Positions 1 through 64,000 of a stretch of 64,000 nt of DNA are shown in pieces. The stretch comes from an uncultured Gammaproteobacteria bacterium (GTDB taxonomy: Bacteria > Patescibacteriota > Patescibacteriia > UBA9934). Position 1 is the first letter of the stretch, and every line of letters begins with the position of its first letter. The notes beneath the pieces were generated by a model. The model saw only the letters and a program-made list of their open reading frames with translations, searched no databases and was not told the origin of the DNA. Location of the stretch: NCBI GenBank assembly GCA_964582615.1, contig CAZORP010000004.1, forward strand, positions 1,900 to 65,899. The letters run 5' to 3'. Made by a program: the position numbers and the translations under genes.

Positions 1-2
1 CA

Positions 3-689
3 GCAAAGACGCTCTTTGATGCTGTGGCAATTGCGAATGAATTTAAAGAAAGAAAAGATCTTGTTGATAATCTTATTGGTGCAGATGAAAATCGTGGATG
101 CTCAGGTGGTGGGGGAGTTTCTGATTGGTATGTGGGTGCAAAGAACGCCGGATTTTCCTATATTAACGGTATCGTAGGATTTCACTATCTTGCAGTTCCT
201 GTCGCGGAACGTCCTCAGGGGTGGGATGATCAAAAGATTCTCCACGACTTCTTTCACTATGTTGCTCCTCAAGATACGTCCACCTACTTCTATCCGTTCC
301 TCATAAGCAAGGTTGGATTCACTGAAGATCCTCAGGGGGATTTGCTAGTTTCCGCGGGATCCCTTGGAAACATTCGTTCATTCGCGGAAGAGTCTCCTTG
401 GACGCTTCTTGCGGATACGCACTGTCCAAAGGGGACTTGCCCGCTAACTTCGGAAGATGCTCAGGGAATTGTTTCGTACATCGCAGATTTTGCAGAACAA
501 TTTGATGGCCATCGCCCGGCGAAGATCACTATTTACCTTCCAACGGATCTTTTTTCTGGATCAGACGATGCAGTTCTTCGGGAGCTTTTCTCGGGAATTC
601 AAGGATTGGTTGAAGAAAAGGGGGTAGTTTGGGCTACGCAGGGAGATGTGTATGATGGTGTCATGGAATATTATCGTGAAACATACTAA
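3..689 (+). CDS. hypothetical protein, 5'-truncated by window edge
   Basis: Frame is open from nt 3 with no upstream stop; 221-aa ORF from the first Met at 24; followed by an intrinsic terminator; no recognisable motif. Confidence 0.4.
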   Translation, partial: AKTLFDAVAIANEFKERKDLVDNLIGADENRGCSGGGGVSDWYVGAKNAGFSYINGIVGFHYLAVPVAERPQGWDDQKILHDFFHYVAPQDTSTYFYPFLISKVGFTEDPQGDLLVSAGSLGNIRSFAEESPWTLLADTHCPKGTCPLTSEDAQGIVSYIADFAEQFDGHRPAKITIYLPTDLFSGSDDAVLRELFSGIQGLVEEKGVVWATQGDVYDGVMEYYRETY

Positions 690-691
690 AA

Positions 692-720
692 AACATCACC
701 CAAAAGGGTGATGTTTTTTG
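692..720. terminator. bidirectional rho-independent terminator between convergent genes
   Basis: catcaccc-aaaa-gggtgatg hairpin with an A-run before and a T-run (tttttt) after. Confidence 0.6.
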
Positions 721-731
721 TTGGGCACTTG

Positions 732-1313
732 CTACTCAGCCTGCGCTACGTCTGATTCTGGAGCGAATTCCTGAGGTTGACCCATGTCGCCTGGCATCAT
801 GCGGTGCTCTCCACTCATCTCTCCACGTCCTCCTCCGCGGCGCATGTCACCAAAGATTTCACGAAGAGTTTCCTTGGAGATTCCCTCTGACTCAAGAAAT
901 GCATCCATGGATTCGCGTCGTTCCTCCATAGCAGCTTGACGCTCTTCTTCGGTCATGGAAGCGAAGCTTTCACGGTCAGATTCACGGTCTTGTTCGTGCT
1001 CTTCGTGTTGAGCTTTGAGCGCATCTGCCTGATCTTGCGTGAGCTTGCCATCGGTTACTGCTTGAGCGAGCTTTGCTTCAAGTTCAGCTTCACGTTCCTG
1101 CGCACGCTCTTCCTCCATTGCTTCGTGGTGCTCGGTGAAGACTTCGCGAACATCATCGGCGTTAAGATCGAACTTGCTTGCAAGTGTTGTAATGAGATCA
1201 TCAATCGATCCTCCGCTTGTTTTTTCTGCGGCAAATACCGTTGCGCCTGTTACTCCAGCGCCAAGCGTACTTACAAGTGCCGCACCTACCAAACCTTGTT
1301 TGAGGGTAATCAT
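732..1313 (-). CDS. secreted acidic coiled-coil protein, Spy/CpxP-like (LTXXQ motif)
   Basis: N-terminal signal-like hydrophobic segment; LTQDQ motif inside a charged helical region (KLTQDQADALKAQHEEHEQ); E/R-rich. Confidence 0.4.
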   Translation of the reverse strand: MITLKQGLVGAALVSTLGAGVTGATVFAAEKTSGGSIDDLITTLASKFDLNADDVREVFTEHHEAMEEERAQEREAELEAKLAQAVTDGKLTQDQADALKAQHEEHEQDRESDRESFASMTEEERQAAMEERRESMDAFLESEGISKETLREIFGDMRRGGGRGEMSGEHRMMPGDMGQPQEFAPESDVAQAE

Positions 1314-1403
1314 AGAAAGAAAGTGAAGAATGAAGGTGTCACTTTTTGGTGACGTTGGTACTATAAAAAAACCTCAATGAAGAAAAGATGAAGAGGATGT
1401 GGA

Positions 1404-2042
1404 TTAAGGTTTATGAAGAAAAAGCCATGATATTGGGCCAAAAATCATCCATGCAGATATCCAAGCGAGAATGCCGATGATAAGAAAAGCTTCGTAAGGA
1501 CGTTCTCGTGAGGATTGTTTGCTGAAAGCTTGTTGAGTTGCATAGACGGCGACCGATCCTTGGAGACAGCTTCCGACAAACAATAAAGATGCAATGTGCG
1601 ACGGAAGTTGTGCGGCGTAGGATATACAAAGTACGGTCATTCCAATTCCAACCGGACCAAGAAGTGCAAGTGTGGTTTTTTTGTCGGAAGATGTTGGTGC
1701 ATGAAGAATGGTTGTAGCGATAACTCCAAAGATGACCGCGGTTATTTCACTTAGCGAGAAAGAGATAATGCCTAGTAGTGGAGCTGTGCCGAATAAGATG
1801 GTGAGAATAAGCCAAAAAGGTCCATCCAAAAGAAGGGTAAGTGCGGAGAAGGGATTTTTTGGTTCTTTGAGCGTTGCACTAAAAAAACCAAGATAAAGCG
1901 CAGTTCCGATGGTTCCACCAAGAAGTGCTATGAGGATGTTGGGTGAAAATTGTAAAATAAAAATTCCCACAATAACAGCTAGAGCTGGCATGCAGACGGT
2001 AATACCTGCGTGAAGTGATGTAATAGCTTTTATAGTATTCAC
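1404..2042 (-). CDS. polytopic membrane protein of unknown function
   Basis: 212 aa, about 6 hydrophobic helices; 4-nt overlap with murI. Confidence 0.45.
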   Translation of the reverse strand: MNTIKAITSLHAGITVCMPALAVIVGIFILQFSPNILIALLGGTIGTALYLGFFSATLKEPKNPFSALTLLLDGPFWLILTILFGTAPLLGIISFSLSEITAVIFGVIATTILHAPTSSDKKTTLALLGPVGIGMTVLCISYAAQLPSHIASLLFVGSCLQGSVAVYATQQAFSKQSSRERPYEAFLIIGILAWISAWMIFGPISWLFLHKP

Positions 2043-2809
2043 AGGTCTAGAGATGTGCGAATAAGTTGATGTCCTTGATTGGGAAAAAGTTCTTGAATAT
2101 ATGCGCTAAAATTGGGGTTTGGTTGCGTGCTAAAAAACGTCACATCTCCCGATCCGTCAAGAAAGGCTTCTGGGTGGTGTGTAATGACGCTTTCTGCAAC
2201 TCGTGAGGATGGGTCAAGAAGTGGAAGGTGGTAGTTGTGCTTGGCGAGTATTTTTGCGATGTATTGTTTGGCGAGGGGGTAGTGTGTGCACCCAAGAACA
2301 ATAGCATCGGTTGGTGTTATAGAGAGGCTTTTTAGTAAAGGAAGAAGAGCTTCTTCTATGCGCTGGAGTGATTGTCGAGCGTCAATGGCATGAGCAAGAA
2401 GTGGGAGTGCAACTTCGTGCACGGTGAGGTGTTTTGGCGCGAGCCTTTGATACAGGTGCGAAGCCTCTGTTTTTGGCGTACAGATAACGGTTAGATGTTT
2501 GTAGGAATTTTCCTGAAGTAGGCGAGATATTCCCTCGTGCATAGTGATAAGTTTTGGGACTTGCCGCGCCTCTTTTGAGAAGACGGTTCCCGAAAGGGTA
2601 TTGCATGCGCACAGGGAAATATCGACATGCTCGTCATCCATTTTTTCAAGAAGAGCGGTTCCTAATATAGAAAGCTCTTTGAGAGTTTTCTCGCCGTACG
2701 GCATATTGGCATGGTCTCCAAGAAAGCGTATATCGGCGAGCGGCATGATATCAATAATGGCTCGCATGACGGAGAGTCCACCTGATCCTGAGTCAAAAAT
2801 TCCTAACAT
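2039..2809 (-). CDS. murI: glutamate racemase
   Basis: N-terminal IFDSGSGGLSV and the CACNTLS motif typical of MurI; 256 aa. Confidence 0.8.
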   Translation of the reverse strand: MLGIFDSGSGGLSVMRAIIDIMPLADIRFLGDHANMPYGEKTLKELSILGTALLEKMDDEHVDISLCACNTLSGTVFSKEARQVPKLITMHEGISRLLQENSYKHLTVICTPKTEASHLYQRLAPKHLTVHEVALPLLAHAIDARQSLQRIEEALLPLLKSLSITPTDAIVLGCTHYPLAKQYIAKILAKHNYHLPLLDPSSRVAESVITHHPEAFLDGSGDVTFFSTQPNPNFSAYIQELFPNQGHQLIRTSLDL

Positions 2810-3828
2810 ATACGGGGAATTTTTAGCGTAACAGTCGTGCCCTTGCCTTGTGTGCTTTCTATAGAGAGTCTTCCGCCAAGACGTTCAAGTGCTTCTTTTG
2901 CAAAAGCTACGCCAAGACCGCTTCCACCACGTGATCGATTGCGACTTTTTTCGACTCGGAAGAAGCGTTCTCCGATACGAGGAATATCTTCTTGTGAGAT
3001 GCCAACGCCAGTATCTTCAATGCGGACCATGACCCATGTGTCATCATGCGTTACCAAACAAGTCACGCGACCACCCTCTGGAGTGTAGCTTATGCCGTTA
3101 TGTATGATGTTGGTAAGAATGTGTGAAAGCGTTGTTTGGGGAACCTCAAAAGAGATGAGTTCTTGGGGAAAGGTAATCTCTGCAAGTGTCACGCCGTGCT
3201 CTTTTGCAAGAGGAAGAAGTCGTTCTCGTGTTGTTGTTATGACTGAGAAAAGGGATGTTTTTATATCATCTTGAGCGAAATGGTCATCAAGTGAGGCCAA
3301 GTGAAGAAGGTGCGCGATGAGGTTACGCATACGATCGATTTCTTCGAGGCTTTTTTTGAGTGGCGAAGTGCGCTGGGGGTCTTCTGATGATTGTGCATTC
3401 TCAATCTGAAGCCGAAGAATGGTGAGAGGTGTTTTAAGCTCATGAGCAGCATTGCGAACAAAATCACGCTGTTTCTCATACGCCTGTTCGATAGGGGAGA
3501 AGGTAATTCCTGCAATAACGTAACTCAGGCCTCCTGCAAAAATAAGCAGGGTAATATTTACCAGGAGAATAACAAAATGAATATCTTCTCGAAAGGCTCG
3601 AAGGTTTTCTTCAGAGGGGGGAAGAGGGAGTGCTTCATTGGTGGTAGGTCGTATGAATCGAGTATCAAGACGGAGACGTAAAAGACTATTGGTGATGCCT
3701 CCGGAAAGAAAAAGAAGTATGCACGCGAGGGATGTATACGCTAGCGTGAGGGTGACTCGAGATGTTGTGAAGAGTGCGTTAAACGAGGCGATACCCTTTT
3801 CCCCAGACGGTTTTGATGCGTTTTCCAT
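2803..3828 (-). CDS. two-component sensor histidine kinase
   Basis: Two N-terminal TM segments; H-box HELKTPLT; HATPase G-boxes (DTGVGI, GGSGLGV). Start uncertain because the ORF overlaps the RR gene by 50 nt. Confidence 0.75.
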   Translation of the reverse strand: MENASKPSGEKGIASFNALFTTSRVTLTLAYTSLACILLFLSGGITNSLLRLRLDTRFIRPTTNEALPLPPSEENLRAFREDIHFVILLVNITLLIFAGGLSYVIAGITFSPIEQAYEKQRDFVRNAAHELKTPLTILRLQIENAQSSEDPQRTSPLKKSLEEIDRMRNLIAHLLHLASLDDHFAQDDIKTSLFSVITTTRERLLPLAKEHGVTLAEITFPQELISFEVPQTTLSHILTNIIHNGISYTPEGGRVTCLVTHDDTWVMVRIEDTGVGISQEDIPRIGERFFRVEKSRNRSRGGSGLGVAFAKEALERLGGRLSIESTQGKGTTVTLKIPRIC

Positions 3829-4441
3829 AAGATGGAGGAAGTTTTTTTCGAAGATTTTTTACGTGGACATCAACGACGTTGCTTAATGAGTCAAAAAATC
3901 GGTCCCAAACATGTTCAAGAATATCTTCTCTGGTAACGACGCTTCCTTGATGTCGAAGAAAATATTCTAAAAGTCCGTACTCGCGAAGAGTGAGCGAGAT
4001 AACTTTTCCAGCAACGGCTACCTCTTGGGTTCTTGTATTTAAGTGAAGATCCTCGAGACGAAGAATGTCTTCGTGGAGAAGATTTCCCCTGCGCACAAGT
4101 GCACGAATTCTTGCGAATACCTCATCAAGTGAGAAAGGTTTTCCAAGATAATCGTCAGCTCCAGCATCGAGCCCTGTAATGCGATCGCTGGTAGCGTCCT
4201 GGGCGGTAAGAAAGAGAATAGGTGTTGCAATAGAGGCTTCTCGAAGTTTTTTGCACACATCAAGTCCTGAGATGTCAGGAAGCATGAGATCAAGAAGAAT
4301 GGCATCGTAGGTATTGATTCTTGCAAGGCTGATCCCATCTTTTCCTTTAAGGGCAATATCAACAACGCATCCGCGATTCCGCAGACCTTGCGCAAGTGCG
4401 TCTGCGAGATCTTGCTCATCCTCGATAACAAGAAGCTTCAT
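3779..4441 (-). CDS. OmpR-family response regulator
   Basis: MKLLVIEDE receiver start (D/LDLMLPD); C-terminal winged-helix ending GKGYRLV; start moved to an internal Met from the longer ORF 3779..4594. Confidence 0.8.
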   Translation of the reverse strand: MKLLVIEDEQDLADALAQGLRNRGCVVDIALKGKDGISLARINTYDAILLDLMLPDISGLDVCKKLREASIATPILFLTAQDATSDRITGLDAGADDYLGKPFSLDEVFARIRALVRRGNLLHEDILRLEDLHLNTRTQEVAVAGKVISLTLREYGLLEYFLRHQGSVVTREDILEHVWDRFFDSLSNVVDVHVKNLRKKLPPSYGKRIKTVWGKGYRLV

Positions 4442-4531
4442 AGATATCGTTATGGTAGCAAAAAAAGATGAAGAAAGCATGAAAGCGGGTGATCTTGCGG
4501 AACTTTTATCATTTGCTACGATGAGGTTCCT

Positions 4532-5167
4532 ATGAACGAAGCTATTCAAAAGGCGCTTACGTGGCGCTATGCGGTTAAGGTTTTTGACGCTCAAAAGATG
4601 GTAGATGAGAAGGTTTTTTCAACGATTCTTGAATCAGGACGCCTTGCTCCTAGTGCATTCGGACTTGAGCCTTGGAAATTTTTTGTGATTTCTAAAAAAG
4701 AACTTCGACAAGAGCTTCGAGCGGTAAGTTTTGATCAGGCGAAAGTTACCGATGCAAGTCATCTCATTGTTCTTGCTCGTCGTACGGATATGAAGACTCG
4801 TGGATGGGAAGAACTTGAGAGTCGTGTTATGGCGCAAACAGGAGCTTCATCTGAACAGCTCGCGGGATACAAGGCTATGGTTTCTGGATTTCTTGAGGGA
4901 ATGCCTGAAAATGCACTTGACGCATGGGCTCGAAGTCAGACGTACATTCCTCTTGGTATGATGATGGAAACCGCGGCACTTCTTGGTGTGGATACGTGTC
5001 CTATGGAGGGGTTTGATGCACAGAAGGTTGATGAGATTCTTGGGCTTTCACAACAAAACCTGTCTGTTACCGCAATGCTTGCTGTTGGTTACCGTGGCGA
5101 AGATGCGTATGCAGGACATCCAAAAGTTCGTCGCTCAGCTGAGGAGGTTATTGTAAAAGTTGTTTAG
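4532..5167 (+). CDS. NAD(P)H nitroreductase family protein
   Basis: RYAVKxF...LAPSAxGLEPWKFxVI pattern; 211 aa; typical nitroreductase fold signature. Confidence 0.7.
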   Translation: MNEAIQKALTWRYAVKVFDAQKMVDEKVFSTILESGRLAPSAFGLEPWKFFVISKKELRQELRAVSFDQAKVTDASHLIVLARRTDMKTRGWEELESRVMAQTGASSEQLAGYKAMVSGFLEGMPENALDAWARSQTYIPLGMMMETAALLGVDTCPMEGFDAQKVDEILGLSQQNLSVTAMLAVGYRGEDAYAGHPKVRRSAEEVIVKVV

Positions 5168-5171
5168 CAAA

Positions 5172-5199
5172 AAACACCCCAAACAGGGGTGTTTTTTAT
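5172..5199. terminator. bidirectional rho-independent terminator
   Basis: acacccc-aaaca-ggggtgt hairpin flanked by an A-run and a T-run, between convergent genes. Confidence 0.6.
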
Positions 5200-5555
5200 T
5201 AAAGATTTTTTCCGGGATAGACCGGCGGGGTGAGCGTGTCGAGAGGAAAGTCATCGGCACAGCGAAGATTGATGGCGAATGTTTTATTTCCAGCCTCGTC
5301 GATGCCTTGACTAAAAGACTTTACTCCACAAGTTTTACAGAAGAAGTGGTGAATAACGCGTTTATTGAACTGATAGTCTGCGAGCTGATCTTCGCCCTGT
5401 ATAAGTGTGAAGCGTTCTTGGGGGACAAAGGTGAGCACCCAGCCGAGTTTTGCGCAGTGGGAACAATCACACATCATGACAGCTGAAGGATCAATCTCTG
5501 CGGAAAATCGGACGGCTCCGCAATGGCAACCTCCGGTGATGGTTTGTTGTGACAT
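5199..5555 (-). CDS. GFA-family (CENP-V / glutathione-dependent formaldehyde-activating enzyme-like) zinc protein
   Basis: CHCGAV...CDCSHC...CKTCG cysteine pattern; 118 aa. Confidence 0.65.
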   Translation of the reverse strand: MSQQTITGGCHCGAVRFSAEIDPSAVMMCDCSHCAKLGWVLTFVPQERFTLIQGEDQLADYQFNKRVIHHFFCKTCGVKSFSQGIDEAGNKTFAINLRCADDFPLDTLTPPVYPGKNL

Positions 5556-5603
5556 AGGGTGTTATTGTAGCAAGAAAATTCCTTGAGGTATACTTGATGC
5601 ATT

Positions 5604-6665
5604 ATGAAAGAAGAGATGAAGCGGCTAGAAAAAGGTTCGAAAATATTTCATGATTTTCCCACGATTGTGCCATCGGTCGATGCTTTGCGTGAAGCTATTC
5701 GTAGTGATAAGCGTCCTAGCGAGTATGATCTTGGGGAAGATAGCCGCATTAAAGATCTTGAAAAGTATTTTCGCGAAGCATATCCTCTCGCAAAATATCC
5801 CAAAAAAGCCTTTGAACCTCTTGTGGTTTTTGATGGAAAAAATGAAGAGCTTGACGAGGAAAATATTCCCAACAATAAGAGCTATCTTAGTTTAGACGGA
5901 ACATTTTGTGCATACGTGGGTACCTCCGGATCTGAGGGGGTATTTCGAGATGTTGATGTTGCTTGTTTTGTTGATGAGCGCGGTAGGCATCAATCCTATA
6001 AAGAATTCGAGGCGTTGGATAGTGGCGCCTCGCGCTCCTCTTTTGTGCAAAGAGCAACGAATCCTTTTGACTTTATGTCAGGAAAGATCGTATTTACGAT
6101 AATCTCGGAAGTTACCGCACAAGAAGCTCCAGTAAAGACCGATGAGGCTATTGTAATGTGTTTGCGTAAAATTTTCAGGCTTCAAAGATCTTCTGGAAAT
6201 GAGATGTTTTCCTTGATGGTGGATCGTGCTCGCCGAGATGTTTTACCTGCCCTCTATGCTCTTGGCGCATCGCATGAGGAAGTTGATGGAATTGAGACAT
6301 TGCTTATCGATAGTACGCCCGAGAAATTCACCATGCTTCAGGAGAAAATAAAGAATTTTCTTATTCCAAAACTTTCACATGACGTTGCCTTGGAGGTTTT
6401 TAAAGATTCATTGTGGAATGTTGATGCTTTTGTTCTGGTGCGTGGAAGAAAGACTGTTCGTATTGAACAAAGAGTTACAGCTGAGCTTGATAAGGATGGT
6501 GAGATTTGGGATAGCGTCTTTGATGCGCCTCGGTGGAGCGTTCTTCAAAATACTACTTTTGTACCATCACAGCCGCTTGAGTACATGTTTTCACCGAATG
6601 ACCATGAAGAGATTTTTGATAGAGCGCTTCTTGCATTTCAAAGAATCGACAAGCTCCGCAGGTAG
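5604..6665 (+). CDS. hypothetical protein (353 aa)
   Basis: Long ORF with coding-like composition; no motif recognised. Confidence 0.4.
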   Translation: MKEEMKRLEKGSKIFHDFPTIVPSVDALREAIRSDKRPSEYDLGEDSRIKDLEKYFREAYPLAKYPKKAFEPLVVFDGKNEELDEENIPNNKSYLSLDGTFCAYVGTSGSEGVFRDVDVACFVDERGRHQSYKEFEALDSGASRSSFVQRATNPFDFMSGKIVFTIISEVTAQEAPVKTDEAIVMCLRKIFRLQRSSGNEMFSLMVDRARRDVLPALYALGASHEEVDGIETLLIDSTPEKFTMLQEKIKNFLIPKLSHDVALEVFKDSLWNVDAFVLVRGRKTVRIEQRVTAELDKDGEIWDSVFDAPRWSVLQNTTFVPSQPLEYMFSPNDHEEIFDRALLAFQRIDKLRR

Positions 6666-6677
6666 GGGAATGGGCTC

Positions 6678-6711
6678 TTGAAAAAAAGGTAAAAAAGTGC
6701 TAGTATATAAT
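6678..6711 (+). promoter_or_regulatory. sigma70-like promoter (TTGAAA, 17-nt spacer, extended -10 TGcTAGTAT)
   Basis: -35 TTGAAA at 6678-6683, TG at 6698-6699, -10 TAGTAT at 6701-6706; tataat follows immediately. Confidence 0.5.
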
Positions 6712-6712
6712 G

Positions 6713-7278
6713 TTTTTCTTAATTTCGGGAAAAACAAGGAGGGAGATGTCGGAGTATTTCAGTATACAGCCCACGCCTCCTGTTAGGGGTGGTGGGCGTG
6801 GGTTCCTTTCCGCAGAGCTTCTGCGGTTTGGAATCAGTCCCCGCTGGATTGAGGGGTTTCGCGAGCCAAGTGCGGGTGAAGTGCCCGTTCCTCGACTCGA
6901 TTCACCCCGAGCAACCTTGAGATTTGCCGTTCAGGTTGCGGCAAATCTTGGAATGAAAACCTTTGTCTCCAAGGAGCTTTATGCGTTCTTGGAGACTGGA
7001 GAGGTCTCTGTGGTTGATTGGCGGGCATGGAGTTTTTCGTGCCCTGAGGCCAGTCATTGGGCGGGTGATGTTCTCTGCCCCGCCTTTCTCCCAATTTACT
7101 ATGCACATTCGAGGGACGCCTCGGTGCTTGGTGATTGGGATGCTAGCGGTGTTGGCTTTCCTGCGTTAGCGCGGGGGAGGGGGCATAGAATCCTCGTGGT
7201 GAGGATTCGTACAGATGCCTGTACGTTCGATATCGTGTAGCGATCCGGAACGCTCTTTGTGAGAGTTCCGGTTTTTTT
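6713..7278 (+). ncRNA. candidate ~570-nt structured RNA of unknown class (alternative: small GC-rich acquired ORF 6745-7240)
   Basis: GC-enriched block versus its flanks; many local hairpins (ccgcaga..tctgcgg, gcaacct..aggttgc, gaatcctc..gaggattc, gtacag..ctgtac); own promoter and strong intrinsic terminator; ORFs open in several frames in the GC-rich manner, with a W/R/G-rich translation. Confidence 0.3.
7245..7278 (+). terminator. rho-independent terminator
   Basis: ccggaac-gctctttgtgaga-gttccgg followed by ttttttt. Confidence 0.7.
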
Positions 7279-7332
7279 ATGCCTTCACACACGATCTTGA
7301 CATACCCCTAGGGGGGTATATTATGAGACTGT

Positions 7333-7599
7333 ATGGAAAAAACCTCCCAACAAAAAATTCTTCGAAGATTAAAAATTCTTGAAGGACAGCTTCGTGGATT
7401 GCAGGAAATGATCGAAAAAGATACGTACTGTATCGATGTTATTACGCAGACTTCAGCGGTAAAGCAGGGGCTCTCAGTGGTTGAGGATATTCTTCTTGAG
7501 CGCCATCTTGGACATTGCGTTGTTCATCAAATGAAACGAGGTGAAGAAAAGAAGGCGGTTGGTGAAATACTCAAAGTTTATCAGCTTAAGCGAAAGTAG
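7333..7599 (+). CDS. csoR: CsoR/RcnR-family metal-sensing transcriptional repressor
   Basis: 88 aa; C..DV..Q..A...H.C pattern (YCIDVITQTSAV...HLGHC); directly upstream of a Cu-ATPase. Confidence 0.75.
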   Translation: MEKTSQQKILRRLKILEGQLRGLQEMIEKDTYCIDVITQTSAVKQGLSVVEDILLERHLGHCVVHQMKRGEEKKAVGEILKVYQLKRK

Positions 7600-7600
7600 T

Positions 7601-9853
7601 ATGAAGAAAATTACCGCAAAAGTTACCGGTATACACTGCGCTTCCTGCATTTATCGGATTGAAAAAACTTTAAAAAAACATGAAAAAGTTGAGGATGTAA
7701 GTGTCAATGGATCAAGTCACGAAGCGGTTATTACCCTGCGCGATGCACTGATTGATCTCGCGGAACTTTCAAAGAGTATTGAGCCTTTTGGTTATGCACT
7801 TCAGAGCCTTTCTCCAAAGGACGATCGGCACACGGGTGGTGCTCAGCTTGGTGAAGATGATGAGATTATGCTTCTTAAAAAGCAACTTCTTATTTCATTA
7901 CCGCTTGTTCTTTTTTCTTCGGGAATGATGCTGTGGGATATTGGAGCGGAATATTTTCGTATACTTCCAGAGTTTTCTGATGTTGTTAAAACTTTTTTTC
8001 ACCACCTTCTCCCCGTCATGGCGACGTACATGATGACGGTTATAGGTGTGCCGTACCTTCGAGGTCTCCTTCGATTTGTTCGTACGGGTAGTGCTGACAT
8101 GGATGCACTCATTGGACTTGGCACGCTTTCAGCCTTTCTTTACAGTTTCGTACTTTCGGCATTTGAAAATTCTCTTGCAAAATACATGAATGTCGAGGCT
8201 ACATACTACGATGTTACCATTGTGGTTATTGGATTAGTTACACTTGGAAAGTATCTTGAGGTTCGTGCAAAAAGGAAAACAGGAGAAGCTATGAAGAAGC
8301 TTCTTGGTTTGCAGGTAAAGACGGCGATTGTTGTGCGAGAGGGTACTGAGCGTGAAATTTCCCTTGATGCAGTTGAGAAGGGGGATGTTCTTCTTGTAAA
8401 GCCCAGCATGAGCATTCCTGTTGATGGGGTGATTCTTGATGGGGAGTCTTTTCTTGATGAGGCGCTCATGACGGGGGAGTCAGTTCCGCGTTATAAGAAA
8501 GTGGGTGACAGTGTTCATGCGGGAACGATGAATACTACTGGCGCGTTTCACATGAAGGCCACGGCTGTTGGAGGGGAGACGGTGCTTGCAAGAATGATTG
8601 AGCTTGTTCGTGAAGCGCAAGGGTCAAAGTCTCATCTTCAACGATTGGTTGATCGTGTGGCTTCGGTATTTGTACCAAGTGTGCTTGGCATTGCGGTGGT
8701 TTCGTTTGGAGCTTGGATGATGGCCGCGCCGTCATGGCAAGAGGCATTACCGCTGGCCATTTCTTCATTTGTTAGCATTTTAGTTATCGCATGTCCTTGC
8801 GCGCTTGGTCTTGCTACGCCGACGGCGATTATGGTGGGTATTGGTCGGGGGGCGTTCATGGGAATTCTTATAAAAAATGCTGATGCACTTGAGCGTCTTT
8901 ATGATGTAAAAACACTTGTACTTGATAAAACAGGAACGCTCACCATGGGAAGTCCAAGAGTTCTTAAGGTGTATATCAACGATCCTGATCGTGTAAAGAT
9001 TCTCACGAATCTTTACTCACTTGAGTCGTACTCGCATCATCCTCTTGCTCGTGCTATTGAACATTATGCTGAGAAAGAAGGCGCGCAGAAGGTTGCTGTC
9101 ACGCAGATAGTAGATACTCCGGGCGTGGGTATTGAGGGTGTGATTGATGGGGTTTCTTATGCGGTGGGAGGTCCGGAGCTTCTTCGAAGAAAGGGAATTG
9201 CTCAAGATGGGCGCTTGCTTAAGCTTTCGTCTTCTACGCATGTATACTTCGTTGAGCATGATCGAGTTATTGCGGCACTCGCGCTGGGAGATGAAATTAA
9301 GCCTCATGCAAAGAAGACCGTTGCACAGTTGCAGAAGATGGGCATTGATGTTGTCATGGCTACGGGAGATCGTAGAGAGGTTGCGGAATATGTTGCTCGT
9401 GAACTCGGCATCGCTACGGTATTCTCAGAAGTTTCTCCCGAAGAAAAGTTGAGAATTATTGAAAGACTTCAGAAAGATAGGGTTTCTGTGGGTATGGTTG
9501 GTGATGGAGTCAATGATGCTCCCGCACTTGCAAAAGCCACGGTCGGCATAGTTATGAGCACAGGATCTGATATCGCTTTGGAAGCGGGAGATGTCACCCT
9601 TTTGCAAGGTGATATTGAAAAAATTCCTCAAGCGCTAAGTTTGGCAAGAGAGACCATGAGAACTATGCGGCAGAATCTTTTCTGGGCATGTATGTACAAT
9701 GTCATTGGTATACCGCTTGCGGCCGGCGCATTCTTTCCTGTATTCGGCTGGCTTCTTTCCCCGGTTTTTGCAGGTTTCGCCATGGCGATGTCCTCCGTTT
9801 CTGTGGTGCTTAATGCGCTTCGTTTAAAAACCAAAAAACTTTCGTATGAGTAA
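7601..9853 (+). CDS. copA: copper-translocating P1B-type ATPase
   Basis: N-terminal HMA (GIHCASC); CPC motif (IACPCALGLATP); DKTGTLT; GDGVNDAP. Start set at the Met 2 nt after the csoR stop rather than the upstream in-frame Met. Confidence 0.85.
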   Translation: MKKITAKVTGIHCASCIYRIEKTLKKHEKVEDVSVNGSSHEAVITLRDALIDLAELSKSIEPFGYALQSLSPKDDRHTGGAQLGEDDEIMLLKKQLLISLPLVLFSSGMMLWDIGAEYFRILPEFSDVVKTFFHHLLPVMATYMMTVIGVPYLRGLLRFVRTGSADMDALIGLGTLSAFLYSFVLSAFENSLAKYMNVEATYYDVTIVVIGLVTLGKYLEVRAKRKTGEAMKKLLGLQVKTAIVVREGTEREISLDAVEKGDVLLVKPSMSIPVDGVILDGESFLDEALMTGESVPRYKKVGDSVHAGTMNTTGAFHMKATAVGGETVLARMIELVREAQGSKSHLQRLVDRVASVFVPSVLGIAVVSFGAWMMAAPSWQEALPLAISSFVSILVIACPCALGLATPTAIMVGIGRGAFMGILIKNADALERLYDVKTLVLDKTGTLTMGSPRVLKVYINDPDRVKILTNLYSLESYSHHPLARAIEHYAEKEGAQKVAVTQIVDTPGVGIEGVIDGVSYAVGGPELLRRKGIAQDGRLLKLSSSTHVYFVEHDRVIAALALGDEIKPHAKKTVAQLQKMGIDVVMATGDRREVAEYVARELGIATVFSEVSPEEKLRIIERLQKDRVSVGMVGDGVNDAPALAKATVGIVMSTGSDIALEAGDVTLLQGDIEKIPQALSLARETMRTMRQNLFWACMYNVIGIPLAAGAFFPVFGWLLSPVFAGFAMAMSSVSVVLNALRLKTKKLSYE

Positions 9854-10862
9854 ACGCTCTGAAGTACTCCATGTTTCCGGGATGCATTGTGCCTCCTGTG
9901 AAGATCTTCTTGAAGACACTTGTAAAGAAATTTTTGGAAATGTTGAAGTGAAGGCTGATTTTTCTAAAGGAATATTGGTTCTTGAAGGCGAAGATCTTGG
10001 TAGTCGATCCGAGCTTGTTGGTGCACTCACCGAACGTATTAGCGAACGAGGGTATCGTGTGAGTGAGGAAAAGCTCACTCGACCAAATGCTTTTCGGGAG
10101 TATGTTCTTGCTCTGCCTCCGGTTTTGGCTATTGTCTTTGGATTTTTCATGCTTCAGAACATGGGACTTGAGAGCATAGTTTCCTTTAGTGAAATGACGT
10201 ATGCTACATCTTTTCTTGTAGGTATCGTTGCTTCAGTTTCAACGTGTCTTGCTGTGGTTGGTGGCCTTGTTCTTTCACTTTCTGCGCACGTCGCGAAGCA
10301 ACAGGGAGCTTTGCGATCGCATGTACTTTTTCATCTTGGACGTCTTGGAGGATTCTTTGTGCTTGGGGGTTTTATTGGTCTTTTGGGCGGAGTTGTGCAT
10401 GTTAGCGCCGTTGCAACAGCGGGAATTACGCTTTTTGCAGCTTTTGTAATGGCGGTACTTGGCATAACATTGCTTGATATATTTCCTGGACTGCAAAAAA
10501 TGCAAATTCGCATACCCAAATCGATGGCAAAACGCGCGACATTATTGCCAGGGATTTCGAAAAACCTTGCGCCACTTCTTGCCGGTGTTGCGACATTTTT
10601 CTTGCCGTGTGGCTTTACGCAGTCCATGCAGGTTTATGCACTGACCACGGGAACATATTTTTCGGGTGGACTCACTATGTTGTTCTTTGCTCTTGGTACT
10701 TTTCCGGTTCTTGCCATGCTTTCATTTGGTGTCTTTGAACTTTCTCAGGCTTCTTGGAAGGGGGTTTTCTTCAAGGCTACAGGAATGCTTGTGTTGGTTT
10801 TTGCTGGATTTAACGCATGGAATGCAATTCGTACGCTGATATTTACATATTCATCTTTTTAA
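9846..10862 (+). CDS. HMA-domain protein fused to a polytopic membrane domain with conserved intramembrane cysteines
   Basis: GMHCASC metal-binding motif; about 6 TM helices with TCLAVVGG and FLPCGFTQ cysteines, CcdA/DsbD- or TauE-like. Confidence 0.5.
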   Translation: MSKRSEVLHVSGMHCASCEDLLEDTCKEIFGNVEVKADFSKGILVLEGEDLGSRSELVGALTERISERGYRVSEEKLTRPNAFREYVLALPPVLAIVFGFFMLQNMGLESIVSFSEMTYATSFLVGIVASVSTCLAVVGGLVLSLSAHVAKQQGALRSHVLFHLGRLGGFFVLGGFIGLLGGVVHVSAVATAGITLFAAFVMAVLGITLLDIFPGLQKMQIRIPKSMAKRATLLPGISKNLAPLLAGVATFFLPCGFTQSMQVYALTTGTYFSGGLTMLFFALGTFPVLAMLSFGVFELSQASWKGVFFKATGMLVLVFAGFNAWNAIRTLIFTYSSF

Positions 10863-10865
10863 CAT

Positions 10866-11276
10866 ATGCAACAAGATACAAAAATCGCTCTTGGATTTTG
10901 TGGAATATTTCTTGTGCTTATCATGATTTCGGTATACAGAGCCGCTCCAAAAAGTGATGTTTATTTTGCGAATAGCGAAGTTGTCTCTTGGAGGGAGGGT
11001 GTTCAGGTGATTACCATTTCAGCAAAGGGCGGGTACACTCCTTCAAAAGTTACCGCAAGAAGCGGGGTGCCAACGGAGCTTCATGTGGTGACCGATGCAA
11101 CGTATGATTGTTCTTCGGCGTTTGTTATTCCGAAGCTTGGTGTTGATACGTTGCTTCCTCCCTCGGGAACAACGGTTTTCTCCTTTTCAAAAGATCAAGC
11201 CGAGGGAGTGGTATCTGCACAGTGCGCCATGGGCATGTATCGGATGACGATAGATTTTCAGGATGCTGAAATGTAA
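10866..11276 (+). CDS. membrane-anchored cupredoxin-like protein (putative)
   Basis: N-terminal TM anchor, beta-rich; C-terminal CAMGMYRM resembles a type-1 copper-site C..GM motif; sits in the copper cluster. Confidence 0.35.
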   Translation: MQQDTKIALGFCGIFLVLIMISVYRAAPKSDVYFANSEVVSWREGVQVITISAKGGYTPSKVTARSGVPTELHVVTDATYDCSSAFVIPKLGVDTLLPPSGTTVFSFSKDQAEGVVSAQCAMGMYRMTIDFQDAEM

Positions 11277-11282
11277 ACATGG

Positions 11283-11759
11283 ATGATATTTTGTATGATA
11301 AAAGCTGTCGTTGCGTTGGTGTGTAATGATAAAAAAGAGCTTGCTTTGCAGCTGCGTTCTGCAAAGGATGATGCATATCCGCTACATTGGGATTTTTCTG
11401 CGGGCGGGGGAGTGCATGATGGAGAATTAGAGAAGGATGCTGTTTTGCGCGAAGTGCATGAAGAGCTTGGGGTTGTGCTTGAACTGAAGAAATTTGATGA
11501 ATTTTGTTATAAAGATGTTCAGTTAATGGTTCCGACATATACCTATAATCACGCAAACGCTGACGATCAGACGGGAGTTTTTTATGCTCAGTATCGCGGT
11601 GATTTCTCACCCTCGCAAAAGGAGGTTGAGAGTGTTCGGTTTGTTGATCGAGAAACGCTAAGAGACATGATTATGCGTGGTGAAAAATTTCATCCCGAAC
11701 TTTTCTTTTATGCGGAAAAGAGACTTTTGAAAAATCCGGTGATGTTGGATTTGTTGTAA
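11283..11759 (+). CDS. NUDIX hydrolase
   Basis: Nudix box GGGVHDGELEKDAVLREVHEELGV. Confidence 0.7.
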   Translation: MIFCMIKAVVALVCNDKKELALQLRSAKDDAYPLHWDFSAGGGVHDGELEKDAVLREVHEELGVVLELKKFDEFCYKDVQLMVPTYTYNHANADDQTGVFYAQYRGDFSPSQKEVESVRFVDRETLRDMIMRGEKFHPELFFYAEKRLLKNPVMLDLL

Positions 11760-11868
11760 AAGAATGTTTTGATAAGTAAAAAACCACCCGACTGTCAAAG
11801 TCTCGTGTCGTATTGAGTATTAGAGGCTCCTATTGTTGAAGATATTTTCCCGCTACGGTGATATAGGG

Positions 11869-12084
11869 TTATGGCTGTAATATCTTTAAAATCTCTTCGT
11901 TTTCACGATCAAACCCGCCCGTTCTTGTAACGTAAGGAAGATGATACTTTTCGCACTCTTCCCGAATCCACGCTCCGTATGCAACAAAAAAGGCTGTAAC
12001 GGATTTGTAGGTTGCATCTGAAGCTCCATGTAGCCAGTCGAAGTGACTTGAATTTTTACGCGGCTTACCGTTGAAGGTTTTCAT
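11869..12084 (-). CDS. small hypothetical protein (71 aa)
   Basis: ORF only. Confidence 0.25.
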   Translation of the reverse strand: MKTFNGKPRKNSSHFDWLHGASDATYKSVTAFFVAYGAWIREECEKYHLPYVTRTGGFDRENEEILKILQP

Positions 12085-12161
12085 TCTTGGTAATAATCAC
12101 ACTGTACGAACCCCCCACGTGTGGAGCGCCACCAATGAGGTAGAACATAGGCTAGATGTAG

Positions 12162-12533
12162 TTATTCGCCAAATGTCACCACTTCGATATTGTTTCCATC
12201 CGGATCACGTACAAAGGCCGCGTAGTAGTTCTCGCCATACTCTAAGCGAACTCCAGGCTTCCCGTTGTCCGTTCCTCCGGTCGTGAGCGCCAATGCATGA
12301 AATGTATTCACGGCGATACGGCTAGACGCTGAAAATGCGATGTGAACACCATGACAGGCGGGATTTTCATTATCGCCTTGTGAAATCCAAAAGTGGGCGC
12401 GTTCAATACCAAATCCGCAGTAAATACCATCCTCACTGGCGACGACTTTGTAACCCAGAGGCGCCAAGGCTTGTTCGTAAAAAGTTTTACTACGAGAAAA
12501 ATTGCTTACATTGAGAGTGATGTGATCAAACAT
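12162..12533 (-). CDS. VOC-family (glyoxalase / bleomycin-resistance fold) protein
   Basis: MFDHITLNVSNF...H.AF...DPDGN..E pattern; 123 aa. Confidence 0.7.
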   Translation of the reverse strand: MFDHITLNVSNFSRSKTFYEQALAPLGYKVVASEDGIYCGFGIERAHFWISQGDNENPACHGVHIAFSASSRIAVNTFHALALTTGGTDNGKPGVRLEYGENYYAAFVRDPDGNNIEVVTFGE

Positions 12534-12617
12534 AGGTGGCTAGTTTATTTTTAGTAAGTGCGTAAAGCAACTTTTTTATCTTGTAATACGCGTAATTTTT
12601 TAAAGAAAGATTGTCAC

Positions 12618-13421
12618 TTATTCTAAACGTTCAAAGAGTGCGTGTATGAGCTCGGGAATCTCTTGTTCGAATGGATTTGGATGTCGTTCGAGTGCGCGAA
12701 GTAGAACATATCGATCAAACGTTTCTCGATCACTCAGTATGTCTTTACCATACCCCTCCATGAGCGCGTTCATAAGTTCGACGTCTTTATGTAATCGGGT
12801 GCCAATTCCGTAAAGTCCTGGAAGGGTAATTCCGAACAAGCTCAAATCGTACATCGAATCTCCAGAAAAAATATGATCTGCCTTATCGAAGAGATGTATG
12901 CGATCATCTTGAATGAGGACGTTGTTTGCATGGAGATCGCCGTGAATCGGAACGTTTCTTTGAGCTGGGGGAATTTTTCTAAGTATCTCAACGGCGCGTT
13001 GAACGGTATCTTTGGATATTCCTTTTCGTTCTTGTTGCCGAGCTCGACCGTATTCGATTTGTTTTCTCATGAAGTCTGCCCACCCAATGACTCGTTTTTC
13101 TCCTTGAGCATCGATCCAAAATGGGGATTGATATTCTTGTGTATGGAGTGTTTTTAAAGCTCTTCCGAGTTGAATATATTGTTCCGGCGTTTCAGTATCG
13201 GCAAGAGTTTCTGCATTCTCAAGAAATGTGATAATGAGATCCGTTTGTTCTTCGTGTATTTCCATGTACGGCATTCCAAGCTGGTGCAACAACTCATGAA
13301 AAGCAATTTCATTTTTACGTTCTTGCGTATCGATGGATTTAACAATGACGGTTTTTCCGTCACGTTGTTCGGTTCGCAATTTTGATGAATAAGCCTTTTC
13401 AATCGCCTTGGCAGAATCCAT
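12618..13421 (-). CDS. APH / choline-kinase family phosphotransferase
   Basis: Brenner motif HGDLHANNVL and D.....GDSMYDL. Confidence 0.65.
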   Translation of the reverse strand: MDSAKAIEKAYSSKLRTEQRDGKTVIVKSIDTQERKNEIAFHELLHQLGMPYMEIHEEQTDLIITFLENAETLADTETPEQYIQLGRALKTLHTQEYQSPFWIDAQGEKRVIGWADFMRKQIEYGRARQQERKGISKDTVQRAVEILRKIPPAQRNVPIHGDLHANNVLIQDDRIHLFDKADHIFSGDSMYDLSLFGITLPGLYGIGTRLHKDVELMNALMEGYGKDILSDRETFDRYVLLRALERHPNPFEQEIPELIHALFERLE

Positions 13422-13434
13422 ATTGCTTCAAATT

Positions 13435-14187
13435 TTAGCAGGATAAAGAGCTCTTGCGAAGAATGGCGATGAGATGAGGTTTTGCAAACCGACCAAAGAG
13501 ATGCACGGAAAGTTTCGATGCGAGATATGTGAGGTGATTGAACGAGGTGTATGAAGGATCTTCATTGAGCATGACGAATTCGGAAGAAAAACCAGCTTTA
13601 CCAGCCAAGCTGATGATGTCTTTTTCTGTATTAGCTCGATAATATACGCTAAAAGCATCCTCCTCTTCTCGACCATAAAAAAATTTTAACAATCGTCGAG
13701 CGATGCTGTTGGGGGTTAGTTGTCGAAGCTTGATGAGAAAACTCTCTTTATTCGGTGTCACAAATGCTAAAAAGCCACCGGGTTTAAGAACGCGGTATAG
13801 TTCCCTAAGGGATTCCTCGGGTTTTTCAAGGTGTTCAAATACCCACAAGGAAACGATGATATCCATACTTGCATCAGGGAGGGGGAGTCTCGATGTGTTG
13901 CTAGTGATAATACGGTCGCAAGTTATGTTACCTGTTACCGATTCTTGCGAAACGTCAAAGCCAATTTTTTCAGACCAAGAACCGTGTAATTCATCGATAA
14001 TAAAATTTCCTCGTCCGCAACCAAAGTCCAAAACAATGGACTTGCTGGTGATTCGTTCGCGAACGATGGTTGTCAACTTTACCATTGAGTCGTCCCATGC
14101 GGGATGTTCTTTTTTGTATTGACGTTTATATTTGAGTTGCCGCAATTCTTGAGATGTCAACTCTGAGTATTGTTGGATGTATGGCAT
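13435..14187 (-). CDS. class I SAM-dependent methyltransferase
   Basis: VLDFGCGRGNF motif I; LKPGGFLAFVTP. Confidence 0.7.
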   Translation of the reverse strand: MPYIQQYSELTSQELRQLKYKRQYKKEHPAWDDSMVKLTTIVRERITSKSIVLDFGCGRGNFIIDELHGSWSEKIGFDVSQESVTGNITCDRIITSNTSRLPLPDASMDIIVSLWVFEHLEKPEESLRELYRVLKPGGFLAFVTPNKESFLIKLRQLTPNSIARRLLKFFYGREEEDAFSVYYRANTEKDIISLAGKAGFSSEFVMLNEDPSYTSFNHLTYLASKLSVHLFGRFAKPHLIAILRKSSLSC

Positions 14188-14222
14188 GTGGGCAGTTTAC
14201 CTTCTTGTGAGGATGGGGGAGA

Positions 14223-14594
14223 TTATGACTCTTGTTTGGAATCGTCATACTCCATGAGATAGTGAGTGTCGGTTTCTTCGATTTCTCTAAAACCCATTTT
14301 TCGGTAAAGCTTCACCGCATTATTCTCCTTCAAGACCTGCAAGCGAGCTGGTCTATGTGTCTCTTTTGCTTTTACCAACACCTCTGCAAGCATGCTACTG
14401 CCAATGCCTTTGCCTTGAAAATTTGGCAGGAGAACAAGTTCGTGCAATGTAATTACATCGGGGGTTTCCTCCACTGAAGCATAGCCACACAGCTCTCCAT
14501 TAATGGAGAGAATTTGGTAACGAGAACTGTTCCAAGATTTTGCAAAAAAATCATCTTGAAGCCGCTCATCCCAAGAACCGAATTGTCGCACCAC
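14223..14594 (-). CDS. GNAT-family N-acetyltransferase
   Basis: NFQGKGIGSSMLAEVL acetyl-CoA-binding motif. Confidence 0.7.
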   Translation of the reverse strand: MVRQFGSWDERLQDDFFAKSWNSSRYQILSINGELCGYASVEETPDVITLHELVLLPNFQGKGIGSSMLAEVLVKAKETHRPARLQVLKENNAVKLYRKMGFREIEETDTHYLMEYDDSKQES

Positions 14595-14878
14595 GACATC
14601 GCGATATGCCTGATGGTGAGTTTTGCGAGCGAATTCGAAATCATCCTCTCCTGCCGGTCTTCGTTCAATAACGTTTTTTTCTACAGATCTGTATCGAACT
14701 CATGAGGGGTTTTCATAGTGAAGAAAGTGTATCCAAAATTCTGCATAAGTTCTATCGTTTTTCGCGAAGCACGGTTATTCTCAGCTGTAATGCCGGTTGA
14801 TTGTGTCGCTCTTGCTGACGACGATAGCAGTCGCGAATCTTCACGTTCGATGTATATCGAGCAGTGAGGTGGTAATTA

Positions 14879-15823
14879 TCATACCGACTGTGACTGTAGC
14901 AATTTCAGAATCTGTTTCCTCTGATGAATTGGCACCCGAATCCATACCGAGGTGGATTCAGCGACATTCGAAAAGAGCGGTTCAAGTACGCCATGTAACC
15001 ACTCTGAATCATCTGAGTAAAGCAAAGATGACTTCGATGTGATATCGGGAATATTCACCAGGCATCGCTTGTTCCCAAATTCAGACCAGTAGGCGTCGAT
15101 GGCTTCTTTGTAGTGACCTAGAAACGCAACTGGATCTTCGCTAATTTCAAGTTGCGAAAACACGAAGGTCTTATCATTGAAATAATTCTCCATGATCTTC
15201 GTGTCATTTCGGAGCGTCTCATCAAAGTGCTCGCGCATGCCAGCTGCACATTCTTCGAAATAGCGTCGCTCCCAGCCGCCCGACATCGTGACGTGCGGTG
15301 CTAATTCCTTAAATGCCGAAAGATCACGATCGTTCGTCTCTGACGACGTAAAGTTCAAAGTGTTCTGAAGAATTGCCAATGCAAGAACATTGGCACTCGT
15401 CGACGAAATTTTCTCATCGAAACCCCGCTTCTTGAACTCTTCCCAAATCAAGGTACCAGCGGCACCGACGCGTTCAATATGTGAGTGATCGCCGAGCCGT
15501 TCCTTCCAATACTCTTCGTAACCGTAGTGATGATCGTAAATCTCACAGATCTTTGATTCGTCCTCATTGGGAAAAGCAAAATGCTCTGGACCCGAAAGAT
15601 CGACGTAGACAAAACGATCTTCTGTAGTCGGCACATATTCCGTGAGGTAATCGCCTCCCTGTTCAAGAGCTAGTTTTGTAACAGAATGATTAAGCGGACC
15701 AATAAAAACAGCCACCGCATCCTTTCCTTCTTTCTGAAGGAGCTCGGCGTAGGCGATAGCACAACCAAAGGCGTCGATGTCATTAAAAGCCTTTCCGGCG
15801 GATACAATGTACATACTAGCCAC
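14879..15823 (-). CDS. ppaC: DHH-family manganese-dependent inorganic pyrophosphatase (family II PPase)
   Basis: NDIDAFGCAIAYAEL, DHHYGY, GAAGTLI and LALAILQNTLNFTS...AFKELA segments are collinear with family II PPase motifs; 314 aa. Confidence 0.65.
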   Translation of the reverse strand: MASMYIVSAGKAFNDIDAFGCAIAYAELLQKEGKDAVAVFIGPLNHSVTKLALEQGGDYLTEYVPTTEDRFVYVDLSGPEHFAFPNEDESKICEIYDHHYGYEEYWKERLGDHSHIERVGAAGTLIWEEFKKRGFDEKISSTSANVLALAILQNTLNFTSSETNDRDLSAFKELAPHVTMSGGWERRYFEECAAGMREHFDETLRNDTKIMENYFNDKTFVFSQLEISEDPVAFLGHYKEAIDAYWSEFGNKRCLVNIPDITSKSSLLYSDDSEWLHGVLEPLFSNVAESTSVWIRVPIHQRKQILKLLQSQSV

Positions 15824-15863
15824 AGATTACCGCACATTTCCTGAACCGCAAAACTCTCAGTTA

Positions 15864-15953
15864 TTGAAAAACCACCACTAAATGGTGACGGGTTTTCAGC
15901 AGTCGCTTTGGCTAGGAATCCTATAATAGTACCAAAGCGGCTCTTGGCGGGGC
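15864..15953. repeat. intergenic repeat element R1: palindromic terminator hairpin plus tRNA-Trp 3'-end-like fragment
   Basis: ttgaaaaacc-caccactaaatggtg-gggttttca hairpin, then a 28-nt block gggttttcagcagtcgctttggctagga and a 24-nt block accaaagcggctcttggc(g)gggc, both shared with R3 next to tRNA-Trp. Confidence 0.6.
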
Positions 15954-15981
15954 TTAGTAAGCGAGGTTGGAACCTTGATGA

Positions 15982-16431
15982 TCAGCGAGTGATGTATCGA
16001 AGGATGCTGAATTTCGAAGTGGCGGTGTATACAGCCCCATTGTATAAAGCTTCGCCGTCGTTAAGCGTAAGTGTCTCGCGATAGCTATCGCCCTTCTCTC
16101 CAGCCTCCGCGTATTTGAGTGTCAAAATTTCTTGATCGCTATCAGCTTGTCGAGACTCAATCTCCATGATTGAGTAAGAACGTTTTTCGCAATATTTATA
16201 GGCGCTACCGAAACCGGGTGAAGGTTCTGCTTCGGTAACTTCACGACGACATCCTGGGTCTATAGTGACTTTTGTAACAGATTGCGGATAGACGTGGACG
16301 TACGTGATTGCACTCGAAGCATCCTGGGTATGAACATACGAAGCTCGAGGCATCAACAGCCACACGAACACAATGAGTCCGGCGAGCGGCAGTACTCCTA
16401 TTACTGTCAATATTTGCAAGTGATGTTTCAT
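15982..16431 (-). CDS. small membrane-anchored hypothetical protein
   Basis: Internal Met MKHHLQILTVIGVLPLAGLIVFVWLL is followed by a TM helix; the upstream extension of the ORF runs into repeat R4 and is probably not coding. Confidence 0.35.
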   Translation of the reverse strand: MKHHLQILTVIGVLPLAGLIVFVWLLMPRASYVHTQDASSAITYVHVYPQSVTKVTIDPGCRREVTEAEPSPGFGSAYKYCEKRSYSIMEIESRQADSDQEILTLKYAEAGEKGDSYRETLTLNDGEALYNGAVYTATSKFSILRYITR

Positions 16432-16439
16432 ACCGGATG

Positions 16440-16640
16440 AAGCATAGCGGATTTTATCTCTTGCCACAATGCGGATTCGACTCAAAAGGCACCTCACACG
16501 CATGGGTTCGATCCTCTGATGGCATAAACAAAAATCCCCGCTGAAATTAGCGGAGACTTTTGTGGCAGGGCACATGACTACTGAACTCAATTTTCAGAGG
16601 CTTTCAAAGGGTTTCAGGAACTAGATACTGGGACGCAGGT
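16440..16640. repeat. intergenic repeat element R4 with tRNA-like fragments and a terminator
   Basis: tggcagggcac..ctgaactc..ttcag block shared with R2; gggttcgatcc T-loop-like fragment; ccccgctgaaattagcgg hairpin with a T-run on the minus strand. Confidence 0.5.
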
Positions 16641-16682
16641 ACAATTAAATGGATAACTGTATATCGTATGTATTTTAAAAGC

Positions 16683-17525
16683 TCACTCATCTTGAATTAA
16701 ATGGTTGGAAAGATCCATGCTCCCCAATTTTTGGAGCATTGTTTGAAAATCTGTTACTGGATAGAGGAGGCTTATAAATGAAGAAGGAATTGCGGCGTTG
16801 TTGACGGCTGCTCGATCATCAAACCCACCCATAAAATGCAGAAATGCTTGTGTATCTTGTGCTTGAGGAGGAAGATCTTGCATTCTTAAGAGTAAAATTT
16901 TATTAGCGATAGGATTTATATCTGGTGCTGCTAAAATAAATCCCCATTGTGGCGGATTCGTGTTATATTTGAAAATTGATATGAATTGTTCTCCTGATGG
17001 CAGTTCTATTTCTTTCTGCAAGCTCTCTAAAGACTGCCAAGTTGCTATTAGTTTTATACCTTCCCGTTTATTTTCTCCAAGGTTAAAATTTACGACCGAA
17101 CGTTTATTTGTAGTTTTATGATAATCTTCTGCACATTTGACTTCTTCAAATTCGCAAACGCCTTTAATTGATATAGTAAAGAAATGGCCGTTAAGTCTTG
17201 GTAGTGGAACGGATTGTTTTTTGATCGTTGTGATTATTTGACCATCCATTGAAAGATGAGCCTCGCCAAAATAATGATGAGCGAATTTAATTCTACGCCT
17301 TGTAACTTTTGCGAAATCTTTTGTAAGACTTAAGTCAAATTTTTGCGGCATATGGGGAGGCATAATTACGAGGCTCCCCAGCCCTTCAGATTTTTTATAG
17401 TAGGGAAATGTTACATAAACACTACCATCTGAAGAATACAAAATATCAAAAATTTTAAAACACTTTCCTGATTGTGTAACTGTGATTACGTGTCTTTTTG
17501 ATCTTATGGGTGCGAGTATTGCCAT
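16683..17525 (-). CDS. AT-rich orphan hypothetical protein (280 aa)
   Basis: Long ORF with markedly lower GC than the flanking genes (about 22-40% in sampled 60-nt stretches); flanked by R4 and R2. Confidence 0.45.
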   Translation of the reverse strand: MAILAPIRSKRHVITVTQSGKCFKIFDILYSSDGSVYVTFPYYKKSEGLGSLVIMPPHMPQKFDLSLTKDFAKVTRRRIKFAHHYFGEAHLSMDGQIITTIKKQSVPLPRLNGHFFTISIKGVCEFEEVKCAEDYHKTTNKRSVVNFNLGENKREGIKLIATWQSLESLQKEIELPSGEQFISIFKYNTNPPQWGFILAAPDINPIANKILLLRMQDLPPQAQDTQAFLHFMGGFDDRAAVNNAAIPSSFISLLYPVTDFQTMLQKLGSMDLSNHLIQDE

Positions 17526-17528
17526 ACA

Positions 17529-17760
17529 GTTGAAAAACCACCAGACATTGCTGGTGGGTTTTCAACTGCGGTCATAATGCACTTAACTGCCTTTGAGAGA
17601 CGCAGGTATCCGTGAGGATAATTAGCGTTGCCCTAGGTATTCAGGTATTTCGCACCATGACAGCGCTTGGCAGGGCACTCCGCTCCTGAACTCGTTTATT
17701 CAGGGGGTTTCGGAGGATTCTGACGGTATCAAGCGAGGGACTCCGGTCACGTAAACTGTT
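17529..17760. repeat. intergenic repeat element R2
   Basis: ttgaaaaaccaccag-acattg-ctggtgggttttcaa palindromic hairpin; gcgcttggcagggcac and ggactccggtcac blocks shared with R3 and R4. Confidence 0.55.
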
Positions 17761-17790
17761 ACAAAATGTTACATGTGACGGGTATGTTCA

Positions 17791-18177
17791 CTATTCGGTA
17801 CCTTCATCAATATCTTCGATATCTTGGGCTCTTTCGAGAGCTTCCACATCAACTTCGGAACTTAGGTCTTTTAGCTCACTGGATCTATCATCGTCCTGGG
17901 TACCTGTCGGCGAAACTGGCCGGCTGTACTCATCTAATGCATCAAATACAAATGGGAGATGTTCGTCGTAACTTACTTTATAGTTACGCGCATCTACAGT
18001 CTTTTTAATGTCCTTAGTTGCGGCAATTACTTTTTCACGATTTTTAATCCAGTAATCCTTCAACTCGTTTTCCCCTAAAATTTCAGCGATATACTTCGGA
18101 TCAAATTCATATCTCGTCGCCTCAAGCGCCCTGTGATCCTGGAAATGAATGAGTAAGAAATCGGCAAAAAACTCCAC
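17791..18177 (-). CDS. small acidic hypothetical protein (128 aa)
   Basis: ORF immediately downstream of the KAP NTPase gene; D/E-rich C-terminus. Confidence 0.4.
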   Translation of the reverse strand: MEFFADFLLIHFQDHRALEATRYEFDPKYIAEILGENELKDYWIKNREKVIAATKDIKKTVDARNYKVSYDEHLPFVFDALDEYSRPVSPTGTQDDDRSSELKDLSSEVDVEALERAQDIEDIDEGTE

Positions 18178-18204
18178 TGCCCGTTCGTTGCCCTGAGGAT
18201 TGAA

Positions 18205-20904
18205 TCAGACGTCAAAAATGTATACCTGCATCTCCTTACGGATCCCTTCGTTGTCATTGATGCCGTCAGGATCGAATAGACCACTTCCTAAGTCTGAATT
18301 AGTAATCCGATTATTTATTAACTGATAAATAATAAAACTTGCGGAGATAATTTTCTCGGTCTGAACCTCATTACTGATATCTTTCTTTTCCGAGCGGACG
18401 TAACTAAGCGAATCCCCGAATAATTCTTGGTCGCTTAATGCGTAAATATCAGAAATGAAGTTTTTATTCTGACCTACGTATCTATTCTTGAATTCTTTAT
18501 ATACCAACTGAGTAATTCGTCTCACCGTATCTTTACCTTCGTGATCTGTTGTTTCACCAATTTTCTTCGCATATGCACGCAATCCGCGTTCGAGGTTATA
18601 AAAATTACCGCCTCTATATGGACTACAGTGCAAGCGTAACTTGAGACCATCGTAAAACCCAATTACTCCATTTTCTGGATCTAGAACCTTACTAACGACA
18701 CTCTTCCGCTCGCCATCCTCGAACAATGCCTCGGCAATCTGTACGACATTTGTATCATCGTTGTGGTAATAGCCGTCGCGCTGATCTTGCCAGCCTCGTT
18801 GATTCAAAAGGTAGAGTATGCGCAGAGAAATGTCGTCCCGCAAGCCCGTTCCGAGACCATCCATCTCAATCGTCGAGAAACGACGCATGCTCTCCACGAA
18901 CCAGTGGATCGTAGCCAGCGCCGTTTGCTTTGAAAATAGATCCGTATTACGAACCATGGCCTGCAGCAGCAGGCTAAAATGATATTCGGCTGGGTTGCTG
19001 ACAGAGAAAATAAACTCCTCCTCTGAGGCGAGATCGCTCATCGTCTTCTCTCCAGATCCAATCTTCCTTGCTTCATTCACATAAAACTTTTTTGCTTGAG
19101 TTTTGATTTGAGTGACACGTTCGGTCATGAGTCGCAGATAACGCTCCAAACTTCTATCAAGATGGACCGTGCCGTTCATTGCTGCAGAAAAAACACTAAA
19201 ATCATCTTCTTTGTATTTTTTCGAGAATAATTGTGCGTCAAAAAGGTTTCTTAACAAAAATCTTTCGGCATCTGTCTTTTTCAATAAGTACTCTTTGAAA
19301 AATGCTGAATTTTCATATGAACTTTTTGAGCTTTCCCATTTCCACTTAATAGAAAAGTGCTCTTTTCCGTTAATTTCGGCCGTGTAAATGTCTCGAAAAG
19401 TTTCCGAAAAATTTAGATGCAACAAAAACAGGTTGATCAAATCGTAACCCTCAAAATCAAGCTGTTCGACATCCAGATCCAACAGTCGTAATCGGATAGT
19501 ATTTACCAATCGTTTTATTTTTCGAATATCACCCAAGACATCCTTGTATCTATAAAAGATCTCGGGTTTGAATACTTCATCAATTGCTTTCTCCATTGAT
19601 TCTTTCGAAGTTGGCGTAAATGAAGAGCCCTCTTCCTCTGTCTGCTCAAATAATTTATCTATAAGATATTTTTTAAGCATTTCTGGATTAATCGTTAAAA
19701 CCTGCTTCACCGTAACTACTTTCTCGAAGTATTCCCTGATCTGAGCGGTATCGATCGATTCACGTTCAATTTTAACCAACCTAGGATCATGATCGTTATC
19801 TGGCTTTTTACCCTGAGTGGTTTTCTCCGTCTGATCTGAGCCGCCTAGAGAAACCTGAAGGTGCTCTCGCGTCTTCGTGAGATGATAAAAGCTATTAACG
19901 TTCTGCGTATCGAAACAAGTTACAAAGGAAATATATGGCAGCTTGAGACTGACACGGATTACATCGATAAAGCGCTTCACCTCATCAATGGGAAGCCTAT
20001 CAAGATCATCAATAACAATGACGAGTCGCCGCCGGGCGATTTCCAGCTGCTCTCGAATCGCCTGAACTCTATCTTCGTCAGACAGCGAATCCGGAATAAA
20101 CGACGCTAACTCTAACTTAAATAACTTCGGATAAGGCTCAATCGCCTTGGCGTACCTTGCAAAGTAATCTCCAAGTTGAGGAACGAAATTATTCTCATCT
20201 AAAAAGCCAGACAGCTGTCGTAGGAATGCCGAAAGTACATGATCTTGATCGTATCTTAATGGTTCAAATGAAAAGACTAGCGCACCAGTCTCTTCGAGAC
20301 GCTTTTTACAAAAATGAAGATACGATGACTTGCCGTAGCCCCACGGTGCATCAATTCCGAATACAAGGCTATTTGGAGACCCATTATTTTCAAGTTTATT
20401 GGCAAAATCAATCGCGTCATTCTTAACACCAAGTACGTCCGATTCTTCATCGTCAGAGAGTGGTTCATCGGATAGAAAAAATGGCTTCACTGTATTCTTA
20501 TTCTTCAAACCGAGACGCCAACCTCTCAAATGTGTAGCAGCGATTATGACAATGATTAACTTAATAACCTCAAAGAGAGCTCCATTAAACAGTGGCAAAA
20601 ATGACCACTCGGCAAAGCATGCTCTGATGACTTCATGGTATCCCGCCGCCATCCCGACACCTAGGATTACCGAGATAGCGGAATCCCACTCGGATTCTAG
20701 ATGTCTAATGATTTTAAATGCGGGAAATACGACGAGCACAAGAAAGCCAATCGCGATCAGTGGAATCGCAAATAGCGCGGCAGGCTGATACTTTTCAAAA
20801 CTTTCATAACCCAATAAAACCGCCAATGCTATGCCGATCGAGACCGTGAAGATCTGAACATTCTTCTTCACTCTAGCTGTAAGTATTGTTTTGGTTAATG
20901 ACAC
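18205..20904 (-). CDS. KAP-family P-loop NTPase with N-terminal 4-TM membrane anchor
   Basis: Walker A GIDAPWGYGKSSY; Walker B LVIVIDDLDR; 899 aa; four N-terminal hydrophobic helices. Confidence 0.7.
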   Translation of the reverse strand: MSLTKTILTARVKKNVQIFTVSIGIALAVLLGYESFEKYQPAALFAIPLIAIGFLVLVVFPAFKIIRHLESEWDSAISVILGVGMAAGYHEVIRACFAEWSFLPLFNGALFEVIKLIIVIIAATHLRGWRLGLKNKNTVKPFFLSDEPLSDDEESDVLGVKNDAIDFANKLENNGSPNSLVFGIDAPWGYGKSSYLHFCKKRLEETGALVFSFEPLRYDQDHVLSAFLRQLSGFLDENNFVPQLGDYFARYAKAIEPYPKLFKLELASFIPDSLSDEDRVQAIREQLEIARRRLVIVIDDLDRLPIDEVKRFIDVIRVSLKLPYISFVTCFDTQNVNSFYHLTKTREHLQVSLGGSDQTEKTTQGKKPDNDHDPRLVKIERESIDTAQIREYFEKVVTVKQVLTINPEMLKKYLIDKLFEQTEEEGSSFTPTSKESMEKAIDEVFKPEIFYRYKDVLGDIRKIKRLVNTIRLRLLDLDVEQLDFEGYDLINLFLLHLNFSETFRDIYTAEINGKEHFSIKWKWESSKSSYENSAFFKEYLLKKTDAERFLLRNLFDAQLFSKKYKEDDFSVFSAAMNGTVHLDRSLERYLRLMTERVTQIKTQAKKFYVNEARKIGSGEKTMSDLASEEEFIFSVSNPAEYHFSLLLQAMVRNTDLFSKQTALATIHWFVESMRRFSTIEMDGLGTGLRDDISLRILYLLNQRGWQDQRDGYYHNDDTNVVQIAEALFEDGERKSVVSKVLDPENGVIGFYDGLKLRLHCSPYRGGNFYNLERGLRAYAKKIGETTDHEGKDTVRRITQLVYKEFKNRYVGQNKNFISDIYALSDQELFGDSLSYVRSEKKDISNEVQTEKIISASFIIYQLINNRITNSDLGSGLFDPDGINDNEGIRKEMQVYIFDV

Positions 20905-21353
20905 AGTTGTATGCGGAAAACCCTATCAAAATTGCGGCCAAATGACCAGCTCAAATGTCATGCAGAAAAGTCATTCTTCTTATCGTGCACAAAAAGCACA
21001 TTCTGACTCATACTGTACTATTTTGTACCAAAATAAGGCACTTATGCACAGATTCTCTCCGGAAAATTGACGTTGATTGTACGGGCGATAAAATATCTGT
21101 TGATCGCAATCACGATTACTAACTCGTAACTCATTTTTGCCCATGCAAATGTAAAACTATTGACGCGCATGACATGTCTTCTGGCGCAATGATGCTAAGA
21201 CCATCGATGCCAAAGACAAAAAGCTATGAACATTACTGCTCCGAAGGAGGGAGCAAATCAGCAATAGCCTTTTGTTTTTGTTATCGATCTCGTTAGGAAG
21301 TCCTATCGAATCGGTAGGGCTTCTTTGCTTTTTAACAACTTAATTTCAAATGT

Positions 21354-22631
21354 ATGCCTACTCAGATACAAACCACGTATGTTCCCATAACTAATCTGAA
21401 TCCCGCGCTCTACAACCCGCGCAAATGGGACAAAGAGGCGACGAAGAAGCTCCGCGAAAGCTTGGAGCGATTCGGCTTCGTCGACCCCATCCTCGTAAAC
21501 GGCGCACCCGATCGCATGAATATTGTCATCGGTGGTCATTTCCGTCTCAAAGTTGCGAAGGATATGGGCATGACGGAAGTCCCTGTCGTCTATCTCCATA
21601 TCCCAGACATCGAGAAGGAGAAGGAACTCAACCTTCGTCTCAATCGTAATACCGGTACGTGGGATTACGACCTTCTCAAGGCATTCGATACTAACTTCCT
21701 ACAGGATGTCGGCTTTGATGCGTTGGACCTCCAGAATGTCTGGGGAGATCTTGCATCCATCGACGACCGACTCATTCTGAAGGAGGGTGAGGTTGAACCT
21801 CCAGAAAAACCAACCATTCAAGATGGCGAAATCTATAAGCTCGGAGATCATCTTTTGATGTGTGCGGATTCTACAGGCCCCGCCAATGCCGCTCGTCTCA
21901 TGAGAGAAGAAAAAGCAGACATGATCTATTGTGATCCTCCGTATAACATCAAACTAGATTACGCGAATGGCGTTTCAACGGACGGCAAATACGCTGGGCA
22001 AGTAAATGATGCGTTGCCAGACGGTGAGTACCAAGAATTCATCAAAAAATCAGTCGAGGTTGCACTATCCGTCGCGAAGCCCGACGCACACATCTTTTAC
22101 TGGTGTGACCAGAGGTATATCTGGTTGGTTCAGCGTGTATATCGGCACTGGAAGATTGAAAATCGCCGCGTGTGCTTGTGGATCAAGAACAACTTCAACA
22201 TGACTCCGCAGGTTGCCTTCAATAAGGCATACGAGCCGTGCGTCTATGGAACGATCGGAAAGCCATACCTCAATCCTGATGTCACGAATCTTCACGAGAT
22301 CGTGAACAAAGACGTGGACGCGGGTAACCGAGCAACGAGCGACATCATCGATCTTTTTGACATCTGGCTTGCGAGTCGTGATGCAGGACAGGAATACGAA
22401 CACCCGACTCAAAAACCCCTCTCACTCCACGAGAAGCCACTGAAACGCTGCACAAAGCCGGGTGACGTTATCTTGGATCTCTTTGGTGGCAGCGGATCGA
22501 CGCTTCTTGCGTGCGAGCAAATGCGTCGCAAAGCAAGGCTCATAGAAAAGAATCCTGCATTTTGTCACGTCATCATCAAAAGATTCGAGGAGATGACCGG
22601 TCTTAAGGCTGAAAAAGTAACGAGTAACTAA
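21354..22631 (+). CDS. ParB-like nuclease domain fused to a beta-class N6A/N4C DNA methyltransferase
   Basis: N-terminal ParB/Srx-like region (YNPRKW...VNGAPDRMNIVIGGHFR); MTase motif IV CDPPYN before motif I FGGSGST. Confidence 0.75.
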   Translation: MPTQIQTTYVPITNLNPALYNPRKWDKEATKKLRESLERFGFVDPILVNGAPDRMNIVIGGHFRLKVAKDMGMTEVPVVYLHIPDIEKEKELNLRLNRNTGTWDYDLLKAFDTNFLQDVGFDALDLQNVWGDLASIDDRLILKEGEVEPPEKPTIQDGEIYKLGDHLLMCADSTGPANAARLMREEKADMIYCDPPYNIKLDYANGVSTDGKYAGQVNDALPDGEYQEFIKKSVEVALSVAKPDAHIFYWCDQRYIWLVQRVYRHWKIENRRVCLWIKNNFNMTPQVAFNKAYEPCVYGTIGKPYLNPDVTNLHEIVNKDVDAGNRATSDIIDLFDIWLASRDAGQEYEHPTQKPLSLHEKPLKRCTKPGDVILDLFGGSGSTLLACEQMRRKARLIEKNPAFCHVIIKRFEEMTGLKAEKVTSN

Positions 22632-22632
22632 T

Positions 22633-23418
22633 ATGGAAATTCAAAACGGTGCATTCATTCAACTTGGAAAGCATCGGCTTCTATGCGGTGATTCAACGAA
22701 TCCTTCAGATGTCGCAATGCTTCTTGGAGATACCCGCATCGATCTCGTGCTCACAGATCCTCCTTACGGCGTCGGTTATGTGGAAAGCAAGGAAGGATTC
22801 ACGCAGGAACTCGCTAAACCGAAGGTCATCGAGAATGATCACGTACAGACCGAAGAAGAGTATTTGGAGTTCACTAAGAAATGGCTCTCACTTATTCCTC
22901 CGTACCTCACAGATAAGAACGCGATCTACATCTTCAATACCGACAAAATGCTCTTTCCATTGCGAGCGGGTATGGAGTCATGTGGCATGAAGTTTGCGCA
23001 GCTCCTCATCTGGGCTAAGACTCATGCGGTCATTGGTCGCTTGGATTATCTTCCGCAGCACGAACTTATTGCTTACGGCTGGCACGGGACGCACGCGTTC
23101 AAGAAAGCCAAGGACAAAAGCATCCTCGTGCACCCAAAACCCGCCAAGAGCAAGTATCACCCGACCATGAAGCCGATTGGTCTTCTACGACGTCTTATTC
23201 TTAATAGCTCAGATGTTGGTTCAAACGTCTTTGATCCTTTTGGTGGAAGCGGCTCAACACTCCTTGCTTGCGAGCAAACAGGGCGTGTCTGCTTCATGAT
23301 CGAGAAAGACAAAGAGTACTGCCAAACCATCGTGAGTCTCTATGAACGCATGACGGGCGACGTCGCGGTAGTAATTGAACCAGCATATGGAGGAACCGAA
23401 GCAGCAACGCCGGTATGA
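22633..23418 (+). CDS. beta-class N6A/N4C DNA methyltransferase, paralog of the upstream MTase domain
   Basis: TDPPYGVGY and FGGSGSTLLACEQ; C-terminus near-identical in pattern to the upstream gene. Confidence 0.75.
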   Translation: MEIQNGAFIQLGKHRLLCGDSTNPSDVAMLLGDTRIDLVLTDPPYGVGYVESKEGFTQELAKPKVIENDHVQTEEEYLEFTKKWLSLIPPYLTDKNAIYIFNTDKMLFPLRAGMESCGMKFAQLLIWAKTHAVIGRLDYLPQHELIAYGWHGTHAFKKAKDKSILVHPKPAKSKYHPTMKPIGLLRRLILNSSDVGSNVFDPFGGSGSTLLACEQTGRVCFMIEKDKEYCQTIVSLYERMTGDVAVVIEPAYGGTEAATPV

Positions 23419-23926
23419 GAACGCTCAACGTCGGAAGGCTAAACAGAAACTACAAATCATCAATACGCTTCGAGAGACGGGCAATATCGAGGCCGCCTGT
23501 CGCAAAGTCGGCATCGCGCGCAATACGTATTACGTGTGGGCTAAGGATGATCACGAATTCAAGATTGAAGCCGAGAAGGCTCTTGTCATTGGCACCGAGG
23601 TAGTTTGTGACACTCTTGAAAGCAGGTTAGTCGCTCGAGCGAATTCGGGCGAGGGCTGGGCGTTGAAGTACTATCTCGGGAATAAGCATCCAGATTACAG
23701 TCCGCGAGCCAGCGCCCGCAAATATCATCGAGAGAATGAGCAGTCTGATGAATTCTCTGATGAAGATGAGCGCCACATTGAGCATGCTCTAAAAATGCTC
23801 GAGTACTTGGAGCCCTGTGAGGACCCGTCCCACCATGGCCACAAGATGCTACCTCCGCCTCCGCCGGCGGCTGTCAATGACAAAGCAGGCGACGACGACG
23901 AGGATCTTGACGGTGCATTTAGCTAA
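23387..23926 (+). CDS. HTH protein resembling terminase small-subunit / transposase-type HTH, with an acidic C-terminal tail
   Basis: GNIEAACRKVGIARNTYYVW helix-turn-helix; start could also be 23375. Confidence 0.4.
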   Translation: MEEPKQQRRYENAQRRKAKQKLQIINTLRETGNIEAACRKVGIARNTYYVWAKDDHEFKIEAEKALVIGTEVVCDTLESRLVARANSGEGWALKYYLGNKHPDYSPRASARKYHRENEQSDEFSDEDERHIEHALKMLEYLEPCEDPSHHGHKMLPPPPPAAVNDKAGDDDEDLDGAFS

Positions 23927-24529
23927 CTACTTTGTCACTTCCGTAGAAAGGAAAACCGTGGTGGTCTGCTTCGTGGCATCGTTTACCGCAACGAGTCCAT
24001 AGCCGATCGTGTCACTTGGGATTTCATAAACGATCACGCCCTTCTTTGGAATGGACGGACTGAGCGTCTGAACTTCCAAATAGTTATCGATAGATCCGAT
24101 GGTGTCATCGTAGGTCGTATAACCCCGCCCTTCGCCATCTCCGAGTCGCAAGTACTGGTTTGGCATGTAGAGAAAATCCGAGGTCGACTTCGAGGTCACT
24201 TGCAGTTCAATAATGACAAACTTCGTCCCCTCAACGGCAGCGACCGGCTTGCCGTAGCGTGAACTCATGGTTTGCGCCTCACGGACACTGAGAACCTTCA
24301 TCTCATGCGTTGCGAGGTCGATTGGATTGTTGATCTTTGCCTCGACGACTTCTTTCTCGGAATTCTTGGTGTTCGTAGTTATGGAACCGGACGGAGTTAC
24401 CGTGGTCTTTGGACGATCGCTTCCGTCATCCATGTACGGTGCGATAATGAAAATGAACAAAATGAAACCGAGGACTCCCGTGAGGATCTTATGCTGCTTG
24501 AACCAGCTCTGTTTTGGGTCATTCGACAT
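23927..24529 (-). CDS. membrane-anchored DUF4352-like protein
   Basis: N-terminal TM helix; Thr/Ser-rich linker; beta-rich domain with YLRLGDGEGRGY...VIVYEIP. Confidence 0.4.
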   Translation of the reverse strand: MSNDPKQSWFKQHKILTGVLGFILFIFIIAPYMDDGSDRPKTTVTPSGSITTNTKNSEKEVVEAKINNPIDLATHEMKVLSVREAQTMSSRYGKPVAAVEGTKFVIIELQVTSKSTSDFLYMPNQYLRLGDGEGRGYTTYDDTIGSIDNYLEVQTLSPSIPKKGVIVYEIPSDTIGYGLVAVNDATKQTTTVFLSTEVTK

Positions 24530-24879
24530 AGTAAAGCGTATGAGGAATTAATCCCGAGTATTGCTAAAACAAAAAGCGACACCCGGTGGCGCTTTACAAC
24601 CCAGCCCAAGCACGGATCGTGCAAGGTCTGTTTTAACCGGATGCCGCTCATTGCGCGCGATCCGGAAATAGCCAAATACGGCCTGCAAAGGCTGAGTTGT
24701 AAAGCACCGACATAGTAGCATAGGCACCCCCAAAGTAAAGCGATTTGCTCAGTATTTTGCCTTTCCTTATACCTTGAGGGCTTTTGAGTTACCTACAGGT
24801 CTGGGGCTAGGCACCCCGGACAGGTGTGGCATCAATGTAGCTGTCCCCTAGGGAACTAGGGCGCACAAACTACGAACAT

Positions 24880-26295
24880 ATGCCGGAACACAATCCGCTC
24901 CACAGTCCCACGCTTCTCGCGGAAAATAGAGCTAACAATATAGGTAAAGGCGATGCAAAAGTTGATCTTCGGTATTGCCTCTATGCACGCAAGTCATCCG
25001 AAGATGACGAACGTCAAGCGTTGTCCATCGATTCACAAATCAACGAAATGATGGAACTGGCGAGAAAGGAAGGAATGGACATCGTTGAGACGCGTCGAGA
25101 GAGTCATTCAGCAAAGTCATCCGGCGAGCGACCGGAATTCAATCAATTGATGATCGATATCGATAAAGGACTCTTCAATGCCATTCTCACATGGGCGCCA
25201 GATCGCTTGAGTCGTAACGCTGGAGATCTTGGGTCACTCGTTGATCTCATGGATCGTGCGAAGCTTCATGAGATCAGGACGCACTCACAGAAGTTCACGA
25301 ACTCACCGAATGAAAAGTTCCTCCTGATGATCCTCGGAAGCCAGGCAAAGCTCGAGAATGACAATCGCGGTATTAATGTAAAACGTGGCCTCAAGAACAA
25401 AGTTGAAATGGGATGGCGGCCAGGACTTCCGCCCCTTGGCTACTACAACGAGAGATCAATTAATCGCGGTCAGAATAGAATCTTCATCGATGAAGAACGT
25501 GCACCGACCATTAAAAAGCTCTTTGAACTCGTCGCGTACGAAAAGATGACTGGAAGGGCACTTTTTACCTACTTGAAAGAGATTAATTTCAAAACGCGAA
25601 CCGATAAATTCGTCAGTGTTAGTAGCGTCTACAAGATCCTCAAGAACAGATTTTATTACGGCGAGTTCGAGTTCCCGGAAGGGAGCAGCAAGATCTATAA
25701 GGGAGCACACGAACCGCTTATAACAAAAGAGTTGTTCGATCGCGTACAAAATCAGCTCACTATTCCCGACCGACCAATCCAAGGCATTAAAGAATTCTCT
25801 TTTACGAAGATGTTCAAATGCGGCGCATGCGGCTCCGGCATCACCGCAGAGGAAAAGATTAAGAAGATCAAAGGAACAGAAGAGATACGAAAATACATCT
25901 ACTATCGGTGCGGAAAATCCAACGGGCGTATCTGTGACGAGAAGCCGATGCGTGAACAAGATATCCTCAATCAGCTCCTAGAACTTATTGATTCAATCGA
26001 GATCGATAGGATTGGTGCGCAAAAACGCATCGAAGACGAGCTGAAGCGTTACGCTGCATTCTCAGAAGGGGTGCTCGGAAAGAAGATCAATAAGCCAAAA
26101 CAAAAGGAGGTCAGCATTCGAAAATATGCAAAGCATATTCTCACAAATGGAACTCGCGAGGAGAAGCGAGAAATTCTGGAGCATGTAAAACACTGTATAG
26201 TGATATTCAATAGAGCTCTAAAGCTCGAATCCCTGGCACTGCCTAATGAAGCAAGAGAAGACCCCCCACGTTTAGAGAAACGCGGGGGGTCATGA
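24880..26295 (+). CDS. large serine recombinase (integrase)
   Basis: Resolvase catalytic region YARKSSEDDERQALSIDSQ; recombinase domain; zinc-ribbon CGACGSG...YYRCG; coiled-coil C-terminus. Confidence 0.8.
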   Translation: MPEHNPLHSPTLLAENRANNIGKGDAKVDLRYCLYARKSSEDDERQALSIDSQINEMMELARKEGMDIVETRRESHSAKSSGERPEFNQLMIDIDKGLFNAILTWAPDRLSRNAGDLGSLVDLMDRAKLHEIRTHSQKFTNSPNEKFLLMILGSQAKLENDNRGINVKRGLKNKVEMGWRPGLPPLGYYNERSINRGQNRIFIDEERAPTIKKLFELVAYEKMTGRALFTYLKEINFKTRTDKFVSVSSVYKILKNRFYYGEFEFPEGSSKIYKGAHEPLITKELFDRVQNQLTIPDRPIQGIKEFSFTKMFKCGACGSGITAEEKIKKIKGTEEIRKYIYYRCGKSNGRICDEKPMREQDILNQLLELIDSIEIDRIGAQKRIEDELKRYAAFSEGVLGKKINKPKQKEVSIRKYAKHILTNGTREEKREILEHVKHCIVIFNRALKLESLALPNEAREDPPRLEKRGGS

Positions 26296-26297
26296 AG

Positions 26298-27143
26298 TCA
26301 CTCGAGGCGTCGAATCGCAGCCCGGAGGACGTCGGCTGCGAGGGTGTTGGGCTTATACCTCAGACCGAGAACGCTCCGAGGCAACTCACCGCACGTGATA
26401 CCGAGGGAATCGTAAAAGTCTGCGGTTGCACCGAGGACTCTTCTCGAAAACTCTCGTTCGACGTTCTTCGGAATCGAAGCCCACTGCGTGGGCTTCCCGA
26501 ACGGCAAGACATAGGGAGCTCCGGTATTCAGAAGGCCCATGACCGTTCTTCCGGAAAGTGGCGCACCCGGCATGAAGTCTCGTTCGCAGATCTCATCTGT
26601 GACTTCGGAGTATTCACGTACTGCCGTGACAGAGCAGTTACGTGCCCGCAGTCGCTCAATACCTTCACCGATTGCGACACCGGCGAAAACGTGGCCAACC
26701 CGAATGTTTCGCTCCAGGAAGAGATCGATGATGCGTTCCATCATCGCTCCGCTGAAAACCACGTCATCCACGAGAGCTATGTCACGCTCATGGATAGTCG
26801 CAGCTACCTCGTCCACGATGGCGGTCAAATCCGTGTAGATGCCATCTCTCGTCCCGTAACCAGCATCACGTAGACCGCCATCAACCAGTCTGGTGACGTT
26901 GATCTGCAGCGCTCTCGGTGCGTAGACTCGATCCAGGCTGACGACCGGGAACGAAGAGTTGGCGAGGATATCCGAGAGCCCATCACGCAGCTCGCTCTCG
27001 GAAATCCATTCAGTCGAGCCAACGCTAACGTGCAAGGCGCTCTTCACCTCAGCGCGAAACCCCTCCAACACCGTATCGGGAACAACAAACCCAGCCTCTC
27101 GCCACAGCGTAGCGAGATCACAGGACACAACGTACGGACGCAT
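26298..27143 (-). CDS. type I phosphoribosyltransferase-domain protein, GC-rich
   Basis: PRPP-binding motif IALVDDVVFSGAMM; GC content clearly above that of its neighbours. Confidence 0.5.
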   Translation of the reverse strand: MRPYVVSCDLATLWREAGFVVPDTVLEGFRAEVKSALHVSVGSTEWISESELRDGLSDILANSSFPVVSLDRVYAPRALQINVTRLVDGGLRDAGYGTRDGIYTDLTAIVDEVAATIHERDIALVDDVVFSGAMMERIIDLFLERNIRVGHVFAGVAIGEGIERLRARNCSVTAVREYSEVTDEICERDFMPGAPLSGRTVMGLLNTGAPYVLPFGKPTQWASIPKNVEREFSRRVLGATADFYDSLGITCGELPRSVLGLRYKPNTLAADVLRAAIRRLE

Positions 27144-27220
27144 GTCGAACTCCTTGGAACCTCCCAGCGTCTTTGCCGGGAGGGAGCGAATGCACTGCTT
27201 TCACTGCAACCGATCCCTTC

Positions 27221-27772
27221 CTACAAAGAAGGGATTTGATGCACGACACGCACCGCTTGGATGGCCATAGCGACCGCAGCTTCCGGAGTTGATGCAACTT
27301 CGATACGTACTCGTTCACGCGGGTCAATAAATGTCCCAGCGAGACGTTCACTCCAGCCGCCAGTATTCTCGATGGTAATAATCGGAATATTGGCCTGATA
27401 GGCGATAGCCATTTCCGTGAGTGTTCCGGAGCCACCGTTTAAACAAATGATTGCATCGCAAGATGATACAAGTACAAACTCTCGACCGCCGCCACGACCC
27501 ATACCTGCCGTGACAATTGCGTCAGCGTTCTTTTCAACAACACCGTCAATGTCTTTGCCGTAGGTAACCCCAACCACAAAGCCTCCCGCACGCTTTGCAC
27601 CGCGGCAGGCGGCGGATGAAAGCGAATCAAGGTCTTTCTCTGCGCCGAACAATAAAATCGCACCCGCTTTCGCAATCTCTTCACCGACGCTTTCGGCTAA
27701 CACTGCAATCTTCGTTGAGTACTGAAGATCCGAACAAGAGCCCATCACGCCAATCTGTAATTTTCGTTTCAT
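27221..27772 (-). CDS. LOG / TIGR00725-like Rossmann-fold nucleotide-binding protein
   Basis: IGVMGS start and NGGSGTLTEMA (GGxGTxxE) motif. Confidence 0.55.
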   Translation of the reverse strand: MKRKLQIGVMGSCSDLQYSTKIAVLAESVGEEIAKAGAILLFGAEKDLDSLSSAACRGAKRAGGFVVGVTYGKDIDGVVEKNADAIVTAGMGRGGGREFVLVSSCDAIICLNGGSGTLTEMAIAYQANIPIITIENTGGWSERLAGTFIDPRERVRIEVASTPEAAVAMAIQAVRVVHQIPSL

Positions 27773-27773
27773 A

Positions 27774-28997
27774 TTATTTCGTGTAGTTTGTGATATCGAC
27801 AGTTCGCTGTTCTCCGGAAACCATGTTCTTCACTATCACCGAATTCGATGCCGCCTCTTCGGGGGTAATCATGATCACTTCTGTCGCATTGAGGCGATTC
27901 GCCATCGTCAGCTGCTTTTTCATACTGTAGGGCGGCATAGCAAGAATAGCGATCTTTCCGTCTACTCTGAGACTCTGCGCGATAGTCGTTGCAAGCGATG
28001 CTTCGTTTTCAGAAAACGGCAAAATGAACGTCTTCTCAGGCGAATTAACTGTGACGGTTTTTTGCTGCGCCTCAAGTGCCGCGAGTAGTGCCACGTCGCT
28101 TACAGCAAACCCAATACCACTCATCGACTTACCGCCGACTGCCTCCAGGAGGTTGTCATAGCGACCGCCGCCAAACACAGCTCTATTGAATGATCCGGAT
28201 GTCTCGACCACTTCAAAAACAATACCCGTGTAATAAGAGAAGCCACGCATAAGCTTTGGATCGTATACAAGCTGTGTCCAGCCAAGCTTTTTCGCTCCGG
28301 CAATTACATTCAATAATCGTTGTGTCGGTTGAATGTCGTCAAGAATAGCCAAATCTTCCTGCCGCAGGTTCGGACTAATTTCCTTCAGTCGAGCGATGAA
28401 TTCTTCTAATGTCAGTTTATCTCGTTCGTCCAGAAGTGTGAGCATTTGCCCCTTTTCATCTCCGACAATGGACAGTCGTTCGCATGTGACGTCGAAAGAT
28501 GTTCGATCATTCATGCACATCTGAATCTTCTCCATATCGAATCCGATCTTTTTCATGATCGAAAGGGCGACGTCAACGATCTCGATATCGGCTTCAATAG
28601 TATTCGATCCAAGAAAATCAACATTGATCTGGACAAAGTTTCTCGTACGACCTTTCTGAGGGCGTTCGTAACGCCAGCATTCAGGAAAACTAAACCATCG
28701 AATAAGTGATGGGAGTTCGCCTTGCTTATTCGCCACCATACGTGCGAATGAAGGCGTAAGTTCTGGACGAACAACGATCTTTTCCCCGCCACGATCCGTG
28801 AAAACATAAGACTGACGCTCAACGATTTCGGCACTGGATTTCGCCTCATAAAGAGCCATCGGCTCCAAGATTGGTGCTTCGTATTCTTCGTAACCAGCGC
28901 ACTCCAAAACAGCTCTACAAGAGCTCGTTAGTGCATTGCGCTCACGCATGTCGTTCGGATAGAGGTTACGTGTACCTCGTAATGGTTGAATCTGCAT
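27774..28997 (-). CDS. hisS: histidine--tRNA ligase
   Basis: Motif 2 RYERPQKGRTRNFVQINVDFLG; motif 3 GGGRYDNL; C-terminal anticodon-binding-like domain; 407 aa. Confidence 0.75.
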   Translation of the reverse strand: MQIQPLRGTRNLYPNDMRERNALTSSCRAVLECAGYEEYEAPILEPMALYEAKSSAEIVERQSYVFTDRGGEKIVVRPELTPSFARMVANKQGELPSLIRWFSFPECWRYERPQKGRTRNFVQINVDFLGSNTIEADIEIVDVALSIMKKIGFDMEKIQMCMNDRTSFDVTCERLSIVGDEKGQMLTLLDERDKLTLEEFIARLKEISPNLRQEDLAILDDIQPTQRLLNVIAGAKKLGWTQLVYDPKLMRGFSYYTGIVFEVVETSGSFNRAVFGGGRYDNLLEAVGGKSMSGIGFAVSDVALLAALEAQQKTVTVNSPEKTFILPFSENEASLATTIAQSLRVDGKIAILAMPPYSMKKQLTMANRLNATEVIMITPEEAASNSVIVKNMVSGEQRTVDITNYTK

Positions 28998-29180
28998 ATA
29001 CTTTGCTTAGAAAATAAAGAAACCCGCCGATAAGCGGGCTTCTCTGCAGTCATTCAATGGAATAACGTCAAACAATCCCGCTTATGCATGGCGGGTATGA
29101 TGAGAAACGTTAAATGCGTTGCGCATTGATTCCATAACGCTGGAAGAATACCGTGAACTCTGAAAAATGTCAATATAGAT
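28998..29180 (-). promoter_or_regulatory. possible hisS promoter with a structured leader containing alternative hairpins
   Basis: TTGACA on the minus strand near 29170; two hairpins with the same stem (cccgc..gcggg), the second followed by a T-run about 25 nt before the hisS ATG. Confidence 0.25.
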
Positions 29181-29189
29181 CCGATAGGC

Positions 29190-29987
29190 CTACTTTAGAA
29201 TGATAGGCCTTGCCGCAAATTTGTTAACCAATTCAACAACCGCTTTTACGCTTGCTTCATAATCTGCATCTAGTAGCCGAACATACAATGGCTCATATCC
29301 GGAGATGGAAACACCTCCGTTTTTCTGGTGCACAACCGCATCTCTAAGCTTCTTAGCTTTCATGAAAGTACCCCAGAAAGCCTCCTGTTTGATTGAAGAT
29401 TGATCCTTAATATCGGCCAACACTTCCAACTTCTCAACGGTCGATAACCTATGTTCAATTTCAACCTTCGTGAGTTTCTCTGTGTAATTTTTCCCGAAGA
29501 AAGCCATAATCTTTTGAAGAATTCCTCGAGGCTTTACGGTTCGATGAAGCACGTGCTGACTCGGTATCGCCTGCGTGCAAAATACCTCAACAGCTGCAAG
29601 AAGAGCGAAGTGAAAGGACATTGCGCTTTGGAAGAAGCGATAGGCGAGTTCTTTTGGAACAATAGTTACCACCTCTGCGTTTGGATCTTCTTGCAATGCG
29701 CGTTCTGCAGTCATCTCAGGATCCGGACTCGATGTAAACACCTGCTTCTGTGGCGTAGATGCAATCTCTGCTTTTAAGGCGGCAACTTCATCAGCCAATC
29801 GGCATGCCTCGTTCAAAAGAAGATGACAGGGTGATTGAGCGATAATCATCAGACTTCCGAAGGTCATTGTATCGAGCTTGTGGCTCAATACGAGTTTAGC
29901 ACCCTTCTCGTGTTTTATTTTTGAACCAGCTATCTGGACAGGTTGTGCTAACTCTGATTCGAAGATAGGTTCAATTTCTATATGCAT
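29190..29987 (-). CDS. hypothetical protein (265 aa)
   Basis: ORF with coding-like composition between R3/tRNA-Trp and the hisS leader; no motif recognised. Confidence 0.4.
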   Translation of the reverse strand: MHIEIEPIFESELAQPVQIAGSKIKHEKGAKLVLSHKLDTMTFGSLMIIAQSPCHLLLNEACRLADEVAALKAEIASTPQKQVFTSSPDPEMTAERALQEDPNAEVVTIVPKELAYRFFQSAMSFHFALLAAVEVFCTQAIPSQHVLHRTVKPRGILQKIMAFFGKNYTEKLTKVEIEHRLSTVEKLEVLADIKDQSSIKQEAFWGTFMKAKKLRDAVVHQKNGGVSISGYEPLYVRLLDADYEASVKAVVELVNKFAARPIILK

Positions 29988-30010
29988 ACTATTATTTTAA
30001 AGTTTACCTA

Positions 30011-30127
30011 TTGAAAAACCGCCACCTTTCGATGACGGGTTTTCAGCAGTCGCTTTGGCTAGGACTCCGGTCACAGGAACCCGTCCTGAGTCCTATGGGA
30101 ATCCGGTCACAGCACCAAAGCGGCTCT
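30011..30127. repeat. repeat element R3 immediately downstream of tRNA-Trp: hairpin plus nested inverted repeats
   Basis: Shares the 28-nt and 24-nt blocks with R1; internal palindromes (gtgaccgga[tg]tcc x2, aggactc..gagtcct). Confidence 0.6.
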
Positions 30128-30201
30128 TGGCAGGGGCGGAGGGAATCGAACCCGCGCTAAAGGTTTTGGAGACCTCTGTACTGCCATTATACGACGCCCC
30201 T
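30128..30201 (-). tRNA. trnW: tRNA-Trp (anticodon CCA)
   Basis: Reverse-complement reads AGGGGCGTCGTATAATGGCAGTACAGAGGTCTCCAAAACCTTTAGCGCGGGTTCGATTCCCTCCGCCCCTGCCA; acceptor AGGGGCG/CGCCCCT; U8; anticodon loop CTCCAAA; TTCGATT T-loop; encoded CCA; ends closely resemble E. coli tRNA-Trp. Confidence 0.85.
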
Positions 30202-30278
30202 AAGAAGGAACCGAAAGTAGTTTACGAGGAAAAAGGACTTCTGTAAAGCTCTGAAAAGACGAAGGTTTTTGGTTTATT

Positions 30279-30806
30279 TTGCATGCTATACTTTTCCTCA
30301 TGAAATACGCTTCCTCTCAAGCAAAAAAAATGCCCTCTCGTACCCACCGCATTGCACGCACGCCCAGAACGCGCGGCGAGCGATTTGCTGATGCTTGTAC
30401 AGCGTGGTGCGGAACAAGTACCTTTCTCATTTTTCACCTTGCAATATTTGCAGGTTGGATTTTTTGGAATATGGGATTTCTTGAGGGGTTCATACCGGTT
30501 GATCCTTTCCCATTTCCTTTTCTTACAACCGTCGTCTCGCTTGAAGCCATTATCCTCTCAATTATTGTGCTCATGAGTCAAAATCGTGCAGAGCGCGTGG
30601 CAAATATTCGCGATGAAGTTGATTTGGAAGTAAATATTCAATCCGAACGAGAAGTGACGGAAATTTTACGTATCCTTGTTGCCCTTGAAAAGAAAATTCT
30701 TGGCTTAAAAAAACATGACACCGAGGTCGGTGCCATGCTTCGCGAAACTGATCTTGCGGAAATAGAGACGAGAGTTATCCGTGCACTTGAACGTGCAGAT
30801 CGATAG
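30279..30806 (+). CDS. DUF1003-like small membrane protein
   Basis: Two TM helices followed by a charged coiled C-terminus; start possibly at 30330. Confidence 0.45.
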   Translation: MHAILFLMKYASSQAKKMPSRTHRIARTPRTRGERFADACTAWCGTSTFLIFHLAIFAGWIFWNMGFLEGFIPVDPFPFPFLTTVVSLEAIILSIIVLMSQNRAERVANIRDEVDLEVNIQSEREVTEILRILVALEKKILGLKKHDTEVGAMLRETDLAEIETRVIRALERADR

Positions 30807-31544
30807 TTACTTTTTAGCAAAGCCGGTAAATGCCTGCAAAACTTCAAGAGGAACAGTGAATACAACAGTGTTGCTCTGATCGGAGCTAATGTCGTTAATA
30901 GCATGAAGCGTGCGAAGATGAAGTGCTCCGGGAGCTTCCGAGAGCATGCGTGCGGCGTTGGCGATATTTTCTGCGGCGCGCATTTCTCCTTCGGAGTTAA
31001 TAACGACTGCGTCGCGTTCGCGTTCAGCCTCTGCTTTCTTTGCCATGGTGCGAACCATTTCTGGGGCGAGGTTGATATCTTTCAACTCCACCGAAGAAAC
31101 TTCCACACCCCACATTGCGGTAACTGTTTCAAGAAGTTGTTCAATTTTTTGGGAAATAATCGCACGACCAGCAAGAAGTTCATCGAGTGTTGCTTCACCG
31201 ACAACGTTGCGCATGGTGGTTTGCGCAAGTTGCATAACTGCGTAGTGGACGTGCTCAACTTCAAGAACCGATTTTGCAGGATCGGAAATACGGTAATAAA
31301 TAACTGCATTGATTTTTGCAGAAACGTTGTCTTTGGTAATAGCATCTTGAGAGGGGACGTCAAGCGCTTTTACGCGAAGATCAACCTTCTGCATGCTTTG
31401 AAATACGGGAATAACCAATCTCCATCCCGGGTTTACGGTTGATGAATATGTTCCCATGGTAAAGGTAATTCCACGCTCGTATTGATTAACCTGTCGAAGT
31501 GATGAAATAAGTCCCACGATGACGATGATAAAAAGAAGTTCCAT
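30807..31544 (-). CDS. SPFH / band-7 (stomatin/prohibitin-like) membrane protein
   Basis: TM anchor then SPFH core (LDVPSQDAITKDNV...EATLDELL...AEAERER); start set at an internal Met to avoid overlap with htrA. Confidence 0.7.
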   Translation of the reverse strand: MELLFIIVIVGLISSLRQVNQYERGITFTMGTYSSTVNPGWRLVIPVFQSMQKVDLRVKALDVPSQDAITKDNVSAKINAVIYYRISDPAKSVLEVEHVHYAVMQLAQTTMRNVVGEATLDELLAGRAIISQKIEQLLETVTAMWGVEVSSVELKDINLAPEMVRTMAKKAEAERERDAVVINSEGEMRAAENIANAARMLSEAPGALHLRTLHAINDISSDQSNTVVFTVPLEVLQAFTGFAKK

Positions 31545-31614
31545 AAAAGTTTTTACTACGTTCACCCTACAGGAATTTGAAGATTTTTGCAAGATTTTTT
31601 ATGCTCATAAAGCT

Positions 31615-32838
31615 ATGACATTTCATGAACAATCTCCTATGGGAAAAATCTTTATTTGGGGTATGTGCGGTGGCATGGTGGCTTTTTTCTTGCTTTGCGC
31701 GGGAATGTATGGAGGAATCGTATATTATGGAATTCCGTCATCGCTTCTTGCTGAAATTACGCCAGAGTTAAGCGATGCTCTTCCAAGGTCGCCTGCTTCA
31801 TCTCTCGCATCTGATCCTGTGGTTGCCGTTGCCGACGCGGCAAGTCCCGCGGTGGTTTCTCTTGTTGTGAGTAAAGAAGTTCCTCAGATGGAAAAATTTT
31901 ATAAAAATATTCTACCGTTTGGTTTTTCGGTGCCTTCATATCGTCAGGTTGGTACAAAAGAAGAGGAAGTTGCTGGTGGAACAGGATTTTTCATTTCCCC
32001 TGATGGATATCTTGTAACAAATAATCACGTCATTGATATCGAAGAGTCTTCGTATACGGTGTACCTTAACGATGGAACGTCGTATCCGGCAACGCTTATT
32101 GCCGCCGACGAAATGCTCGACGTTGCGTTGCTTAAAGTTGAGAGCCCTTCGGCGCTTCCTTTTCTTGAATTTGGATCGTCCGATGAAGTACGCGTTGGAC
32201 AGGCGGTGGTCGCGATAGGAAATGCGCTTGGCGAATATCGTAATACCGTATCTTCCGGAGTTATTTCAGGAGTTTCTCGTACGGTTGTTGCGCAAAAGGG
32301 GGGAGGTGACGAGGAACGTCTTCAGGATATTTTGCAAACTGACGCGGCAATTAATCCGGGAAATTCTGGAGGGCCGTTGTTGGATCTTTCGGGTAAGGTT
32401 ATTGGTGTAAACGTCGCCGCCTCTGCGGGTGGAGCTGAGAATATCGGTTTTGCGCTCCCGTCCTCTGCAGTTTCCTCGGCTGTTAATTCTCTTCGTGAGC
32501 ATGGCTATGTTGTGCGTCCGTGGCTTGGTGTTCGATATGCAATGATTTCGGAAGATATGGCGAAAGAGGAGTATCTTCCCGTGAATCACGGAGCGCTCAT
32601 TCGTCGTTCTTCGGAGAACGATCTTGCGGTTATTCCCGGATCACCCGCCGACAAAGCTGGACTTGAAGAGAACGATATTATTACAAAGGTTAACGGAAAA
32701 GACCTTACGGAAGCCTACGATCTTCGTTTGGCAATGCAGGGTTTGCACGTTGGCGATGTACTCGAGCTTGAGGTATTTCATGACGATGGTGTAAAAACGG
32801 TACATGTAACGCTTTCGGAAGGTCCGAAGAGCTTGTAA
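31615..32838 (+). CDS. htrA: HtrA/DegP-family serine protease with PDZ domain
   Basis: TNNHVI (His), GNSGGPL (Ser) and a PDZ-like C-terminus; start at an internal Met. Confidence 0.8.
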   Translation: MTFHEQSPMGKIFIWGMCGGMVAFFLLCAGMYGGIVYYGIPSSLLAEITPELSDALPRSPASSLASDPVVAVADAASPAVVSLVVSKEVPQMEKFYKNILPFGFSVPSYRQVGTKEEEVAGGTGFFISPDGYLVTNNHVIDIEESSYTVYLNDGTSYPATLIAADEMLDVALLKVESPSALPFLEFGSSDEVRVGQAVVAIGNALGEYRNTVSSGVISGVSRTVVAQKGGGDEERLQDILQTDAAINPGNSGGPLLDLSGKVIGVNVAASAGGAENIGFALPSSAVSSAVNSLREHGYVVRPWLGVRYAMISEDMAKEEYLPVNHGALIRRSSENDLAVIPGSPADKAGLEENDIITKVNGKDLTEAYDLRLAMQGLHVGDVLELEVFHDDGVKTVHVTLSEGPKSL

Positions 32839-32839
32839 T

Positions 32840-33673
32840 ATGCAAATTTCTCCATTTCGTGCAGTGCTTGTTTTTGGCGGAATTCTTTTTTTAGGAATAT
32901 GGCTCAGGGAAGCATTTTATGCATCGTTAGATGCTGAGATTGCACCGGTTGTTCCTCAGGAGATTTCAGATGTCAGTCAAGAAGAGGAAAATATTCTCGT
33001 GGACGATCCTGTTTCCGGCGGGGAAATTCATTTACCGCTTACACTTCATGGGCAGGCTAGGGTATTTGAAAATGTTGTAAGCTATCGTCTTGAAGATGAG
33101 TCTGGTGCGGTGCTTGCCGAGGGTACGGCAACAGCTCAGGCACCCGATGTCGGTATGTACGGCATTTTTTCGAAAGAAATCTTTTTTTCGGAACCAGCAA
33201 CGCCGCGGGGTTTTATGACGGTATATTCGGTAAGTCCTAAAGACGGGTCAGAGCAAGACAGCGTTCGTATACCGGTTGTCTTTGCAAATGACGCCGCGGT
33301 TAATCTTAGTATTTCCGTTGCTCGTGCTGAAGATTTTGCTCGGGGAGAATGTTCGGCGACGGCACTTCTTCCAAGAAGACGTCCCGCAACGAAGCTTGTT
33401 GCACATGAGGCGCTTCGCGCTCTTGAAGAAGGTGTTACCGAGGAGGAATATTTAGAGGGTTATCGTTCATTTTTTGGGGATAAAAAGATTCTTCGCTCAA
33501 TTACTCTTCGTGATGGAGTCGCTGAAGTGCTTGTTCCCAAGGGGTTATTTTCTGGAGAAGAGCATGCGTGTGTTCATTCCGTTATGCACGATCAAATTGT
33601 GCAAACATTAGAGCAATTTCCAACTATTTCTCGCGTTGAAATTCGCGAAGAGGGAAGCGATGTTCTTTGGTAG
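32840..33673 (+). CDS. GerMN-domain (Gmad2 + GerMN) exported protein
   Basis: N-terminal TM/signal; Ig-like region then GerMN-like C-terminal half. Confidence 0.5.
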   Translation: MQISPFRAVLVFGGILFLGIWLREAFYASLDAEIAPVVPQEISDVSQEEENILVDDPVSGGEIHLPLTLHGQARVFENVVSYRLEDESGAVLAEGTATAQAPDVGMYGIFSKEIFFSEPATPRGFMTVYSVSPKDGSEQDSVRIPVVFANDAAVNLSISVARAEDFARGECSATALLPRRRPATKLVAHEALRALEEGVTEEEYLEGYRSFFGDKKILRSITLRDGVAEVLVPKGLFSGEEHACVHSVMHDQIVQTLEQFPTISRVEIREEGSDVLW

Positions 33674-33806
33674 ATTTGCTAAAAAAGTATAAAATTACTG
33701 GGGTTTTCTTGTGGTTCTTGTTGATAACTTATTAGGAGATTTATCGTACTGTGCTACGCTTTCCCCGCAAAATCTTAATATTTTCTTTGATATGGCAGCA
33801 AAGCGC

Positions 33807-34079
33807 ATGACAAAGAGTCAGATGATCGCAGATCTTTCTGAACGCTGGGGAGTTTCTAAGAAGCAAGCAGGAGAGATGTACGATGGTCTTCTCGAACTTG
33901 CATACAAGGAAATCAAGCGCGCAGGCGAGTTTGTAATGCCTGGACTTGGTAAGCTTGTAAAGAAGAACCGCCCAGCACGTCAGGGTCGCAACCCAGCAAC
34001 GGGTGCAACTATCAAAATCCCTGCAAAGACCGTTATCAAGTTTACGGTTGCAAAGGCGGCAAAGGAAGCTCTTCTTTAA
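33807..34079 (+). CDS. hup: HU-family DNA-binding protein
   Basis: MTKSQMIADLS...PARQGRNPATGATIKIPAKTVIKF; 90 aa from the internal Met. Confidence 0.75.
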   Translation: MTKSQMIADLSERWGVSKKQAGEMYDGLLELAYKEIKRAGEFVMPGLGKLVKKNRPARQGRNPATGATIKIPAKTVIKFTVAKAAKEALL

Positions 34080-34097
34080 TTCTTCCCCATGCTAATA

Positions 34098-34130
34098 AAA
34101 AGACTCTCGACGAAAGAGAGTCTTTTTTGT
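34098..34130 (+). terminator. rho-independent terminator
   Basis: agactctc-gacgaaa-gagagtct followed by tttttt. Confidence 0.7.
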
Positions 34131-34216
34131 TATGTATAGCGTATCCTCCATGTTCGGGAAAAAGCCCTTGTGACATCTTTTCTTTTTCATTACTATCGTT
34201 CGCTGGAAAAATATTT

Positions 34217-35476
34217 ATGACACCACGACGTATTCACGGGGCTATCGCTTTTTTTGCACTTGCACTGCTTATTGGAGCATCGTGGAAATTTTCTCACCAC
34301 TCCTCAGCCGAAGTAGGGGACGGCACTTCTCAGGATATTGCCCGTAGCATTGTAGAGAAAAAAATTGCAGATCGAGAAGGTCAAATTTCTCAAGAGGGGT
34401 CTTCTTATGAAGGTGCTCATGAAATTCACATTCTTACACTTGGTATCGATTCTCGAAAAGAAGGCAATGAAAAGCATTGCGACGCAATTCACGTGGTGAC
34501 GCTTAATACCGACAATTGGACAATGAACATTCTCTCGGTTCCTCGAGGAACCTACGCGGCGCTACCTGCGGGAGGATCGTACAAGACAACCGATTATTAT
34601 CTTGCGAATGCCTGTGCATTTGGTGGTCTTGAGTATGGCATTGAACAGATTACAAGAGTTACCAATATAACACCTGACTATATTGCAACGGTTGGATTTT
34701 CTGAGGCTTTGGGAATATTCCGTGTACTCAATCTTCCAACAACCGAAACGCTCCAATGGCTCAGGCATCGTCAAAGCTATGCCGTGGGGGATCCTCAACG
34801 AAGTCAAAATCAAGCAACTTTCATGAAGGATGTCGCGCTTCAGCTTTTTCAAAATCCTGACGTTTCACGGCCGCTTATCTACATGCTCTATCAGTTCATC
34901 GAAACCGACTTCTCATTTTCCGATATTTACGCACTTTATCAAGGATACGTTGCTTCCGGAATTGCAGATCACCCTGAACGCATCACATTTTCCATGAAGC
35001 CATTTTATAAGACGCAAGAATATCATCTTGATCCAGGTCGTGCGCAAGAGCAGATCCAAGAACTCCTTTCTCGACTTGAAGGAAGATTGTCTGAGCAGGA
35101 TCTTTCCCATGCGACGCTTCAAGAGGTTCAAGATGCTCTCGTTGGCTATCTTCATGACACGCTGACTTCGGGATCCTCGGAGGACATTCTTCGCGGCTTT
35201 GATGATGCGATGTGGAATCAGGTGGAGGATGATGAGCTTCGTTACGCACTGCAGTTTGACTATCTTGAAGCGTATATAGGCCTTACGCGAGAGAGCGATC
35301 CTATTGCGGCTCAAGATGCGGTTGTTTCTTTTATTATGGAAATGCAATTCTTCGAGCAGGCGACGTATGAAGAGCGTGGAAAAGAATTGTTGGAGACGCT
35401 TATTCGCGAGGAAGGCACAGGGGCGCAATCCACGGAGCCGATTCAGGAAGCGCCCATGCAGAAGGTAGGGGAGTAG
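34217..35476 (+). CDS. LytR-CpsA-Psr (LCP) family protein
   Basis: TM anchor; LCP core (LTLGIDSR...DAIHVVTLN...ILSVPRGTY...GFSEA). Confidence 0.7.
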   Translation: MTPRRIHGAIAFFALALLIGASWKFSHHSSAEVGDGTSQDIARSIVEKKIADREGQISQEGSSYEGAHEIHILTLGIDSRKEGNEKHCDAIHVVTLNTDNWTMNILSVPRGTYAALPAGGSYKTTDYYLANACAFGGLEYGIEQITRVTNITPDYIATVGFSEALGIFRVLNLPTTETLQWLRHRQSYAVGDPQRSQNQATFMKDVALQLFQNPDVSRPLIYMLYQFIETDFSFSDIYALYQGYVASGIADHPERITFSMKPFYKTQEYHLDPGRAQEQIQELLSRLEGRLSEQDLSHATLQEVQDALVGYLHDTLTSGSSEDILRGFDDAMWNQVEDDELRYALQFDYLEAYIGLTRESDPIAAQDAVVSFIMEMQFFEQATYEERGKELLETLIREEGTGAQSTEPIQEAPMQKVGE

Positions 35477-38189
35477 GGGGAGTTTTGCAGATATCCACCC
35501 GTTCTTTCGCCCAAAGAGCATCGGGAACAAGATTATGTGAATCTCTTTCAACGAGAAAATGGTCGCTGTAACTTATCGCGGAGGATATTCCAAGGTTCGT
35601 GAAAACTCTTCGTTCGTTGATGAAGAGCGAGAAAACTGCATCCTCGGAAATTCTCAGAGGAGTATCGTTCCAAGTAACTGCAAAGCTCGCAAGGGCTCCG
35701 TCTTCGTTTAGTTGTTCTGCAAAGAGCTTTACGATAACTTCAGGGTGAAGGGGGTTGTCAAATTTGTCTTCATATTCTTGGCGAGCTCGTTCGAGAATGG
35801 GAATCCAAAAAGAAGGTGTAAGAGTTTGCACGGCTTTATTGAGAGTTACGGTGAGCGTGACCTTTTCAAGGTATACCGAACGATCAACATGGAGAATCTT
35901 TTCCCCCTCTTGGTACTCTCGACGCTGGTCGGTAAGGTGTCCGTGGTATACAAAGCCTGAAAATGTCATATCAAGCCCATCAACAATCTGTGCATCATAG
36001 GGTTTGGCAAGAAGTGCGTCTTTGGCGATTTCCTGCACGCTCCGTTCTCCTGCGCGAAGTGTTACCATAAGTACAGCATCTGCTGGACTCTGAGTATTCT
36101 GTTGGTGTTTTGGTTGTGATTCTTGAGATTCTTGAGATTCTTGAGATTCTTCGGAATCCTTAGAAAATGTTTGATGAGCGCTTTCGCACAACTCATCATA
36201 AAAAGGTAGAAGGATATCTTCGTTTTGTGTAGCAATATTAAGAATTCCTCCCATGAGAACTCCACTAAAGAGGTAGGGGTGTTGTCGGATGAGGGAGAGG
36301 ACTTGTGTAATGCGCGCTGAGGTGTTCGAGTATTTTCCCGTGTCAAACCTTCCGTCTTGAGGAGATCGGATTAATTCTTGTCTAGCGATGATTTCTACGG
36401 CGCTGGATAGACTTGGTGTATCCGGAAGATTTTTAAGACTCGGATTGCTATGTGTAGCGGTGAAGAAATTCATTGCCGCTGGCCAACTTGGTATGCGTTT
36501 GACATTAGGCGTGAATGCATTGGGTGCTAATAAAAAATCCTCAGCAACTAGATTCTCAAGGTTACAGTCTCGAGAGCCTTTATGTGCCCTTGAGAAGATG
36601 ATTTTGTGATGAGGGTCGGGTTTCCATGGAGAAATTTGCGTTCCATCAACGACGTAATATAAGGGCTTTTCTTTATATCTGGTAACTCGAGCTATATTGC
36701 GTATATGACCAACGGTGCTTAATAAAGCTCCGGGATGGATGCTTTTCTCTTGAAAGAGAAAGATCCTCGGCTTTTCTAGCTGGGTGGGGTTAATTGGGGA
36801 CTCGTCAATGCTTGTGAGAGAGGATTTTTCCAGGATAAGCGTGAAGATGTAAGGAAGGCTATCGAGCTCTTGAAGGCGCTTAAAGATAACCACAATCGCC
36901 TCTGCCTTCGCTGAGCAATTTCCAAGAAAAGGAGGTGTCGCAAGGGACTCCCATTCATAAAACCGCTCAGGTGTTTTTTGATAACTCACTTTCCGAAGTT
37001 GCGTCAGAAGCTCCTGGTAGAGGGGGTATTTTTCAGCGGCAAGCGACTCTGAATAGTAGCCACGTTCTTTGTGAAAGATATCTAAAAAAACTTGAAGGAC
37101 ATTTTTTGGGTCTTGTTCATGGCGTGCCGTTTCGGATACTCGTTCAATCCAACCCGAGAAAGTTACTTGAATATAGTCGCTTGCTAATTGTTCTTTCAGT
37201 GAAATTTTACGGTCGAATGAGCTTGAAGGGGGAATTCCAATCCGTTGATGGGGTTTAATAGATTCAGGGAACTCGGGAGAGTTTCCGTATACAAAATAGA
37301 TAAGGGGTGAGTGTGCAACAGTGCTCCTTTTGAAATAATTCAAAAAATAAAGAGATTTTTTTAAAACTTCGTGCACGCGGTCGGGTTTTTGATCGCTGGG
37401 GGTGCTTTGAAGCTCTTGTATGATTGATCGTTCTAGACGGAGAAGTATTGAGAACATCATTGCGTTGAGCGGTTTATATGACAGTTGCATCTCGCTGAGG
37501 ATATAGATACATGTGTTCGCGAGTTCATGCTCGGGGTCAACTCCCCAGAGACCTTCTCTCAGGAAGTTACTCAAGGATTGTAGGAATTCCACACTTTCCT
37601 CTTCCTCCTCTTCGTTGAAGTGGGTATTTAGGTCAGTAATTTTAGACGCAAAGATTTCTTCACTACTCAAGATTCCTATGCGTTCTGAGGAGAAAAGTTC
37701 TTGAAAAACCTTTCTCATTTCCAGAAAACATTCAAGAATGTGTTTCGGTTGTTGGTGTTTTTGAAAAAACTCCTCAAGAGCGATGAGTTTCTTTAAAAAC
37801 AAAATAAACTCATTTTTACCAACTTCCGTTGACGGAAGTAGATGATAGCCTTTTCCCGTTACTTGCTCAGTAGCAGGATGTGATAGTGAGAGATAGTTGA
37901 TCATTTGCTCAATGTCTTCACGCTTTTCGCGAATTCCCTCGAGTAATCTTTCAAAAATCCTACGTCCACGAACATCAGGAATAACGTCATCGGGTGATGA
38001 TGGTTTTTCTCGAAAAAGCTTTGGTGCGTGGGGGAGAGTAGGGGCTTCGTGCTCCTTGGTAAGACGAGGTTCTTGCGTGGGTGATATTGGAGATCCCGAG
38101 ACGATGGCGGAAGGTTCGTGGGGAAGTAGTGGGCCTTCGTTGGCGGCATTCGGTGTTGGCTCCCGACGTTCCCATGCGTTTGGCTTCAT
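35400..38189 (-). CDS. large cytoplasmic hypothetical protein (929 aa) with SQE tandem repeat
   Basis: Long ORF, no motif recognised; SQESQESQESQ encoded by a 9-nt tandem repeat; 3' end overlaps the LCP gene convergently by 77 nt. Confidence 0.5.
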   Translation of the reverse strand: MKPNAWERREPTPNAANEGPLLPHEPSAIVSGSPISPTQEPRLTKEHEAPTLPHAPKLFREKPSSPDDVIPDVRGRRIFERLLEGIREKREDIEQMINYLSLSHPATEQVTGKGYHLLPSTEVGKNEFILFLKKLIALEEFFQKHQQPKHILECFLEMRKVFQELFSSERIGILSSEEIFASKITDLNTHFNEEEEEESVEFLQSLSNFLREGLWGVDPEHELANTCIYILSEMQLSYKPLNAMMFSILLRLERSIIQELQSTPSDQKPDRVHEVLKKSLYFLNYFKRSTVAHSPLIYFVYGNSPEFPESIKPHQRIGIPPSSSFDRKISLKEQLASDYIQVTFSGWIERVSETARHEQDPKNVLQVFLDIFHKERGYYSESLAAEKYPLYQELLTQLRKVSYQKTPERFYEWESLATPPFLGNCSAKAEAIVVIFKRLQELDSLPYIFTLILEKSSLTSIDESPINPTQLEKPRIFLFQEKSIHPGALLSTVGHIRNIARVTRYKEKPLYYVVDGTQISPWKPDPHHKIIFSRAHKGSRDCNLENLVAEDFLLAPNAFTPNVKRIPSWPAAMNFFTATHSNPSLKNLPDTPSLSSAVEIIARQELIRSPQDGRFDTGKYSNTSARITQVLSLIRQHPYLFSGVLMGGILNIATQNEDILLPFYDELCESAHQTFSKDSEESQESQESQESQPKHQQNTQSPADAVLMVTLRAGERSVQEIAKDALLAKPYDAQIVDGLDMTFSGFVYHGHLTDQRREYQEGEKILHVDRSVYLEKVTLTVTLNKAVQTLTPSFWIPILERARQEYEDKFDNPLHPEVIVKLFAEQLNEDGALASFAVTWNDTPLRISEDAVFSLFINERRVFTNLGISSAISYSDHFLVERDSHNLVPDALWAKERVDICKTPPTPLPSAWALPESAPWIAPLCLPRE
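36112..36152. repeat. 9-nt tandem repeat (gattcttga x about 4)
   Basis: Direct tandem copies visible; encodes the SQE repeats on the minus strand. Confidence 0.7.
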
Positions 38190-38207
38190 AGATTGTGAAA
38201 GTATAAT

Positions 38208-38240
38208 ACAAAAACACTCTCACGAAGGAGAGTGTTTTTT
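38208..38240. terminator. bidirectional terminator downstream of rpmB
   Basis: aaaacactctc-acgaagg-agagtgtttttt. Confidence 0.6.
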
Positions 38241-38241
38241 C

Positions 38242-38475
38242 TTACTTCACAAGGAAGTTGCGAAGATCGATCTTCTTGCCTTCCGCAAGCCACTTGTTGA
38301 GGGTGCGAATGGCACGACCGGTTACCATGAGCGTCATGGAAGTTCCCGTTGCAGGATTTGTAAGAGTTTTCTTCTGCAAATTGGGCATTTGGCGACGCTT
38401 GGTTTTGCGGTTGGAGTGGGAAACGTTGTTTCCTACCAATGGGCGCTTTCCTGTAATTGCGCAAACTTGAGCCAT
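38242..38475 (-). CDS. rpmB: 50S ribosomal protein L28
   Basis: [33 protein letters not shown]; 77 aa; start at an internal Met of a longer ORF. Confidence 0.8.
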
Positions 38476-38569
38476 AAAAGAAAAATAAGAACGGGAGAAG
38501 TGTACACGAGGGGGCATTTTTTTGCAAGGGGGATGGAGAAAAACGAATATCTGTGTATACTGGCGCAGT

Positions 38570-39253
38570 ATGAAACTCACCCCATCGCAACAAAGACTGC
38601 TTGTGCATTTGCAAAAACGTAAAGAACGGGAGCGATTGCAAATGTGCATTATTGAAGGCGAGAAATTCGTTCGCGATGCTCGTGATTTTGTTGAATTTAC
38701 CTTTACCGAGCGCGATACCCCCGTTTTTCGCGAAGTTATTTCCACCGATAGCCCTCAGCGCATTGCCGCAGTTGCTCGTGTTCCTGCATGGAAGCCTGAA
38801 GAGGTTTTTCGCGCTAGAACGGTACTCATCCTTGATGGCGTTCAAGATCCGGGAAATGTGGGGACGCTTTTCCGTCTTGCCCTTGCATTTGATGCGGCAC
38901 TTGTACTTGTTGAGTCCGCTGAGGTAACCAATCCAAAAACCGTTCGTGCATCTGCTGGTGCGGTATTCTCGGTTCCATGGATGAGCGTTGATAGGGATGA
39001 CGTTGAGGGATTGGTGACTGAGGTCGGTTGGCCTGTGTATCGTTTGGAGTTGCGTTCAGGTGCATGCGCTCCTCGTGACTTGCCAGATGCTCCTCTTATG
39101 CTTCTTGTGGGAAATGAGGGTCAGGGTATTCGCTTGCGACTTGGTCAGCACGCAGTTGCTATTGCGCATAATCCGCAACTAGAGTCTCTAAATGTTGCCG
39201 TTGCTACGGGAATCATTCTTTATGAGCGAGGATCGGGTGAATATGAGCGATAA
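38570..39253 (+). CDS. TrmH/SpoU-family RNA 2'-O-methyltransferase
   Basis: [37 protein letters not shown]. Confidence 0.7.
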
Positions 39254-40031
39254 AAAGATTATTCAGTTTCCTGGATCTCGAAAACCACCAACGAGAGAAG
39301 CTGGCGGCGGGGAACTTGTTCGCATGCCTTCTCCGGGTGACGTTGCTGATCGCTTTGCGGCGCAGGGGGATCGAAGTAATGATTTTTTCTCACTTCGTTA
39401 TCTTGAGCTTCTTGCCTGGATAGCGCAATCTGATATTCATTCCGAGGTGTTTGATAGGCATAACCCTCAACACGTCGCGGAATACGGGGCACATTCACCG
39501 CAACAGCGAAGGGAGCTTTTTTTCTCGGCTTCAAGGGAAGATGTGGTGAAAAATCCCGCCTTCTATGCTTTTCTTGTAGACGATGTTTTGAAAATGGAGC
39601 CCGACGCTCTAAACCCAGCTCCGGTACAAAGTTTGAGTCGGGATGATGCTCGTCCCGCAGCAGCACCTAATCCGCCTTACGACCTGTCGGGGTTAACACG
39701 AGTGGTGTTGCCGACGATTCTTACTATAGAACCAGAGCAGTCCGGGCGCGCGCCGCACAGAAGAGAGAATGGGGAATTTCGCGCGGCTCAGCGCGAAAAG
39801 TTTGGGATTGCGCATACAAAAGCTGAATGGGTCTTTTATGCTACAAATGCAATTCTTGCGGGTGTTGAGGTGCTTCCTTCGACAGAGAAAGAAATGCGTC
39901 GTCGTGTTAATCTTTTGTCCGATGATGAGTGCCGTGCAAGCTTCTTGAGTGAAATTTCTGCATTAGAACTTGATGCAAATCCGGTGTTTTGGAATATTCT
40001 TGCTCAGCGAGTTTTAAACTCTGAATCGTAG
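39243..40031 (+). CDS. hypothetical protein
   Basis: ORF; start set at MSDKKIIQF; overlaps the trmH-family stop by 11 nt. Confidence 0.4.
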   Translation: MSDKKIIQFPGSRKPPTREAGGGELVRMPSPGDVADRFAAQGDRSNDFFSLRYLELLAWIAQSDIHSEVFDRHNPQHVAEYGAHSPQQRRELFFSASREDVVKNPAFYAFLVDDVLKMEPDALNPAPVQSLSRDDARPAAAPNPPYDLSGLTRVVLPTILTIEPEQSGRAPHRRENGEFRAAQREKFGIAHTKAEWVFYATNAILAGVEVLPSTEKEMRRRVNLLSDDECRASFLSEISALELDANPVFWNILAQRVLNSES

Positions 40032-40038
40032 GCTTTTT

Positions 40039-41208
40039 ATGTTCCATGTTCATACAGCAAAGGGAAGTGCTCGACGCGCAACGCTCACCACGCCATCGGG
40101 CGAAGTTCAAACTCCAGTTTTCATGCCCATTGCAACGGTTGGCGCCATTAAAACGCTCTTTGCTGATGAGGTTGCAACACTTGGGGCTTCAATTATTCTT
40201 GGCAATACCTACCACTTACTTCTTCGTCCTGGGCAAGATCTTCTTGAAGAAGTCGGTGGCATAAAACCGCTCATGGGATGGCACGGACCCATGCTTACCG
40301 ATAGTGGGGGGTATCAGGTGTTTAGCTTGGCCCAACTTACAAAGACTACCGAAGAGGGGGTTACCTTTCAGTCGCATCTTGATGGATCACCAATCTCCTT
40401 GACTCCAGAAAATTCACTCGCTATGCAGGCGGCAATAGGCTCTGATATCCGCATGCAGTTTGACGACGTTGCCGCGGGAACTTCTCGGCGAGATCGATAC
40501 GAAGAAGCCATGGAGCGTTCGCTACGATGGGCGAAGCGTTCGAAAGAATCTTTTGTCGCAACGCTCGCGAAGCAGGGATTGTCACTTGAGAGCGCCCAAC
40601 GTCCGCAAATGTTTGGCATTGTGCAGGGTGGAACGCACGAAGACTTGCGCCACCGCTCGGCTATGGGGCTTCGTGAGCTTGGGTGTGATGGTTATGCTAT
40701 TGGGGGGCTTTCCGTGGGGGAGTCTCGCGACGACGCTTTTCGTATTGCACGAAGAACGGTGTTTGATCTTCCTGAAGATAAGCCAAGATATTTTATGGGC
40801 GGAGGAATGCCCGAAGAAATCGTGTACTACGTTTCTGTGGGTATCGATATGTTTGACTGCGTGCTTCCCACAAGAAACGCTCGCCATGGACAAGTATTTC
40901 TCTGGAAGGGTGAGCCTCGTGCGTGCGTGCGAGAGGCATTTGCGCGCGCTTGTGAGGGGGCGTCTGATGACCGTATCCGCGAGGCTCTTTATGAAAAGGC
41001 TCATGTTACCAATGAGCGTTTTGCGCGAGACATGTCGCCTCTTGATGCGTATAGCGACTGCACAGCTTCGCTCATGACTTCAAAGGCTTATCTTCGTCAT
41101 CTTTTTAGAACAGGGGAAGTCCTTGGACTTCGTATCGCAACAATGCAAAATCTCCGATTCTATCTCCGTCTCATGGAAGAGTTGCGCGCACTCATTGAAG
41201 AGAAGTAG
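40039..41208 (+). CDS. tgt: queuine tRNA-ribosyltransferase
   Basis: LTDSGGYQV, zinc site C.LPTRNARHG, GGLSVGE. Confidence 0.85.
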   Translation: MFHVHTAKGSARRATLTTPSGEVQTPVFMPIATVGAIKTLFADEVATLGASIILGNTYHLLLRPGQDLLEEVGGIKPLMGWHGPMLTDSGGYQVFSLAQLTKTTEEGVTFQSHLDGSPISLTPENSLAMQAAIGSDIRMQFDDVAAGTSRRDRYEEAMERSLRWAKRSKESFVATLAKQGLSLESAQRPQMFGIVQGGTHEDLRHRSAMGLRELGCDGYAIGGLSVGESRDDAFRIARRTVFDLPEDKPRYFMGGGMPEEIVYYVSVGIDMFDCVLPTRNARHGQVFLWKGEPRACVREAFARACEGASDDRIREALYEKAHVTNERFARDMSPLDAYSDCTASLMTSKAYLRHLFRTGEVLGLRIATMQNLRFYLRLMEELRALIEEK

Positions 41209-41591
41209 TGCTATACTGGTGCCATATGGCTATGGGGGAGCTCTCGCTTGCAATCATCACGCTTATTGCGCGTGATGTGGTTGCATTTCCGGTTTGGTGG
41301 TACACGCAAGGTTTTGTTTTATGGAGTGATGTAGTGTGGCGAGAAATTCGTCACGCTGGTGTTGTGCTTGATGTGGGTATTTGGTTGAGGAATCTTTTTG
41401 TTCCCATGTACGGCGTGCGTGATATTGCAGGAAGAGTCATGAGTTTTGTTATGCGTCTCATGCAGATTATTGCAAGATCACTTGCGTATGGCGTTGTGCT
41501 CATGATTGGCGCTGGGGCGCTTCTTGTCTACCTCCTTCTTCCAATTGCGCTTCTTGGTGGCGTGGGCGTTATTGTTCAATTCATGCTATGA
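41208..41591 (+). CDS. small membrane protein of unknown function
   Basis: 127 aa, 3 hydrophobic helices; 4-nt overlap with the downstream Clp-like gene. Confidence 0.35.
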   Translation: MLYWCHMAMGELSLAIITLIARDVVAFPVWWYTQGFVLWSDVVWREIRHAGVVLDVGIWLRNLFVPMYGVRDIAGRVMSFVMRLMQIIARSLAYGVVLMIGAGALLVYLLLPIALLGGVGVIVQFML

Positions 41592-44206
41592 GTTCCACGC
41601 CTCCACTTTCACGTCCGGTGTTCATGATTGGATCGCATGGATATCATGCCGATCTTTCATTTTCTCAAAACGCCATTGCAAACCAGCGACTTCAAGCAAA
41701 AGCGCGAGCCATTCTTGCACAGCTTGCATTTGGTTTTGCCGCTTTTTTGGCAGTTGGATCTTTTGCTACACTCGTGCTAACAAAAGCAAGATTTGGTGCT
41801 GAAGATGCGCTTCTGCCTTCGCTTCTTGGACTTTGTTGTTCTGGAGTGGTGTGGTGCTATGCCGCGTACCGTCGCGTTGTTCGTGAGGATGTTGTTCGTG
41901 CATTTGTATATCCTCGAGATATTCGCACTCCCGAGCGAACCATGGGTATCGCATCCTCTGCGTTTACTCCGCTTTGGAATGTGACTTCACATGAAGCTCG
42001 TGATGTTTTATATGACGCCTACCTTCTTGCATGTCGTATGCGCGTTGGAAATATCTCTGTACTTCATGTTTTTGGCATTTCATGTGGATCGTTTGATGTC
42101 CGCATGCTTTTTGCTCGACTGGGAATTTCCTTTGAAACTCTTCAGGATGCATTGCGCCATGCTCTTCAGGAACTTCCTCAGGGTGATATTGCACAGTCGA
42201 ATCACGCTGAGATATGTGAAGTCTTTTGTGATGCAGGCATTCGGGCATGGAATGCGCATAGGCCGTCCATTACACCTCTGGATCTTTTCGCATCCGCACT
42301 TGCGCGATCTTCTCGACTACAGGAGATCTTACTTGATAAGGGCATTACACAAGACTTGGTAAACGCGGGAATTTCTTGGATGGAAACGCAGGCATACTTG
42401 CGACACCGATATGAGGAGCTTCGCAGGGCTTCTGCGCTTCGTCCTGAAAATGCCATGAATCGTGCAATGACTGCTCGAGCAACGCCGCTTCTTGACGCGG
42501 TATGTGAAGATCTTACGCGTCAGGCCGCTTGGGGAGGTCTTGGTATTGCCCTTGAGCGTGACGAAGTATTTGAAAGAATGTTTCGCGCTATTTCGTCAGG
42601 CTCTCGAGCAATTGTTCTTGTGGGGGAGACGGGAGTTGGAAAGATGACGATTCTTGAGGAGCTTGCCGTGCGCATGGTTGAAGATCGGGTTCCTCAAGAG
42701 TTGCAAGATAAGCGTTTGCTGGTTCTTGATATCGTGCGTCTTCTTAGCATTGATGGCGGAGCGCGGTCGAGTGAGCTTTTGTTAAAAATTCTTGAAGAAG
42801 CCGCGGCTTCGGGGAATGTTATTCTCATCATTGAGCGCATTGAAGAATTGCATCGCGGTTCTCGTGATGGCGCTGTAGATCTTCAGGCATTGGTTGCGTC
42901 GGAGATCGATCGTGGATCCCTTTGGCTATTTGGCACCCTCACACCAAAAGCATACAAGGAGTCGTATGAACAATCTGCTCTCGCCGCAAAAACTGCGGTT
43001 ATTTCTCTTGAAGAGCCTTCACTTGCTCAGGCGACTCGAATGATACAGGCAAGATCGCACGGTGTTGAATACGACACGGGAACCATGGCGACGGTTAAAA
43101 CCATTTTACGCTGTGCTGAATTTGGAAAAAAATTCTTTTCTGAGCGTGCTCTTCCGGAGAGTGGACTTCTCCTTCTTAAGGAGGCCGCGCTTCTTGCTAA
43201 GCAACGAGGTACTCATCCTGCATGGATAACGGAAGACGATGTTGCACGCGTCGTTGAGGAAAAGACTCACGTTCCCGTTGCTGCACTTACCAAGGATACT
43301 AACAACCTTCTCCTTCATCTTGAAGATGCTTTGCATGAAAGAGTCATCGGACAAGAAGAAGCTGTCCGTGCGATTTCATCAGCGCTCAGAAGAGCAAGAA
43401 CGACGATGCGTTCTCAGAATCGGCCTATTGCAAACTTCCTATTTCTCGGTCCTACAGGTGTTGGAAAGACTGAGCTCGCAAAAGCAACTGCCGCACTTTT
43501 CTTTTCTCACGAAAAAGCTTTTCTTCGTTTTGATATGTCGGAGTATCAAAATAAAGAGTCGCTTGCTCGACTTATTGGTGCTACGGGATCCGAGGGAATC
43601 CTTACGGAGTCTTTGAGAAAGATGCCGTACGCTTTGGTGTTATTTGATGAACTTGAAAAAGCGCATCCCGACATTCTCAATGTCTTCCTTCAGATTATGG
43701 ACGATGGAAGAATTACTGATGGAACGGGGAGAACGGTTGATTGTACAAATGCAATTCTCATTGCGACATCAAACGCTGGAGCGCAATACATCCAAGATGC
43801 CATTGGACAGCATCTTGATCCTTCGGTGATGAAGGAGCAGCTTATGGAGCGTGAGTTGCGAGCGGTCTATCGTCCTGAATTTTTGAACCGCTTTGACGAC
43901 ATTGTGGTATTTCGACCACTTACCAAAGATGACGTTGTTGCTATCGCATACCTCTCGCTTCGTTCACTTGCTAAACGTCTGGAGGCCCGATATGTAAATT
44001 TAGAGACTACCGATGAGGGGGTCCATGTTTTGGCGGAGCGCGGATATCACCCTCAGTTTGGCGCGCGCCCACTTCGTCGCGTGCTTCAGGATACCCTTGA
44101 AAATGCACTTGCTGACATGTTCCTTCGGGGAGAATTACAGGCTCGAGATGCGGTTGTTCTAGAAAAAGATGGAACATTGCGCATTAAAAAAGCTTCCGCG
44201 CTTTAG
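41588..44206 (+). CDS. ClpA/ClpB-family double-AAA+ ATPase with N-terminal TM anchor
   Basis: Two N-terminal TM helices; two Clp_N-like repeats; D1 Walker A GETGVGKMT with atypical Walker B (IIERIEE); D2 GPTGVGKTELAK, FDELEKAH, RPEFLNRFDDIV; no ClpP-docking IGF loop seen. Confidence 0.75.
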   Translation: MSSTPPLSRPVFMIGSHGYHADLSFSQNAIANQRLQAKARAILAQLAFGFAAFLAVGSFATLVLTKARFGAEDALLPSLLGLCCSGVVWCYAAYRRVVREDVVRAFVYPRDIRTPERTMGIASSAFTPLWNVTSHEARDVLYDAYLLACRMRVGNISVLHVFGISCGSFDVRMLFARLGISFETLQDALRHALQELPQGDIAQSNHAEICEVFCDAGIRAWNAHRPSITPLDLFASALARSSRLQEILLDKGITQDLVNAGISWMETQAYLRHRYEELRRASALRPENAMNRAMTARATPLLDAVCEDLTRQAAWGGLGIALERDEVFERMFRAISSGSRAIVLVGETGVGKMTILEELAVRMVEDRVPQELQDKRLLVLDIVRLLSIDGGARSSELLLKILEEAAASGNVILIIERIEELHRGSRDGAVDLQALVASEIDRGSLWLFGTLTPKAYKESYEQSALAAKTAVISLEEPSLAQATRMIQARSHGVEYDTGTMATVKTILRCAEFGKKFFSERALPESGLLLLKEAALLAKQRGTHPAWITEDDVARVVEEKTHVPVAALTKDTNNLLLHLEDALHERVIGQEEAVRAISSALRRARTTMRSQNRPIANFLFLGPTGVGKTELAKATAALFFSHEKAFLRFDMSEYQNKESLARLIGATGSEGILTESLRKMPYALVLFDELEKAHPDILNVFLQIMDDGRITDGTGRTVDCTNAILIATSNAGAQYIQDAIGQHLDPSVMKEQLMERELRAVYRPEFLNRFDDIVVFRPLTKDDVVAIAYLSLRSLAKRLEARYVNLETTDEGVHVLAERGYHPQFGARPLRRVLQDTLENALADMFLRGELQARDAVVLEKDGTLRIKKASAL

Positions 44207-44242
44207 CTTGACGGAAGGTGCTAGTTTGCTAACGTTTCCCAT

Positions 44243-45268
44243 ATGTCCGTGTTTTTTCTTGGAGCGGTGAGCGCTATAGTTTCTTTGCTGGCAACCGCGG
44301 GAGTGAGGCATCTGGCTATACGATGCAATGCTCTTGATGTACCTGATCCAAAGAAGGGTAAACTGCATCCAGTAGCAACCCCCCTCTGGGGCGGGGTTGG
44401 GCTTTTGCTAGCGTTTGTTGTACTTGTTGCCGGTATTGAGGGTATAGCGGGATTTTTTACGCAAGGAAATCTTGAGCCCTTGGCATTTTGGAGTTTTCTC
44501 TTTGGAATTTTGGTACTACTCCTTGGGGGCATGTTAGATGATGTGGTCACCCTTCCGCCAAAGTACTCCGTCATATTTCCTTTAGGGTCTGCGACTCTTG
44601 TTGCGCTTGGTGGCATGGGTGTTGCGCATGTCACAAATCCGCTGGGCGGAGTTATTCCTGTTATAGCTTGGATTATCCCCGTAATTACTTTTTGCTGGGT
44701 TCTTTGCACGACATATACAACAAAAATTCTTGATGGCGTAGATGGATTGGTTACGGTACTTGGTCTTGTTGGTTCTGGGCTTATTGGCGCTTTAGCACTC
44801 ATGCCGCAGTGGTATCAGCCTGATATCGCATTGTTGTCATGGATGTTTTTTGGGGCATTGCTTGGATTTTTTGTTTGGAATGCGCCTCCCGCGAAAATTT
44901 TTCTTGGGGAAGGTGGGAGTACAGGTATTGGTTTTACCTTGGGGTGCCTTGCAATTATGGGTGGAAGTAAATTTGCTACACTTCTCCTCATTCTCGGATT
45001 TCCCGCTTTAGACATCGCCTATGTCATGTTTTCTCGAATTCAATCTGGGCAATCGCCGTTTCGTGGAGGGGACGGTCGCCATTTCCACTCGGCTCTTCGT
45101 CGACGCGGCTTTACGTCACTGCAGATTTTGTTTATATACGCTGGTGTAGCGCTTTCCTTCGGTTTACTCACACTCATTCTCTCGCCAAAAGAAAAACTCC
45201 TCGCGCTAGGGGTTCTTTTTCTGGGAACACTTTGGACGCTTGTCACATTCCCGAGAACGCGTGCATAA
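44243..45268 (+). CDS. polyprenyl-phosphate N-acetylhexosamine-1-phosphate transferase (MraY/WecA GT4 family)
   Basis: About 10 TM helices; DDVVT; NAPPAKIFLGEGGS motif. Confidence 0.65.
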   Translation: MSVFFLGAVSAIVSLLATAGVRHLAIRCNALDVPDPKKGKLHPVATPLWGGVGLLLAFVVLVAGIEGIAGFFTQGNLEPLAFWSFLFGILVLLLGGMLDDVVTLPPKYSVIFPLGSATLVALGGMGVAHVTNPLGGVIPVIAWIIPVITFCWVLCTTYTTKILDGVDGLVTVLGLVGSGLIGALALMPQWYQPDIALLSWMFFGALLGFFVWNAPPAKIFLGEGGSTGIGFTLGCLAIMGGSKFATLLLILGFPALDIAYVMFSRIQSGQSPFRGGDGRHFHSALRRRGFTSLQILFIYAGVALSFGLLTLILSPKEKLLALGVLFLGTLWTLVTFPRTRA

Positions 45269-45278
45269 TGAAGAAACT

Positions 45279-45737
45279 ATGCGCTTCCGTTTTTATACAA
45301 TTTTTGCCCTTGGAGTATTTGGAATACTTGTAGGTCTTGGTTTTATGACTCACGTTCCTCAGCGAGTCATCTCAATAAACGGTCAGGAGATGACGGTACT
45401 TCTCGCGGATCGTGCCTATACTCAGCGCAAGGGACTTGGGGGATATTCCCTTGAAGAACTTGCTCCACGGGACGGTATGCTTTTTACCTTTTCTTCTCAG
45501 GAAGAGCGCTTCTTTTGGATGAAAAACATGGAATTTCCTTTGGATATTGTATGGATTCGCGAGGGAAGAATTGTGGCTATCGATAGGAATATTCAGCCGC
45601 CACTTACCGAACACACCGATCCAGAAAAGGTAACCTCGGCGCCCCTGAGGGTTGATATGGTTCTTGAGGTTCCTGCGGGAACTCTAGAAAAATATGGTAT
45701 TTCCGAGGGAATGACGCTTATACTTCCCAAAAACTAG
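45279..45737 (+). CDS. DUF192-family protein
   Basis: GLGGYSLEELAPRDGMLF...MKNMEFPLDIVWI pattern; start at an internal Met. Confidence 0.55.
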   Translation: MRFRFYTIFALGVFGILVGLGFMTHVPQRVISINGQEMTVLLADRAYTQRKGLGGYSLEELAPRDGMLFTFSSQEERFFWMKNMEFPLDIVWIREGRIVAIDRNIQPPLTEHTDPEKVTSAPLRVDMVLEVPAGTLEKYGISEGMTLILPKN

Positions 45738-45852
45738 GACTTTTTTCTTGACGAGGGTGTGGGGTTTTGCTAGACTACGTACCGTAAATTCTTAAGGCAT
45801 GGTAAGGGCTTTCAAATGCGATATTCGCTGCCCGATCAGCCAGTTATCTATG

Positions 45853-46164
45853 ATGCACGCAGTCATTACCACCGGCGGTAAGCAATATTTTGTAGCCGAG
45901 GGTGAAACTATCCAAGTTGAAAAACTTGTTGAAGATGTTGGCGCAACGCTTTCTTTTGAAGCAATGCTCGTCACTGATTCCGAAGGAACTTCGGTAAAAG
46001 TTGGAAAGCCTTTTGTTGCGGGAGTAAAAGTTACCGCAACGGTAAAGGAACATGGTCGTGGAGATAAGATTTCCGTTATCAAGTTCAAGCGAAAGGCTCG
46101 CTATCGCCGCAACGTTGGTCACCGCCAACCTTTTACATTGATCACTATCGAAAAAATCGCGTAA
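45853..46164 (+). CDS. rplU: 50S ribosomal protein L21
   Basis: MHAVITTGGKQYFV...KFKRKARYRRNVGHRQPFT. Confidence 0.8.
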   Translation: MHAVITTGGKQYFVAEGETIQVEKLVEDVGATLSFEAMLVTDSEGTSVKVGKPFVAGVKVTATVKEHGRGDKISVIKFKRKARYRRNVGHRQPFTLITIEKIA

Positions 46165-46180
46165 TACGCGATTTTTTGTT
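46153..46180 (+). terminator. rho-independent terminator
   Basis: aatcgcg-taata-cgcgatt followed by ttttt. Confidence 0.7.
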
Positions 46181-46195
46181 TTCAAGATTTGAAGT

Positions 46196-47068
46196 CTACG
46201 ATCTCCAGATGAATCTCCAGAGACTTTGTGGAAGATGCACTCGAGTAATGCCAAAGTGGGTTTTGAAGTAAGAAAGTCCCCACCATGGATCGAGTCGAGA
46301 CGTATGCGGGCCCACCATGAGTCCAAAGTTGCCCGCTCGATATCCTCGCGCATGAAGTCCTGAGAGCCAGGTAAATACCAGCCCCGCCATGGGTTGTAGT
46401 TTTGCCGCTTCAGGGAGAAAGTATCCCATAAGGTACATACTCTCCTTCGTCTCCTCGTCGTTTGCGGCAACAAAACAGCCGATGCGTTCTCCTTGCGCAT
46501 TTCTTGCAACGAAGATTTCCATTGTTTCCGGATCAAGACGCATGCGAGCATCGCAGATTTTGGCAAGTGCAAGGCTCATCGCTCGTGGAACTTGAGAGCG
46601 TAACATGTCAGCACGAACATCATCCATGGTTCCCATGGTAATTGAGCATCCGTGCGCAAAGAATGTTTTTACATGGCGTTTAGCGTGCGATGACCACGAG
46701 GCGGTAATGTCTGCCTGTGGATCTTCGGGAAGATATGCGATGCCATGATGAGAAAGAATCCCCATGCGCTTCCATCCTACAATTTCTGATGCGAGAGGCC
46801 AGATTCCCGGAACCCATTCGTGAAGACTGATGAGCGATCTGCGATATTCTGGGTGTTCTTTTACGGCATTACAGTCTGGAGCCATTCCATTCACTGTATA
46901 GTGTCGATACCAAGTAAAAAAGCGCGCATGAAAAACGCGATCGCTAAATCCATTTGTTAACGTCTGTGTTGGTGGAAGTCCGTTTCTATGCCAGACACTG
47001 GATCGCCATGCAGAAAACGGACTTTGTCCAATGTGGCATACGTCACGAACGAAGGTCAGCCGGTCCAT
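46196..47068 (-). CDS. hypothetical protein, possibly an acyltransferase-like fold
   Basis: Long ORF; start ambiguous (47173, 47068 or 46885) because of overlap with the upstream gene. Confidence 0.4.
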   Translation of the reverse strand: MDRLTFVRDVCHIGQSPFSAWRSSVWHRNGLPPTQTLTNGFSDRVFHARFFTWYRHYTVNGMAPDCNAVKEHPEYRRSLISLHEWVPGIWPLASEIVGWKRMGILSHHGIAYLPEDPQADITASWSSHAKRHVKTFFAHGCSITMGTMDDVRADMLRSQVPRAMSLALAKICDARMRLDPETMEIFVARNAQGERIGCFVAANDEETKESMYLMGYFLPEAAKLQPMAGLVFTWLSGLHARGYRAGNFGLMVGPHTSRLDPWWGLSYFKTHFGITRVHLPQSLWRFIWRS

Positions 47069-47606
47069 AAATTCCAATGGTTGAAAGGTAGTAAGTTGCG
47101 GAAAATGCCTTTGCAAAGGTTTCAAAGTTGGAGGTAGTGAGAAGATCTTTATGGGTAAAAATATTCCACGCAATCCAGGAGGTTTTTTGAGCTACTTGAT
47201 GTTGCCATGATGCATCTCGAACACACGGAGCTACGGATGTTCCCGTGAAGAGATCGATGCAGAGAAGGTCGGTATGTGGGGTTTCTTGCGCCCAATCTTC
47301 GGCGCGCTGGTGCCTGAGTGTAATACTTTGCTCAAGTGACCGTTGTTTAATGTTTTTTTCTGCGAGTGCAAGGAGGTGTTCGTCCCAGTCAATGCCAAGA
47401 ATCTTTGCCTTTGGAAATGCTTGCGCACATAAAAGAAGGCCTCCACCCATGCCAACGCCAAGAAATGTGATGTGCTCTGGCATGCAGTGGGCTTGCTTGA
47501 GGGCTTTTATCGCGGTTTTCCAAACGCCATTCATGTACGATCCAGATTGTTCCGTGCGATCTTCTGCAAGAAGGCGCACGCTCCCAAGACACTCTACAAG
47601 AACCAT
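47043..47606 (-). CDS. putative SAM-dependent methyltransferase / spermidine-synthase-like protein
   Basis: FLGVGMGGG glycine-rich motif then an acidic loop; start set at an internal Met. Confidence 0.4.
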   Translation of the reverse strand: MVLVECLGSVRLLAEDRTEQSGSYMNGVWKTAIKALKQAHCMPEHITFLGVGMGGGLLLCAQAFPKAKILGIDWDEHLLALAEKNIKQRSLEQSITLRHQRAEDWAQETPHTDLLCIDLFTGTSVAPCVRDASWQHQVAQKTSWIAWNIFTHKDLLTTSNFETFAKAFSATYYLSTIGIYGPADLRS

Positions 47607-47655
47607 GGTGCCATTTTTTGTTACAATGGGAGTTTCGTGAGGAAGAAAATGCACA

Positions 47656-48168
47656 TTATCGGGAGGAAAAATTCTCCATGCGAAGAATGCGTTCTTTTCG
47701 AGCGCCTTGTGAGCTTGTGATGTACACGCGAAGCTCTTCGTGGGCAAGGCTTCGGTATGCGGCGTACATAATGCCTAGTGCATAATACTGTTCGTGTATT
47801 GCCGCTGACGATGAGATATCTTCGGTAACAACGATGGGAGATGGTGTCGGTTGTTCCTGAAACCAGGTTGTATACCATCCAACAAGCGTATCGCGCTCTT
47901 GGATGCTTCGTGCGGACTCTTGTTCCCAGAAGGTTTTTTCTGAAGATGTTTTCGCGGTTTCTTGTAGTTTTGCAAAGCGAACAATGTCCCTTGCGTTGCT
48001 TTCAATGAGTAGGGTAAGCAAAGGGGCGTCTGATGACATGTCGGCATTGCGTTCTTGGCCTTGTTTCTGATAGGAAAAAAAGTCATCACGCGCAAAAAAT
48101 ACCGCGCCTGTTCCTATGACGCCAAGAAGACATCCTCCCAGTATTCCCAAAGCAAAAAAACGGTTCAT
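47656..48168 (-). CDS. membrane-anchored hypothetical protein
   Basis: N-terminal TM; 4-nt overlap with recR. Confidence 0.35.
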   Translation of the reverse strand: MNRFFALGILGGCLLGVIGTGAVFFARDDFFSYQKQGQERNADMSSDAPLLTLLIESNARDIVRFAKLQETAKTSSEKTFWEQESARSIQERDTLVGWYTTWFQEQPTPSPIVVTEDISSSAAIHEQYYALGIMYAAYRSLAHEELRVYITSSQGARKERILRMENFSSR

Positions 48169-48764
48169 ACTTCACTTCTTCCGTGCAGAGCACTTAAAAG
48201 AGTTACTTCATCAGCATACTCGATGTCTGCCCCCATGGGGAGTCCTCGTGCAAGTCGGGTAATTTTTTTCCCATAAGGCTTAAGATTTCTCCCAAGAAAC
48301 ATCATGGTTGTTTCTCCGTGAACATCCGGAGAAAACGCGAGAATAATTTCCTGAAGAGATGGTGAAGTTTCTATGCGACGCAGAAGGGGAGCTACGTTGA
48401 GGACGTCAGGTGTCTTCCCGTCAATAGGATTGAGAACTCCTCCAAGAACAAAATACTTTCCCTGATATGCCGAGGTTGCTTCCATGGTGGCGATATCTCG
48501 AGATTCTGCAACAATACAAAGCTGTTCTTGATTGCGAGTACTTCGTGAGCAAATTTCGCAAATATCGGTATCGCTAAAAGCAAAACACGACGTGCAGGTG
48601 TGCACGTTCGCGAGTTGCTCGAGCGCTTTTGCAAATTGCGCAATGTCGTGTTTGCTTAGTGAGAGTACCGCAAACGTGTAGCGCAGCGCAGTTTTTGGCC
48701 CAACGCCCGGAAGCTTGTGAAAAGCCGCGGCGGCATTGCGAATGAGCGCAGGAAACGTGCGCAT
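48165..48764 (-). CDS. recR: recombination protein RecR
   Basis: HhH (LPGVGPKTA), C4 zinc finger CTSC...CEIC, Toprim. Confidence 0.85.
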   Translation of the reverse strand: MRTFPALIRNAAAAFHKLPGVGPKTALRYTFAVLSLSKHDIAQFAKALEQLANVHTCTSCFAFSDTDICEICSRSTRNQEQLCIVAESRDIATMEATSAYQGKYFVLGGVLNPIDGKTPDVLNVAPLLRRIETSPSLQEIILAFSPDVHGETTMMFLGRNLKPYGKKITRLARGLPMGADIEYADEVTLLSALHGRSEV

Positions 48765-48778
48765 ACCAAGGGTGAAAA

Positions 48779-49078
48779 TTAGGATTCAAGCATTCCCTTG
48801 AGTGCCTCGAGGCCACCTCCAAGCTCTTGCATCTTCTTCATGAGCTCTCCTTGAAGTTTTTGATTTGCATCTACAATGGCATCTTTAACACCCGACTCAA
48901 TAACGCTTGTTGCAAGTCCTTCCTCAATTTTTACACCAAGAACTTCGTGGCTTCCGTTGAATGTCACAAGAACCTTTCCTCCTGCTCCTGAACCAACAAC
49001 AACAACCGCATCAAGCATAGCTTTCATTTGTTTTGCTTGTGCGTGCATGTCTTTGAATTGCTTGAGTTTGTTAAACAT
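48779..49078 (-). CDS. ybaB: YbaB/EbfC nucleoid-associated protein
   Basis: 99 aa; typical MFNKLKQ...GGKVLVTFNG pattern; upstream of recR. Confidence 0.8.
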   Translation of the reverse strand: MFNKLKQFKDMHAQAKQMKAMLDAVVVVGSGAGGKVLVTFNGSHEVLGVKIEEGLATSVIESGVKDAIVDANQKLQGELMKKMQELGGGLEALKGMLES

Positions 49079-49149
49079 AGAAAGAAAATTATAGGCAAGA
49101 TGCAGTGTACGAGAAAAGGAAGTGAAAGAAAATGTTACATGTGGAGGAA

Positions 49150-50688
49150 TTATCCCTTTGGCACGAAGCCTTTTGGAGGAATTCCCGGAGGAAGATGAAG
49201 ATTTTCTTCAGATGGTCCAGAAGGAGGGGGTGTTGGTGAGGGGGCGGTTTGTGCGCTTGGTGGCGCTGAAGATCCCCCCTGAGCACCCTTTCCAAATACG
49301 CCTTTTTGAGGAAGCGCATTGGTTGGGAGTTGTGTCGATCCTTGTCGCGTGTCGAGATTTTTAAAGCTTGCTCGAGCGCTATCCCAGAAAAGTTTTACAA
49401 CGCCGGTTGGTCCGTTACGATGTTTTGCGATGTGAACCTCTGCGGAAGCTTTTTCTTCTGGGGTGAGTTCTTCTGGCTGATAATTTCTATCCGCACCCTT
49501 TCGGTAAAGGAACATCACAACGTCGGCGTCCTGCTCGATGGATCCTGAGTCACGTAGGTGTGAAAGACGTGGAATTGCCGGCTTGTTCAATTCAACAGCA
49601 CGAGAAAGCTGTGCAAGTGCAAGAACAGGAACATTAAGTTCGCGCGCGATTTGTTTAAGTCCTCGACTGATTTCGGCAACTTCTTGCACGCGATTATCAC
49701 TCTTCTTTCCTCGACCCTCCATGAGCTGTAAGTAGTCCACGACGATCATGGAAAGCCCATGTTCGCTTTGGAGGCGTCGGGATTTTGTGCGAATTGCCAT
49801 GACGGAAGCTGCTGAAGAGTCGTCGATATAAATAGGGGCTTCAGAAAGCTTTCCTAGCGCATCACCAATACGAGGGAAGTCGTCTTCATGCTCGGAAAGG
49901 CGTCCTGTGCGAAGTTTCCAAAGATCAACGCCAGCTTCTGCACAAATAAGACGGTCAACAAGCTGTTCTTTAGACATTTCAAGGCTAAAAAAACCAACAG
50001 GAAGTTTTGTTCGCAGTGCAACATTGCGGCAAATATCAAGAGCGAATGACGTCTTACCTACAGAAGGGCGCGCCGCGAGAATGACAAGGTCCGAACGCTG
50101 AAGTCCTGCAAGAAGATTATCAAGTCCGGTGAATCCCGTTGGAACTCCACGGAGCTTTCCTTTGTCGCGATGGAGTTCATCGATGCGGTCAAATGCTTCG
50201 TCGAGAATGTTTTTCAGTGAAACAAAACTCTGCTTGAGAAAATTTCCCGAAACATTAAAAAGTCGTTGCTCTGCCTGGTCGAGTACCGCATCAACGTCTT
50301 GAGCCTCGTCGAAGCCGAGCTCGGTAATTTCTCCAGCGGCACTGATAAGTCGGCGAAGTGCCGCCTTTTTTGCGATGATTTCTGCGTAGTGCGCGATGTT
50401 CGCCGAGGTACTTACGGCGTTAGAAAGTTCAACGAGCATGGTTCGTCCACCAATTTGTTTGAGAAGGCTTTTCTCTTCAAGACGGTTACCAAGTGTAAGT
50501 AGGTCGATGGGATGATGTCCATCGTAGAGCTCCCGCATGGTTTCAAAGATGATGCGGTGAGACTCTTTGTAAAAGTCTTCAGATCGAACTCCGTCGCCAA
50601 TCTTCAAAAAAGCTTCAGGATCTAAAAGAACGCCGCCAAGAAGCGATTGCTCAGCTTGAAGATTGTGGGGGGGAATTCGTCCTTCCAT
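49150..50688 (-). CDS. dnaB: replicative DNA helicase DnaB, with a low-complexity P/G/S-rich C-terminal tail
   Basis: NLQAEQSLLGGVL, Walker A ARPSVGKTSFAL, RecA-like core. Confidence 0.85.
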   Translation of the reverse strand: MEGRIPPHNLQAEQSLLGGVLLDPEAFLKIGDGVRSEDFYKESHRIIFETMRELYDGHHPIDLLTLGNRLEEKSLLKQIGGRTMLVELSNAVSTSANIAHYAEIIAKKAALRRLISAAGEITELGFDEAQDVDAVLDQAEQRLFNVSGNFLKQSFVSLKNILDEAFDRIDELHRDKGKLRGVPTGFTGLDNLLAGLQRSDLVILAARPSVGKTSFALDICRNVALRTKLPVGFFSLEMSKEQLVDRLICAEAGVDLWKLRTGRLSEHEDDFPRIGDALGKLSEAPIYIDDSSAASVMAIRTKSRRLQSEHGLSMIVVDYLQLMEGRGKKSDNRVQEVAEISRGLKQIARELNVPVLALAQLSRAVELNKPAIPRLSHLRDSGSIEQDADVVMFLYRKGADRNYQPEELTPEEKASAEVHIAKHRNGPTGVVKLFWDSARASFKNLDTRQGSTQLPTNALPQKGVFGKGAQGGSSAPPSAQTAPSPTPPPSGPSEENLHLPPGIPPKGFVPKG

Positions 50689-50778
50689 AGCGCTACGATG
50701 CTACTTCCTTTTTAGGATTTAGAGAAGGGGAAAACATGGGGAAAAGCTCGCTTGCAGTCATTGCTATACTATGCCTCT

Positions 50779-51906
50779 ATGAAAGAAGCTTTGCGCAGGG
50801 GGATATTGGGAAGTATTCCGCTTCTTGGAACGGTTGTTGGAATAGGGTTTTTCCGCCTACCATACCTCTTTGGTCAGTACGGTTTTCTTGCTACGTGTGC
50901 AATGCTTGGGGTGGTTTTGGTGGCACAAATACGTTTTTTGCAGGCATACGGGCATCTGGTACTCAGGAGTCCTCGACACGCTCGATTCCTTCACGTAGTA
51001 GAGGATGTCAGCACGCCAATGGTTCGCGCGCTTGCCGCAATATGTTATTTTGCGACGCTTGGTACGGCGCTAGTTGCCTATATTCTCGCCTCGGGAACTT
51101 TTCTCTCCTATCTCACACCCTCAATTCATGCGTACCAAGGATCGCTTATTATGGGATTGGTGCTTGGAGGGATGCTCTTTGGGGGGAAGAGGGTTCTTGG
51201 AAAAATGGAGCATGTTGTCATGCCGTTGTTCTTTCTCTTGCTTGGAAGCATGTTTTTTGCCCTGAGAAATTCTTTTGATAAAAGTGCGTTGATAGGTGTG
51301 TCGGAGCATATGCCAAAAGATCTTCCATTTGGAGCCTTGCTATTTTCGTTAAGTGGGATATCGGCAATTCCTGAAGTTCGTGATGGGGTTTCTGGTAATG
51401 TTCGCGTGTTGTCGTTGGCAATTGCTCTTGGCATGACGTGTGCCGCACTGCTGTATGCGGGATTTTCTGGTGGAGTACTCATGCTTGCTCGTGGCGATGT
51501 TCCTTATGATGCTGTAGCGATGTTTTTACGAGAGGGAGGCACGGTGTACGCCATGGTTGGTGCGGGCATGGGTCTTGCGGTAATGATGATGGTTTACGAT
51601 CATGTTGGCACAGCGCTTGTACATACGCTGATATATGATTTTGGACTTCCGGTGGCATTGTCGCGACTTATTATTGCGGGAATTCCTTTTGCGCTGGTAG
51701 TGGTTGGTGTTGAGGATGTTCTTTTTCTCTTGCAACATGCCGGAGGGTTCTTTGGAGCATTTCTTGGCTTGAGCGTTCTTGTTGCGTATGAACGTGCACG
51801 AGCGCAAAAAAAATTCCCCAAGCACATTCCTCTTCGAGGACGGGGGGAAATCTTTCTTTTGGCAAGTTTTTTCTTAGGAATCTTCCTTTTGACGTTTATC
51901 GGGTAG
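50779..51906 (+). CDS. putative amino-acid permease (Trp/Tyr-permease-like polytopic transporter)
   Basis: About 11 TM helices; length and topology fit; family is tentative. Confidence 0.45.
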   Translation: MKEALRRGILGSIPLLGTVVGIGFFRLPYLFGQYGFLATCAMLGVVLVAQIRFLQAYGHLVLRSPRHARFLHVVEDVSTPMVRALAAICYFATLGTALVAYILASGTFLSYLTPSIHAYQGSLIMGLVLGGMLFGGKRVLGKMEHVVMPLFFLLLGSMFFALRNSFDKSALIGVSEHMPKDLPFGALLFSLSGISAIPEVRDGVSGNVRVLSLAIALGMTCAALLYAGFSGGVLMLARGDVPYDAVAMFLREGGTVYAMVGAGMGLAVMMMVYDHVGTALVHTLIYDFGLPVALSRLIIAGIPFALVVVGVEDVLFLLQHAGGFFGAFLGLSVLVAYERARAQKKFPKHIPLRGRGEIFLLASFFLGIFLLTFIG

Positions 51907-52759
51907 GAGTGTGTTCTTGCATGGCTTGTTCTTGAAGCTCCTTGGCTTTGATGAGGTTCATGAAAAGATATGCAACGGTAAGTGGTCCAACTCCTCCGGG
52001 AACTTTGCTTAAAAATCCCGCCCAATCAAGGAGCGTTGGCGAAGCGTCGCCGATAACCTTTCCTTCGGGTGTTTTATTTGTTCCAACGTCAATAACAATT
52101 GCTGATTCTTTGACGAATCCTCGGGTGAGCATGTGTGCATTTCCAGTTGCAACGATTACGATGTCGGCAAGTCGAGTTTTTTCCTGTGCCTCCGCGTCGG
52201 TACTTGCAACGAATTCTGCCTGTACATCATTTTCACGAAGAAGCTCTTTGAGAGGCTCTGCGAAGATCTCGCTATTTCCTAAAATAACCGCCTGCTTTCC
52301 CTTGAGTGGCTGATGTGTGGCTTGAATGAGTCGCATGATGGCAAGCGCGACGGGGGGAACGAGCATTGGCGTGTCGGCAAGAAGCGCTCGGCGATTTTCC
52401 GGGTGAAATCCATCAACGTCTTTTGTGGGATGAATAGCTAAAATGAGCGTGTCGACGTTAAGGTGTTCTGGAAGGGGAAGTTGTAAAATAATGCCTTGAA
52501 TATCTTGTCGCTTGTTGAGATTTGCGATTGTTTCAAGGAGTGTTTCTTCGGATACGTTTTGCTCGAAAAGATGTTTTTCAACATAAACGCCAACTTCTTT
52601 TCCTGCGCGTTCTTTGAGGCTTACGTAAAGATGTGATGCTGGATTATCGCCAACAAGAATAACGCCAAGTCCCGGCGGTTGGCGAAGATTTGCAACGCGT
52701 TCCGCGACTTTATCCTTTATAGCCTGAGCAAGTACGGATCCATTGAGTATTTCCGTCAT
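51896..52759 (-). CDS. folD: bifunctional methylenetetrahydrofolate dehydrogenase/cyclohydrolase
   Basis: ILNGSVLA...GLGVILVGDNPAS..YV..K; GNAHM; VIDVGTN. Confidence 0.8.
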   Translation of the reverse strand: MTEILNGSVLAQAIKDKVAERVANLRQPPGLGVILVGDNPASHLYVSLKERAGKEVGVYVEKHLFEQNVSEETLLETIANLNKRQDIQGIILQLPLPEHLNVDTLILAIHPTKDVDGFHPENRRALLADTPMLVPPVALAIMRLIQATHQPLKGKQAVILGNSEIFAEPLKELLRENDVQAEFVASTDAEAQEKTRLADIVIVATGNAHMLTRGFVKESAIVIDVGTNKTPEGKVIGDASPTLLDWAGFLSKVPGGVGPLTVAYLFMNLIKAKELQEQAMQEHTPTR

Positions 52760-52804
52760 AGATGCTCGCAACTATGCCTGAAGTTTCCAAAAAAAGCAAC
52801 GTTC

Positions 52805-54061
52805 TTAACCTTGCGGAAGATGGTCTGCAAAGAGGGGGCGGTGTTCCATGTGTCCACGAACTTCTTGGCGAATCTTACTCAGCACTTCGGTGTTTTTGGC
52901 ATTTTTTAGAGCGCTATCAATCCAATTTGCAACCTGTACCATATCTTCTTCGCCAAGGCCTCGTGTAGTAATTGCTGGAGTTCCCAGACGAATTCCCGAG
53001 GGGTCTAGTGGCGATCGGGGATCGTTGGGAATCATGTTCTTGTTAACGGTAATTCCAGCAAGATCTAGCGCATGTTGCGCTTCTTTTCCTGAAAGTCCCT
53101 GCACGGTAACGTCAAGAAGGAGGAGGTGATTTTCCGTTCCGCCAAAAGCGAATTGATACCCTTTCTCCTGAAGTGAAGTGCAAAGACGTGAGGCATTACA
53201 AACGATGCGTTGCGCGTAGTTTGCAAACGAAGGTTGAAGCGCCTCGCGGAATGCTACGGCTTTTGCGGCGATAGTATGCATGTGAGGGCCTCCTTGCATG
53301 CCGGGGAATACCATCTTATCAATGCTTTTTGCAAAAGATTCTTTGCAGAGAATCATGCCTCCGCGTGGTCCGCGAAGGGTTTTATGTGTTGTCGTTGTAA
53401 CAATGTCAATGCCTTCGCGAAGTGGATTTTTCATGACTCCACCCGCAATGAGTCCGGCAATGTGTGCAATATCGGCCATGGTTATCGCCCCAACCTCGTC
53501 AGCAATTGCACGAACCGTTGCATAGTCAATGTCTCGCGTGTATGCGGAATAGCCAACAAGGATAAGCTTTGGACGATGTTCTTTTGCTTGGGTGCGAAGG
53601 TGGTCGTAATCAATAGCTCCACTTGGGGTGGTTTGATAGCGAAGAAAATTGTATCGCTTTGCGCCATCGGTTACGGGATGTCCGTGGCTAAGGTGGCCGC
53701 CGTGTGCCAAGTCCATGCCAAGAATAGAGGATCCTGCTTCAAGAAGCGCCGCATACACGATGGCGTTTGCGGGGGCTCCTGAATGAGGTTGTACATTTGC
53801 GTGTTCGGCGCCAAAGAGTTTCTTAGCTCGGGAAAGTGCAAGGTCCTCAATGATGTCAACAGCCTCACAGCCTCCGTAATAGCGCTTGCCCGGATAGCCC
53901 TCGGCGTACTTATTTGTTGCAACAGATCCAAGTGCCTCAAGAACAGCGGGAGATACAAAATTTTCCGAAGGAATCATTTCGAGGCCTTCGCGCTGACGAC
54001 GTTCTTCGTGAAGAAGTGCTTCGGAGATTTGTGGATCGGTTGTTGCAAGAATGGATGACAT
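52805..54061 (-). CDS. glyA: serine hydroxymethyltransferase
   Basis: LEMIPSENFVSPAVLEALGS..NKYAEGYPGKRYYGG; PLP region TTTTHKTLRGPRGG. Confidence 0.85.
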   Translation of the reverse strand: MSSILATTDPQISEALLHEERRQREGLEMIPSENFVSPAVLEALGSVATNKYAEGYPGKRYYGGCEAVDIIEDLALSRAKKLFGAEHANVQPHSGAPANAIVYAALLEAGSSILGMDLAHGGHLSHGHPVTDGAKRYNFLRYQTTPSGAIDYDHLRTQAKEHRPKLILVGYSAYTRDIDYATVRAIADEVGAITMADIAHIAGLIAGGVMKNPLREGIDIVTTTTHKTLRGPRGGMILCKESFAKSIDKMVFPGMQGGPHMHTIAAKAVAFREALQPSFANYAQRIVCNASRLCTSLQEKGYQFAFGGTENHLLLLDVTVQGLSGKEAQHALDLAGITVNKNMIPNDPRSPLDPSGIRLGTPAITTRGLGEEDMVQVANWIDSALKNAKNTEVLSKIRQEVRGHMEHRPLFADHLPQG

Positions 54062-54154
54062 AGGTGGTGAGAGTATCGAAAAAACATCAAGAAAGTGCAA
54101 GGGAGGATGTGGCGATCGTGACGAACGCCTACAAAACGCGTATGCTTTGCTTCT

Positions 54155-55129
54155 ATGGCAAGTTTGGAAGAACAGCTATCTCAACGCTTTGGCTCCTCCT
54201 ATCATCAACAGGATCCACTTTCCCGATACACTACACTACATCTTGGCGGACCCGCTCGCCATGTAGTGCTTGTACATACCGTACAGGACGTTCTTGATCT
54301 TTTCGCAATAACAAGAGTCGCCAATGTTCCCTGTGCGATTCTTGGAGGAGGCTCGAATACACTTGCTTCTGACGCGGGTTATTCTGGCGTTGTCATGATT
54401 ATGCGTCTTATGGATTGGCGCATTGAGGGATCTGAGGTCTTTGCTGAGGCGGGTGTTTTTTCGTCGCTTCTTGCTCGACAGTCTGCACAAAGAGGGCTTG
54501 GAGGATTTTCCTGGGCGGTTTCATTGCCAGGAACGTTGGGTGGAGCGGTTCGTGGAAATGCGGGATGTTTTGGGGGAGAAATGAAAGATACTGTGACGAG
54601 CGTTTGTGCCATTCGTCCTTCTGGAGAGATGGTGACATACACTCGTGATGAATGTCAGTTTGCATATCGTGAAAGTCGCTGGAAGCACGAGGAATCTCGT
54701 GGCGAGGTTATTGTGTCTTTGATGATGCAATTGCGAGAAAGTTCGAAAGAAGAAGAGATGAACATTCTTGCTTCTTGTTTAGAGCGCAGAAAAACCTCTC
54801 AGCCACTGGGAACATCATCGGCGGGATGTATGTTTAAAAATTGGGAATACGCCAATCTTCCTGAAGTCCTTCGTGACATTCCCCAGAATTTTTTAGAAAA
54901 ACGAGTTATTCCCGCCGGTTGGATTATTGAACAGCTTGGTATGAAGGGATTTTCTTGCGGGGGAGCTCAAATCTCCCCAGTTCATGGAAATTTCCTCATG
55001 AATCATGAAGGAGCTTCTGCTAAGGATATTCTTCGTGTAGTTCAAGAGGTTCAAAAAAGAGCTATGGATGTCTACGGCATTACGCTTGAACCTGAGGTTT
55101 CGTATCTTGGAGAGGGCTTTGGTGAATAG
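54155..55129 (+). CDS. murB: UDP-N-acetylenolpyruvoylglucosamine reductase
   Basis: FAD-binding region ILGGGSN; GNFLMNHEGASAKDI. Confidence 0.75.
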   Translation: MASLEEQLSQRFGSSYHQQDPLSRYTTLHLGGPARHVVLVHTVQDVLDLFAITRVANVPCAILGGGSNTLASDAGYSGVVMIMRLMDWRIEGSEVFAEAGVFSSLLARQSAQRGLGGFSWAVSLPGTLGGAVRGNAGCFGGEMKDTVTSVCAIRPSGEMVTYTRDECQFAYRESRWKHEESRGEVIVSLMMQLRESSKEEEMNILASCLERRKTSQPLGTSSAGCMFKNWEYANLPEVLRDIPQNFLEKRVIPAGWIIEQLGMKGFSCGGAQISPVHGNFLMNHEGASAKDILRVVQEVQKRAMDVYGITLEPEVSYLGEGFGE

Positions 55130-55190
55130 AGTTCTTGTCATTTTTCTTCTTCGTGCTACAACAGAGATGTGTTCTTAACATCGTCATTGT

Positions 55191-55490
55191 ATGCGAATCA
55201 TCGACATTCGAGGCACGTCCCTTGAGCTTACCGAAGCGCTAAAGACATTTGTTCAAGAAAAAACTGCGTCTCTTGAAAGGCTTTGTGGAGCCTATGATCC
55301 TTGTGAAGTTTCTTGGGAGTTGGGAAAGACCACTCAGGGACAGCAAAAAGGTGATATTTGGCGCGCTGAAGTACACATTGCAATTCCTGGTCACGCCTTT
55401 CGCATCGAGCGCGTAGCGCAGGATGTATACGCCGCAATCGATGCCGCGAAAGATGCTATTAAAGAACAAATTATTCGTTATAAAAAATAA
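55191..55490 (+). CDS. hpf: ribosome hibernation-promoting factor / RaiA
   Basis: 99 aa; MRIIDIRGTSLELTEALKTFVQEK...AIDAAKD typical YfiA/HPF. Confidence 0.75.
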   Translation: MRIIDIRGTSLELTEALKTFVQEKTASLERLCGAYDPCEVSWELGKTTQGQQKGDIWRAEVHIAIPGHAFRIERVAQDVYAAIDAAKDAIKEQIIRYKK

Positions 55491-55492
55491 GT

Positions 55493-55525
55493 ACAAAAGC
55501 GCCCTTTGGCGCTTTTCTTTTTATA
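55493..55525 (+). terminator. rho-independent terminator
   Basis: aaaagcgcc-ctttg-gcgctttt followed by ctttttat. Confidence 0.65.
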
Positions 55526-55549
55526 CGAAGAAACGTACACTGCCAGAGT

Positions 55550-56956
55550 ATGAACTTTCTCTCAACGTTTTCATCGGTTCACCTTGTGGGTATTGGCGGT
55601 ATTGGAGTTTCTGGCGTTGCTCGTTTTTGCAAGCTTCATGATAAACGTGTAAGCGGATCTGATATGACGCAGACAGCGCTGACTGATGCTTTGGAACGCG
55701 AGGGTATGGTGGTGCATATTGGCCCATCTCAGGCTTCGTGGCTTCCGGAAGACTGTGACCTTCTGGTGTATTCAGAGGCGGTTCCTGAATCTGCTCCTGA
55801 GCGACAAGAGGCTCTAAGAAGAGGCATTCGTCAGTTTGGACATTTTGGTTTCATGGGAGAGCTTTCCTCGGACTACACAACGGTTTGTATTTCTGGAACA
55901 AACGGCAAGTCAACGACGACGGCTATGGTTGGACAAATGGCAATTGATGCCGGTCTTTCTCCAACAGTTTTTGTTGGATCGCTTGTGCCTGGATGGGAGT
56001 ATGGAAATGTTATTGTAGGAACAAGTAATCTTCTTATTGTTGAGGGGGATGAATATAAGCGAAAAATGCTTCAGTTGAAGCCTCAGATAACATTGATCAC
56101 CAATGTTGAAGTTGATCACCTTGATGTTTACAAGGATCTTGAAGATATCGAGCACGCATTTCATAAACTTTGTGAGCAGACCACGGGGAGCATCTTTCTT
56201 CGTCGTGAAGAGATTGAGCGTGGAATTGTTTGTGGCCATGAATCTGCTGATGTTCAAACGTTTGGCGACGCACTGCAAACCGGCATTCGGACATCGTCCT
56301 CGGGCATTCAAGAGCTTATCCTTCGCGAACGCATCATCCCTTATCTTCCGATTTTTAAAAAAACCGGACGGGTTTCTTTGCGTATTCCGGGAGAGTTTAA
56401 CATGATGAATGCGCTTGGGGCGTTAGCGGTTGGCGAAGCGCTTGGCATATCGTTTGCTTCAATGCAAAAAACTCTCGAAGATTTTCCGGGAATTTGGCGA
56501 AGATTTGAGCGTGTCGGTGAGCGTGATGGTGCAATTATCTACAGTGATTACGCGCATCATCCAACGGCGATTCGCGGAACACTACAGGCCGCTCGTGAAT
56601 TTTTTCCCGACAAGCGAATTCTTGCAGTTTTTCAGCCACACCAGCACAGCAGAACTCGCGAACTCTTCAATGACTTTGTTGCGGCTTTTGATGGTGCGGA
56701 TGAGGTTATTCTTTCTGAGATCTACGGAGTAGCAGGAAGGGAACAAGATGGATCGCCGGTTTCGAGTGAGGATCTTTGTGAAGCTATGCGCCGTCGCGAA
56801 GTAGCGCGTGGTCGCGGAGTTGAGATGACTCGGGTTTGGTGCAAAACACTCGATGAGACAGAGTCTGAAGTACGTCGTCGCATGCATGCCTCCACGGTGG
56901 TACTAGTTATGGGTGCGGGAAATATTGACACCGTGGCTCGTCGTCTTGTTTTGTAA
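55550..56956 (+). CDS. murC: UDP-N-acetylmuramate--L-alanine ligase
   Basis: VHLVGIGGIGVSGVA, ISGTNGKSTTT, DEYKRK. Confidence 0.8.
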   Translation: MNFLSTFSSVHLVGIGGIGVSGVARFCKLHDKRVSGSDMTQTALTDALEREGMVVHIGPSQASWLPEDCDLLVYSEAVPESAPERQEALRRGIRQFGHFGFMGELSSDYTTVCISGTNGKSTTTAMVGQMAIDAGLSPTVFVGSLVPGWEYGNVIVGTSNLLIVEGDEYKRKMLQLKPQITLITNVEVDHLDVYKDLEDIEHAFHKLCEQTTGSIFLRREEIERGIVCGHESADVQTFGDALQTGIRTSSSGIQELILRERIIPYLPIFKKTGRVSLRIPGEFNMMNALGALAVGEALGISFASMQKTLEDFPGIWRRFERVGERDGAIIYSDYAHHPTAIRGTLQAAREFFPDKRILAVFQPHQHSRTRELFNDFVAAFDGADEVILSEIYGVAGREQDGSPVSSEDLCEAMRRREVARGRGVEMTRVWCKTLDETESEVRRRMHASTVVLVMGAGNIDTVARRLVL

Positions 56957-56958
56957 GT

Positions 56959-57684
56959 ATGGCAATACTGCCCGTGGTTAAGTGCAAGGGCGAGACTCCA
57001 TACGAGACGCTTCAGAGGAATGTTCCTTCTGGAACTCTAGCAACATACATCGGGCGACTTGATCCACTCGCGGATGGCGTCATGCTCCTCGCGACAGATG
57101 AAGATCGCTACAATAAGGCTTTGTACCAACATCTTAAAAAGACGTATCGCGCTACGTTTCTTCTGGGATATGCTTCAGATACGGGGGATGTTTTGGGAAT
57201 TGCTCGTCGGGGCGCCTCTCCGGATATTACCACTTCAACAGAGACGTGCTTAATGGAGGGACTTCGAGGTCGACACCTGCTTTCTCTGCCGCGCTACGCT
57301 GGATATAAGGTACAGGGAGATCCTTTGCACGTGTGGGCAAGGAGGGGAGAGGCGTTGCCCTACGGTATTGCTCGAGTCATGGAGGTTGAAAGCGTGTTTG
57401 ATGTTGTGTACGAGCGACGTTCTCAGGCTTTGGTTTACGATGAGATTCTTTCCTCAATTTCCCTTGTGCGAGGAGATTTTCGACAACGAGAGAGTATAAA
57501 AACCTGGGAGAGCATGATGGATTACTCGTCAAACGCTGAGGACGTTGTGATGATTACATGTTCGTTACTGGTGACTTCAGGAACGTTCATTCGTGCTCTT
57601 GCAGAAGTTGTTGGTGATATTTTTTCTACTGAAGCGGTTGTTTTTTCGCTTACACGAACGCGGATGGGGGAGTTTTCTTTGTGA
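56959..57684 (+). CDS. truB: tRNA pseudouridine(55) synthase, without PUA domain
   Basis: GRLDPLADGVMLLA with catalytic Asp; KTYRATFLLGYASDTGDVLG. Confidence 0.7.
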   Translation: MAILPVVKCKGETPYETLQRNVPSGTLATYIGRLDPLADGVMLLATDEDRYNKALYQHLKKTYRATFLLGYASDTGDVLGIARRGASPDITTSTETCLMEGLRGRHLLSLPRYAGYKVQGDPLHVWARRGEALPYGIARVMEVESVFDVVYERRSQALVYDEILSSISLVRGDFRQRESIKTWESMMDYSSNAEDVVMITCSLLVTSGTFIRALAEVVGDIFSTEAVVFSLTRTRMGEFSL

Positions 57685-57744
57685 TTTGTCTTTTTCCCTG
57701 AAGTGAGGCACACTTTTCTTCGATTATCTTTATTTGGCTAAGGT

Positions 57745-60405
57745 ATGGGTTTTCTTCCTTCATGGCTTTTTGATGCACAGGCAAAGAGGATTCGCGCACT
57801 CGAAAAAGAAGTTGCGAATATCGCAGCTCAAGAGCCTGCGCTTCTTGAACTTACCGATGATGCGCTTCGTGAAAAAACAGCGGAGTTTCGCAATCGTCTT
57901 GCTGAGGGGGCTTCGCTTGCATCGATTCTTCCTGAAGCATTCGCCGTGTGTCGCGAGGCCGCTCGCAGAACGCTTGGTCAGCGTCATTACGACGTGCAGA
58001 TCATGGGAGGACTTGTTCTTCATCAGGGTGGCATTGCTGAAATGCGTACTGGTGAAGGAAAGACGCTTACGGCAACCACGGCTATTTATGCTAACGCATT
58101 GGAGGGAAAGGGCGTTCATGTTGTTACGGTAAACGATTATCTTGCCAAGCGTGATGCCGCATGGATGGGGCGTGTTTTTCATACCCTTGGTCTTTCCACG
58201 GGATGTATTCAGCATGAAGGAGGATACGTCTTTGATAAAGACTTCCGAGCACCAGAGCAAACACAAGAAGAAAAGGCTTCCGAGGCAGAAAAGAGCGGAT
58301 TTAAAGTTCACATGGATTTCTTGCGTCCGGTATCTCGCAAGGACGCTTACGCTGCGGATATTACTTACGGAACCAACAATGAGTTTGGATTTGACTATCT
58401 TCGAGATAACATGGCGCAGAAGCCAGATATGCTCGTTCAGCGTGGATTGCATTTTGCAATTGTTGACGAAGTTGACTCGATCCTTATTGACGAAGCTCGA
58501 ACGCCGCTTATCATTTCAGCTCCCGCCGAGGAATCCTCTCAGACGTATTATCGCTTTGCAGATATTGTAAAAAATCTTGTTGTAAATGAAGATTTCAACA
58601 TTGATGAAAAGCTCAAAACGGCAACGTATACCGAGCAAGGCTTGCAAAAAGTAGAGGCAGCTCTTGGTGTTGAAAATATTTACGCATCAGGATTGGCAAA
58701 TATTCATCATGCCGAGCAGGCTCTTCGTGCGCATGCACTTTTTACGAAAGATAAAGAATACGTTGTTCGAGGTACGGAGGTTGTCATTGTTGATGAATTC
58801 ACAGGAAGAATTATGGAGGGTCGTCGATATTCCGACGGCCTTCATCAGGCGATTGAAGCAAAAGAGCAGGTTCCTATTCAGCGTGAAAGTAAAACGCTTG
58901 CAACGATTACTTTCCAAAATTATTTCCGTCTTTATACAAAACTTGCCGGAATGACAGGAACTGCGGCGACTGAGGCTGAAGAATTTGCAAAGATCTATAA
59001 TCTCGAAGTATTGCAAATACCAACGCACCGAGGAAATAAGCGTACCGATGCTCCTGATCATATTTTTAAGAATGAGCAGGGAAAGTGGATGGCGCTTATT
59101 CGCGAGGTAAAGGCGCGTCACGAGAAGGGCCAACCTGTACTCATTGGAACGGTTTCCATTGAGAAAAACCAACTTCTTTCTCGGGCACTTTCTGCGGCAG
59201 GAGTTCCTCATCAAATTCTCAACGCAAAAAATCACGAAAAAGAAGCTGAGATTATCGCTCAAGCTGGAAAGAGGGGGGCTGTTACACTTGCTACAAACAT
59301 GGCGGGTCGTGGAGTTGACATTCTCCTTGGAGGAAACCCTCAGGACGCAAAAGAAGCCGAAGAAATTCGGGCATTAGGAGGGCTTTGTGTGTTTGGAACT
59401 GAACGTCATGAAAGTCGTCGCATTGATAATCAGTTGCGAGGACGTGCTGGACGTCAGGGCGATGTTGGTTACACGCAATTCTTTGTATCGCTTGATGACG
59501 ATTTGATGCGTATTTTTGGATCGGATCGCATTCAGGGAATGATGCAAACGCTTGGCATACCGGATGATGAACCCATTGTAAGTAAAATGGTGACGAGAGC
59601 TTTGGAAAAGGCTCAACAGCGTGTTGAAGGTCATCACTTTGATACACGTAAGCATGTCTTGCAATATGATGACGTGTTAAACAAGCACCGTCTTGCGATT
59701 TACGCGGAACGCCGAGCGCTCCTTTTTGACGAGCATGCACACGCTCATGAGGAGGTTCTTCGTATGATTGAAGACGAGCTTGAACGCGTTGTTCATGCGC
59801 ATACGGTAATTCCTGAAGATATTCACACTACGCAACAAGATTGGAATCCTCGCGAACTTCTTGAGGTATTTGGAACAATCATCACTCTTTCTGAGGATGA
59901 AAAGGCTCGTCTTGCCGCGCATCTTCCTGAACTTTCTCGCGATAAAGAGGTTCTTCTTCGCGCGAGAACTGCTATTATTGATGATGTACTTTCTGCGGTT
60001 CGAGAACGCTTTGCGACGTATGCTGAAAAGCTTGGGGGCAATGAAAAGATGTATCGCCTCGAGCGATCGCTTATGCTTCGTGCGAGCGATGGCGCTTGGA
60101 TGCGGCATCTTGATGACATGACCTATCTTCGCAGAACTATTGGTCTTCAAGGGTATGCACAGCGCGATCCTCTTGTTGAATATAAAAAGGAAGCATTTCG
60201 ACTCTTTGCACTTCTACGTGAAGAAAGTAAGCGTGAGGTTGTATATAACATCATGAAAATGCTTCATGAGGCTTCTGCGGCGCAGGCATTTATCGCTTCG
60301 GTTCCTGACTTTATTAAACAAGCAGGTGAGCTTTTTGGGGGAATTAACGGTACGTCTTCACAAAAGCCCCCCGAGGATTCCTCCTCCTCAACGACCAGTG
60401 CATAA
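57745..60405 (+). CDS. secA: preprotein translocase ATPase SecA
   Basis: DVQIMGGLVLHQGGIAEMRTGEGKTL, DEVDSILIDEARTPLIIS, GTERHESRRIDNQLRGRAGRQGD. Confidence 0.9.
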   Translation: MGFLPSWLFDAQAKRIRALEKEVANIAAQEPALLELTDDALREKTAEFRNRLAEGASLASILPEAFAVCREAARRTLGQRHYDVQIMGGLVLHQGGIAEMRTGEGKTLTATTAIYANALEGKGVHVVTVNDYLAKRDAAWMGRVFHTLGLSTGCIQHEGGYVFDKDFRAPEQTQEEKASEAEKSGFKVHMDFLRPVSRKDAYAADITYGTNNEFGFDYLRDNMAQKPDMLVQRGLHFAIVDEVDSILIDEARTPLIISAPAEESSQTYYRFADIVKNLVVNEDFNIDEKLKTATYTEQGLQKVEAALGVENIYASGLANIHHAEQALRAHALFTKDKEYVVRGTEVVIVDEFTGRIMEGRRYSDGLHQAIEAKEQVPIQRESKTLATITFQNYFRLYTKLAGMTGTAATEAEEFAKIYNLEVLQIPTHRGNKRTDAPDHIFKNEQGKWMALIREVKARHEKGQPVLIGTVSIEKNQLLSRALSAAGVPHQILNAKNHEKEAEIIAQAGKRGAVTLATNMAGRGVDILLGGNPQDAKEAEEIRALGGLCVFGTERHESRRIDNQLRGRAGRQGDVGYTQFFVSLDDDLMRIFGSDRIQGMMQTLGIPDDEPIVSKMVTRALEKAQQRVEGHHFDTRKHVLQYDDVLNKHRLAIYAERRALLFDEHAHAHEEVLRMIEDELERVVHAHTVIPEDIHTTQQDWNPRELLEVFGTIITLSEDEKARLAAHLPELSRDKEVLLRARTAIIDDVLSAVRERFATYAEKLGGNEKMYRLERSLMLRASDGAWMRHLDDMTYLRRTIGLQGYAQRDPLVEYKKEAFRLFALLREESKREVVYNIMKMLHEASAAQAFIASVPDFIKQAGELFGGINGTSSQKPPEDSSSSTTSA

Positions 60406-60436
60406 CTTTTGAAGATTCGCTATACTCTTTCCACCT

Positions 60437-60784
60437 ATGCAATCTCTCGCCGATATCTACCAGCGCCTTGTCATGACCAAGCGTCAGCGCAAGGATCTCA
60501 TGACCTCATTTAAAGATGCACTTGCAAGCAATGCTCGTTATAAAGAAATTACCGATCAGATTGCTGAACTTCGTTTGCAGAAGAAGGCCATCGAAAACGA
60601 GGTTCTCTCTGTTGAAATCGACAAGGCTCGTCTTGAGGAACTTAAGCAAGATATTAAAACTGACACAGAAGCCTTGGCTGATATTGCGCTTACAATGTAC
60701 GTTTCCGGGGAGCCTGTGGAAATCACTGATGATACCAATACGAAATGGTCGCCAGTCTTCCGGGTTACCTTCAAGAAAGGCTAA
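60437..60784 (+). CDS. hypothetical coiled-coil protein (115 aa)
   Basis: ORF with its own terminator; no motif recognised. Confidence 0.35.
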   Translation: MQSLADIYQRLVMTKRQRKDLMTSFKDALASNARYKEITDQIAELRLQKKAIENEVLSVEIDKARLEELKQDIKTDTEALADIALTMYVSGEPVEITDDTNTKWSPVFRVTFKKG

Positions 60785-60810
60785 TATTCGCACTTTTCCC
60801 CTCTTTTGCA

Positions 60811-60840
60811 AAAACACCCTTTCCATAAGGGTGTTTTTCT
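60811..60840 (+). terminator. rho-independent terminator
   Basis: aaaacaccc-tttccata-agggtgttttt. Confidence 0.7.
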
Positions 60841-60861
60841 GTAAGAATACTCCGCAAATCT

Positions 60862-62895
60862 ATGACTACGTACGATACACGTCGTGCTCAGCAACGATCA
60901 GCGTTGCGTTGGGCGCTGGGTGCAATCACCCTTCTTTCGCTTGGATTGTTTATTGGTGTCTTTCCGCAAGTTTACAACATGGGCGCTACTCGTCTTGAAA
61001 CTGTCGTGGGTAAGGACATACTTCCCGAGCTTTCTCCCGCGACGTATCGTTTAGGCCTCGATCTTCAAGGGGGAGTTCATGTGACGTATGACGCCGACAT
61101 GACAAGTATTCCAGAAGAAGATCGCTCCGCCGCACTTGAAGGTGCTCGTGATGTTATTGAGCGTCGCGTGAATGCTTTTGGTGTTAGCGAGCCTATCGTT
61201 CAGACGTCTTCAACAAGTGGATATCGAATCATGGTCGATCTTCCCGGTGTAACAGATGCACAAGAGGCAATTGCACAAATTGGTGAAACTCCAGTTTTGG
61301 AATTTAAGCTTCCTCGCACGGATTTTTCTCTTGAACCAACGCAAGAAGAGCAGGCGAGCATCGATGCCGCTCAAGAGTCCGAGCGTTCTGCGGCACTTGA
61401 TGTTCTTGAGCAAGCCAAGAAACGGGGGGCGGATTTTTCTGCGCTCGTAGCTCAATACTCTCTTGATGAGGCGACGAAGGCCGAAAATGGTTACCTCGGA
61501 TTTTTTGATTCTTCCGACGAAGAGTACGGTGGATTGGTTGACCGTATTGTAAAAGATCGCCTAAAGACAGGAGTTATTGATGGTCTTTATGAGGGGACTT
61601 CACGCATGCATATCGTGAAATATCTTGGCACGAAATCTGAAACCGAAGCGCATGCTTCGCATATCCTCATTTGTTATGCTGGAGCTAAGGGATGTGAAGG
61701 AACGTTGACTCGTGATGAGGCTCGTGCGAAAGCTGAAGAGCTTCAGGGAAAGGCAACGAAAGAGAACTTTGCACAGCTCGCGCTTGAAAATTCAACAGAG
61801 CCAAGCGCGAAGACGTCGAAGGGTGATCTTGGCTGGGTGAGGGAGGGCCAAATGGTTGCACCTTTTGAGGATGCGCTCTTCGCGCTTCGTAATGGTCGAA
61901 TTTCAAATGTTGTTGAAACCGATTTTGGCTTTCATATTATTTATCGACAGGAAAGTCGAAAAACCACACTTTACGAGCTTGCGCACATTGAGATGCCCTG
62001 GACAACGGCATCGGATGTCGTAAAGATTGATCCTTGGCAAAATACCGAGTTATCAGGAAAGCATATCGCTCAAGCGGCAGTTGCTTTCGATCAAACCACG
62101 GGAAAGCCTTATATTGATTTGCAGTTCAATGACGATGGGGCGAAGTTATTCGCGCAAATCACCGAAGCGAATATTGGTAAGGTTGTGGGAATATTCCTCG
62201 ATGGTCAGCCTATTACTACCCCTGTCGTGCAAGATGCTATTTACGGAGGACGCGCAAGTATTTCGGGAGATTTTACGCTCGCGGAAGCAAAGCTTCTTGC
62301 TCAGCGTCTTACCGCTGGTGCGCTTCCTGTTCCCGTGACGCTACTTTCTCAACAGACGATTGGTCCAACGCTTGGACTCATTTCTCTTGAGCAAAGTGTT
62401 CGTGCAGGACTTCTTGGCTTCGCGCTTATCGCACTCTTCATGGTGCTTTACTACCGCTTGCCAGGATTTATTGCCGCGGTTGCGCTGGTTATTTACGCAG
62501 GCATGAACCTTGCGGCATATCGTGTGTTTGGAGTGACAACAACGCTTTCTGGAATTGCTGGACTTGTTCTCTCGCTTGGAGTTGCGGTTGACGCAAACGT
62601 GCTCGTGTATGAGCGTCTCAAGGAGGAGCTTCGCGCTGGTCGTGATCTTGTTTCTGCTATTGAAGAGGCATATCGTCGTGCATGGCCATCCATTCGTGAC
62701 GGAAACTTTACAACGCTTATTGCAACGGGTGTGTTATATGCAATGAGCACCGGATTCATTCGTGGATTTGCACTTACACTGACGCTCGGAATTCTATTCT
62801 CCATGTTTACAGCTCTTTGGATTACGCGCATGATGCTCCTTTCACTTGCTCGCTTCTCGTTCCTTCGCAAGAAAATCTTCTTCCTTGGCTTGTAA
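60862..62895 (+). CDS. secD: protein translocase subunit SecD carrying a tandem parvulin (PpiC-type PPIase) insertion in its periplasmic domain
   Basis: SecD N-terminus (LGLDLQGGVHVTYDAD...RRVNAFGVSEPIVQ); then a partial and a complete parvulin domain (GDLGWVREGQMVAPFEDALFALRNGRISNVVETDFGFHII); then the SecD C-terminal TM bundle (VAVDANVLVYERLKEE). Confidence 0.8.
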   Translation: MTTYDTRRAQQRSALRWALGAITLLSLGLFIGVFPQVYNMGATRLETVVGKDILPELSPATYRLGLDLQGGVHVTYDADMTSIPEEDRSAALEGARDVIERRVNAFGVSEPIVQTSSTSGYRIMVDLPGVTDAQEAIAQIGETPVLEFKLPRTDFSLEPTQEEQASIDAAQESERSAALDVLEQAKKRGADFSALVAQYSLDEATKAENGYLGFFDSSDEEYGGLVDRIVKDRLKTGVIDGLYEGTSRMHIVKYLGTKSETEAHASHILICYAGAKGCEGTLTRDEARAKAEELQGKATKENFAQLALENSTEPSAKTSKGDLGWVREGQMVAPFEDALFALRNGRISNVVETDFGFHIIYRQESRKTTLYELAHIEMPWTTASDVVKIDPWQNTELSGKHIAQAAVAFDQTTGKPYIDLQFNDDGAKLFAQITEANIGKVVGIFLDGQPITTPVVQDAIYGGRASISGDFTLAEAKLLAQRLTAGALPVPVTLLSQQTIGPTLGLISLEQSVRAGLLGFALIALFMVLYYRLPGFIAAVALVIYAGMNLAAYRVFGVTTTLSGIAGLVLSLGVAVDANVLVYERLKEELRAGRDLVSAIEEAYRRAWPSIRDGNFTTLIATGVLYAMSTGFIRGFALTLTLGILFSMFTALWITRMMLLSLARFSFLRKKIFFLGL

Positions 62896-62901
62896 AAATC
62901 T

Positions 62902-63801
62902 ATGACTTCTTTTCATCTCATGCGCTTTCGCTCTCTTTGGATCGCGCTTTCTCTCACGAGCATCGTTCTTTCCTGTGTATCTCTTGGAGTATTTGGTCTT
63001 GAGTACGGAGTAGATTTTACTGGAGGAACTCGAAGCGAGCTTCAGACCACGCTTTCTTCGGATGAGATTCGTGAAACAGTTTCGAGTCTTGGATACGATG
63101 ATGTTGTTGTGCAAAATGGTGAGGGCGATCAGCGATTTGTTCGCATGGGTCTTCTTCGTGAGGATGAGCATCAAAAGGTGCTTACCGCCCTTAAGAATCG
63201 TGGTGATGTGTATGAGGTGAGTTACAGTGCAGTTGGACCTTCTGTTGGCGCTGAATTGCGTTCATCAGCAATTGCCGCAGTTGCCATACTTCTTGTGCTT
63301 ATTGCGGTCTATGTTGCGTGGGCGTTCCGTAATGTTGCTGGTGAGGTTTCTTCTTGGAAATTTGGCGTCGTTACGCTTGTTACAGCCTTTCACGACATTA
63401 TTATTCCTCTTGGAGTATTTGCTGTTCTTGGTCGCGTGCTTGGCTATGCCGTCGATACGGCGTTTGTTGCGGCCATTCTTACGATTCTTGGATATTCAAT
63501 CAATGACACGATCGTCGTATTTGATCGCACGCGTGAGCGCCTTCAGCGCGTAAGAAGCTCCGAGCCTTTTGAAGATGTTGTAAATAAGAGTGTCATGGAA
63601 ACGCTCGGTCGATCTATTAACACCACGCTTGCAGTATTGCTTCCGCTATTTGCGATTTTCTTCATAGGGGGAACTTCTACACGTCCTTTTGTTCTCGCGC
63701 TTATCATTGGTGTTGCCGCAGGTGCTTTTTCCTCGATCTTCTTCGCAAGTCCGCTTATCGTTGCGTGGCAGGCATGGTCAGACTCTCGAAGAAAGGCGTA
63801 A
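62902..63801 (+). CDS. secF: protein translocase subunit SecF
   Basis: GVDFTGGT...INDTIVVFDRTRE...TTLAVLLPLF. Confidence 0.85.
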   Translation: MTSFHLMRFRSLWIALSLTSIVLSCVSLGVFGLEYGVDFTGGTRSELQTTLSSDEIRETVSSLGYDDVVVQNGEGDQRFVRMGLLREDEHQKVLTALKNRGDVYEVSYSAVGPSVGAELRSSAIAAVAILLVLIAVYVAWAFRNVAGEVSSWKFGVVTLVTAFHDIIIPLGVFAVLGRVLGYAVDTAFVAAILTILGYSINDTIVVFDRTRERLQRVRSSEPFEDVVNKSVMETLGRSINTTLAVLLPLFAIFFIGGTSTRPFVLALIIGVAAGAFSSIFFASPLIVAWQAWSDSRRKA

Positions 63802-63852
63802 GCTTTTTCGCACAGTGCGCACTCGTGTAACGTGGTATGCTATAGAGAGTAT

Positions 63853-64000
63853 ATGCTTGGCATTATCATCACCCTTCCCCCGATTCTTGAGCGCGTACTT
63901 TTTGGCATGCCGCCAGATGTTCTCGCGGCATACATTCTTCTCTTTATTGCGCCAATCCCCATTTTGTGTGTTATCACGTGGGGATTTTCGCATTTGTGGC
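63853..64000 (+). CDS. partial membrane protein (3'-truncated by window edge)
   Basis: ATG at 63853, hydrophobic translation MLGIIITLPPILERVLFGMPPDVLAAYILLFIAPIPILCV; open to the window end. Confidence 0.3.
   Translation, partial: MLGIIITLPPILERVLFGMPPDVLAAYILLFIAPIPILCVITWGFSHLW

Follow-up and report, generated by a model that had tools for sequence, protein, structure and literature searches.

The window analysed here is the whole stretch of 64,000 nucleotides from contig CAZORP010000004.1 (positions 1,900 to 65,899). At 6678-7278 it contains a compact 570-base unit, assembled from SRR16481183, in which a promoter-like site, a GC-rich block with at least ten stable hairpins and an intrinsic terminator follow one another. 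Its features are the following, with predicted folding energies and pair probabilities.

6678-6711, + strand: sigma-70-like promoter; -35 element TTGAAA (6678-6683), 17-nt spacer, extended -10 element TGcTAGTAT (6698-6706)
6712-6735, + strand: stem-loop at the 5' end of the predicted transcript, adjoining the ribosome-binding site; 9 pairs of which 2 G-U
6736-6742, + strand: Shine-Dalgarno-like heptamer AAGGAGG, 3 nt before the ATG and predicted to be mostly unpaired
6745-6753, + strand: 5' arm of the closing helix; includes the start codon, pairs with 7226-7234
6746-7240, + strand: open reading frame (ORF) of 164 codons plus TAG stop (7238-7240); its product is P0001 in public protein sets
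6810-6826, + strand: hairpin CCGCAGA-GCT-TCTGCGG; -9.8 kcal/mol, probability 0.96
6872-6888, + strand: hairpin GCGGGT-GAAGT-GCCCGT with 2 G-U pairs; -8.1 kcal/mol, probability 0.99
6915-6951, + strand: long hairpin with core AGATTTGCCG / CGGCAAATCT; -17.6 kcal/mol, z = -4.2
6965-6996, + strand: long hairpin of 13 pairs, GTCTCCAAGGAGC / GCGTTCTTGGAGAC; -18.4 kcal/mol, z = -5.6, probability 0.99
7023-7044, + strand: hairpin of 9 pairs; -12.6 kcal/mol, probability 0.97
7094-7180, + strand: codons 117-145 of the ORF (IYYAHSRDASVLGDWDASGVGFPALARGR); single match to a 48-aa FG-GAP-like repeat, 'YGrstDxxlvGDWDGDGvdTpgvvRG'
7110-7123, + strand: hairpin CGAGG-GACG-CCTCG; -6.8 kcal/mol, probability 1.00
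7188-7224, + strand: two abutting perfect hairpins, GAATCCTC-GTGGT-GAGGATTC (-10.4 kcal/mol) and GTACAG-ATGC-CTGTAC (-5.8 kcal/mol); probability 0.99-1.00
7226-7234, + strand: 3' arm of the closing helix, within the last codons of the ORF
7245-7278, + strand: intrinsic terminator; interrupted stem of 10 pairs (7245-7271) followed by seven T residues (7272-7278)

The boundaries agree with those proposed in a first-pass annotation of this DNA. All of the promoter elements named there were found: the site matches 9 of the 12 consensus positions, with TG at 6698-6699 and TAGTAT at 6701-6706, and a perfect TATAAT (6706-6711) overlaps the extended -10 element. Promoter-like sites occur at near-chance frequency in the region (6 observed against 3.7 ± 2.3 expected), and we regard this one as a plausible promoter that is not significant by itself. 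The strong intrinsic terminator was likewise borne out: its stem CCGGAAC..GTTCCGG is predicted to fold with -15.5 to -16.2 kcal/mol (z = -3.2), and it had been overlooked by a pattern scanner because the stem is interrupted. Between these ends the reported GC enrichment is clear: 200-nt windows have 0.53-0.58 across 6700-7299, while the flanks, at about 0.42, range over 0.385-0.435 on the upstream side and 0.375-0.425 on the downstream side. Among the 400-nt bins of the window, 26801-27200 alone is GC-richer than the unit, and 26401-26800 comes close. According to the repeat search and the gene list, the flanks hold neither direct nor terminal inverted repeats, and no genes of mobile elements. 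A repeat array, MITE or mobile element was rejected: no direct repeat family was seen, terminal inverted repeats stay at chance level and the window has no second copy.

On the forward strand the whole unit is predicted to fold with -266.5 kcal/mol, against -206.0 ± 6.3 kcal/mol for dinucleotide shuffles (z = -9.58), and by fold z no other 500-nt bin of the window is as extreme (background mean -0.8, sd 1.6, minimum -6.6). The excess stability amounts to about -57 kcal/mol per 500 nt, compared to -3.3 ± 7.4 kcal/mol (minimum -30) in 140 GC-matched real windows. Shuffling the synonymous codons of the ORF gives z = -8.33, with six control segments at -1.86 to +1.02. The helices depend on particular synonymous codons and are therefore encoded at the nucleic-acid level, rather than being a by-product of the protein sequence. 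Since the signal survives dinucleotide and synonymous shuffles, the whole-window scan and the comparison with GC-matched DNA, the computed folds strongly support an exceptionally structured transcript. In this respect the earlier reading of the unit as a large structured RNA stands, whereas its other half, the absence of a credible protein, does not hold. The two strands have equal excess stability (about -60 and -59 kcal/mol), which therefore gives no sign of selection on RNA rather than of palindromes at the DNA level. A crude count of perfect hairpins, unlike the thermodynamic measures, does not separate the unit from other DNA.

About 70% of the bases are predicted to lie in GC-rich helices, paired positions having a GC content of 0.61 and unpaired positions of 0.38, and the pair probabilities of the hairpins are 0.88-1.0 across the unit. 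The 5'-terminal stem-loop (-5.7 to -7.4 kcal/mol, pair probability 0.97) is not significant alone (z = -1.2). The hairpin at 6915-6951 has 12 continuous pairs when folded alone and 14 in the whole-unit fold. According to the thermodynamic prediction the unit is closed end to end by nine pairs between 6745-6753 and 7226-7234 (per-pair probability 0.80-1.00, about 0.99 for the helix). Of the stem-loops pointed out at first pass, ccgcaga/tctgcgg, gaatcctc/gaggattc and gtacag/ctgtac are all present in the minimum-energy fold (0.96-1.0), whereas gcaacct/aggttgc occurs only as an alternative to the stronger hairpin at 6915-6951.

A search with Rfam 15 at the gathering threshold returned a tRNA at 30131-30201 as the sole match in the whole window. 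The covariance-model scan that had been suggested for the unit matched no family: at E <= 10 the best result in 6500-7450 is PyrG_leader (25.8 bits where the threshold is 65, E = 0.56), nothing is found at E = 0.5, and RNase P, tmRNA, 6S, SRP, OLE, ROOL, GOLLD, HEARO and raiA are all absent at E <= 10. ARAGORN reports a tRNA-Trp only for the window, and no tmRNA. Given these outcomes, what had looked by eye like a faint similarity to tmRNA, RNase P, 6S and SRP RNA is not real. A CsrB-like decoy was also considered and rejected, as inspection by eye shows no GGA motifs in the hairpin loops.

The same bases carry a reading frame. As is expected of a protein-coding gene, a start codon with a ribosome-binding site opens a frame that fills the unit (6746-7240), and its stop lies 4 nt upstream of the terminator. 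The open frame across the 533-nt unit extends over 175 codons, a length reached by 0.36% of 20,000 dinucleotide shuffles (p = 0.0036). Several overlapping ORFs lie in other frames, as described before (43, 68, 90, 68 and 49 aa). As a caveat, the first pass had mentioned a small gene, GC-rich and about 165 aa long, led by AAGGAGG; it is now the better-supported reading, with the corrections that the ATG is at 6746 and not 6745, the spacer 3 nt and not 5, and the ORF 164 aa long. A spacer of 3 nt is short. Moreover, strong Shine-Dalgarno sequences are rare upstream of the genes of this genome, and AAGGAGG (16 occurrences in 128 kb, both strands of the window counted) is atypical for a native gene.

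Scored with a codon model, the frame obtains +0.03 to +0.04. When stops are ignored it has +0.039, compared to -0.27 and -0.15 in the two remaining sense frames and a range of -0.13 to -0.20 in the antisense frames. This is the pattern of the 39 training genes (0.173 in frame, -0.28 and -0.25 in the other sense frames). The score is reached by 0.37% of open-frame Markov nulls. In the proposed comparison of the ORF with background, it groups with genes and not with shadow ORFs: 4 of 46 genes fall below it, and it is exceeded by 5 of 112 shadow ORFs and by none of the 27 with a GC content of at least 0.5. The score nevertheless belongs to the lower tail of genes (about -1.2 sd) with a modest likelihood ratio, about 3-10. 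At the unpaired bases of the ORF the GC content of the three codon positions is 0.57/0.33/0.34 (0.575/0.40/0.42 in host genes), while at paired bases it is about 0.61 at all three; the codon positions are rich in G1 and T3, as in the host. Codon usage and position composition are thus host-like in that frame only, as coding sequence should be. Together, the open frame (p = 0.0036), the Shine-Dalgarno sequence and ATG, the frame-specific codon score, the host-like GC of unpaired bases and a weak repeat match speak against the earlier statement that the unit holds no credible protein.

The product has an odd amino-acid composition (W 3.0%, K 1.2%, N 0.6%) and is not hydrophobic, and no signal-peptide-like N-terminus is visible by eye. 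Its translation had been called W/R/G/P-rich and not protein-like; all four residues are indeed enriched (tryptophan 3.0% against 0.9%, proline 7.3% against 4.3%), but the codon statistics speak against the second part. Single-sequence AlphaFold models are poor both for this product (pLDDT 40) and for the 353-aa neighbour (pLDDT 39), and neither has a match in Pfam, PHROGs, PADLOC, NCBIfam or PDB sequences. Among 5.8 billion protein clusters the only full-length match is the protein itself; the matches that HMMER obtained in 1.8 billion representatives are all weak and amplified by repeats. No homologue of the ORF was seen in IMG/VR and JGI metagenome contigs, or in plasmid and phage records at DNA and protein level. 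As no RNA or protein homologue was found in any collection searched, the unit is a singleton.

One stretch of the product may be related to known sequences. A profile of 42 'GDWDGDG' repeat units matches residues 117-145 with 22-23 bits (E = 3e-6 in a six-frame translation of the window, the next best at E about 1). The choice of this family came from repeat-amplified matches of the query itself, and a rough correction leaves p at about 0.01-0.05; the match also depends on E-values that tandem repeats inflate, and an unrelated protein with tandem repeats, P0008, was found at a similar E-value. The repeat is present once in the ORF and nowhere else in the window, where a propeller would call for tandem copies. 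The assignment of residues 117-145 to an FG-GAP-like beta-strand repeat is therefore suggestive only.

Related loci do not share the element. CopA relatives in GTDB (at most 49% identity) lack similar DNA or a similar ORF, and the four closest CopA relatives in a large protein set (57-59% identity; 55-59% for the nearest relatives as a whole) keep the csoR operator and the operon while the element is absent. One relative, L068, carries a GC-rich, Shine-Dalgarno-led ORF of 167 aa in the same slot upstream of csoR. It was rejected as a homologue, having no sequence similarity and folding normally (z about -1).

With moderate confidence we interpret the unit as a lineage-specific orphan gene that is translated into protein from an abnormally structured mRNA, the structure acting in cis; such an orphan gene is the most likely reading when set against a purely non-coding RNA. 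Judged by the promoter consensus, transcription would start a few bases past the -10 element, at about 6713-6718, and the RNA is predicted to begin with the 5' stem-loop, followed by an exposed AAGGAGG. The coding statistics suggest that the 164-codon ORF is then translated, and transcription would stop at the predicted terminator. GC-rich helices would hold roughly 70% of the bases, including the two hairpins of about -18 kcal/mol and the 9-bp helix between the start codon and the last codons. This structure might yield a long-lived, nuclease-resistant mRNA. It could also close the initiation site once the 3' end has been made, in which case translation would be limited to nascent or remodelled transcripts, comparable to the fold-back inhibition of hok-type mRNAs. 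Points against the gene reading are the missing homologue, the lower-tail codon score, the odd composition, the pLDDT of 40, the 3-nt spacer, the scarcity of Shine-Dalgarno sequences in the genome, the inflated repeat match and the strand symmetry.

Alternatively, the folded RNA itself might be the functional product, that is, a new lineage-restricted structured RNA of ~550 nt, either non-coding with an accidental ORF or bifunctional; taken together, we see these two versions as a minority possibility. The first holds that a large structured non-coding RNA (about 530-570 nt) of this Patescibacteria lineage remains untranslated, the ORF, ATG and AAGGAGG being accidents of an A-poor sequence. 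A fold far more stable than composition-matched controls is expected of a generic structured non-coding RNA, and the fold of the unit stands out as extreme against every control. Only paired positions are enriched in GC (0.61, unpaired 0.38), as selection on helices would yield, and a stand-alone unit from promoter to terminator, a poor protein model, a strong Shine-Dalgarno sequence foreign to the usual initiation signals of the genome and the lack of any protein homologue in the clusters or representatives beyond repeat-amplified matches all fit. Such an RNA should, however, show no coding signal on its transcribed strand, whereas we observe a full-length open frame that only 0.36% of shuffles attain, beginning right behind AAGGAGG and stopping 4 nt short of the terminator. 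Codon statistics that are frame-specific and host-like, with GC1 > GC2 ~ GC3 in unpaired bases, are equally unexpected. None of the named Rfam families appears at E <= 10 (best overall E = 0.56), the four nearest relatives lack the element, and with no second copy or relative found, conservation, the usual hallmark of functional non-coding RNA, is absent. We therefore judge this explanation unlikely.

It might also be argued that the unit is a non-functional or very young GC-rich segment, recently acquired or generated (for example by inverted duplication or template switch), in which palindromes and frame have not yet decayed. The singleton status in all collections searched, a GC content and Shine-Dalgarno sequence atypical for the host, and near-perfect stems with strand-symmetric excess stability would suit DNA-level palindromes of this kind, and the unrelated GC-rich ORF of L068 suggests that the slot upstream of csoR accepts foreign DNA. 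Against this stands the complete and tidy architecture of promoter, 5' hairpin, Shine-Dalgarno sequence, ORF and terminator. The host-like G1- and T3-rich codon positions speak against a recent arrival from a donor rich in GC, and the flanks are free of mobile-element genes and of direct and terminal inverted repeats. We find this origin quite unlikely.

Very unlikely, finally, is a bifunctional RNA that is translated and whose folded body has a function of its own (e.g. as protein-binding scaffold, decoy or trans-acting regulator): a strong coding signal and a strong structural signal share the same bases, and the encoding of structure in synonymous sites (z = -8.3) implies some constraint or origin that does not depend on the protein, but we can name no target, partner or conserved motif, no homologue shows both layers to be maintained, cis effects on stability or translation account more simply for the same data, and dual-function bacterial RNAs have, to our knowledge, ORFs of under about 50 codons.

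If the orphan gene with a hyper-structured mRNA is real, it would offer, in unusually clean form, a natural example of two codes obeyed by a single sequence, in which a host-like reading frame sits inside a fold 7-9 standard deviations over the expected stability, written into synonymous sites. It could then serve as a test case for how the structure of an mRNA restricts or shields translation in CPR bacteria (most of which, as far as we know, do without Shine-Dalgarno-led initiation), for gene finders that have to separate GC-rich structured RNAs from orphan genes, and for de novo gene birth from structured transcripts. If instead the folded RNA is the functional product, this would be the first bacterial full-length ORF of such size overlaid base-for-base on an ornate RNA fold. 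As a singleton, the unit allows no generalisation.

Among known systems, OLE, ROOL, GOLLD, HEARO, raiA, RNase P, tmRNA, 6S and SRP resemble the unit in size class (about 550 nt), as stand-alone units with GC above that of the genome and in a very stable multi-helix fold. What defines these large and housekeeping RNAs, however, is that in many genomes they are conserved and show covariation, whereas the unit is a singleton with a full-length coding-like ORF. At the protein level, residues 117-145 match the 'GDWDGDG' beta-propeller repeats of secreted cell-wall enzymes (P0002-P0012, with a weak PF13517 likeness) without gaps at Y, D, GDWD, G, P and RG. Those enzymes combine four to six or more tandem repeats with a signal peptide and a catalytic domain, while the ORF has a single copy, no visible signal peptide and no catalytic domain that we could find.

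Like RNAIII/hld, SgrS/SgrT and SR1/SR1P, the unit would join a strong fold and an ORF in one transcript, its translation being suggested by the coding statistics. In those RNAs the ORFs are tiny and take up a small share of the molecule, and the targets of their regulatory base-pairing are known; the ORF of the present unit occupies the entire RNA. Similar in predicted architecture, and in that only, are the hok-type type I toxin mRNAs, which also have a compact full-length fold whose 5' translation-start segment pairs with the 3' end, and whose full-length transcript is closed to ribosomes by this fold-back. In hok-type systems the product is a hydrophobic peptide of about 50 aa, and the mRNA comes with a leader ORF and an antisense RNA partner. 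The product of the unit has 164 aa and is not hydrophobic, no antisense gene or second ORF was seen, and a scan of the minus strand placed promoter-like sites upstream of the unit only and none inside it. In this the unit departs from a hok-like toxin-antitoxin mRNA, which calls for a small hydrophobic toxin ORF (under about 60 aa) and a cis antisense RNA. While the unit is a gene in chromosomal DNA for which no relatives were found, its coding sequence is predicted to be densely base-paired in the same way as the coding regions of single-stranded RNA phages (e.g. MS2), in whose RNA genomes the structures are conserved and experimentally mapped and control the access of ribosomes.

The GC-rich unit at 6678-7278 is compact, lies on the + strand and carries the following features.

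Features of the unit
6678-6706, +, sigma-70-like site: TTGAAA, 17 nt, TAGTAT with an upstream TG (9/12 match)
6706-6711, +, perfect TATAAT, overlapping the sigma-70-like site
6712-6735, +, stem-loop of 24 nt
6736-6742, +, AAGGAGG
6746, +, start ATG
6746-7240, +, ORF of 164 codons with stop TAG at 7238-7240
7245-7271, +, terminator, 4 bases past the stop: interrupted 10-pair stem, then seven T (-16.2 kcal/mol)

The promoter at 6678-6711 is plausible but unproven, since 9/12 matches of this kind are about as frequent in this region as chance predicts (6 against 3.7 ± 2.3 expected). The terminator was missed by the pattern scanner because its stem has an internal bulge. A small ORF behind the AAGGAGG had been mentioned in the first-pass annotation; its ATG is indeed present, but at 6746 instead of 6745. 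The GC content is 0.53-0.58 over 6700-7299, compared with 0.385-0.435 on the upstream side and 0.375-0.425 on the downstream side; a single 400-nt bin of the window, 26801-27200, is richer in GC, and 26401-26800 comes close.

The fold of this unit is genuine and far outside the usual range. The 567-nt transcript has a folding energy of -266.5 kcal/mol against -206.0 ± 6.3 for dinucleotide shuffles, giving z = -9.58 (z is the stability relative to shuffled sequences, negative values being more stable); for the reverse complement z = -7.34. Three independent controls were used: a scan of the whole window, real DNA of matched GC content and synonymous-codon shuffles. In the scan (128 bins of 500 nt) the target scores -9.0, against a background mean z of -0.8 (sd 1.6) and a next lowest bin of -6.6. 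GC-matched DNA from unrelated genomes (140 windows, GC 0.51-0.60) shows an excess over its shuffles of -3.3 ± 7.4 kcal/mol (lowest window -30), compared to an excess stability of -57 kcal/mol for the target. With protein and codon usage held constant, 100 synonymous-codon shuffles fold at -190.0 ± 5.8 against -237.9 for the native sequence (z = -8.33; best shuffle -213.8), while six segments of neighbouring genes treated likewise range from -1.86 to +1.02. Given this z for the ORF, the helices are encoded in the particular choice of codons and are not a consequence of the amino-acid sequence. The structural side of the earlier proposal of a large structured RNA holds against all three controls.

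The predicted fold consists of local hairpins in a row, whose pair probabilities are 0.88-1.0; two of these hairpins (6915-6951 and 6965-6996) reach about -18 kcal/mol each. A 9-bp helix is predicted between G-AUG-UCGGA at 6745-6753 and the last codons at 7226-7234 (probability ~0.99), and the AAGGAGG is mainly unpaired. The GC excess of the element is located in its helices: GC amounts to 0.61 for paired and 0.38 for unpaired bases, against 0.47-0.50 and 0.31-0.40 in control genes. The two strands have nearly equal excess stability (about -60 and -59 kcal/mol), and the 28 G-U pairs of the + strand fold, against 5 for the - strand, are due to a G+T-rich composition; neither comparison shows a sign of strand-specific selection on RNA.

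Other structured or GC-rich spots were also observed in the window. The 350-nt gap at 24530-24879, flanked by a DUF4352 gene on the minus strand (23927-24529) and a gene for a large serine recombinase on the plus strand (24880-26295), has a very stable fold built on a long inverted repeat (+ strand z = -6.45, - strand z = -5.39). It has no Rfam match at E <= 10 and may be a site of recombination or else the structured leader of a mobile element. The gap of ~265 nt at 17526-17790, between two minus-strand ORFs without Pfam match, holds a strong hairpin (CAGUUGAAAA-CCACCAG..CUGGUGG-UUUUCAACUG; z of the enclosing 500-nt bin -4.8 to -6.6) and has no Rfam match at E <= 5. A second GC-rich patch (26298-27270, GC 0.55-0.58) is mildly unusual in its folding (z ~ -3) and contains overlapping ORFs on opposite strands, of 281 aa (minus, with AAGGAG before it) and 193 aa (plus), neither with a Pfam match.

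The first-pass annotation saw no credible protein in the unit. The length of the open frame, a frame-specific codon score and host-like codon positions all indicate a credible ORF instead. The frame of the ORF runs for 175 codons without a stop, a length that only 0.36% of 20,000 dinucleotide-shuffled versions of the unit attain in any sense frame. A codon log-odds score was trained on 39 of the window's long genes, with stop codons disregarded; it amounts to +0.039 for the ORF frame, against -0.27 and -0.15 for the other sense frames and -0.13 to -0.20 antisense, the same frame pattern as in the training genes (0.173, -0.28, -0.25); 0.37% of 3,000 trials of a Markov null constrained to an open frame match this score. 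Set against background, the codon model that had been put forward as a check places the ORF above most shadow ORFs and in the lower range of genes: a higher score is seen for 5/112 shadow ORFs with 90 codons or more and for 0/27 of the GC-rich ones, and a lower score for 4/46 genes in a leave-one-out comparison. The likelihood ratio for coding from this gene/shadow-ORF test alone is a modest ~3-10. Codon positions are host-like (G at position 1 = 0.39, T at position 3 = 0.35). Unpaired bases have GC1/GC2/GC3 of 0.57/0.33/0.34, near the 0.575/0.40/0.42 of host genes, and paired bases have ~0.61 at all three positions, which is what a native reading frame overlaid by GC-rich helices should look like.

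When 69 ORFs with lengths from 150 aa upwards were inspected over the 20 nt preceding their first start codon, GGAGG appeared in 1/69 and GGAG in 3/69. The upstream regions inspected are A/T-rich with -10-like hexamers near the ATG (for example 21354, 29987, 38189 and 13421), which suggests that genes of this genome may start leaderless or with short leaders; the csoR ATG at 7333 lies 8 nt past its TATTAT. AAGGAGG occurs 16 times in 128 kb (both strands), and the chance of one sitting 3 nt before the ATG of the ORF is ~1e-3. Since this Shine-Dalgarno (SD) motif is atypical for native genes here and its spacer is short, the likelihood ratio it contributes towards coding is only moderate; the motif is also a hint of foreign origin or of some special demand for strong initiation.

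A HMMER search of 1.8 billion representatives returned the protein itself and 11 weak matches (E 2e-5 to 8e-4). Ten of these are secreted enzymes (CHAP, CAP, subtilase, SpoIID, polysaccharide deacetylase, Big_5) with 4-6 copies of a ~48-aa repeat, 'YGrstDxxlvGDWDGDGvdTpgvvRG', that weakly resembles FG-GAP_3. A profile of 42 repeat units aligns ungapped to ORF residues 117-145 (22-23 bits), and in a six-frame translation of the whole window the ORF obtains E = 3e-6, the next best being E ~1. The eleventh match, P0008 (700 aa, 12 near-identical tandem repeats), is unrelated and covers ORF residues 43-62 (E = 3.7e-4); whole-sequence HMMER E-values are therefore inflated when a short chance match recurs in tandem. 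Given this inflation by tandem repeats, and the fact that the repeat family was found via the query itself, we regard the match as suggestive, with a corrected p of roughly 0.01-0.05, and not as proof. A multi-blade FG-GAP protein was rejected, as the ORF has a single repeat copy.

Among 5.8 billion protein clusters the ORF finds no homologue but itself, and there was no match in IMG/VR and JGI metagenome contigs or, at the DNA or protein level, in plasmid and phage records. The 353-aa gene directly upstream (5604-6665) has a host-normal composition and an AlphaFold pLDDT of 39; it also finds itself alone among the 5.8 billion clusters, and Pfam, PHROG, PADLOC and NCBIfam searches were empty. 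Between this gene and the element there is no terminator.

In GTDB species genomes, relatives of the adjoining CopA reach 49% identity at most; its best relatives in a large protein set reach 55-59%, those named being 'Patescibacteria group bacterium'. Given the distance of these relatives, the window derives from a CPR lineage that stands isolated. Both csoR-copA-dsbD-cupredoxin and the csoR operator ATACCCC...GGGGGTAT are retained in the four closest loci, and the element is absent from all four. The csoR-copA promoter (7297-7333: TTGACA, 16 nt, TATTAT; 11/12 match) has in its spacer the palindrome ATACCCC(n)GGGGGTAT, presumably the CsoR operator, which is kept in loci of 57-59% CopA relatives (L068 7698-7735, L070 4680-4718, L071 7700-7735). 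In L068, which carries the closest CopA, the slot upstream of csoR holds a GC-rich 167-aa ORF led by AAAGGAGGGG. Having no sequence similarity to the target ORF and a normal fold (synonymous z = -1.25), it was rejected as a homologue and is regarded as a positional analogue. The locus upstream of csoR seems to take in foreign or variable DNA. Within L068 6895-7690, a 290-nt tail rich in hairpins (z = -4.9) comes after the 167-aa ORF; one of these hairpins is perfect over 12 bp.

For coding against non-coding, our own rough estimates of the likelihood ratios (not tool outputs) are ~125-280 for the open frame, ~5-30 for the SD-ATG context, ~3-10 for the codon statistics and ~2-20 for the repeat match. 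The extreme fold perhaps favours a pure structured ncRNA by 300-3000, which the combined coding ratios exceed by the same rough reckoning, and orphan genes are a priori much commoner than large ncRNAs. The structure requires a cause of its own, since an ordinary gene almost never folds so strongly. We lean, by a little over even chance, towards a translated orphan gene whose mRNA structure would act in cis, stabilising the transcript and shutting off the start site as soon as the 3' end has been transcribed. We infer this role by analogy to 5' stem-loop stabilisers and hok-type fold-back inhibition, both known mRNA mechanisms. A pure structured ncRNA, favoured by the fold and opposed by the coding signals, is unlikely at about one chance in a handful. 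Somewhat less probable again is a young or foreign, palindrome-rich segment without function, a reading to be set beside the stability of both strands on one side and the host-like codon positions on the other. A bifunctional RNA with a role in trans, which would join frame and fold, is the least probable.

The element belongs to no Rfam family, so that the faint resemblances to tmRNA, RNase P, 6S and SRP RNA seen in the first pass are not borne out. A tmRNA was rejected (none was detected), and so was a type I toxin mRNA, the ORF being over-long and non-hydrophobic. A reading frame superposed on so strong a fold is surprising; as the element is a singleton, no general claim follows from it. 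Judged by its predicted structure, it would work like an mRNA that is closed by fold-back and resistant to nucleases, or like a dual-function RNA, but on an unusual scale.

Follow-up and report, generated by a model that had tools for sequence, protein, structure and literature searches.

Copies of a structured tRNA-Trp trailer in a Patescibacteria contig suggest an insertion hotspot at the tRNA 3' end

In a 64-kb stretch of Patescibacteria DNA (hereafter the window), tRNA-Trp(CCA) is followed by a structured trailer, R3, of which partial or complete copies (R1, R2 and R4) lie further downstream. We put at roughly one half the probability that the tRNA-Trp 3' end is, in this clade, a hotspot for site-specific insertion. 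R2, R4 and R1 are most likely attR-type scars bounding one-gene cassettes, because the trailer is a conserved module, its types are uncoupled from the tRNA, and islands are found in two relatives.

Patescibacteria (CPR) have tiny genomes. How they gain accessory and defence genes is poorly described, and a targeted literature search gave nothing specific on the subject. The present analysis points to a defined hotspot at tRNA-Trp where genes are recurrently acquired, to a structured DNA/RNA element that is conserved, has no Rfam entry, marks the junctions and is exchanged among lineages independently of the tRNA, and to an abundant element family, centred on a large serine recombinase (LSR), that shuttles defence genes. 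If the trailer is a recombination substrate, its att architecture would be new, and islands in CPR MAGs could be located by a simple sequence search for it; if it is not, the locus would be an ordinary decayed tRNA-linked plasticity zone.

Results

The tRNA-Trp trailer is a conserved module

The first-pass annotation had called an intact tRNA-Trp(CCA) abutted by a structured element of about 115 nt. Both were recovered, the tRNA by ARAGORN and Rfam (56 bits) and the element as R3 (Table 1). R3 is made of a closing stem (CGCTTTGG/CCAAAGCG) enclosing a 60-nt inner hairpin, after which comes a palindromic terminator (TGAAAACCCGTCA..TGGCGGTTTTTCA). When the trailer was searched against Rfam, only the tRNA passed the gathering threshold, and E-value scans of the R regions gave chance-level matches only. 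The slot just 3' of the trailer is variable, being occupied by another gene in each genome examined, and the trailer-adjacent proteins have no mutual relationship.

Table 1. Features of the tRNA-Trp region, in window coordinates
Feature	Position	Strand	Remarks
tRNA-Trp(CCA), intact	30128-30201	-	CCA encoded; promoter-like site 30247-30219
R3, type-A trailer	30012-30127	-	stem, hairpin, palindromic terminator
Orphan ORF, 265 aa	29190-29987	-	immediately 3' of R3
Core block	26298-29137	-	hisS leader, hisS, SLOG/LDcluster4, PRTase-like; Pfam and synteny
hisS leader	within core block	-	His-codon peptide 29082-29135; terminator 29011-29040
hisS	27774-28997	-	
SLOG/LDcluster4	27221-27772	-	Pfam
PRTase-like, 281 aa	26298-27143	-	
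LSR element core, reduced	21354-26295	+	
Large serine recombinase	24880-26295	+	
Structured X element	24563-24782		
DUF4352	23927-24529	-	
TerS-like HTH	23375-23926	+	
MTase	22633-23418	+	
ParB-MTase	21354-22631	+	
KAP NTPase, PifA-like	18205-20904	-	defence-type cargo, left of LSR core
Acidic ORF, 128 aa	17791-18177	-	in defence-type cargo region 17791-20904
Arm upstream of R2 stub	17692-17750	-	
R2	17531-17691	-	tRNA-3'-like stub fused to full type-B trailer
AT-rich orphan gene, 280 aa	16683-17525	-	GC 0.37, GC3 0.28
R4	16529-16586	-	stub GTTCAGTAGTCATGTGCCCTGCCA 16563-16586; simple terminator 16529-16562
Segment of ~0.55 kb	15978-16528	-	doubtful 202-aa TTG ORF only, no family match
R1	15865-15977	-	degenerate stub; type-A trailer without inner hairpin
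DHH-family phosphoesterase (ppaC-like)	14879-15823	-	flanking core gene

The R element is a conserved module consisting of a tRNA-like 3' end of 8-24 nt, a covarying hairpin and a palindromic terminator. The long hairpin is closed by a covarying 8-bp stem and the terminator that follows is of the intrinsic type; R1, R2 and R3 each fold in this way on the tRNA strand, and no such terminator module was found elsewhere in the 64 kb. Pairing holds in 98.4% of cells, against only 28-53% in slid controls, and double-sided changes occur in 23 cells versus 8.2 +/- 2.6 in shuffles (0/500 reached 23).

Every related Patescibacteria locus with a visible tRNA has the element directly 3' of tRNA-Trp, L005 and L007 among them. 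Collection-wide scans gave 2 genome and 7 metagenome loci, seven of these nine (L036, L055, L062, L064, L066, L067, L068) carrying the trailer at that same position. For the trailer-bearing loci outside the window, 8 of 11 have it directly after tRNA-Trp, two from other metagenomes (L063, L065) are stub-only, and one (L073/L074) is cut by the contig end. The copies that follow no tRNA (R1, R2, L063, L065) share a start point 8-11 nt inside the tRNA 3' end.

Three trailer types (A, B and C) were distinguished, and the type is independent of the tRNA sequence. The tRNA-Trp of the window and that of L005 are 97% identical whereas their trailers are 58% identical; conversely, the tRNAs of L064 and L066 are 78% and 77% identical to the window tRNA despite trailers close to R2. 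L067 and L068 have 100% identical trailers and 82% identical tRNAs, the identity beginning in the T-arm and stopping 37 nt beyond the terminator.

Further copies lie downstream in tRNA orientation

A covariance model run over the window returned exactly three full copies, R3 (130 bits), R2 (121) and R1 (86); R4 was marginal (E = 0.27). With all three copies inside 14.3 kb, and with the element sitting directly 3' of tRNA-Trp at outside loci where the tRNA is visible, they are no dispersed MITE. As had been described, the R elements duplicate the 3' end of tRNA-Trp together with the flank that follows it, all in tRNA orientation; the true identity of R1, R2 and R4 to the tRNA end is only 8-11 nt, the repeat being mostly trailer.

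R1 repeats two blocks of R3, as had been noticed, and these proved to be exact over 31 nt (15887-15917 = 30034-30064; 0 expected from shuffles) and 18 nt (15931-15948 = 30114-30131; 0.1 expected). The second block enters tRNA-Trp by 4 nt (GCCA), and the tRNA 3' end put at about 9 nt in it extends over about 9-10 nt with one T deleted (GCCCCGCCA vs GCCCCTGCCA). The R1 stub is CAAGGTTCCAACCTCGCTTACTAAGCCCCGCCA (15945-15977); in the trailer part (15865-15944), the inner hairpin is deleted.

In R2, the stub GTTCAGGAGCGGAGTGCCCTGCCA (17668-17691) is fused to a type-B trailer (17531-17667) whose identity to the trailer behind tRNA-Trp is 94% for L064, 93% for L066 and 87% for L005. The arm upstream of it holds GTGACCGGAGTCCC (17737-17750), a type-A hairpin fragment, and a 37-nt stretch resembling the sequence upstream of R4, where the terminator is homologous to the one after another tRNA in L006. 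The tRNA-3'-end-like remnant attributed to both R2 and R4 is indeed exact (GTGCCCTGCCA at 17668-17678 and 16563-16573, minus strand) and belongs to a longer common pattern, GAGTTCAG-N8-GTGCCCTGCCA. Compared with tRNA-Trp, these stubs keep GTTC at the T-loop position and the last 8 nt (13/24 positions, by hand count). The separate T-loop-like fragment that had been proposed, GGGTTCGATCC (16504-16514), lies on the other strand; with 0.94 matches expected at one mismatch it does not stand clearly above chance and was left out of the count. The score of the 37-nt upstream similarity was reached in 0/300 shuffles and that of the R1 stub with the L065 stub in 2/300. Shuffle statistics for the stub pattern are optimistic because the pattern was defined post hoc, after R2 and R4 had been seen.

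In two relatives, a small island without integrase separates tRNA-Trp from a trailer or stub that has been displaced. The order in L005 is tRNA-Trp, type-B trailer, HIT, a 251-aa gene, GrpB and a truncated trailer; in L007 it is tRNA-Trp, trailer, a 235-aa gene and the stub AGTTCAG-N8-GTGTCCTGCCA with a terminator. The stub motif common to R2, R4 and L007 differs from the host tRNA sequence. In L006, three genes, likewise without integrase, are flanked by a 27-nt exact repeat of another tRNA's 3' end. The successive insertions at one hotspot suggested by the first-pass annotation fit both the uncoupling of trailer type from tRNA and the L005 and L007 islands.

The interval is not a single island

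The gene calls made from the letters alone were confirmed for DHH, KAP NTPase, ParB-MTase, MTase, TerS-like HTH, DUF4352, large serine recombinase, SLOG and hisS. So was the uneven composition, GC being 0.35-0.37 at 16.6-17.5 kb and 0.56 at 26.2-27.4 kb. For the supposed GC-rich PRTase, the gene and its GC content stand, and the PRTase identity does not go beyond a PRPP-motif-level match (E = 0.002 to TT1426, deposited as hypothetical; E = 0.1 to hypoxanthine PRTases).

However, the view that 15864-30201 is one integrated region was not borne out. An intact tRNA gene, tRNA-Trp, does stand at one boundary, but hisS-SLOG-281aa is syntenic in L006 and L007 (hisS identity 76-83%) and the backbone Band7-DUF1003-tRNA-Trp...hisS...RR-HK is colinear with L005; the 14 kb are a patchwork, core genes among them. 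A GC3-skew anomaly, in which the local replication-strand GC3 skew is absent (Mann-Whitney p = 1e-5), covers 14.2-30.8 kb, the DHH gene included, and counts in favour of insertion at a hotspot. No empty site was recovered in related genomes, as the closest usable relatives (hisS 70-83%, DHH 76-82% identity) are rearranged: hisS-SLOG-281aa is conserved and the remainder is unique to each genome, and those with DHH 76-82% identical have entirely different neighbourhoods.

The 12.4 kb between R3 and R2 are a composite of the core hisS operon and the LSR/ParB-MTase/TerS element with its PifA-like cargo. Beyond, the 280-aa orphan is a single-gene cassette between R2 and R4, and the segment between R4 and R1 is taken to be decayed cargo.

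The recombinase of the window has Resolvase (E = 1e-22), Recombinase (1e-16) and Zn_ribbon_recom (8e-7) domains and matches the PHROG 95 integrase at 7e-65. The synteny of ParB-MTase, MTase, TerS-like gene and LSR is found in the independent mobile or viral contigs L069, L071, L073 and L075; the TerL-like gene of relatives is missing from the window, where the 21.35-26.3 kb segment is a reduced member of the family. The left end of the element falls between 17.7 and 21.3 kb and its right end at or beyond 26295. The family, to which the window recombinase belongs and which is separate from the trailer copies, adjoins a tRNA-Trp trailer in two other loci. Searches of all ORFs from 14.9 to 31.6 kb with Pfam, PHROGs and PADLOC detected no tyrosine integrase, only this serine recombinase.

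Discussion

In the hotspot reading, incoming DNA would recombine at or near ...CC/CTGCCA and would carry its own trailer, so that, as we propose, the tRNA transcript stays terminated. The older trailer would be pushed distally, behind a short tRNA-like stub contributed by the arm of the incoming element, which would create an attR-type junction, and displaced trailers might go on serving the cargo as terminators. R2, R4 and R1 would then be three junctions around integrase-less cassettes, the 280-aa orphan and the decayed ~0.55 kb, whose recombinase is presumably encoded elsewhere or has since been lost. Several findings oppose this reading. No tyrosine integrase or other candidate recombinase was found in any cassette, the R2 and R4 stubs match the tRNA over only GTTC and 8 nt, and no empty site was found. 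Neither trailer nor stub was found on any viral contig, which leaves no known donor element whose attP is intact. The far boundary of the trailer is a junction as well, and the module could therefore be transferred or swapped whole by some other mechanism. Finally, the essential hisS operon, syntenic in relatives, has the tRNA on one side and the presumed old junctions on the other, a position that serial insertion in its simple form would not lead one to expect. It may have come there when the block was replaced from a relative, or by a translocation through att sites.

Such an array resembles the accretion arrays of cis-mobilizable elements. In streptococcal ICE/CIME arrays, elements accrete in tandem at tRNA gene 3' ends, and partial tRNA copies are the attR scars. 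Here too, an intact tRNA stands at one end with directly oriented partial 3'-end copies further out, and the inner units have orphan or defence-type cargo without recombination genes. In contrast, most of the repeat here is downstream trailer (80-137 nt), and the tRNA-like part makes up just 8-24 nt; the putatively mobile units contain a single gene, the junctions have no linked integrase of any class, and the array encloses an essential gene. A further likeness is that scars are separable from the tRNA: there are documented cases in which tRNA fragments left as attR scars were later parted from the complete gene as a result of rearrangement (PMC9897764).

Another explanation is that the LSR element itself integrates beside tRNA-Trp, R3...R2 (30127-17531) being one 12.6-kb LSR-mobilised element with R3/R2 as attL/attR and with a slot for variable cargo, bounded by the trailer and the recombinase 3' end, that happens to hold hisS-SLOG-PRTase-like. 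This 3' end faces a tRNA-Trp trailer at 3.7 kb in the window, 5.5 kb in L073/L074 and 1 kb in L064. In L073/L074 the LSR is 83% identical, the slot holds a type I RM system and HNH, and the contig breaks off within a type-A trailer that has 91% identity to R3; in L006 an LSR lies 0.7 kb from the stub of another tRNA. Convergent defence genes follow the LSR of the conserved core in L069, L071, L073 and L075, and the viral contig L088, of the wider ParB-MTase family, has a tRNA 3' stub without a tRNA. The likeness to LSR prophages and integrative elements (phiC31, Bxb1 and A118 type, with PHROG 95 integrases) lies in the same three domains and in a phage-derived ParB-MTase, MTase and TerS module syntenic in viral contigs, whereas the window copy has neither TerL nor structural genes. 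To our knowledge, large serine recombinases make no long direct repeats. Their att sites span about 40-50 bp, have a 2-bp crossover and leave no arm-type similarity, and this enzyme class is not known to produce long repeats such as R1-R3. Moreover, no trailer was found in the 22 viral loci of the family or in a scan of the whole viral collection. The hisS-SLOG-281aa block is chromosomal and conserved in L006 and L007, and the window has kept the X-LSR upstream unit intact, contrary to LSR integration here if X holds attP. We hold this explanation to be unlikely.

Integration could also be dispensed with. The trailer would then be the conserved terminator and processing element of the tRNA-Trp unit, and R1 and R2 would be products of segmental duplication, of gene conversion or of homologous recombination after uptake of DNA from relatives, kept as useful terminators. 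Indeed, the trailers look functional as terminators and sit precisely where cargo genes end, an integrase is absent and gene order in the clade is heavily scrambled. In addition, the R1/R3 blocks are perfectly identical within the genome, against ~83% to L007, as fits intragenomic conversion. Against this account stands the common start 8-11 nt inside the tRNA 3' end in all non-tRNA copies; moreover, R2 is of another type than the resident trailer and near-identical to those of distant lineages, and the R2/R4/L007 stub motif is not host tRNA sequence. We find it distinctly improbable.

The array also recalls integrons (attI followed by ORF-attC repeats), since single-gene units, all in one orientation, are parted by structure-conserved, sequence-variable hairpins of ~60-140 nt and anchored at one fixed site. 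It differs from them in that domain searches of the region found no IntI and no tyrosine recombinase, and no R'/R'' cores were noticed. The hairpins also stand between a tRNA-like stub and a terminator, and there are only 2-3 units. As a long shot, the trailer might be a structured recombination site comparable to attC/attI, and tRNA-Trp a cassette platform widespread in Patescibacteria, where promoter-bearing single genes with a hairpin-terminator and a tRNA-mimic stub would be inserted or exchanged at CC/CTGCCA by a trans-acting recombinase, possibly of the very abundant LSR family; such a platform could trap or move core genes such as hisS.

That the trailer is itself a small non-autonomous mobile module (stub, hairpin and terminator, ~95-190 nt; MITE-like or attC-like) targeting CCA-type ends, with junctions at both boundaries, would agree with the identical ~190-nt block set in unrelated DNA on either side in L067/L068, with the divergence of the window and L073 trailers ~7 nt beyond the terminator and with the type-B trailer right after an unrelated gene in L063, but is very improbable, because the window has only three copies, on one strand and within 14.3 kb, the few matches outside are mostly linked to tRNA-Trp, and neither terminal inverted repeats nor target-site duplications were seen.

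Finally, in gene content the relatives of the LSR element resemble PICI and other phage satellites, which combine integrase, TerS and repressor without structural genes. In L073 and L075, LSR and defence cargo go together with an S24 repressor, TerS and a TerL-like gene, and none of the genes visible there is structural. The distant relative L088 differs in continuing past the TerL-like gene with more ORFs, and may be a full phage.

Structure of the trailer module

A single tRNA gene, tRNA-Trp(CCA), was detected in the window by ARAGORN and Rfam, and the homologues of hisS, DHH and the recombinase placed the window in the Patescibacteria (CPR). The first-pass annotation had described four repeat elements in this region, R1 to R4, and these were confirmed, as were its gene calls. 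R1 and R3 have exact blocks of 31 nt and 18 nt in common, which were absent from shuffled sequences; GTGCCCTGCCA was found at two sites, in R2 and in R4, within a common pattern GAGTTCAG-N8-GTGCCCTGCCA; and the elements are copies of the tRNA-Trp trailer, the hairpin and palindromic terminator located 3' of the tRNA gene. Upstream sequence is similar over 37 nt between R2 and R4, with a score reached in 0/300 shuffles, and the R1 stub (a short end resembling a tRNA 3' end) is similar to the stub of the metagenomic locus L065 (score reached in 2/300 shuffles). The plus-strand GGGTTCGATCC, previously considered as a T-loop remnant, was not distinguishable from chance.

Coordinates of the features in the window and in two comparison loci
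Feature	Locus	Position	Strand
Pseudo-stub	window	15830-15849	+
R1	window	15865-15977	-
R4	window	16529-16586	-
GTGCCCTGCCA in R4	window	16563-16573	-
280-aa orphan gene	window	16683-17525	
R2	window	17531-17691	-
GTGCCCTGCCA in R2	window	17668-17678	-
Recombinase module	window	21354-26295	
X element	window	24563-24782	
Large serine recombinase (LSR)	window	24880-26295	
281-aa PRTase-like gene	window	26298-27143	
SLOG and 281-aa gene pair	window	26298-27772	-
hisS leader	window	29011-29137	-
hisS leader terminator	window	29011-29040	
hisS leader short ORF	window	29082-29135	
265-aa ORF	window	29190-29987	
R3	window	30012-30127	-
tRNA-Trp(CCA)	window	30128-30201	-
X element homologue	L006	6113-6338	
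27-nt direct repeats	L006	12069-12095 and 14649-14679	-
tRNA 3'-end stub	L088	17655-17678	-

Read on the tRNA strand, R1, R2 and R3 each comprise the same four parts: a short CCA-terminated stub resembling a tRNA 3' end, the motif AAG(A/C)GC, a long hairpin, and a palindromic intrinsic terminator, TGAAAAyCC(r)yCA..TGGyGGTTTTTCA. In R1, a trailer of type A, the inner hairpin has been lost. Because the terminator module was confined to these three sites within the 64 kb, a generic terminator consensus was rejected as the origin of their similarity. A covariance model of the trailer, trained on 12 copies, matched the window only at R3 (130 bits), R2 (121 bits) and R1 (86 bits), R4 being marginal (E = 0.27).

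In the alignment of 12-13 copies, the closing stem of 8 bp displays three compensatory positions and the terminator stem two. Pairing was found in 98.4% of the cells, with double-sided changes in 23 cells (8.2 ± 2.6 in shuffles), and the paired fraction collapsed to 28-53% in slid controls. This pairing, the compensatory changes and the position 3' of tRNA-Trp therefore established that the trailer is a conserved structured module linked to tRNA-Trp. Rfam provided no family for the trailer at threshold; no known RNA family reached threshold for the X element or the hisS leader either, and the identities SRP, 6S and tmRNA were rejected.

The same module was found in other genomes. Among the related Patescibacteria, L007 (hisS 83% identical to that of the window) carries an R3-type trailer after tRNA-Trp, and L005 (hisS 70% identical) carries at this place an element 88% identical to R2 by BLAST. 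A pattern scan of the whole collection of species-representative genomes returned 50 matches, 48 of which were unrelated terminators from other phyla; the other two, both from Patescibacteria, were located directly 3' of tRNA-Trp. With a stricter pattern, seven loci were obtained from the JGI metagenomes: five contained tRNA-Trp followed by the trailer, and in two (L063, L065) only a stub preceded it. An initial scan of the genome collection with hisS peptides revealed no relative.

A pseudo-stub, GGTTCAGGAAATGTGCGG in the minus-strand reading, was also observed between R1 and the DHH start. It lies about 15 nt beyond the R1 terminator and resembles the R2 stub, and its position parallels that of TTCATAGTCATGTGCC in the identical block of the metagenomic loci L067 and L068, described below.

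The tRNA end as a probable recombination junction

The trailer types A, B and C proved to be independent of the tRNA sequence. Between the window and L005, the tRNAs are 97% identical and the trailers 58%. When the window tRNA and its trailer copy R2 were compared with the metagenomic loci L064 and L066, the tRNA identities were 78% and 77%, and the trailer identities 94% and 93%, respectively. For L067 and L068, these values were 82% and 100%; here the identical block extends from the T-arm to 37 nt past the terminator, is flanked by unrelated sequence on either side, and closes with TTCATAGTCATGTGCC, which is similar to the R4 stub.

The gene located 3' of the trailer was a different one in each genome examined. 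No pairwise similarity and no families were found among the trailer-adjacent orphan proteins, and a common novel integrase was thus rejected. In L007, a single 235-aa gene comes after the trailer, with AAGTTCAGAATCGCTGTGTCCTGCCA and a terminator directly past its stop codon; L005 has three genes there (HIT, 251 aa and GrpB) and then a truncated trailer. L006 contains a 2.5-kb island without an integrase, encoding a Peptidase_M15, an acetyltransferase and a 171-aa ORF; it is enclosed by an exact 27-nt direct repeat, GGGTTCGAGTCCCGTCCGTCCCGCCA, corresponding to the 3' end of another tRNA, and the terminator adjoining that tRNA is homologous to the R4 terminator. A serine recombinase 52% identical to that of the window was also observed in L006, 0.7 kb past the stub.

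A tRNA-Trp hotspot with att remnants, as put forward in the first-pass annotation, is our best reading of the repeats, with a probability of about one half. It draws on the uncoupling of trailer type from the tRNA and on the small islands of L005, L006 and L007, which we propose to be small-scale versions of the same insertion process. In this scheme, R2, R4 and R1 would be attR-type junctions, in which an arm and stub brought by the element are joined to an older trailer, and they would delimit a cassette with a single gene, the AT-rich orphan of 280 aa, and some 0.55 kb of decayed sequence. R1 and R2 now probably act as terminators for the cargo upstream; no promoter-like site was found ahead of either on the tRNA strand. 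The extreme 3' end of a tRNA gene is reportedly a recognised integrase sublocation. The locus appears as a variant of the known pattern of tRNA-anchored accretion, unusual in that what is repeated is a structured trailer, the units are single genes without an integrase, and a core operon is embedded. tRNA fragments are known to serve as attR scars, which later rearrangement separates from the full gene (PMC9897764).

Possible insertion of the recombinase element beside tRNA-Trp

The recombinase contigs L073 and L074 end within a type-A trailer that is 91% identical to R3 and oriented with respect to the LSR as in the window, and in L064 the LSR C-terminus lies 1 kb from tRNA-Trp and its trailer. 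It was therefore considered that the LSR element itself had inserted next to tRNA-Trp. We regard this main rival as unlikely: large serine recombinases are not known to create long repeats, neither trailer nor stub was found in the viral collection or in the 22 viral loci of the LSR family, and the cargo slot of the window is filled by a core operon. Nor was a role of the visible recombinase in making the repeats supported.

L073 (36 kb) and L074 (21 kb), which come from different samples, both stop at position 17005, on the same base of the type-A trailer; this suggests either an assembly break at the repeat or a strain-variable junction. In addition, a tRNA 3'-end stub, GGTTCGAGTCCCGTCCATCCCGCCA, was observed in L088, a viral contig from IMG/VR that belongs to the wider ParB-MTase, TerS and TerL-like family. 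This stub, located in a gene-poor region where no tRNA was called, could represent an attP or an att junction.

The hisS block and the GC skew anomaly

The proposal of a single 14-kb island was not sustained. The gene order hisS-SLOG-281aa is kept in L006 and L007, and the order Band7-DUF1003-tRNA-Trp...hisS...RR-HK is colinear between the window and L005. Insertion of the LSR element in the 3' end of the 281-aa gene was rejected because the C-terminus of the protein is full-length in the window, L006 and L007. The neighbours of the DHH gene, left of R1, are wholly different in three relatives; thus no empty site could be defined through the hisS and DHH homologues, their neighbourhoods being too rearranged.

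Outside 14.2-30.8 kb, the third-position GC skew of the plus strand was positive regardless of gene orientation (+0.17 for plus-strand and +0.25 for minus-strand genes). Inside, the values were -0.08 and -0.01, respectively (Mann-Whitney p = 1e-5), and the anomaly takes in not only the obvious foreign genes but also hisS, DHH and DUF1003. In L005, hisS has the skew of its flanks, and its coding-strand skew in L006 and L007 is similar to that of the window. Inversion between inverted repeats was rejected: none was found at the 14.2- and 30.8-kb borders, where R1 and R3 are the only significant repeats, and L005 shows an unchanged orientation with respect to Band7 and RR-HK, so that one inversion does not account for the anomaly. 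The block may instead have been imported or translocated whole, for example through homologous replacement by DNA of a relative or through att-mediated cis-mobilisation; if so, this would also explain the position of hisS, with the tRNA on one side and the old junctions on the other.

The SLOG (LDcluster4) gene and the PRTase-like 281-aa gene are paired directly downstream of hisS, and this pairing is kept in L006 and L007. Pairs of such domains typically belong to nucleotide-signalling or conflict systems; here the pair looks like part of a core operon. Upstream of hisS, a leader conserved in five genomes contains a short ORF encoding MESMRNAFNVSHHTRHA, with three His codons near its end, followed by alternative hairpins and a terminator; the corresponding peptide of L007 ends with SHHTRHT. 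Rfam gave only sub-threshold matches, to Phe, Trp and Leu leaders. This arrangement looks like leader-peptide attenuation of the histidyl-tRNA synthetase gene.

The recombinase module

The module encodes a ParB-MTase, an MTase, a TerS-like HTH protein, DUF4352 (PHROG 806) and the LSR (PHROG 95). The same order was found in the IMG/VR contigs L069 and L071 (LSR 50-54% identical) and in the Logan contigs L073/L074 (83%) and L075 (79%), all of which also have a TerL-like gene, absent from the window. Variable defence genes lie on either side of the LSR module: in the relatives, RM systems, SNF2-PLD and HNH are convergent to the LSR, and an S24 repressor, SMODS or SLATT is located to the left, where the window carries a PifA-like KAP NTPase. 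The LSR family is very large in CPR, with about 8000 proteins at E < 1e-60.

Between DUF4352 and the recombinase lies the X element, a noncoding stretch of about 220 nt whose minus-strand fold, closed by a stem of about 20 bp, is very stable (z = -6.1). It is 84% identical to an element of L006 located upstream of hisS, 4 kb from the LSR, and was also found upstream of the LSR in L075. The X element could be a ncRNA or an att or regulatory region of the LSR.

Follow-up and report, generated by a model that had tools for sequence, protein, structure and literature searches.

Tandem att-like junctions behind a tRNA-Trp gene in a Patescibacteria genome probably reflect repeated site-specific integration

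The 64-kb window, that is, the whole stretch of DNA analysed here, carries an intact tRNA-Trp gene, from whose 3' end an array of four repeat units (R3, R2, R4 and R1) and intervening genes extends along the minus strand. Read in the sense of the tRNA, all of the units (4/4) follow one order, in which an arm leads into a core and usually a trailer, followed by a terminator and the next gene or start codon. The pseudo-tRNA arms are of two types, termed X (about 110 nt) and Y (about 30 nt), and the core is an 8-10-nt copy of the tRNA-Trp 3' end, CC(C)TGCCA. The segments of the array are denoted E1, E2 and E3, and the features are as follows:

30128-30201, minus strand: intact tRNA-Trp (CCA) gene, directly abutting R3 and anchoring the array (ARAGORN; Rfam RF00005, 56 bits).
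30046-30127, minus strand: R3 trailer, a long hairpin of 82 nt with the outer stem CGCUUUGGU/GCCAAAGCG.
30011-30045, minus strand: intrinsic terminator of R3, identical with the palindrome described before (repeat search and terminator calling).
17668-30127, minus strand: unit E1, 12.4 kb, with putative boundaries; arms recognised by homology to the assemblies L012, L029 and L031.
24880-26295, plus strand: large serine recombinase of 471 aa, a candidate integrase (Resolvase, Recombinase and Zn_ribbon_recom domains; phrog_95 integrase, E 7e-65).
17678-17777, minus strand: X arm of R2, with CACATGTAACATTTTGTAACAG, then the 13-mer GTGACCGGAGTCC (17738-17750), then a pseudo anticodon/T-arm hairpin (17678-17715).
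17666-17677, minus strand: core of R2, TGCCCTGCCAAG, a copy of the tRNA-Trp 3' end.
17530-17665, minus strand: diverged trailer hairpin of R2 (stem GUCAUGGUGCG/UGCAUUAUGAC, with G-U pairs, from folding) and its palindromic terminator (17530-17564).
16683-17525, minus strand: cargo of E2, a 280-aa ORF of 36% G+C without an assigned function, which starts 4 nt downstream of the R2 terminator.
16432-16682, minus strand: R4, the whole intergenic unit between the ORFs 15982-16431 and 16683-17525.
16562-16671, minus strand: decayed X arm of R4 with the core GCCCTGCCA (16563-16571), detected by the four-copy X profile (E 4e-23).
16526-16561, minus strand: terminator of R4, AAAAGUCUCCGCUAAUUUCAGCGGGGAUUUUUGUUU, outside the palindrome family (terminator calling and folding).
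15982-16431, minus strand: cargo of E3, a 149-aa ORF, hydrophobic over an N-terminal stretch, that had no family match (ORF list).
15942-15986, minus strand: Y arm and core of R1 (GGTTCCAACCTCGCTTACTAA, with a pseudo T-loop; core GCCCCGCCA; Y profile, E 1e-8).
15864-15944, minus strand: trailer and palindromic terminator (15864-15898) of R1, directly upstream of the DHH gene.
14879-15814, minus strand: DHH-family phosphoesterase gene (Pfam DHH), the first gene past the last junction.

The preliminary description of this DNA had taken the four repeats for one family, each starting with a near-perfect palindrome and carrying fragments of tRNA. The tRNA fragments proved to be genuine, in that the tRNA-Trp 3' end GCCCCTGCCA (30128-30137) recurs as GCCCCGCCA at 15945-15953 and as GCCCTGCCA at 17668-17676 and 16563-16571, and the three core copies share one orientation. 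The palindrome (TTGAAAAACC..GGGTTTTCA) is present in R1, R2 and R3, at 15864-15898, 17530-17564 and 30011-30045, respectively, and was called a minus-strand terminator in all three, whereas R4 has a different hairpin at 16526-16561. Homology was also clear for R1 and R3, but R4 gave no BLAST match to R1, R2 or R3 within the window and belongs to the family through its X arm and core alone. R1 (15862-15953) matched R3 in BLASTN with an identity of 87% over 60 nt (E 1e-15) and of 84% over 38 nt (E 1e-6), and it is a copy of R3 in which 84 of the 92 R1 bases are identical and one stretch of 36-37 nt is deleted; its trailer is a short version that lacks one 13-mer and a 23-nt unit. Two Logan contigs are 100% identical to the window, over 26987-15888 and 15915-4879, and both break inside R1. 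Since the two contigs are independent, the window sequence is not an assembly artefact. The breaks are expected at a repeat and are equally compatible with mixed forms; repeats of this kind also break contigs in metagenome assemblies.

R2 is composed of an X arm, a core, a diverged trailer and a terminator of the R1/R3 type, 80% identical to those of R1 and R3. Its X arm is 88% identical to a segment of L012 (L012:3166-3248; BLAST, 87% over 83 nt, E 5e-22) and 78% identical to one of L029 (L029:2553-2661), and it scored E 4e-32 with the profile of the four X copies, while its trailer fits a trailer profile built without R2 (E 3e-4). The X arm of R4 is 68% identical to that of R2, and its profile score is to be taken as a consistency check rather than an independent test, because the four X copies of the profile include R4 and R2; independently of the profile, it matched the X copy of L012 with 70% identity (E 2e-5). 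We considered whether the X arm had decayed from a copy of the resident tRNA-Trp and rejected this origin, because the X copies of three genomes share a CTGAA/TTCAG hairpin. The X copies of these genomes resemble one another more than they resemble tRNA-Trp, and the units thus hold pseudo-tRNA arms that are not copies of the resident gene. The short core by itself does not exceed chance (4 matches vs 3.5 expected), and the significance rests on the ordered combination of parts and on the homologues in other genomes, not on the core. In a profile search of the 64-kb window, X, Y and trailer copies were confined to these units.

R3 (30009-30137) is the tRNA-Trp gene's own trailer and contains two direct 13-mers, GTGACCGGA(T/G)TCC, at 30098-30110 and 30062-30074. 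Comparison with L012 indicated an abrupt change in identity: the R3 trailer is 98.8% identical between the window and L012, whereas the 100-nt flanks are 48-53% identical and the tRNA-Trp genes 82.4%, with all of the differences within the tRNA lying 5' of CCCTGCCA. The switch falls at CCCTGCCA, and each tRNA retains its own matching acceptor stem. The last 8 nt of tRNA-Trp, CCCTGCCA, would accordingly be the crossover core. The terminator copy in L012 has a perfect stem, at positions differing from R3. We also considered the trailer as a small SRP RNA or another known hairpin RNA and rejected this, as there was neither a model match nor a conserved SRP motif.

It had also been proposed that each repeat separates single minus-strand genes. 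The minus-strand ORFs 15982-16431, 16683-17525 and 17791-18177 are indeed there, but no repeat unit lies between 17791-18177 and the KAP NTPase gene (18205-20904), which is part of the 12.4-kb E1 and not a single-gene cassette. E2 (17665-16562) and E3 (16561-15945) have the make-up of passengers, with att-type sites on both sides, one ORF each and no recombinase, and no relics of backbone genes (recombinase or methylase pseudogenes) were seen in the small units. The ORFs of 149, 280 and 128 aa had no match in Pfam, PHROGs, PADLOC or NCBIfam. The middle gene, described earlier as foreign by composition, does stand out, with a G+C content of 36.3% vs 46.4% for the window, and it has only two homologues among 5.8 billion proteins, one of which (72%) is directly followed by an X arm in L029. 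The DHH gene at the far end may be old cargo. Its orthologue in L002 (77%) has Y-type junctions on both sides and stands in an array behind tRNA-Asp, and a degenerate copy of the R1 trailer lies upstream of DHH in L009, an 88%-identical relative (profile E 2e-4). The neighbours of the DHH homologues are unrelated in relatives at 62-82% identity, and the R1 remnant is kept in L009 only.

According to annotation with Pfam, PHROGs, PADLOC and NCBIfam, E1 starts in the tRNA sense with the trailer and terminator, followed by a 265-aa gene (with only a weak PHROGs match of unknown function, E 0.003), hisS, a SLOG-family gene, a 281-aa gene and the large serine recombinase, and continues with DUF4352, a terS-like HTH gene, two DNA methylases, a PifA-like KAP NTPase, a 128-aa gene and the X arm. 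No other recombinase was found in the window. The best NCBIfam match of the recombinase is CcrB, far below the cut-off (105 vs 900 bits). Homologues of the recombinase (74-83%) lie in a conserved backbone of ParB-methylase, methylase, terS-like gene, DUF4352 and recombinase, with varying defence cargo. In L031, which has the 83% homologue, an R3-type trailer and terminator are found 5.5 kb away from it, and their relative position and orientation are as in the window. The large serine recombinase could be the catalyst of the integrations, an assignment that we regard as tentative, with the odds slightly against it. It lies 3.7 kb from the nearest putative boundary rather than at the edge, no recombinase was found in L012 within 12 kb downstream or 3.6 kb upstream of tRNA-Trp, and X, Y, trailer and tRNA are absent from its IMG/VR relatives (47-54% identity). 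For large serine recombinases, a 2-bp overlap and simple sites normally suffice, so that the long conserved arms and the 13-mers are not accounted for by what a textbook enzyme of this class needs. A point against the boundaries of E1 is that the hisS inside it (27774-28997) passes the NCBIfam equivalog cut-off; if this hisS is the single one in the genome, 26.3-29 kb may be chromosomal, and the boundaries would need revision.

Elsewhere among Patescibacteria assemblies (L012, L029 and L031), the same arms delimit unrelated cargo, and the cargo is unrelated among the window, L012, L029 and L002, bar one gene. The order in L012 is tRNA-Trp, trailer, one 265-aa gene and an X arm (88%) with core and terminator, followed by two further core-plus-terminator junctions, all of the junctions lying amid unrelated genes; the cargo ORFs of L012 had no Pfam match, and those scanned against PHROGs or PADLOC had none there either. 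L029 contains five junctions in 5.2 kb, among them the X arm behind the homologue of the 280-aa gene and a Y arm with a core and the start of an R3-type trailer (97.8% over 45 nt, BLAST). Copies of the Y module were also found in L012, L029 (three) and L002 (two), those of L002 being the junctions behind tRNA-Asp. A scan of species genomes (185,579) for the exact pattern gave one true match and one chance match, and a scan of the JGI metagenomes gave the same contig again and six chance matches within unrelated coding sequence, whereas IMG/VR scans gave nothing, or six chance 17-mer matches. It looks as if the family is rare or a single exact pattern is too strict, with one further genome found in the species genomes and JGI.

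Taken together, the repeat units are probably att-site junctions of a tandem array that arose by repeated site-specific integration at the tRNA-Trp 3' end. Four lines of evidence support this reading, which the preliminary description had also entertained as serial integration: the att-like order, with a core from the tRNA 3' end between conserved arms; the intact tRNA-Trp from which the units start; the recurrence of these arms with different cargo in further genomes; and a site-specific recombinase encoded within the array. As in tandem tRNA-targeted islands, there is an intact tRNA-Trp at one end, the core copies are co-oriented with a terminator after each, a large serine recombinase (24880-26295) with a putative action on these sites lies inside, the content varies between genomes, and the composition is anomalous, the G+C content per gene or unit ranging from 36% to 57% vs 46% for the window. 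The mobility of the array units we infer from comparative anatomy only.

Starting from the observed anatomy and homologies, the shared arms around different cargo and the identity jump at the border between tRNA and trailer, we propose the following mechanism. The attP of an incoming circular element would consist of a pseudo-tRNA arm (X or Y), a short core of the same sequence as the 3' end of the tRNA, and a trailer and terminator that replace the existing ones. A crossover in the core would place the element's trailer and terminator behind the now-hybrid tRNA. The far end would then show the X or Y arm of the element, another copy of the core, and the trailer and terminator that had been there before, and every new arrival would displace the older units away from the tRNA. 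E1 (30127-17668), which would be the youngest integrated element, carries the recombinase backbone. E2 would comprise the R2 trailer as its tRNA-side arm, the 280-aa gene and the X arm of R4, and E3 the R4 terminator, the 149-aa gene and the Y arm of R1, whereas the R1 trailer would either have been on the chromosome from the outset or form an arm of an even older unit including DHH. By analogy with cis-mobilizable elements and pseudo-SCC, E2 and E3 may be deletion remnants or recombinase-less passengers, and the 13-mers are putative protein-binding sites.

The small units also raise the possibility of a true cassette platform analogous to integrons, in which the mobile unit is a module of one to three genes, delimited by an arm (X or Y) together with a core and a terminator; such modules would be captured at the 3' end of the tRNA, and a recombinase whose gene lies on a full-length element or in another place would excise them in trans. 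This alternative would fit the dense small modules (E2 and E3 in the window, three units within 2.5 kb in L012 and the five junctions of L029), the cargo orientation, which is mostly that of the tRNA, the small units without backbone relics, and the conservation of arms with swapped cargo, as seen in L012 with the 98.8% trailer and the 88% X arm around a single unrelated gene. However, two more genes precede the 276-aa homologue of the 280-aa gene in the same unit of L029, and the homology of the window to L029 ends 5 nt short of the ATG, at the point where the R2 terminator adjoins; these two points suggest that E2 of the window is a deletion derivative. Moreover, the X arm of R4 has decayed (68% to R2) and no recombinase is adjacent to the tRNA, and thus we consider such a platform unlikely. 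The same low probability applies to its specific form in Patescibacteria, anchored at tRNA-Trp (and tRNA-Asp), with the very abundant large serine recombinase family of the ParB-methylase/terS backbone as the catalyst in trans.

An integron array consists of an IntI tyrosine recombinase with an adjacent attI and Pc, and its attC sites are imperfect palindromes with R''-L''/L'-R', GTTRRRY and extrahelical bases. The attC-like nature suggested at first for the repeats did not hold: no phage-integrase or other tyrosine recombinase domain was detected by Pfam in the 39 ORFs of the window, the repeats have no R''/L''-L'/R' arrangement, inspection of the four units revealed no GTTRRRY core at their borders, and the palindromes are GC stems followed by T-runs that were called terminators, the hairpins with T-runs being accounted for as ordinary terminators and a tRNA trailer. 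The array resembles integron cassettes in its small, co-oriented, mostly one-gene modules with a structured repeat at the end, stacked by a fixed site, but its repeats are tRNA-derived cores with terminators, and each unit starts after a terminator instead of depending on one shared promoter.

Somewhat less probable still is that the trailer hairpin acts mainly as a functional structured RNA made in one transcript with tRNA-Trp, such as a 3'-processing or stability element or a small RNA, with the extra copies being duplicated or decayed RNA genes. The trailer is indeed far better conserved between genomes than tRNA-Trp (98.8% vs 82%) and folds strongly, with the terminator included, at -54.3 kcal/mol and a z of -4.5 in the window and a z of -8.5 in L012. 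Furthermore, R2 has a long hairpin at the same place with a different sequence and with G-U pairs workable in RNA of the tRNA sense only, and the sole substitution between R3 and L012 makes a G-U pair G-C. However, the sense and antisense strands of the trailer fold almost equally well (-34.9 vs -31.0 kcal/mol, a small difference), and no Rfam family accounts for it: the tRNA alone reached the gathering cut-off in the whole window, and nothing credible appeared on R1-R4 at E values up to 10. Unlike a housekeeping RNA, the trailer was found in a handful of assemblies only, and copies stand at a distance from any tRNA, each of them accompanied by a core and an arm. Very high identity next to diverged flanking sequence is a hallmark of recent horizontal transfer. 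A structured RNA would be compatible with serial integration, as the element may supply a working tRNA trailer.

The remaining reading, that mobility plays no part and the repeats are ordinary conserved terminators or intergenic DNA of syntenic core genes, or a local tandem duplication of the 3' region of tRNA-Trp, fits the typical intrinsic terminator common to three units and the chance-level core, but it is already contradicted and highly improbable, since the DHH relatives (62-88%) have no synteny here, the cargo varies among genomes, the same arms stand beside unrelated genes elsewhere, the G+C content swings from 36% to 57% from unit to unit, and the pseudo-tRNA arms are not copied from the resident tRNA-Trp.

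Tandem islands of comparable construction are known from several bacteria. The tandem ssrA islands of Dehalococcoides feature a CcrB-like serine recombinase, a ParB-domain gene and 20-bp direct repeats (McMurdie et al, 2011; PMC3146451); 15 of the islands have no integration module, and such islands were read as cis-mobilizable passengers (PMC3146451). The array shares with them the tandem placement after a tRNA-like gene, short direct repeats of its 3' end with adjoining conserved sequence, a backbone with a CcrB-type large serine recombinase and a ParB-domain gene, and the presence of recombinase-less units. It differs in that the target is tRNA-Trp (tRNA-Asp in a relative) and not tmRNA, the core measures 8-10 nt and not 20, a conserved 82-nt trailer hairpin and a terminator come with the elements, the passengers hold one to three genes, and the recombinase is not beside attL. 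SCCmec and pseudo-SCC elements integrate through the serine recombinases CcrAB or CcrC at the rlmH 3' end, with direct repeats at each junction, tandem stacking and ccr-less units. These traits are all paralleled in the window, whose recombinase, the putative integrase, is nearest CcrB in NCBIfam, albeit at 105 vs 900 bits, but the target is a tRNA and not rlmH, and the host phylum and cargo differ. In Prochlorococcus, elements that integrated one after another at a single tRNA have only partial tRNA copies between them; what defines tycheposons is a specific lineage of tyrosine recombinases together with hallmark replication genes, and a minority of them use large serine recombinases (bioRxiv 10.1101/2020.12.28.424599). 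Newer elements pushing older ones inward, remnants, scattered partial tRNAs and a streamlined genome are common to tycheposons and the array, and no tyrosine recombinase, primase or helicase module was found in 15.8-30.2 kb. Streptococci contain cis-mobilizable elements that undergo accretion at tRNA genes with conjugative elements, by means of tyrosine integrases. What the array shares with them is units that lie between att sites, lack recombinase and transfer genes and stand in tandem with a complete element at the 3' end of a tRNA, whereas in the window no conjugation genes are present and no tyrosine integrase was found.

The locus thus probably represents a known way to build variable gene islands in an unusually compact, cassette-like form, and takes a known mechanism into a new phylum and to a new target. 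The genomes of Patescibacteria are tiny, and their modes of gene exchange are little established. The locus provides a concrete route for such exchange, in which a recombinase-bearing family with defence-type cargo would dock at the tRNA-Trp 3' end and leave stacked small units behind. The X, Y and trailer sequences should also serve as practical handles for finding such islands in fragmented metagenome assemblies. If it is true that the small units are mobile in trans, they would represent a counterpart of integron cassettes based on a serine recombinase and a tRNA gene.

The only tRNA of the window, as determined by ARAGORN and Rfam, was a tRNA-Trp(CCA) at 30128–30201 on the minus strand, so that the repeat unit R3 (30011–30127) is the stretch directly 3' of this tRNA, and all repeat units were interpretable in the minus-strand sense. 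Their parts are referred to here as the core (a short copy of the tRNA-Trp 3' end), the trailer (a long hairpin 3' of the core), and the X and Y arms (pseudo-tRNA arms).

R3 trailer, 30046–30127, minus strand: 82-nt long hairpin with outer stem CGCUUUGGU/GCCAAAGCG
R3 intrinsic terminator, 30011–30045, minus strand
R2, 17530–17777, minus strand: terminator, core, trailer start, and hairpin in common with R3
R4, 16526–16671, minus strand: core GCCCTGCCA, different terminator, no trailer
R1, 15862–15953, minus strand: copy of R3

The folding energy of the R3 trailer plus terminator was −54.3 kcal/mol (z = −4.5). The trailer, which carries two direct copies of a 13-mer (GTGACCGGA(T/G)TCC) and matched no Rfam family, may double as the 3' trailer of the tRNA, which is compatible with the integration model proposed below. 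R1 was identical to R3 at 84 of its 92 bases and gave two BLASTN matches to it, one of 87% over 60 nt (E 1e-15) and one of 84% over 38 nt; the similarity extends into the final tRNA bases (GCCCCGCCA vs. GCCCCTGCCA). The single gap of 36–37 nt, in which one 13-mer and the 23-nt stretch between the 13-mers are gone, has the pattern that would be expected from slippage between direct repeats. R2 had the core TGCCCTGCCAAG in common with R3 and trailer-opening bases matching those of R3, followed at the equivalent position by a long hairpin of other sequence (stem GUCAUGGUGCG/UGCAUUAUGAC); its trailer was matched at E 3e-4 by a trailer profile made without R2. The proposed family with a shared palindrome thus held for R1, R2, and R3, which have a common terminator (80% identity between R2 and R3), but not for R4, which lacks the palindrome and gave no BLAST match to the other units within the window. 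The tRNA 3'-end fragments were confirmed, as the core is present in R1, R2, and R4, and R3 adjoins the tRNA-Trp itself.

The X arm occupies ~110 nt upstream of the R2 core, where it comprises CACATGTAACATTTTGTAACAG, the same 13-mer as the R3 trailer (GTGACCGGAGTCC), and a nested hairpin (CUCCG..CUGAA..UUCAG..CGGAG) reminiscent of the anticodon loop and T-arm of a tRNA (CCUCCGAAACC vs. UCUCCAAAACC in tRNA-Trp). The X arm of R4 is decayed (68% identity to that of R2), and R1 has instead the short Y arm (GGTTCCAACCTCGCTTACTAA), which is tRNA-like from the T-loop to the 3' end, yet 5 nt longer than a genuine tRNA end. The order in a unit was arm, core, optional trailer hairpin, and terminator, after which the next gene begins; its start codon follows the terminator by 4 nt at R2 and by 23 nt at R3. 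The middle gene (16683–17525), regarded earlier as foreign by composition, indeed has a G+C content of 36.3% compared with 46.4% for the window. R4 also contains an oppositely oriented tRNA-like fragment (16463–16520, plus strand; ..CATGGGTTCGATCCTCTGATGGCA..); it was uncalled by ARAGORN and Rfam and may be the scar of an element or tRNA in that orientation.

The array is not misassembled, because two independent Logan contigs were 100% identical to window positions 26987–15888 and 15915–4879. Both contigs, from the same sample, end inside R1 (15888–15915) with a 28-nt overlap, and an identical 30-mer is common to R1 and R3 at this site. The R1 repeat breaks short-read assemblies, so that integrated and excised forms are indistinguishable from contigs alone.

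The source organisms named for homologues of the flanking DHH-family phosphoesterase gene (DHH, the first gene past R1) place the organism in Patescibacteria. No additional copies were detected in the rest of the 64-kb window with X, Y, and trailer profiles. When 185,579 species genomes were scanned with a sequence pattern, one relative was found (L010/L012), a Patescibacteria MAG from Hainich groundwater, and a metagenome scan gave the same contig again. Between L012 and the window, identity switches at the tRNA/trailer boundary: it was 82.4% for the tRNA-Trp, 98.8% (81/82) for the trailer, and ~50% for the 100-nt flanks. All of the tRNA differences lie 5' of CCCTGCCA, and the acceptor stem of each tRNA pairs with its own 5' end. 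Downstream of the L012 trailer are a single unrelated gene (265 aa), an X arm with core and terminator (X, 87% over 83 nt by BLAST, E 5e-22; 88% by global alignment), two genes, Y with core and terminator, one gene, and a core with terminator.

The 280-aa cargo protein had just two homologues among 5.8 billion proteins, one from the same organism and the other (72%) on L029, a 5.2-kb Patescibacteria contig with five junctions.

L029 junction 1: Y and core
L029 junction 2: X, core, and terminator, directly 3' of the homologue of the 280-aa gene
L029 junction 3: Y, core, and terminator
L029 junction 4: core and terminator
L029 junction 5: Y, core, and the start of an R3-type trailer (45 nt, 97.8%), at the contig end

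At junction 1 (L029:283–325), which has no terminator, the core CCAC joins AAGGGAATAGAAC directly, whereas in L012 (3242–3310) AAGGGAATAGAAC comes after a terminator and a second CCAC; junction 1 thus seems to have undergone a deletion between short repeats. In another contig, L002, where DHH is 77% identical, Y, core, and terminator junctions lie behind a tRNA-Asp (array at 6072–11160), and two of them flank the DHH orthologue. The core there is GCCCCGCCA, matching the window R1 core and not tRNA-Trp, and the array includes two paralogous two-gene modules (332 + 95 aa and 326 + 78 aa). L009, with an 88% identical DHH, retains a degenerate R1 upstream of DHH. The cargo proteins were unrelated across genomes except for the 280/276-aa pair, in agreement with the suggestion that the copies flank variable gene content.

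Several features were observed near gene starts. The motif (T/C)(A/T)GT precedes the starts of unit genes, giving TAGTATG, CTGTATG, or CAGTATG (window 17525–17533, 29987–29993, and 15814–15820; L012:2366–2374). Two unit genes start just 4–6 nt past the terminator T-run, with no space for a Shine-Dalgarno sequence or promoter, and unit-gene expression may depend on read-through or leaderless transcripts. An AT-rich motif (TTTTGTCAATATAGATAGGCTATTTAGTGGCTAAT and variants), which may be an operator or promoter, is conserved in three relatives (L009:290–345, L008:1040–1085, and L029:4045–4095), where it precedes DHH or other genes; it was not seen upstream of the window DHH.

Pfam scans of 39 window ORFs indicated a single recombinase, of the serine type, which lies between a hisS operon and a KAP-family NTPase gene.

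24880–26295: large serine recombinase, 471 aa
26298–28997, minus strand: operon of hisS, a SLOG/TIGR00725-family protein, and a 281-aa protein (weak PRTase-like match; gene 57% G+C)
18205–20904, minus strand: KAP-family P-loop NTPase, 899 aa, with N-terminal membrane segments

The recombinase matched phrog_95 (integrase) at E 7e-65, and its top NCBIfam match was CcrB, well under the cut-off; its family in Patescibacteria is very large, as at least 7,996 proteins of the 8,000 candidates scored reached E ≤ 1e-60. Among homologues on long contigs, the three with the highest identity (83, 79, and 74%) have a backbone of ParB-methylase, methylase, terS-like HTH gene, terL-like gene, DUF4352, and recombinase, flanked on both sides by variable defence-type genes (type I restriction-modification, GmrSD, SMODS, and AAA_13 ATPase). 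The window backbone is the same set without the terL-like gene, with the KAP NTPase (best PADLOC match PifA, E 2e-18; low G+C, 42%) at one end and the hisS operon at the opposite end, in the slot that holds restriction-modification, GmrSD, or AAA_13 defence genes in the homologous elements. On L031, the contig of the 83% homologue, an R3-type trailer and terminator (90.6% over 96 nt by BLAST; 87% by global alignment) form the contig end 5.5 kb past the recombinase, beyond the variable cargo, and are placed and oriented with respect to the recombinase as in the window. Backbone and tRNA-Trp trailer are thus linked in two genomes, with unrelated cargo between them. The hisS passes the NCBIfam TIGR00442 equivalog threshold (308 vs. 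287 bits), and the operon could belong to the element, as an aminoacyl-tRNA synthetase carried together with nucleotide-modifying partners, or it could be chromosome; if this copy is the only hisS of the genome, the element boundaries given below would be wrong. A near-perfect 14-bp palindrome (GACCCCCCGCGTTTCTCTAAACGTGGGGGGTC; 26260–26291) within the final recombinase codons also serves the convergent 281-aa gene as its terminator, and the recombinase gene adjoins a convergent gene without a spacer in all three homologous loci too.

The repeat anatomy most likely represents tandem att junctions. In the attP of an incoming element, X or Y would be followed by the core and, beyond it, by the trailer and terminator. 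Recombination between this core and the tRNA-Trp 3' end, possibly by the serine recombinase and with some role for the 13-mer, would place the element's trailer and terminator behind the tRNA, which would explain the 98.8% identical trailer beside the 82% identical tRNA; the far end would then carry the arm of the element, a copy of the core, and the trailer and terminator that had stood behind the tRNA before. Repeated integration would stack the units, the newest adjoining the tRNA. E1 (30127–17668) would be the recombinase element, E2 the R2 trailer and terminator, the 280-aa gene, and the R4 X arm, and E3 the R4 terminator, a 149-aa gene, and the R1 Y arm; the R1 trailer would be the ancestral chromosomal one or the arm of an older DHH-carrying unit. 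In the textbook case, a large serine recombinase acts on simple sites that share a 2-bp overlap; direct repeats of 15–20 bp are nevertheless left by the Ccr and DsiB systems. No recombinase was seen in L012 across the 15.6 kb available around its tRNA-Trp, and neither empty sites nor excision products were observed.

A cassette platform run in trans by the serine recombinase appears unlikely. The window/L029 homology starts 5 nt upstream of the ATG of the 280-aa gene, and L029 has two additional genes ahead of the homologue inside one unit, which suggests that the one-gene unit of the window is a deletion derivative and not a designed cassette. The integron reading failed on both defining features, with no tyrosine recombinase in the 39 ORFs scanned. 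Serial integration, the other reading offered initially, is supported by the ordered arm-core-terminator junctions behind tRNA-Trp and by the same arms around unrelated cargo elsewhere.

Composites of SCCmec and pseudo-SCC elements work in the same mode as that proposed for the array. So do the tycheposon arrays of Prochlorococcus (bioRxiv 10.1101/2020.12.28.424599); their defining tyrosine recombinase is absent from the window, which excludes membership. The closest described system is the ssrA islands of Dehalococcoides, which lie in tandem behind tmRNA with 20-bp repeats and neighbouring conserved motifs and encode a CcrB-like serine recombinase and a ParB-domain gene; 15 such islands without an integration module have been read as cis-mobilizable (PMC3146451). 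Taken together, the array is a real and interpretable feature, most probably a tandem series of integrative elements anchored at a tRNA gene, with passengers that lack a recombinase, and it is unusual in its Patescibacteria host, small units, and well-conserved arms.
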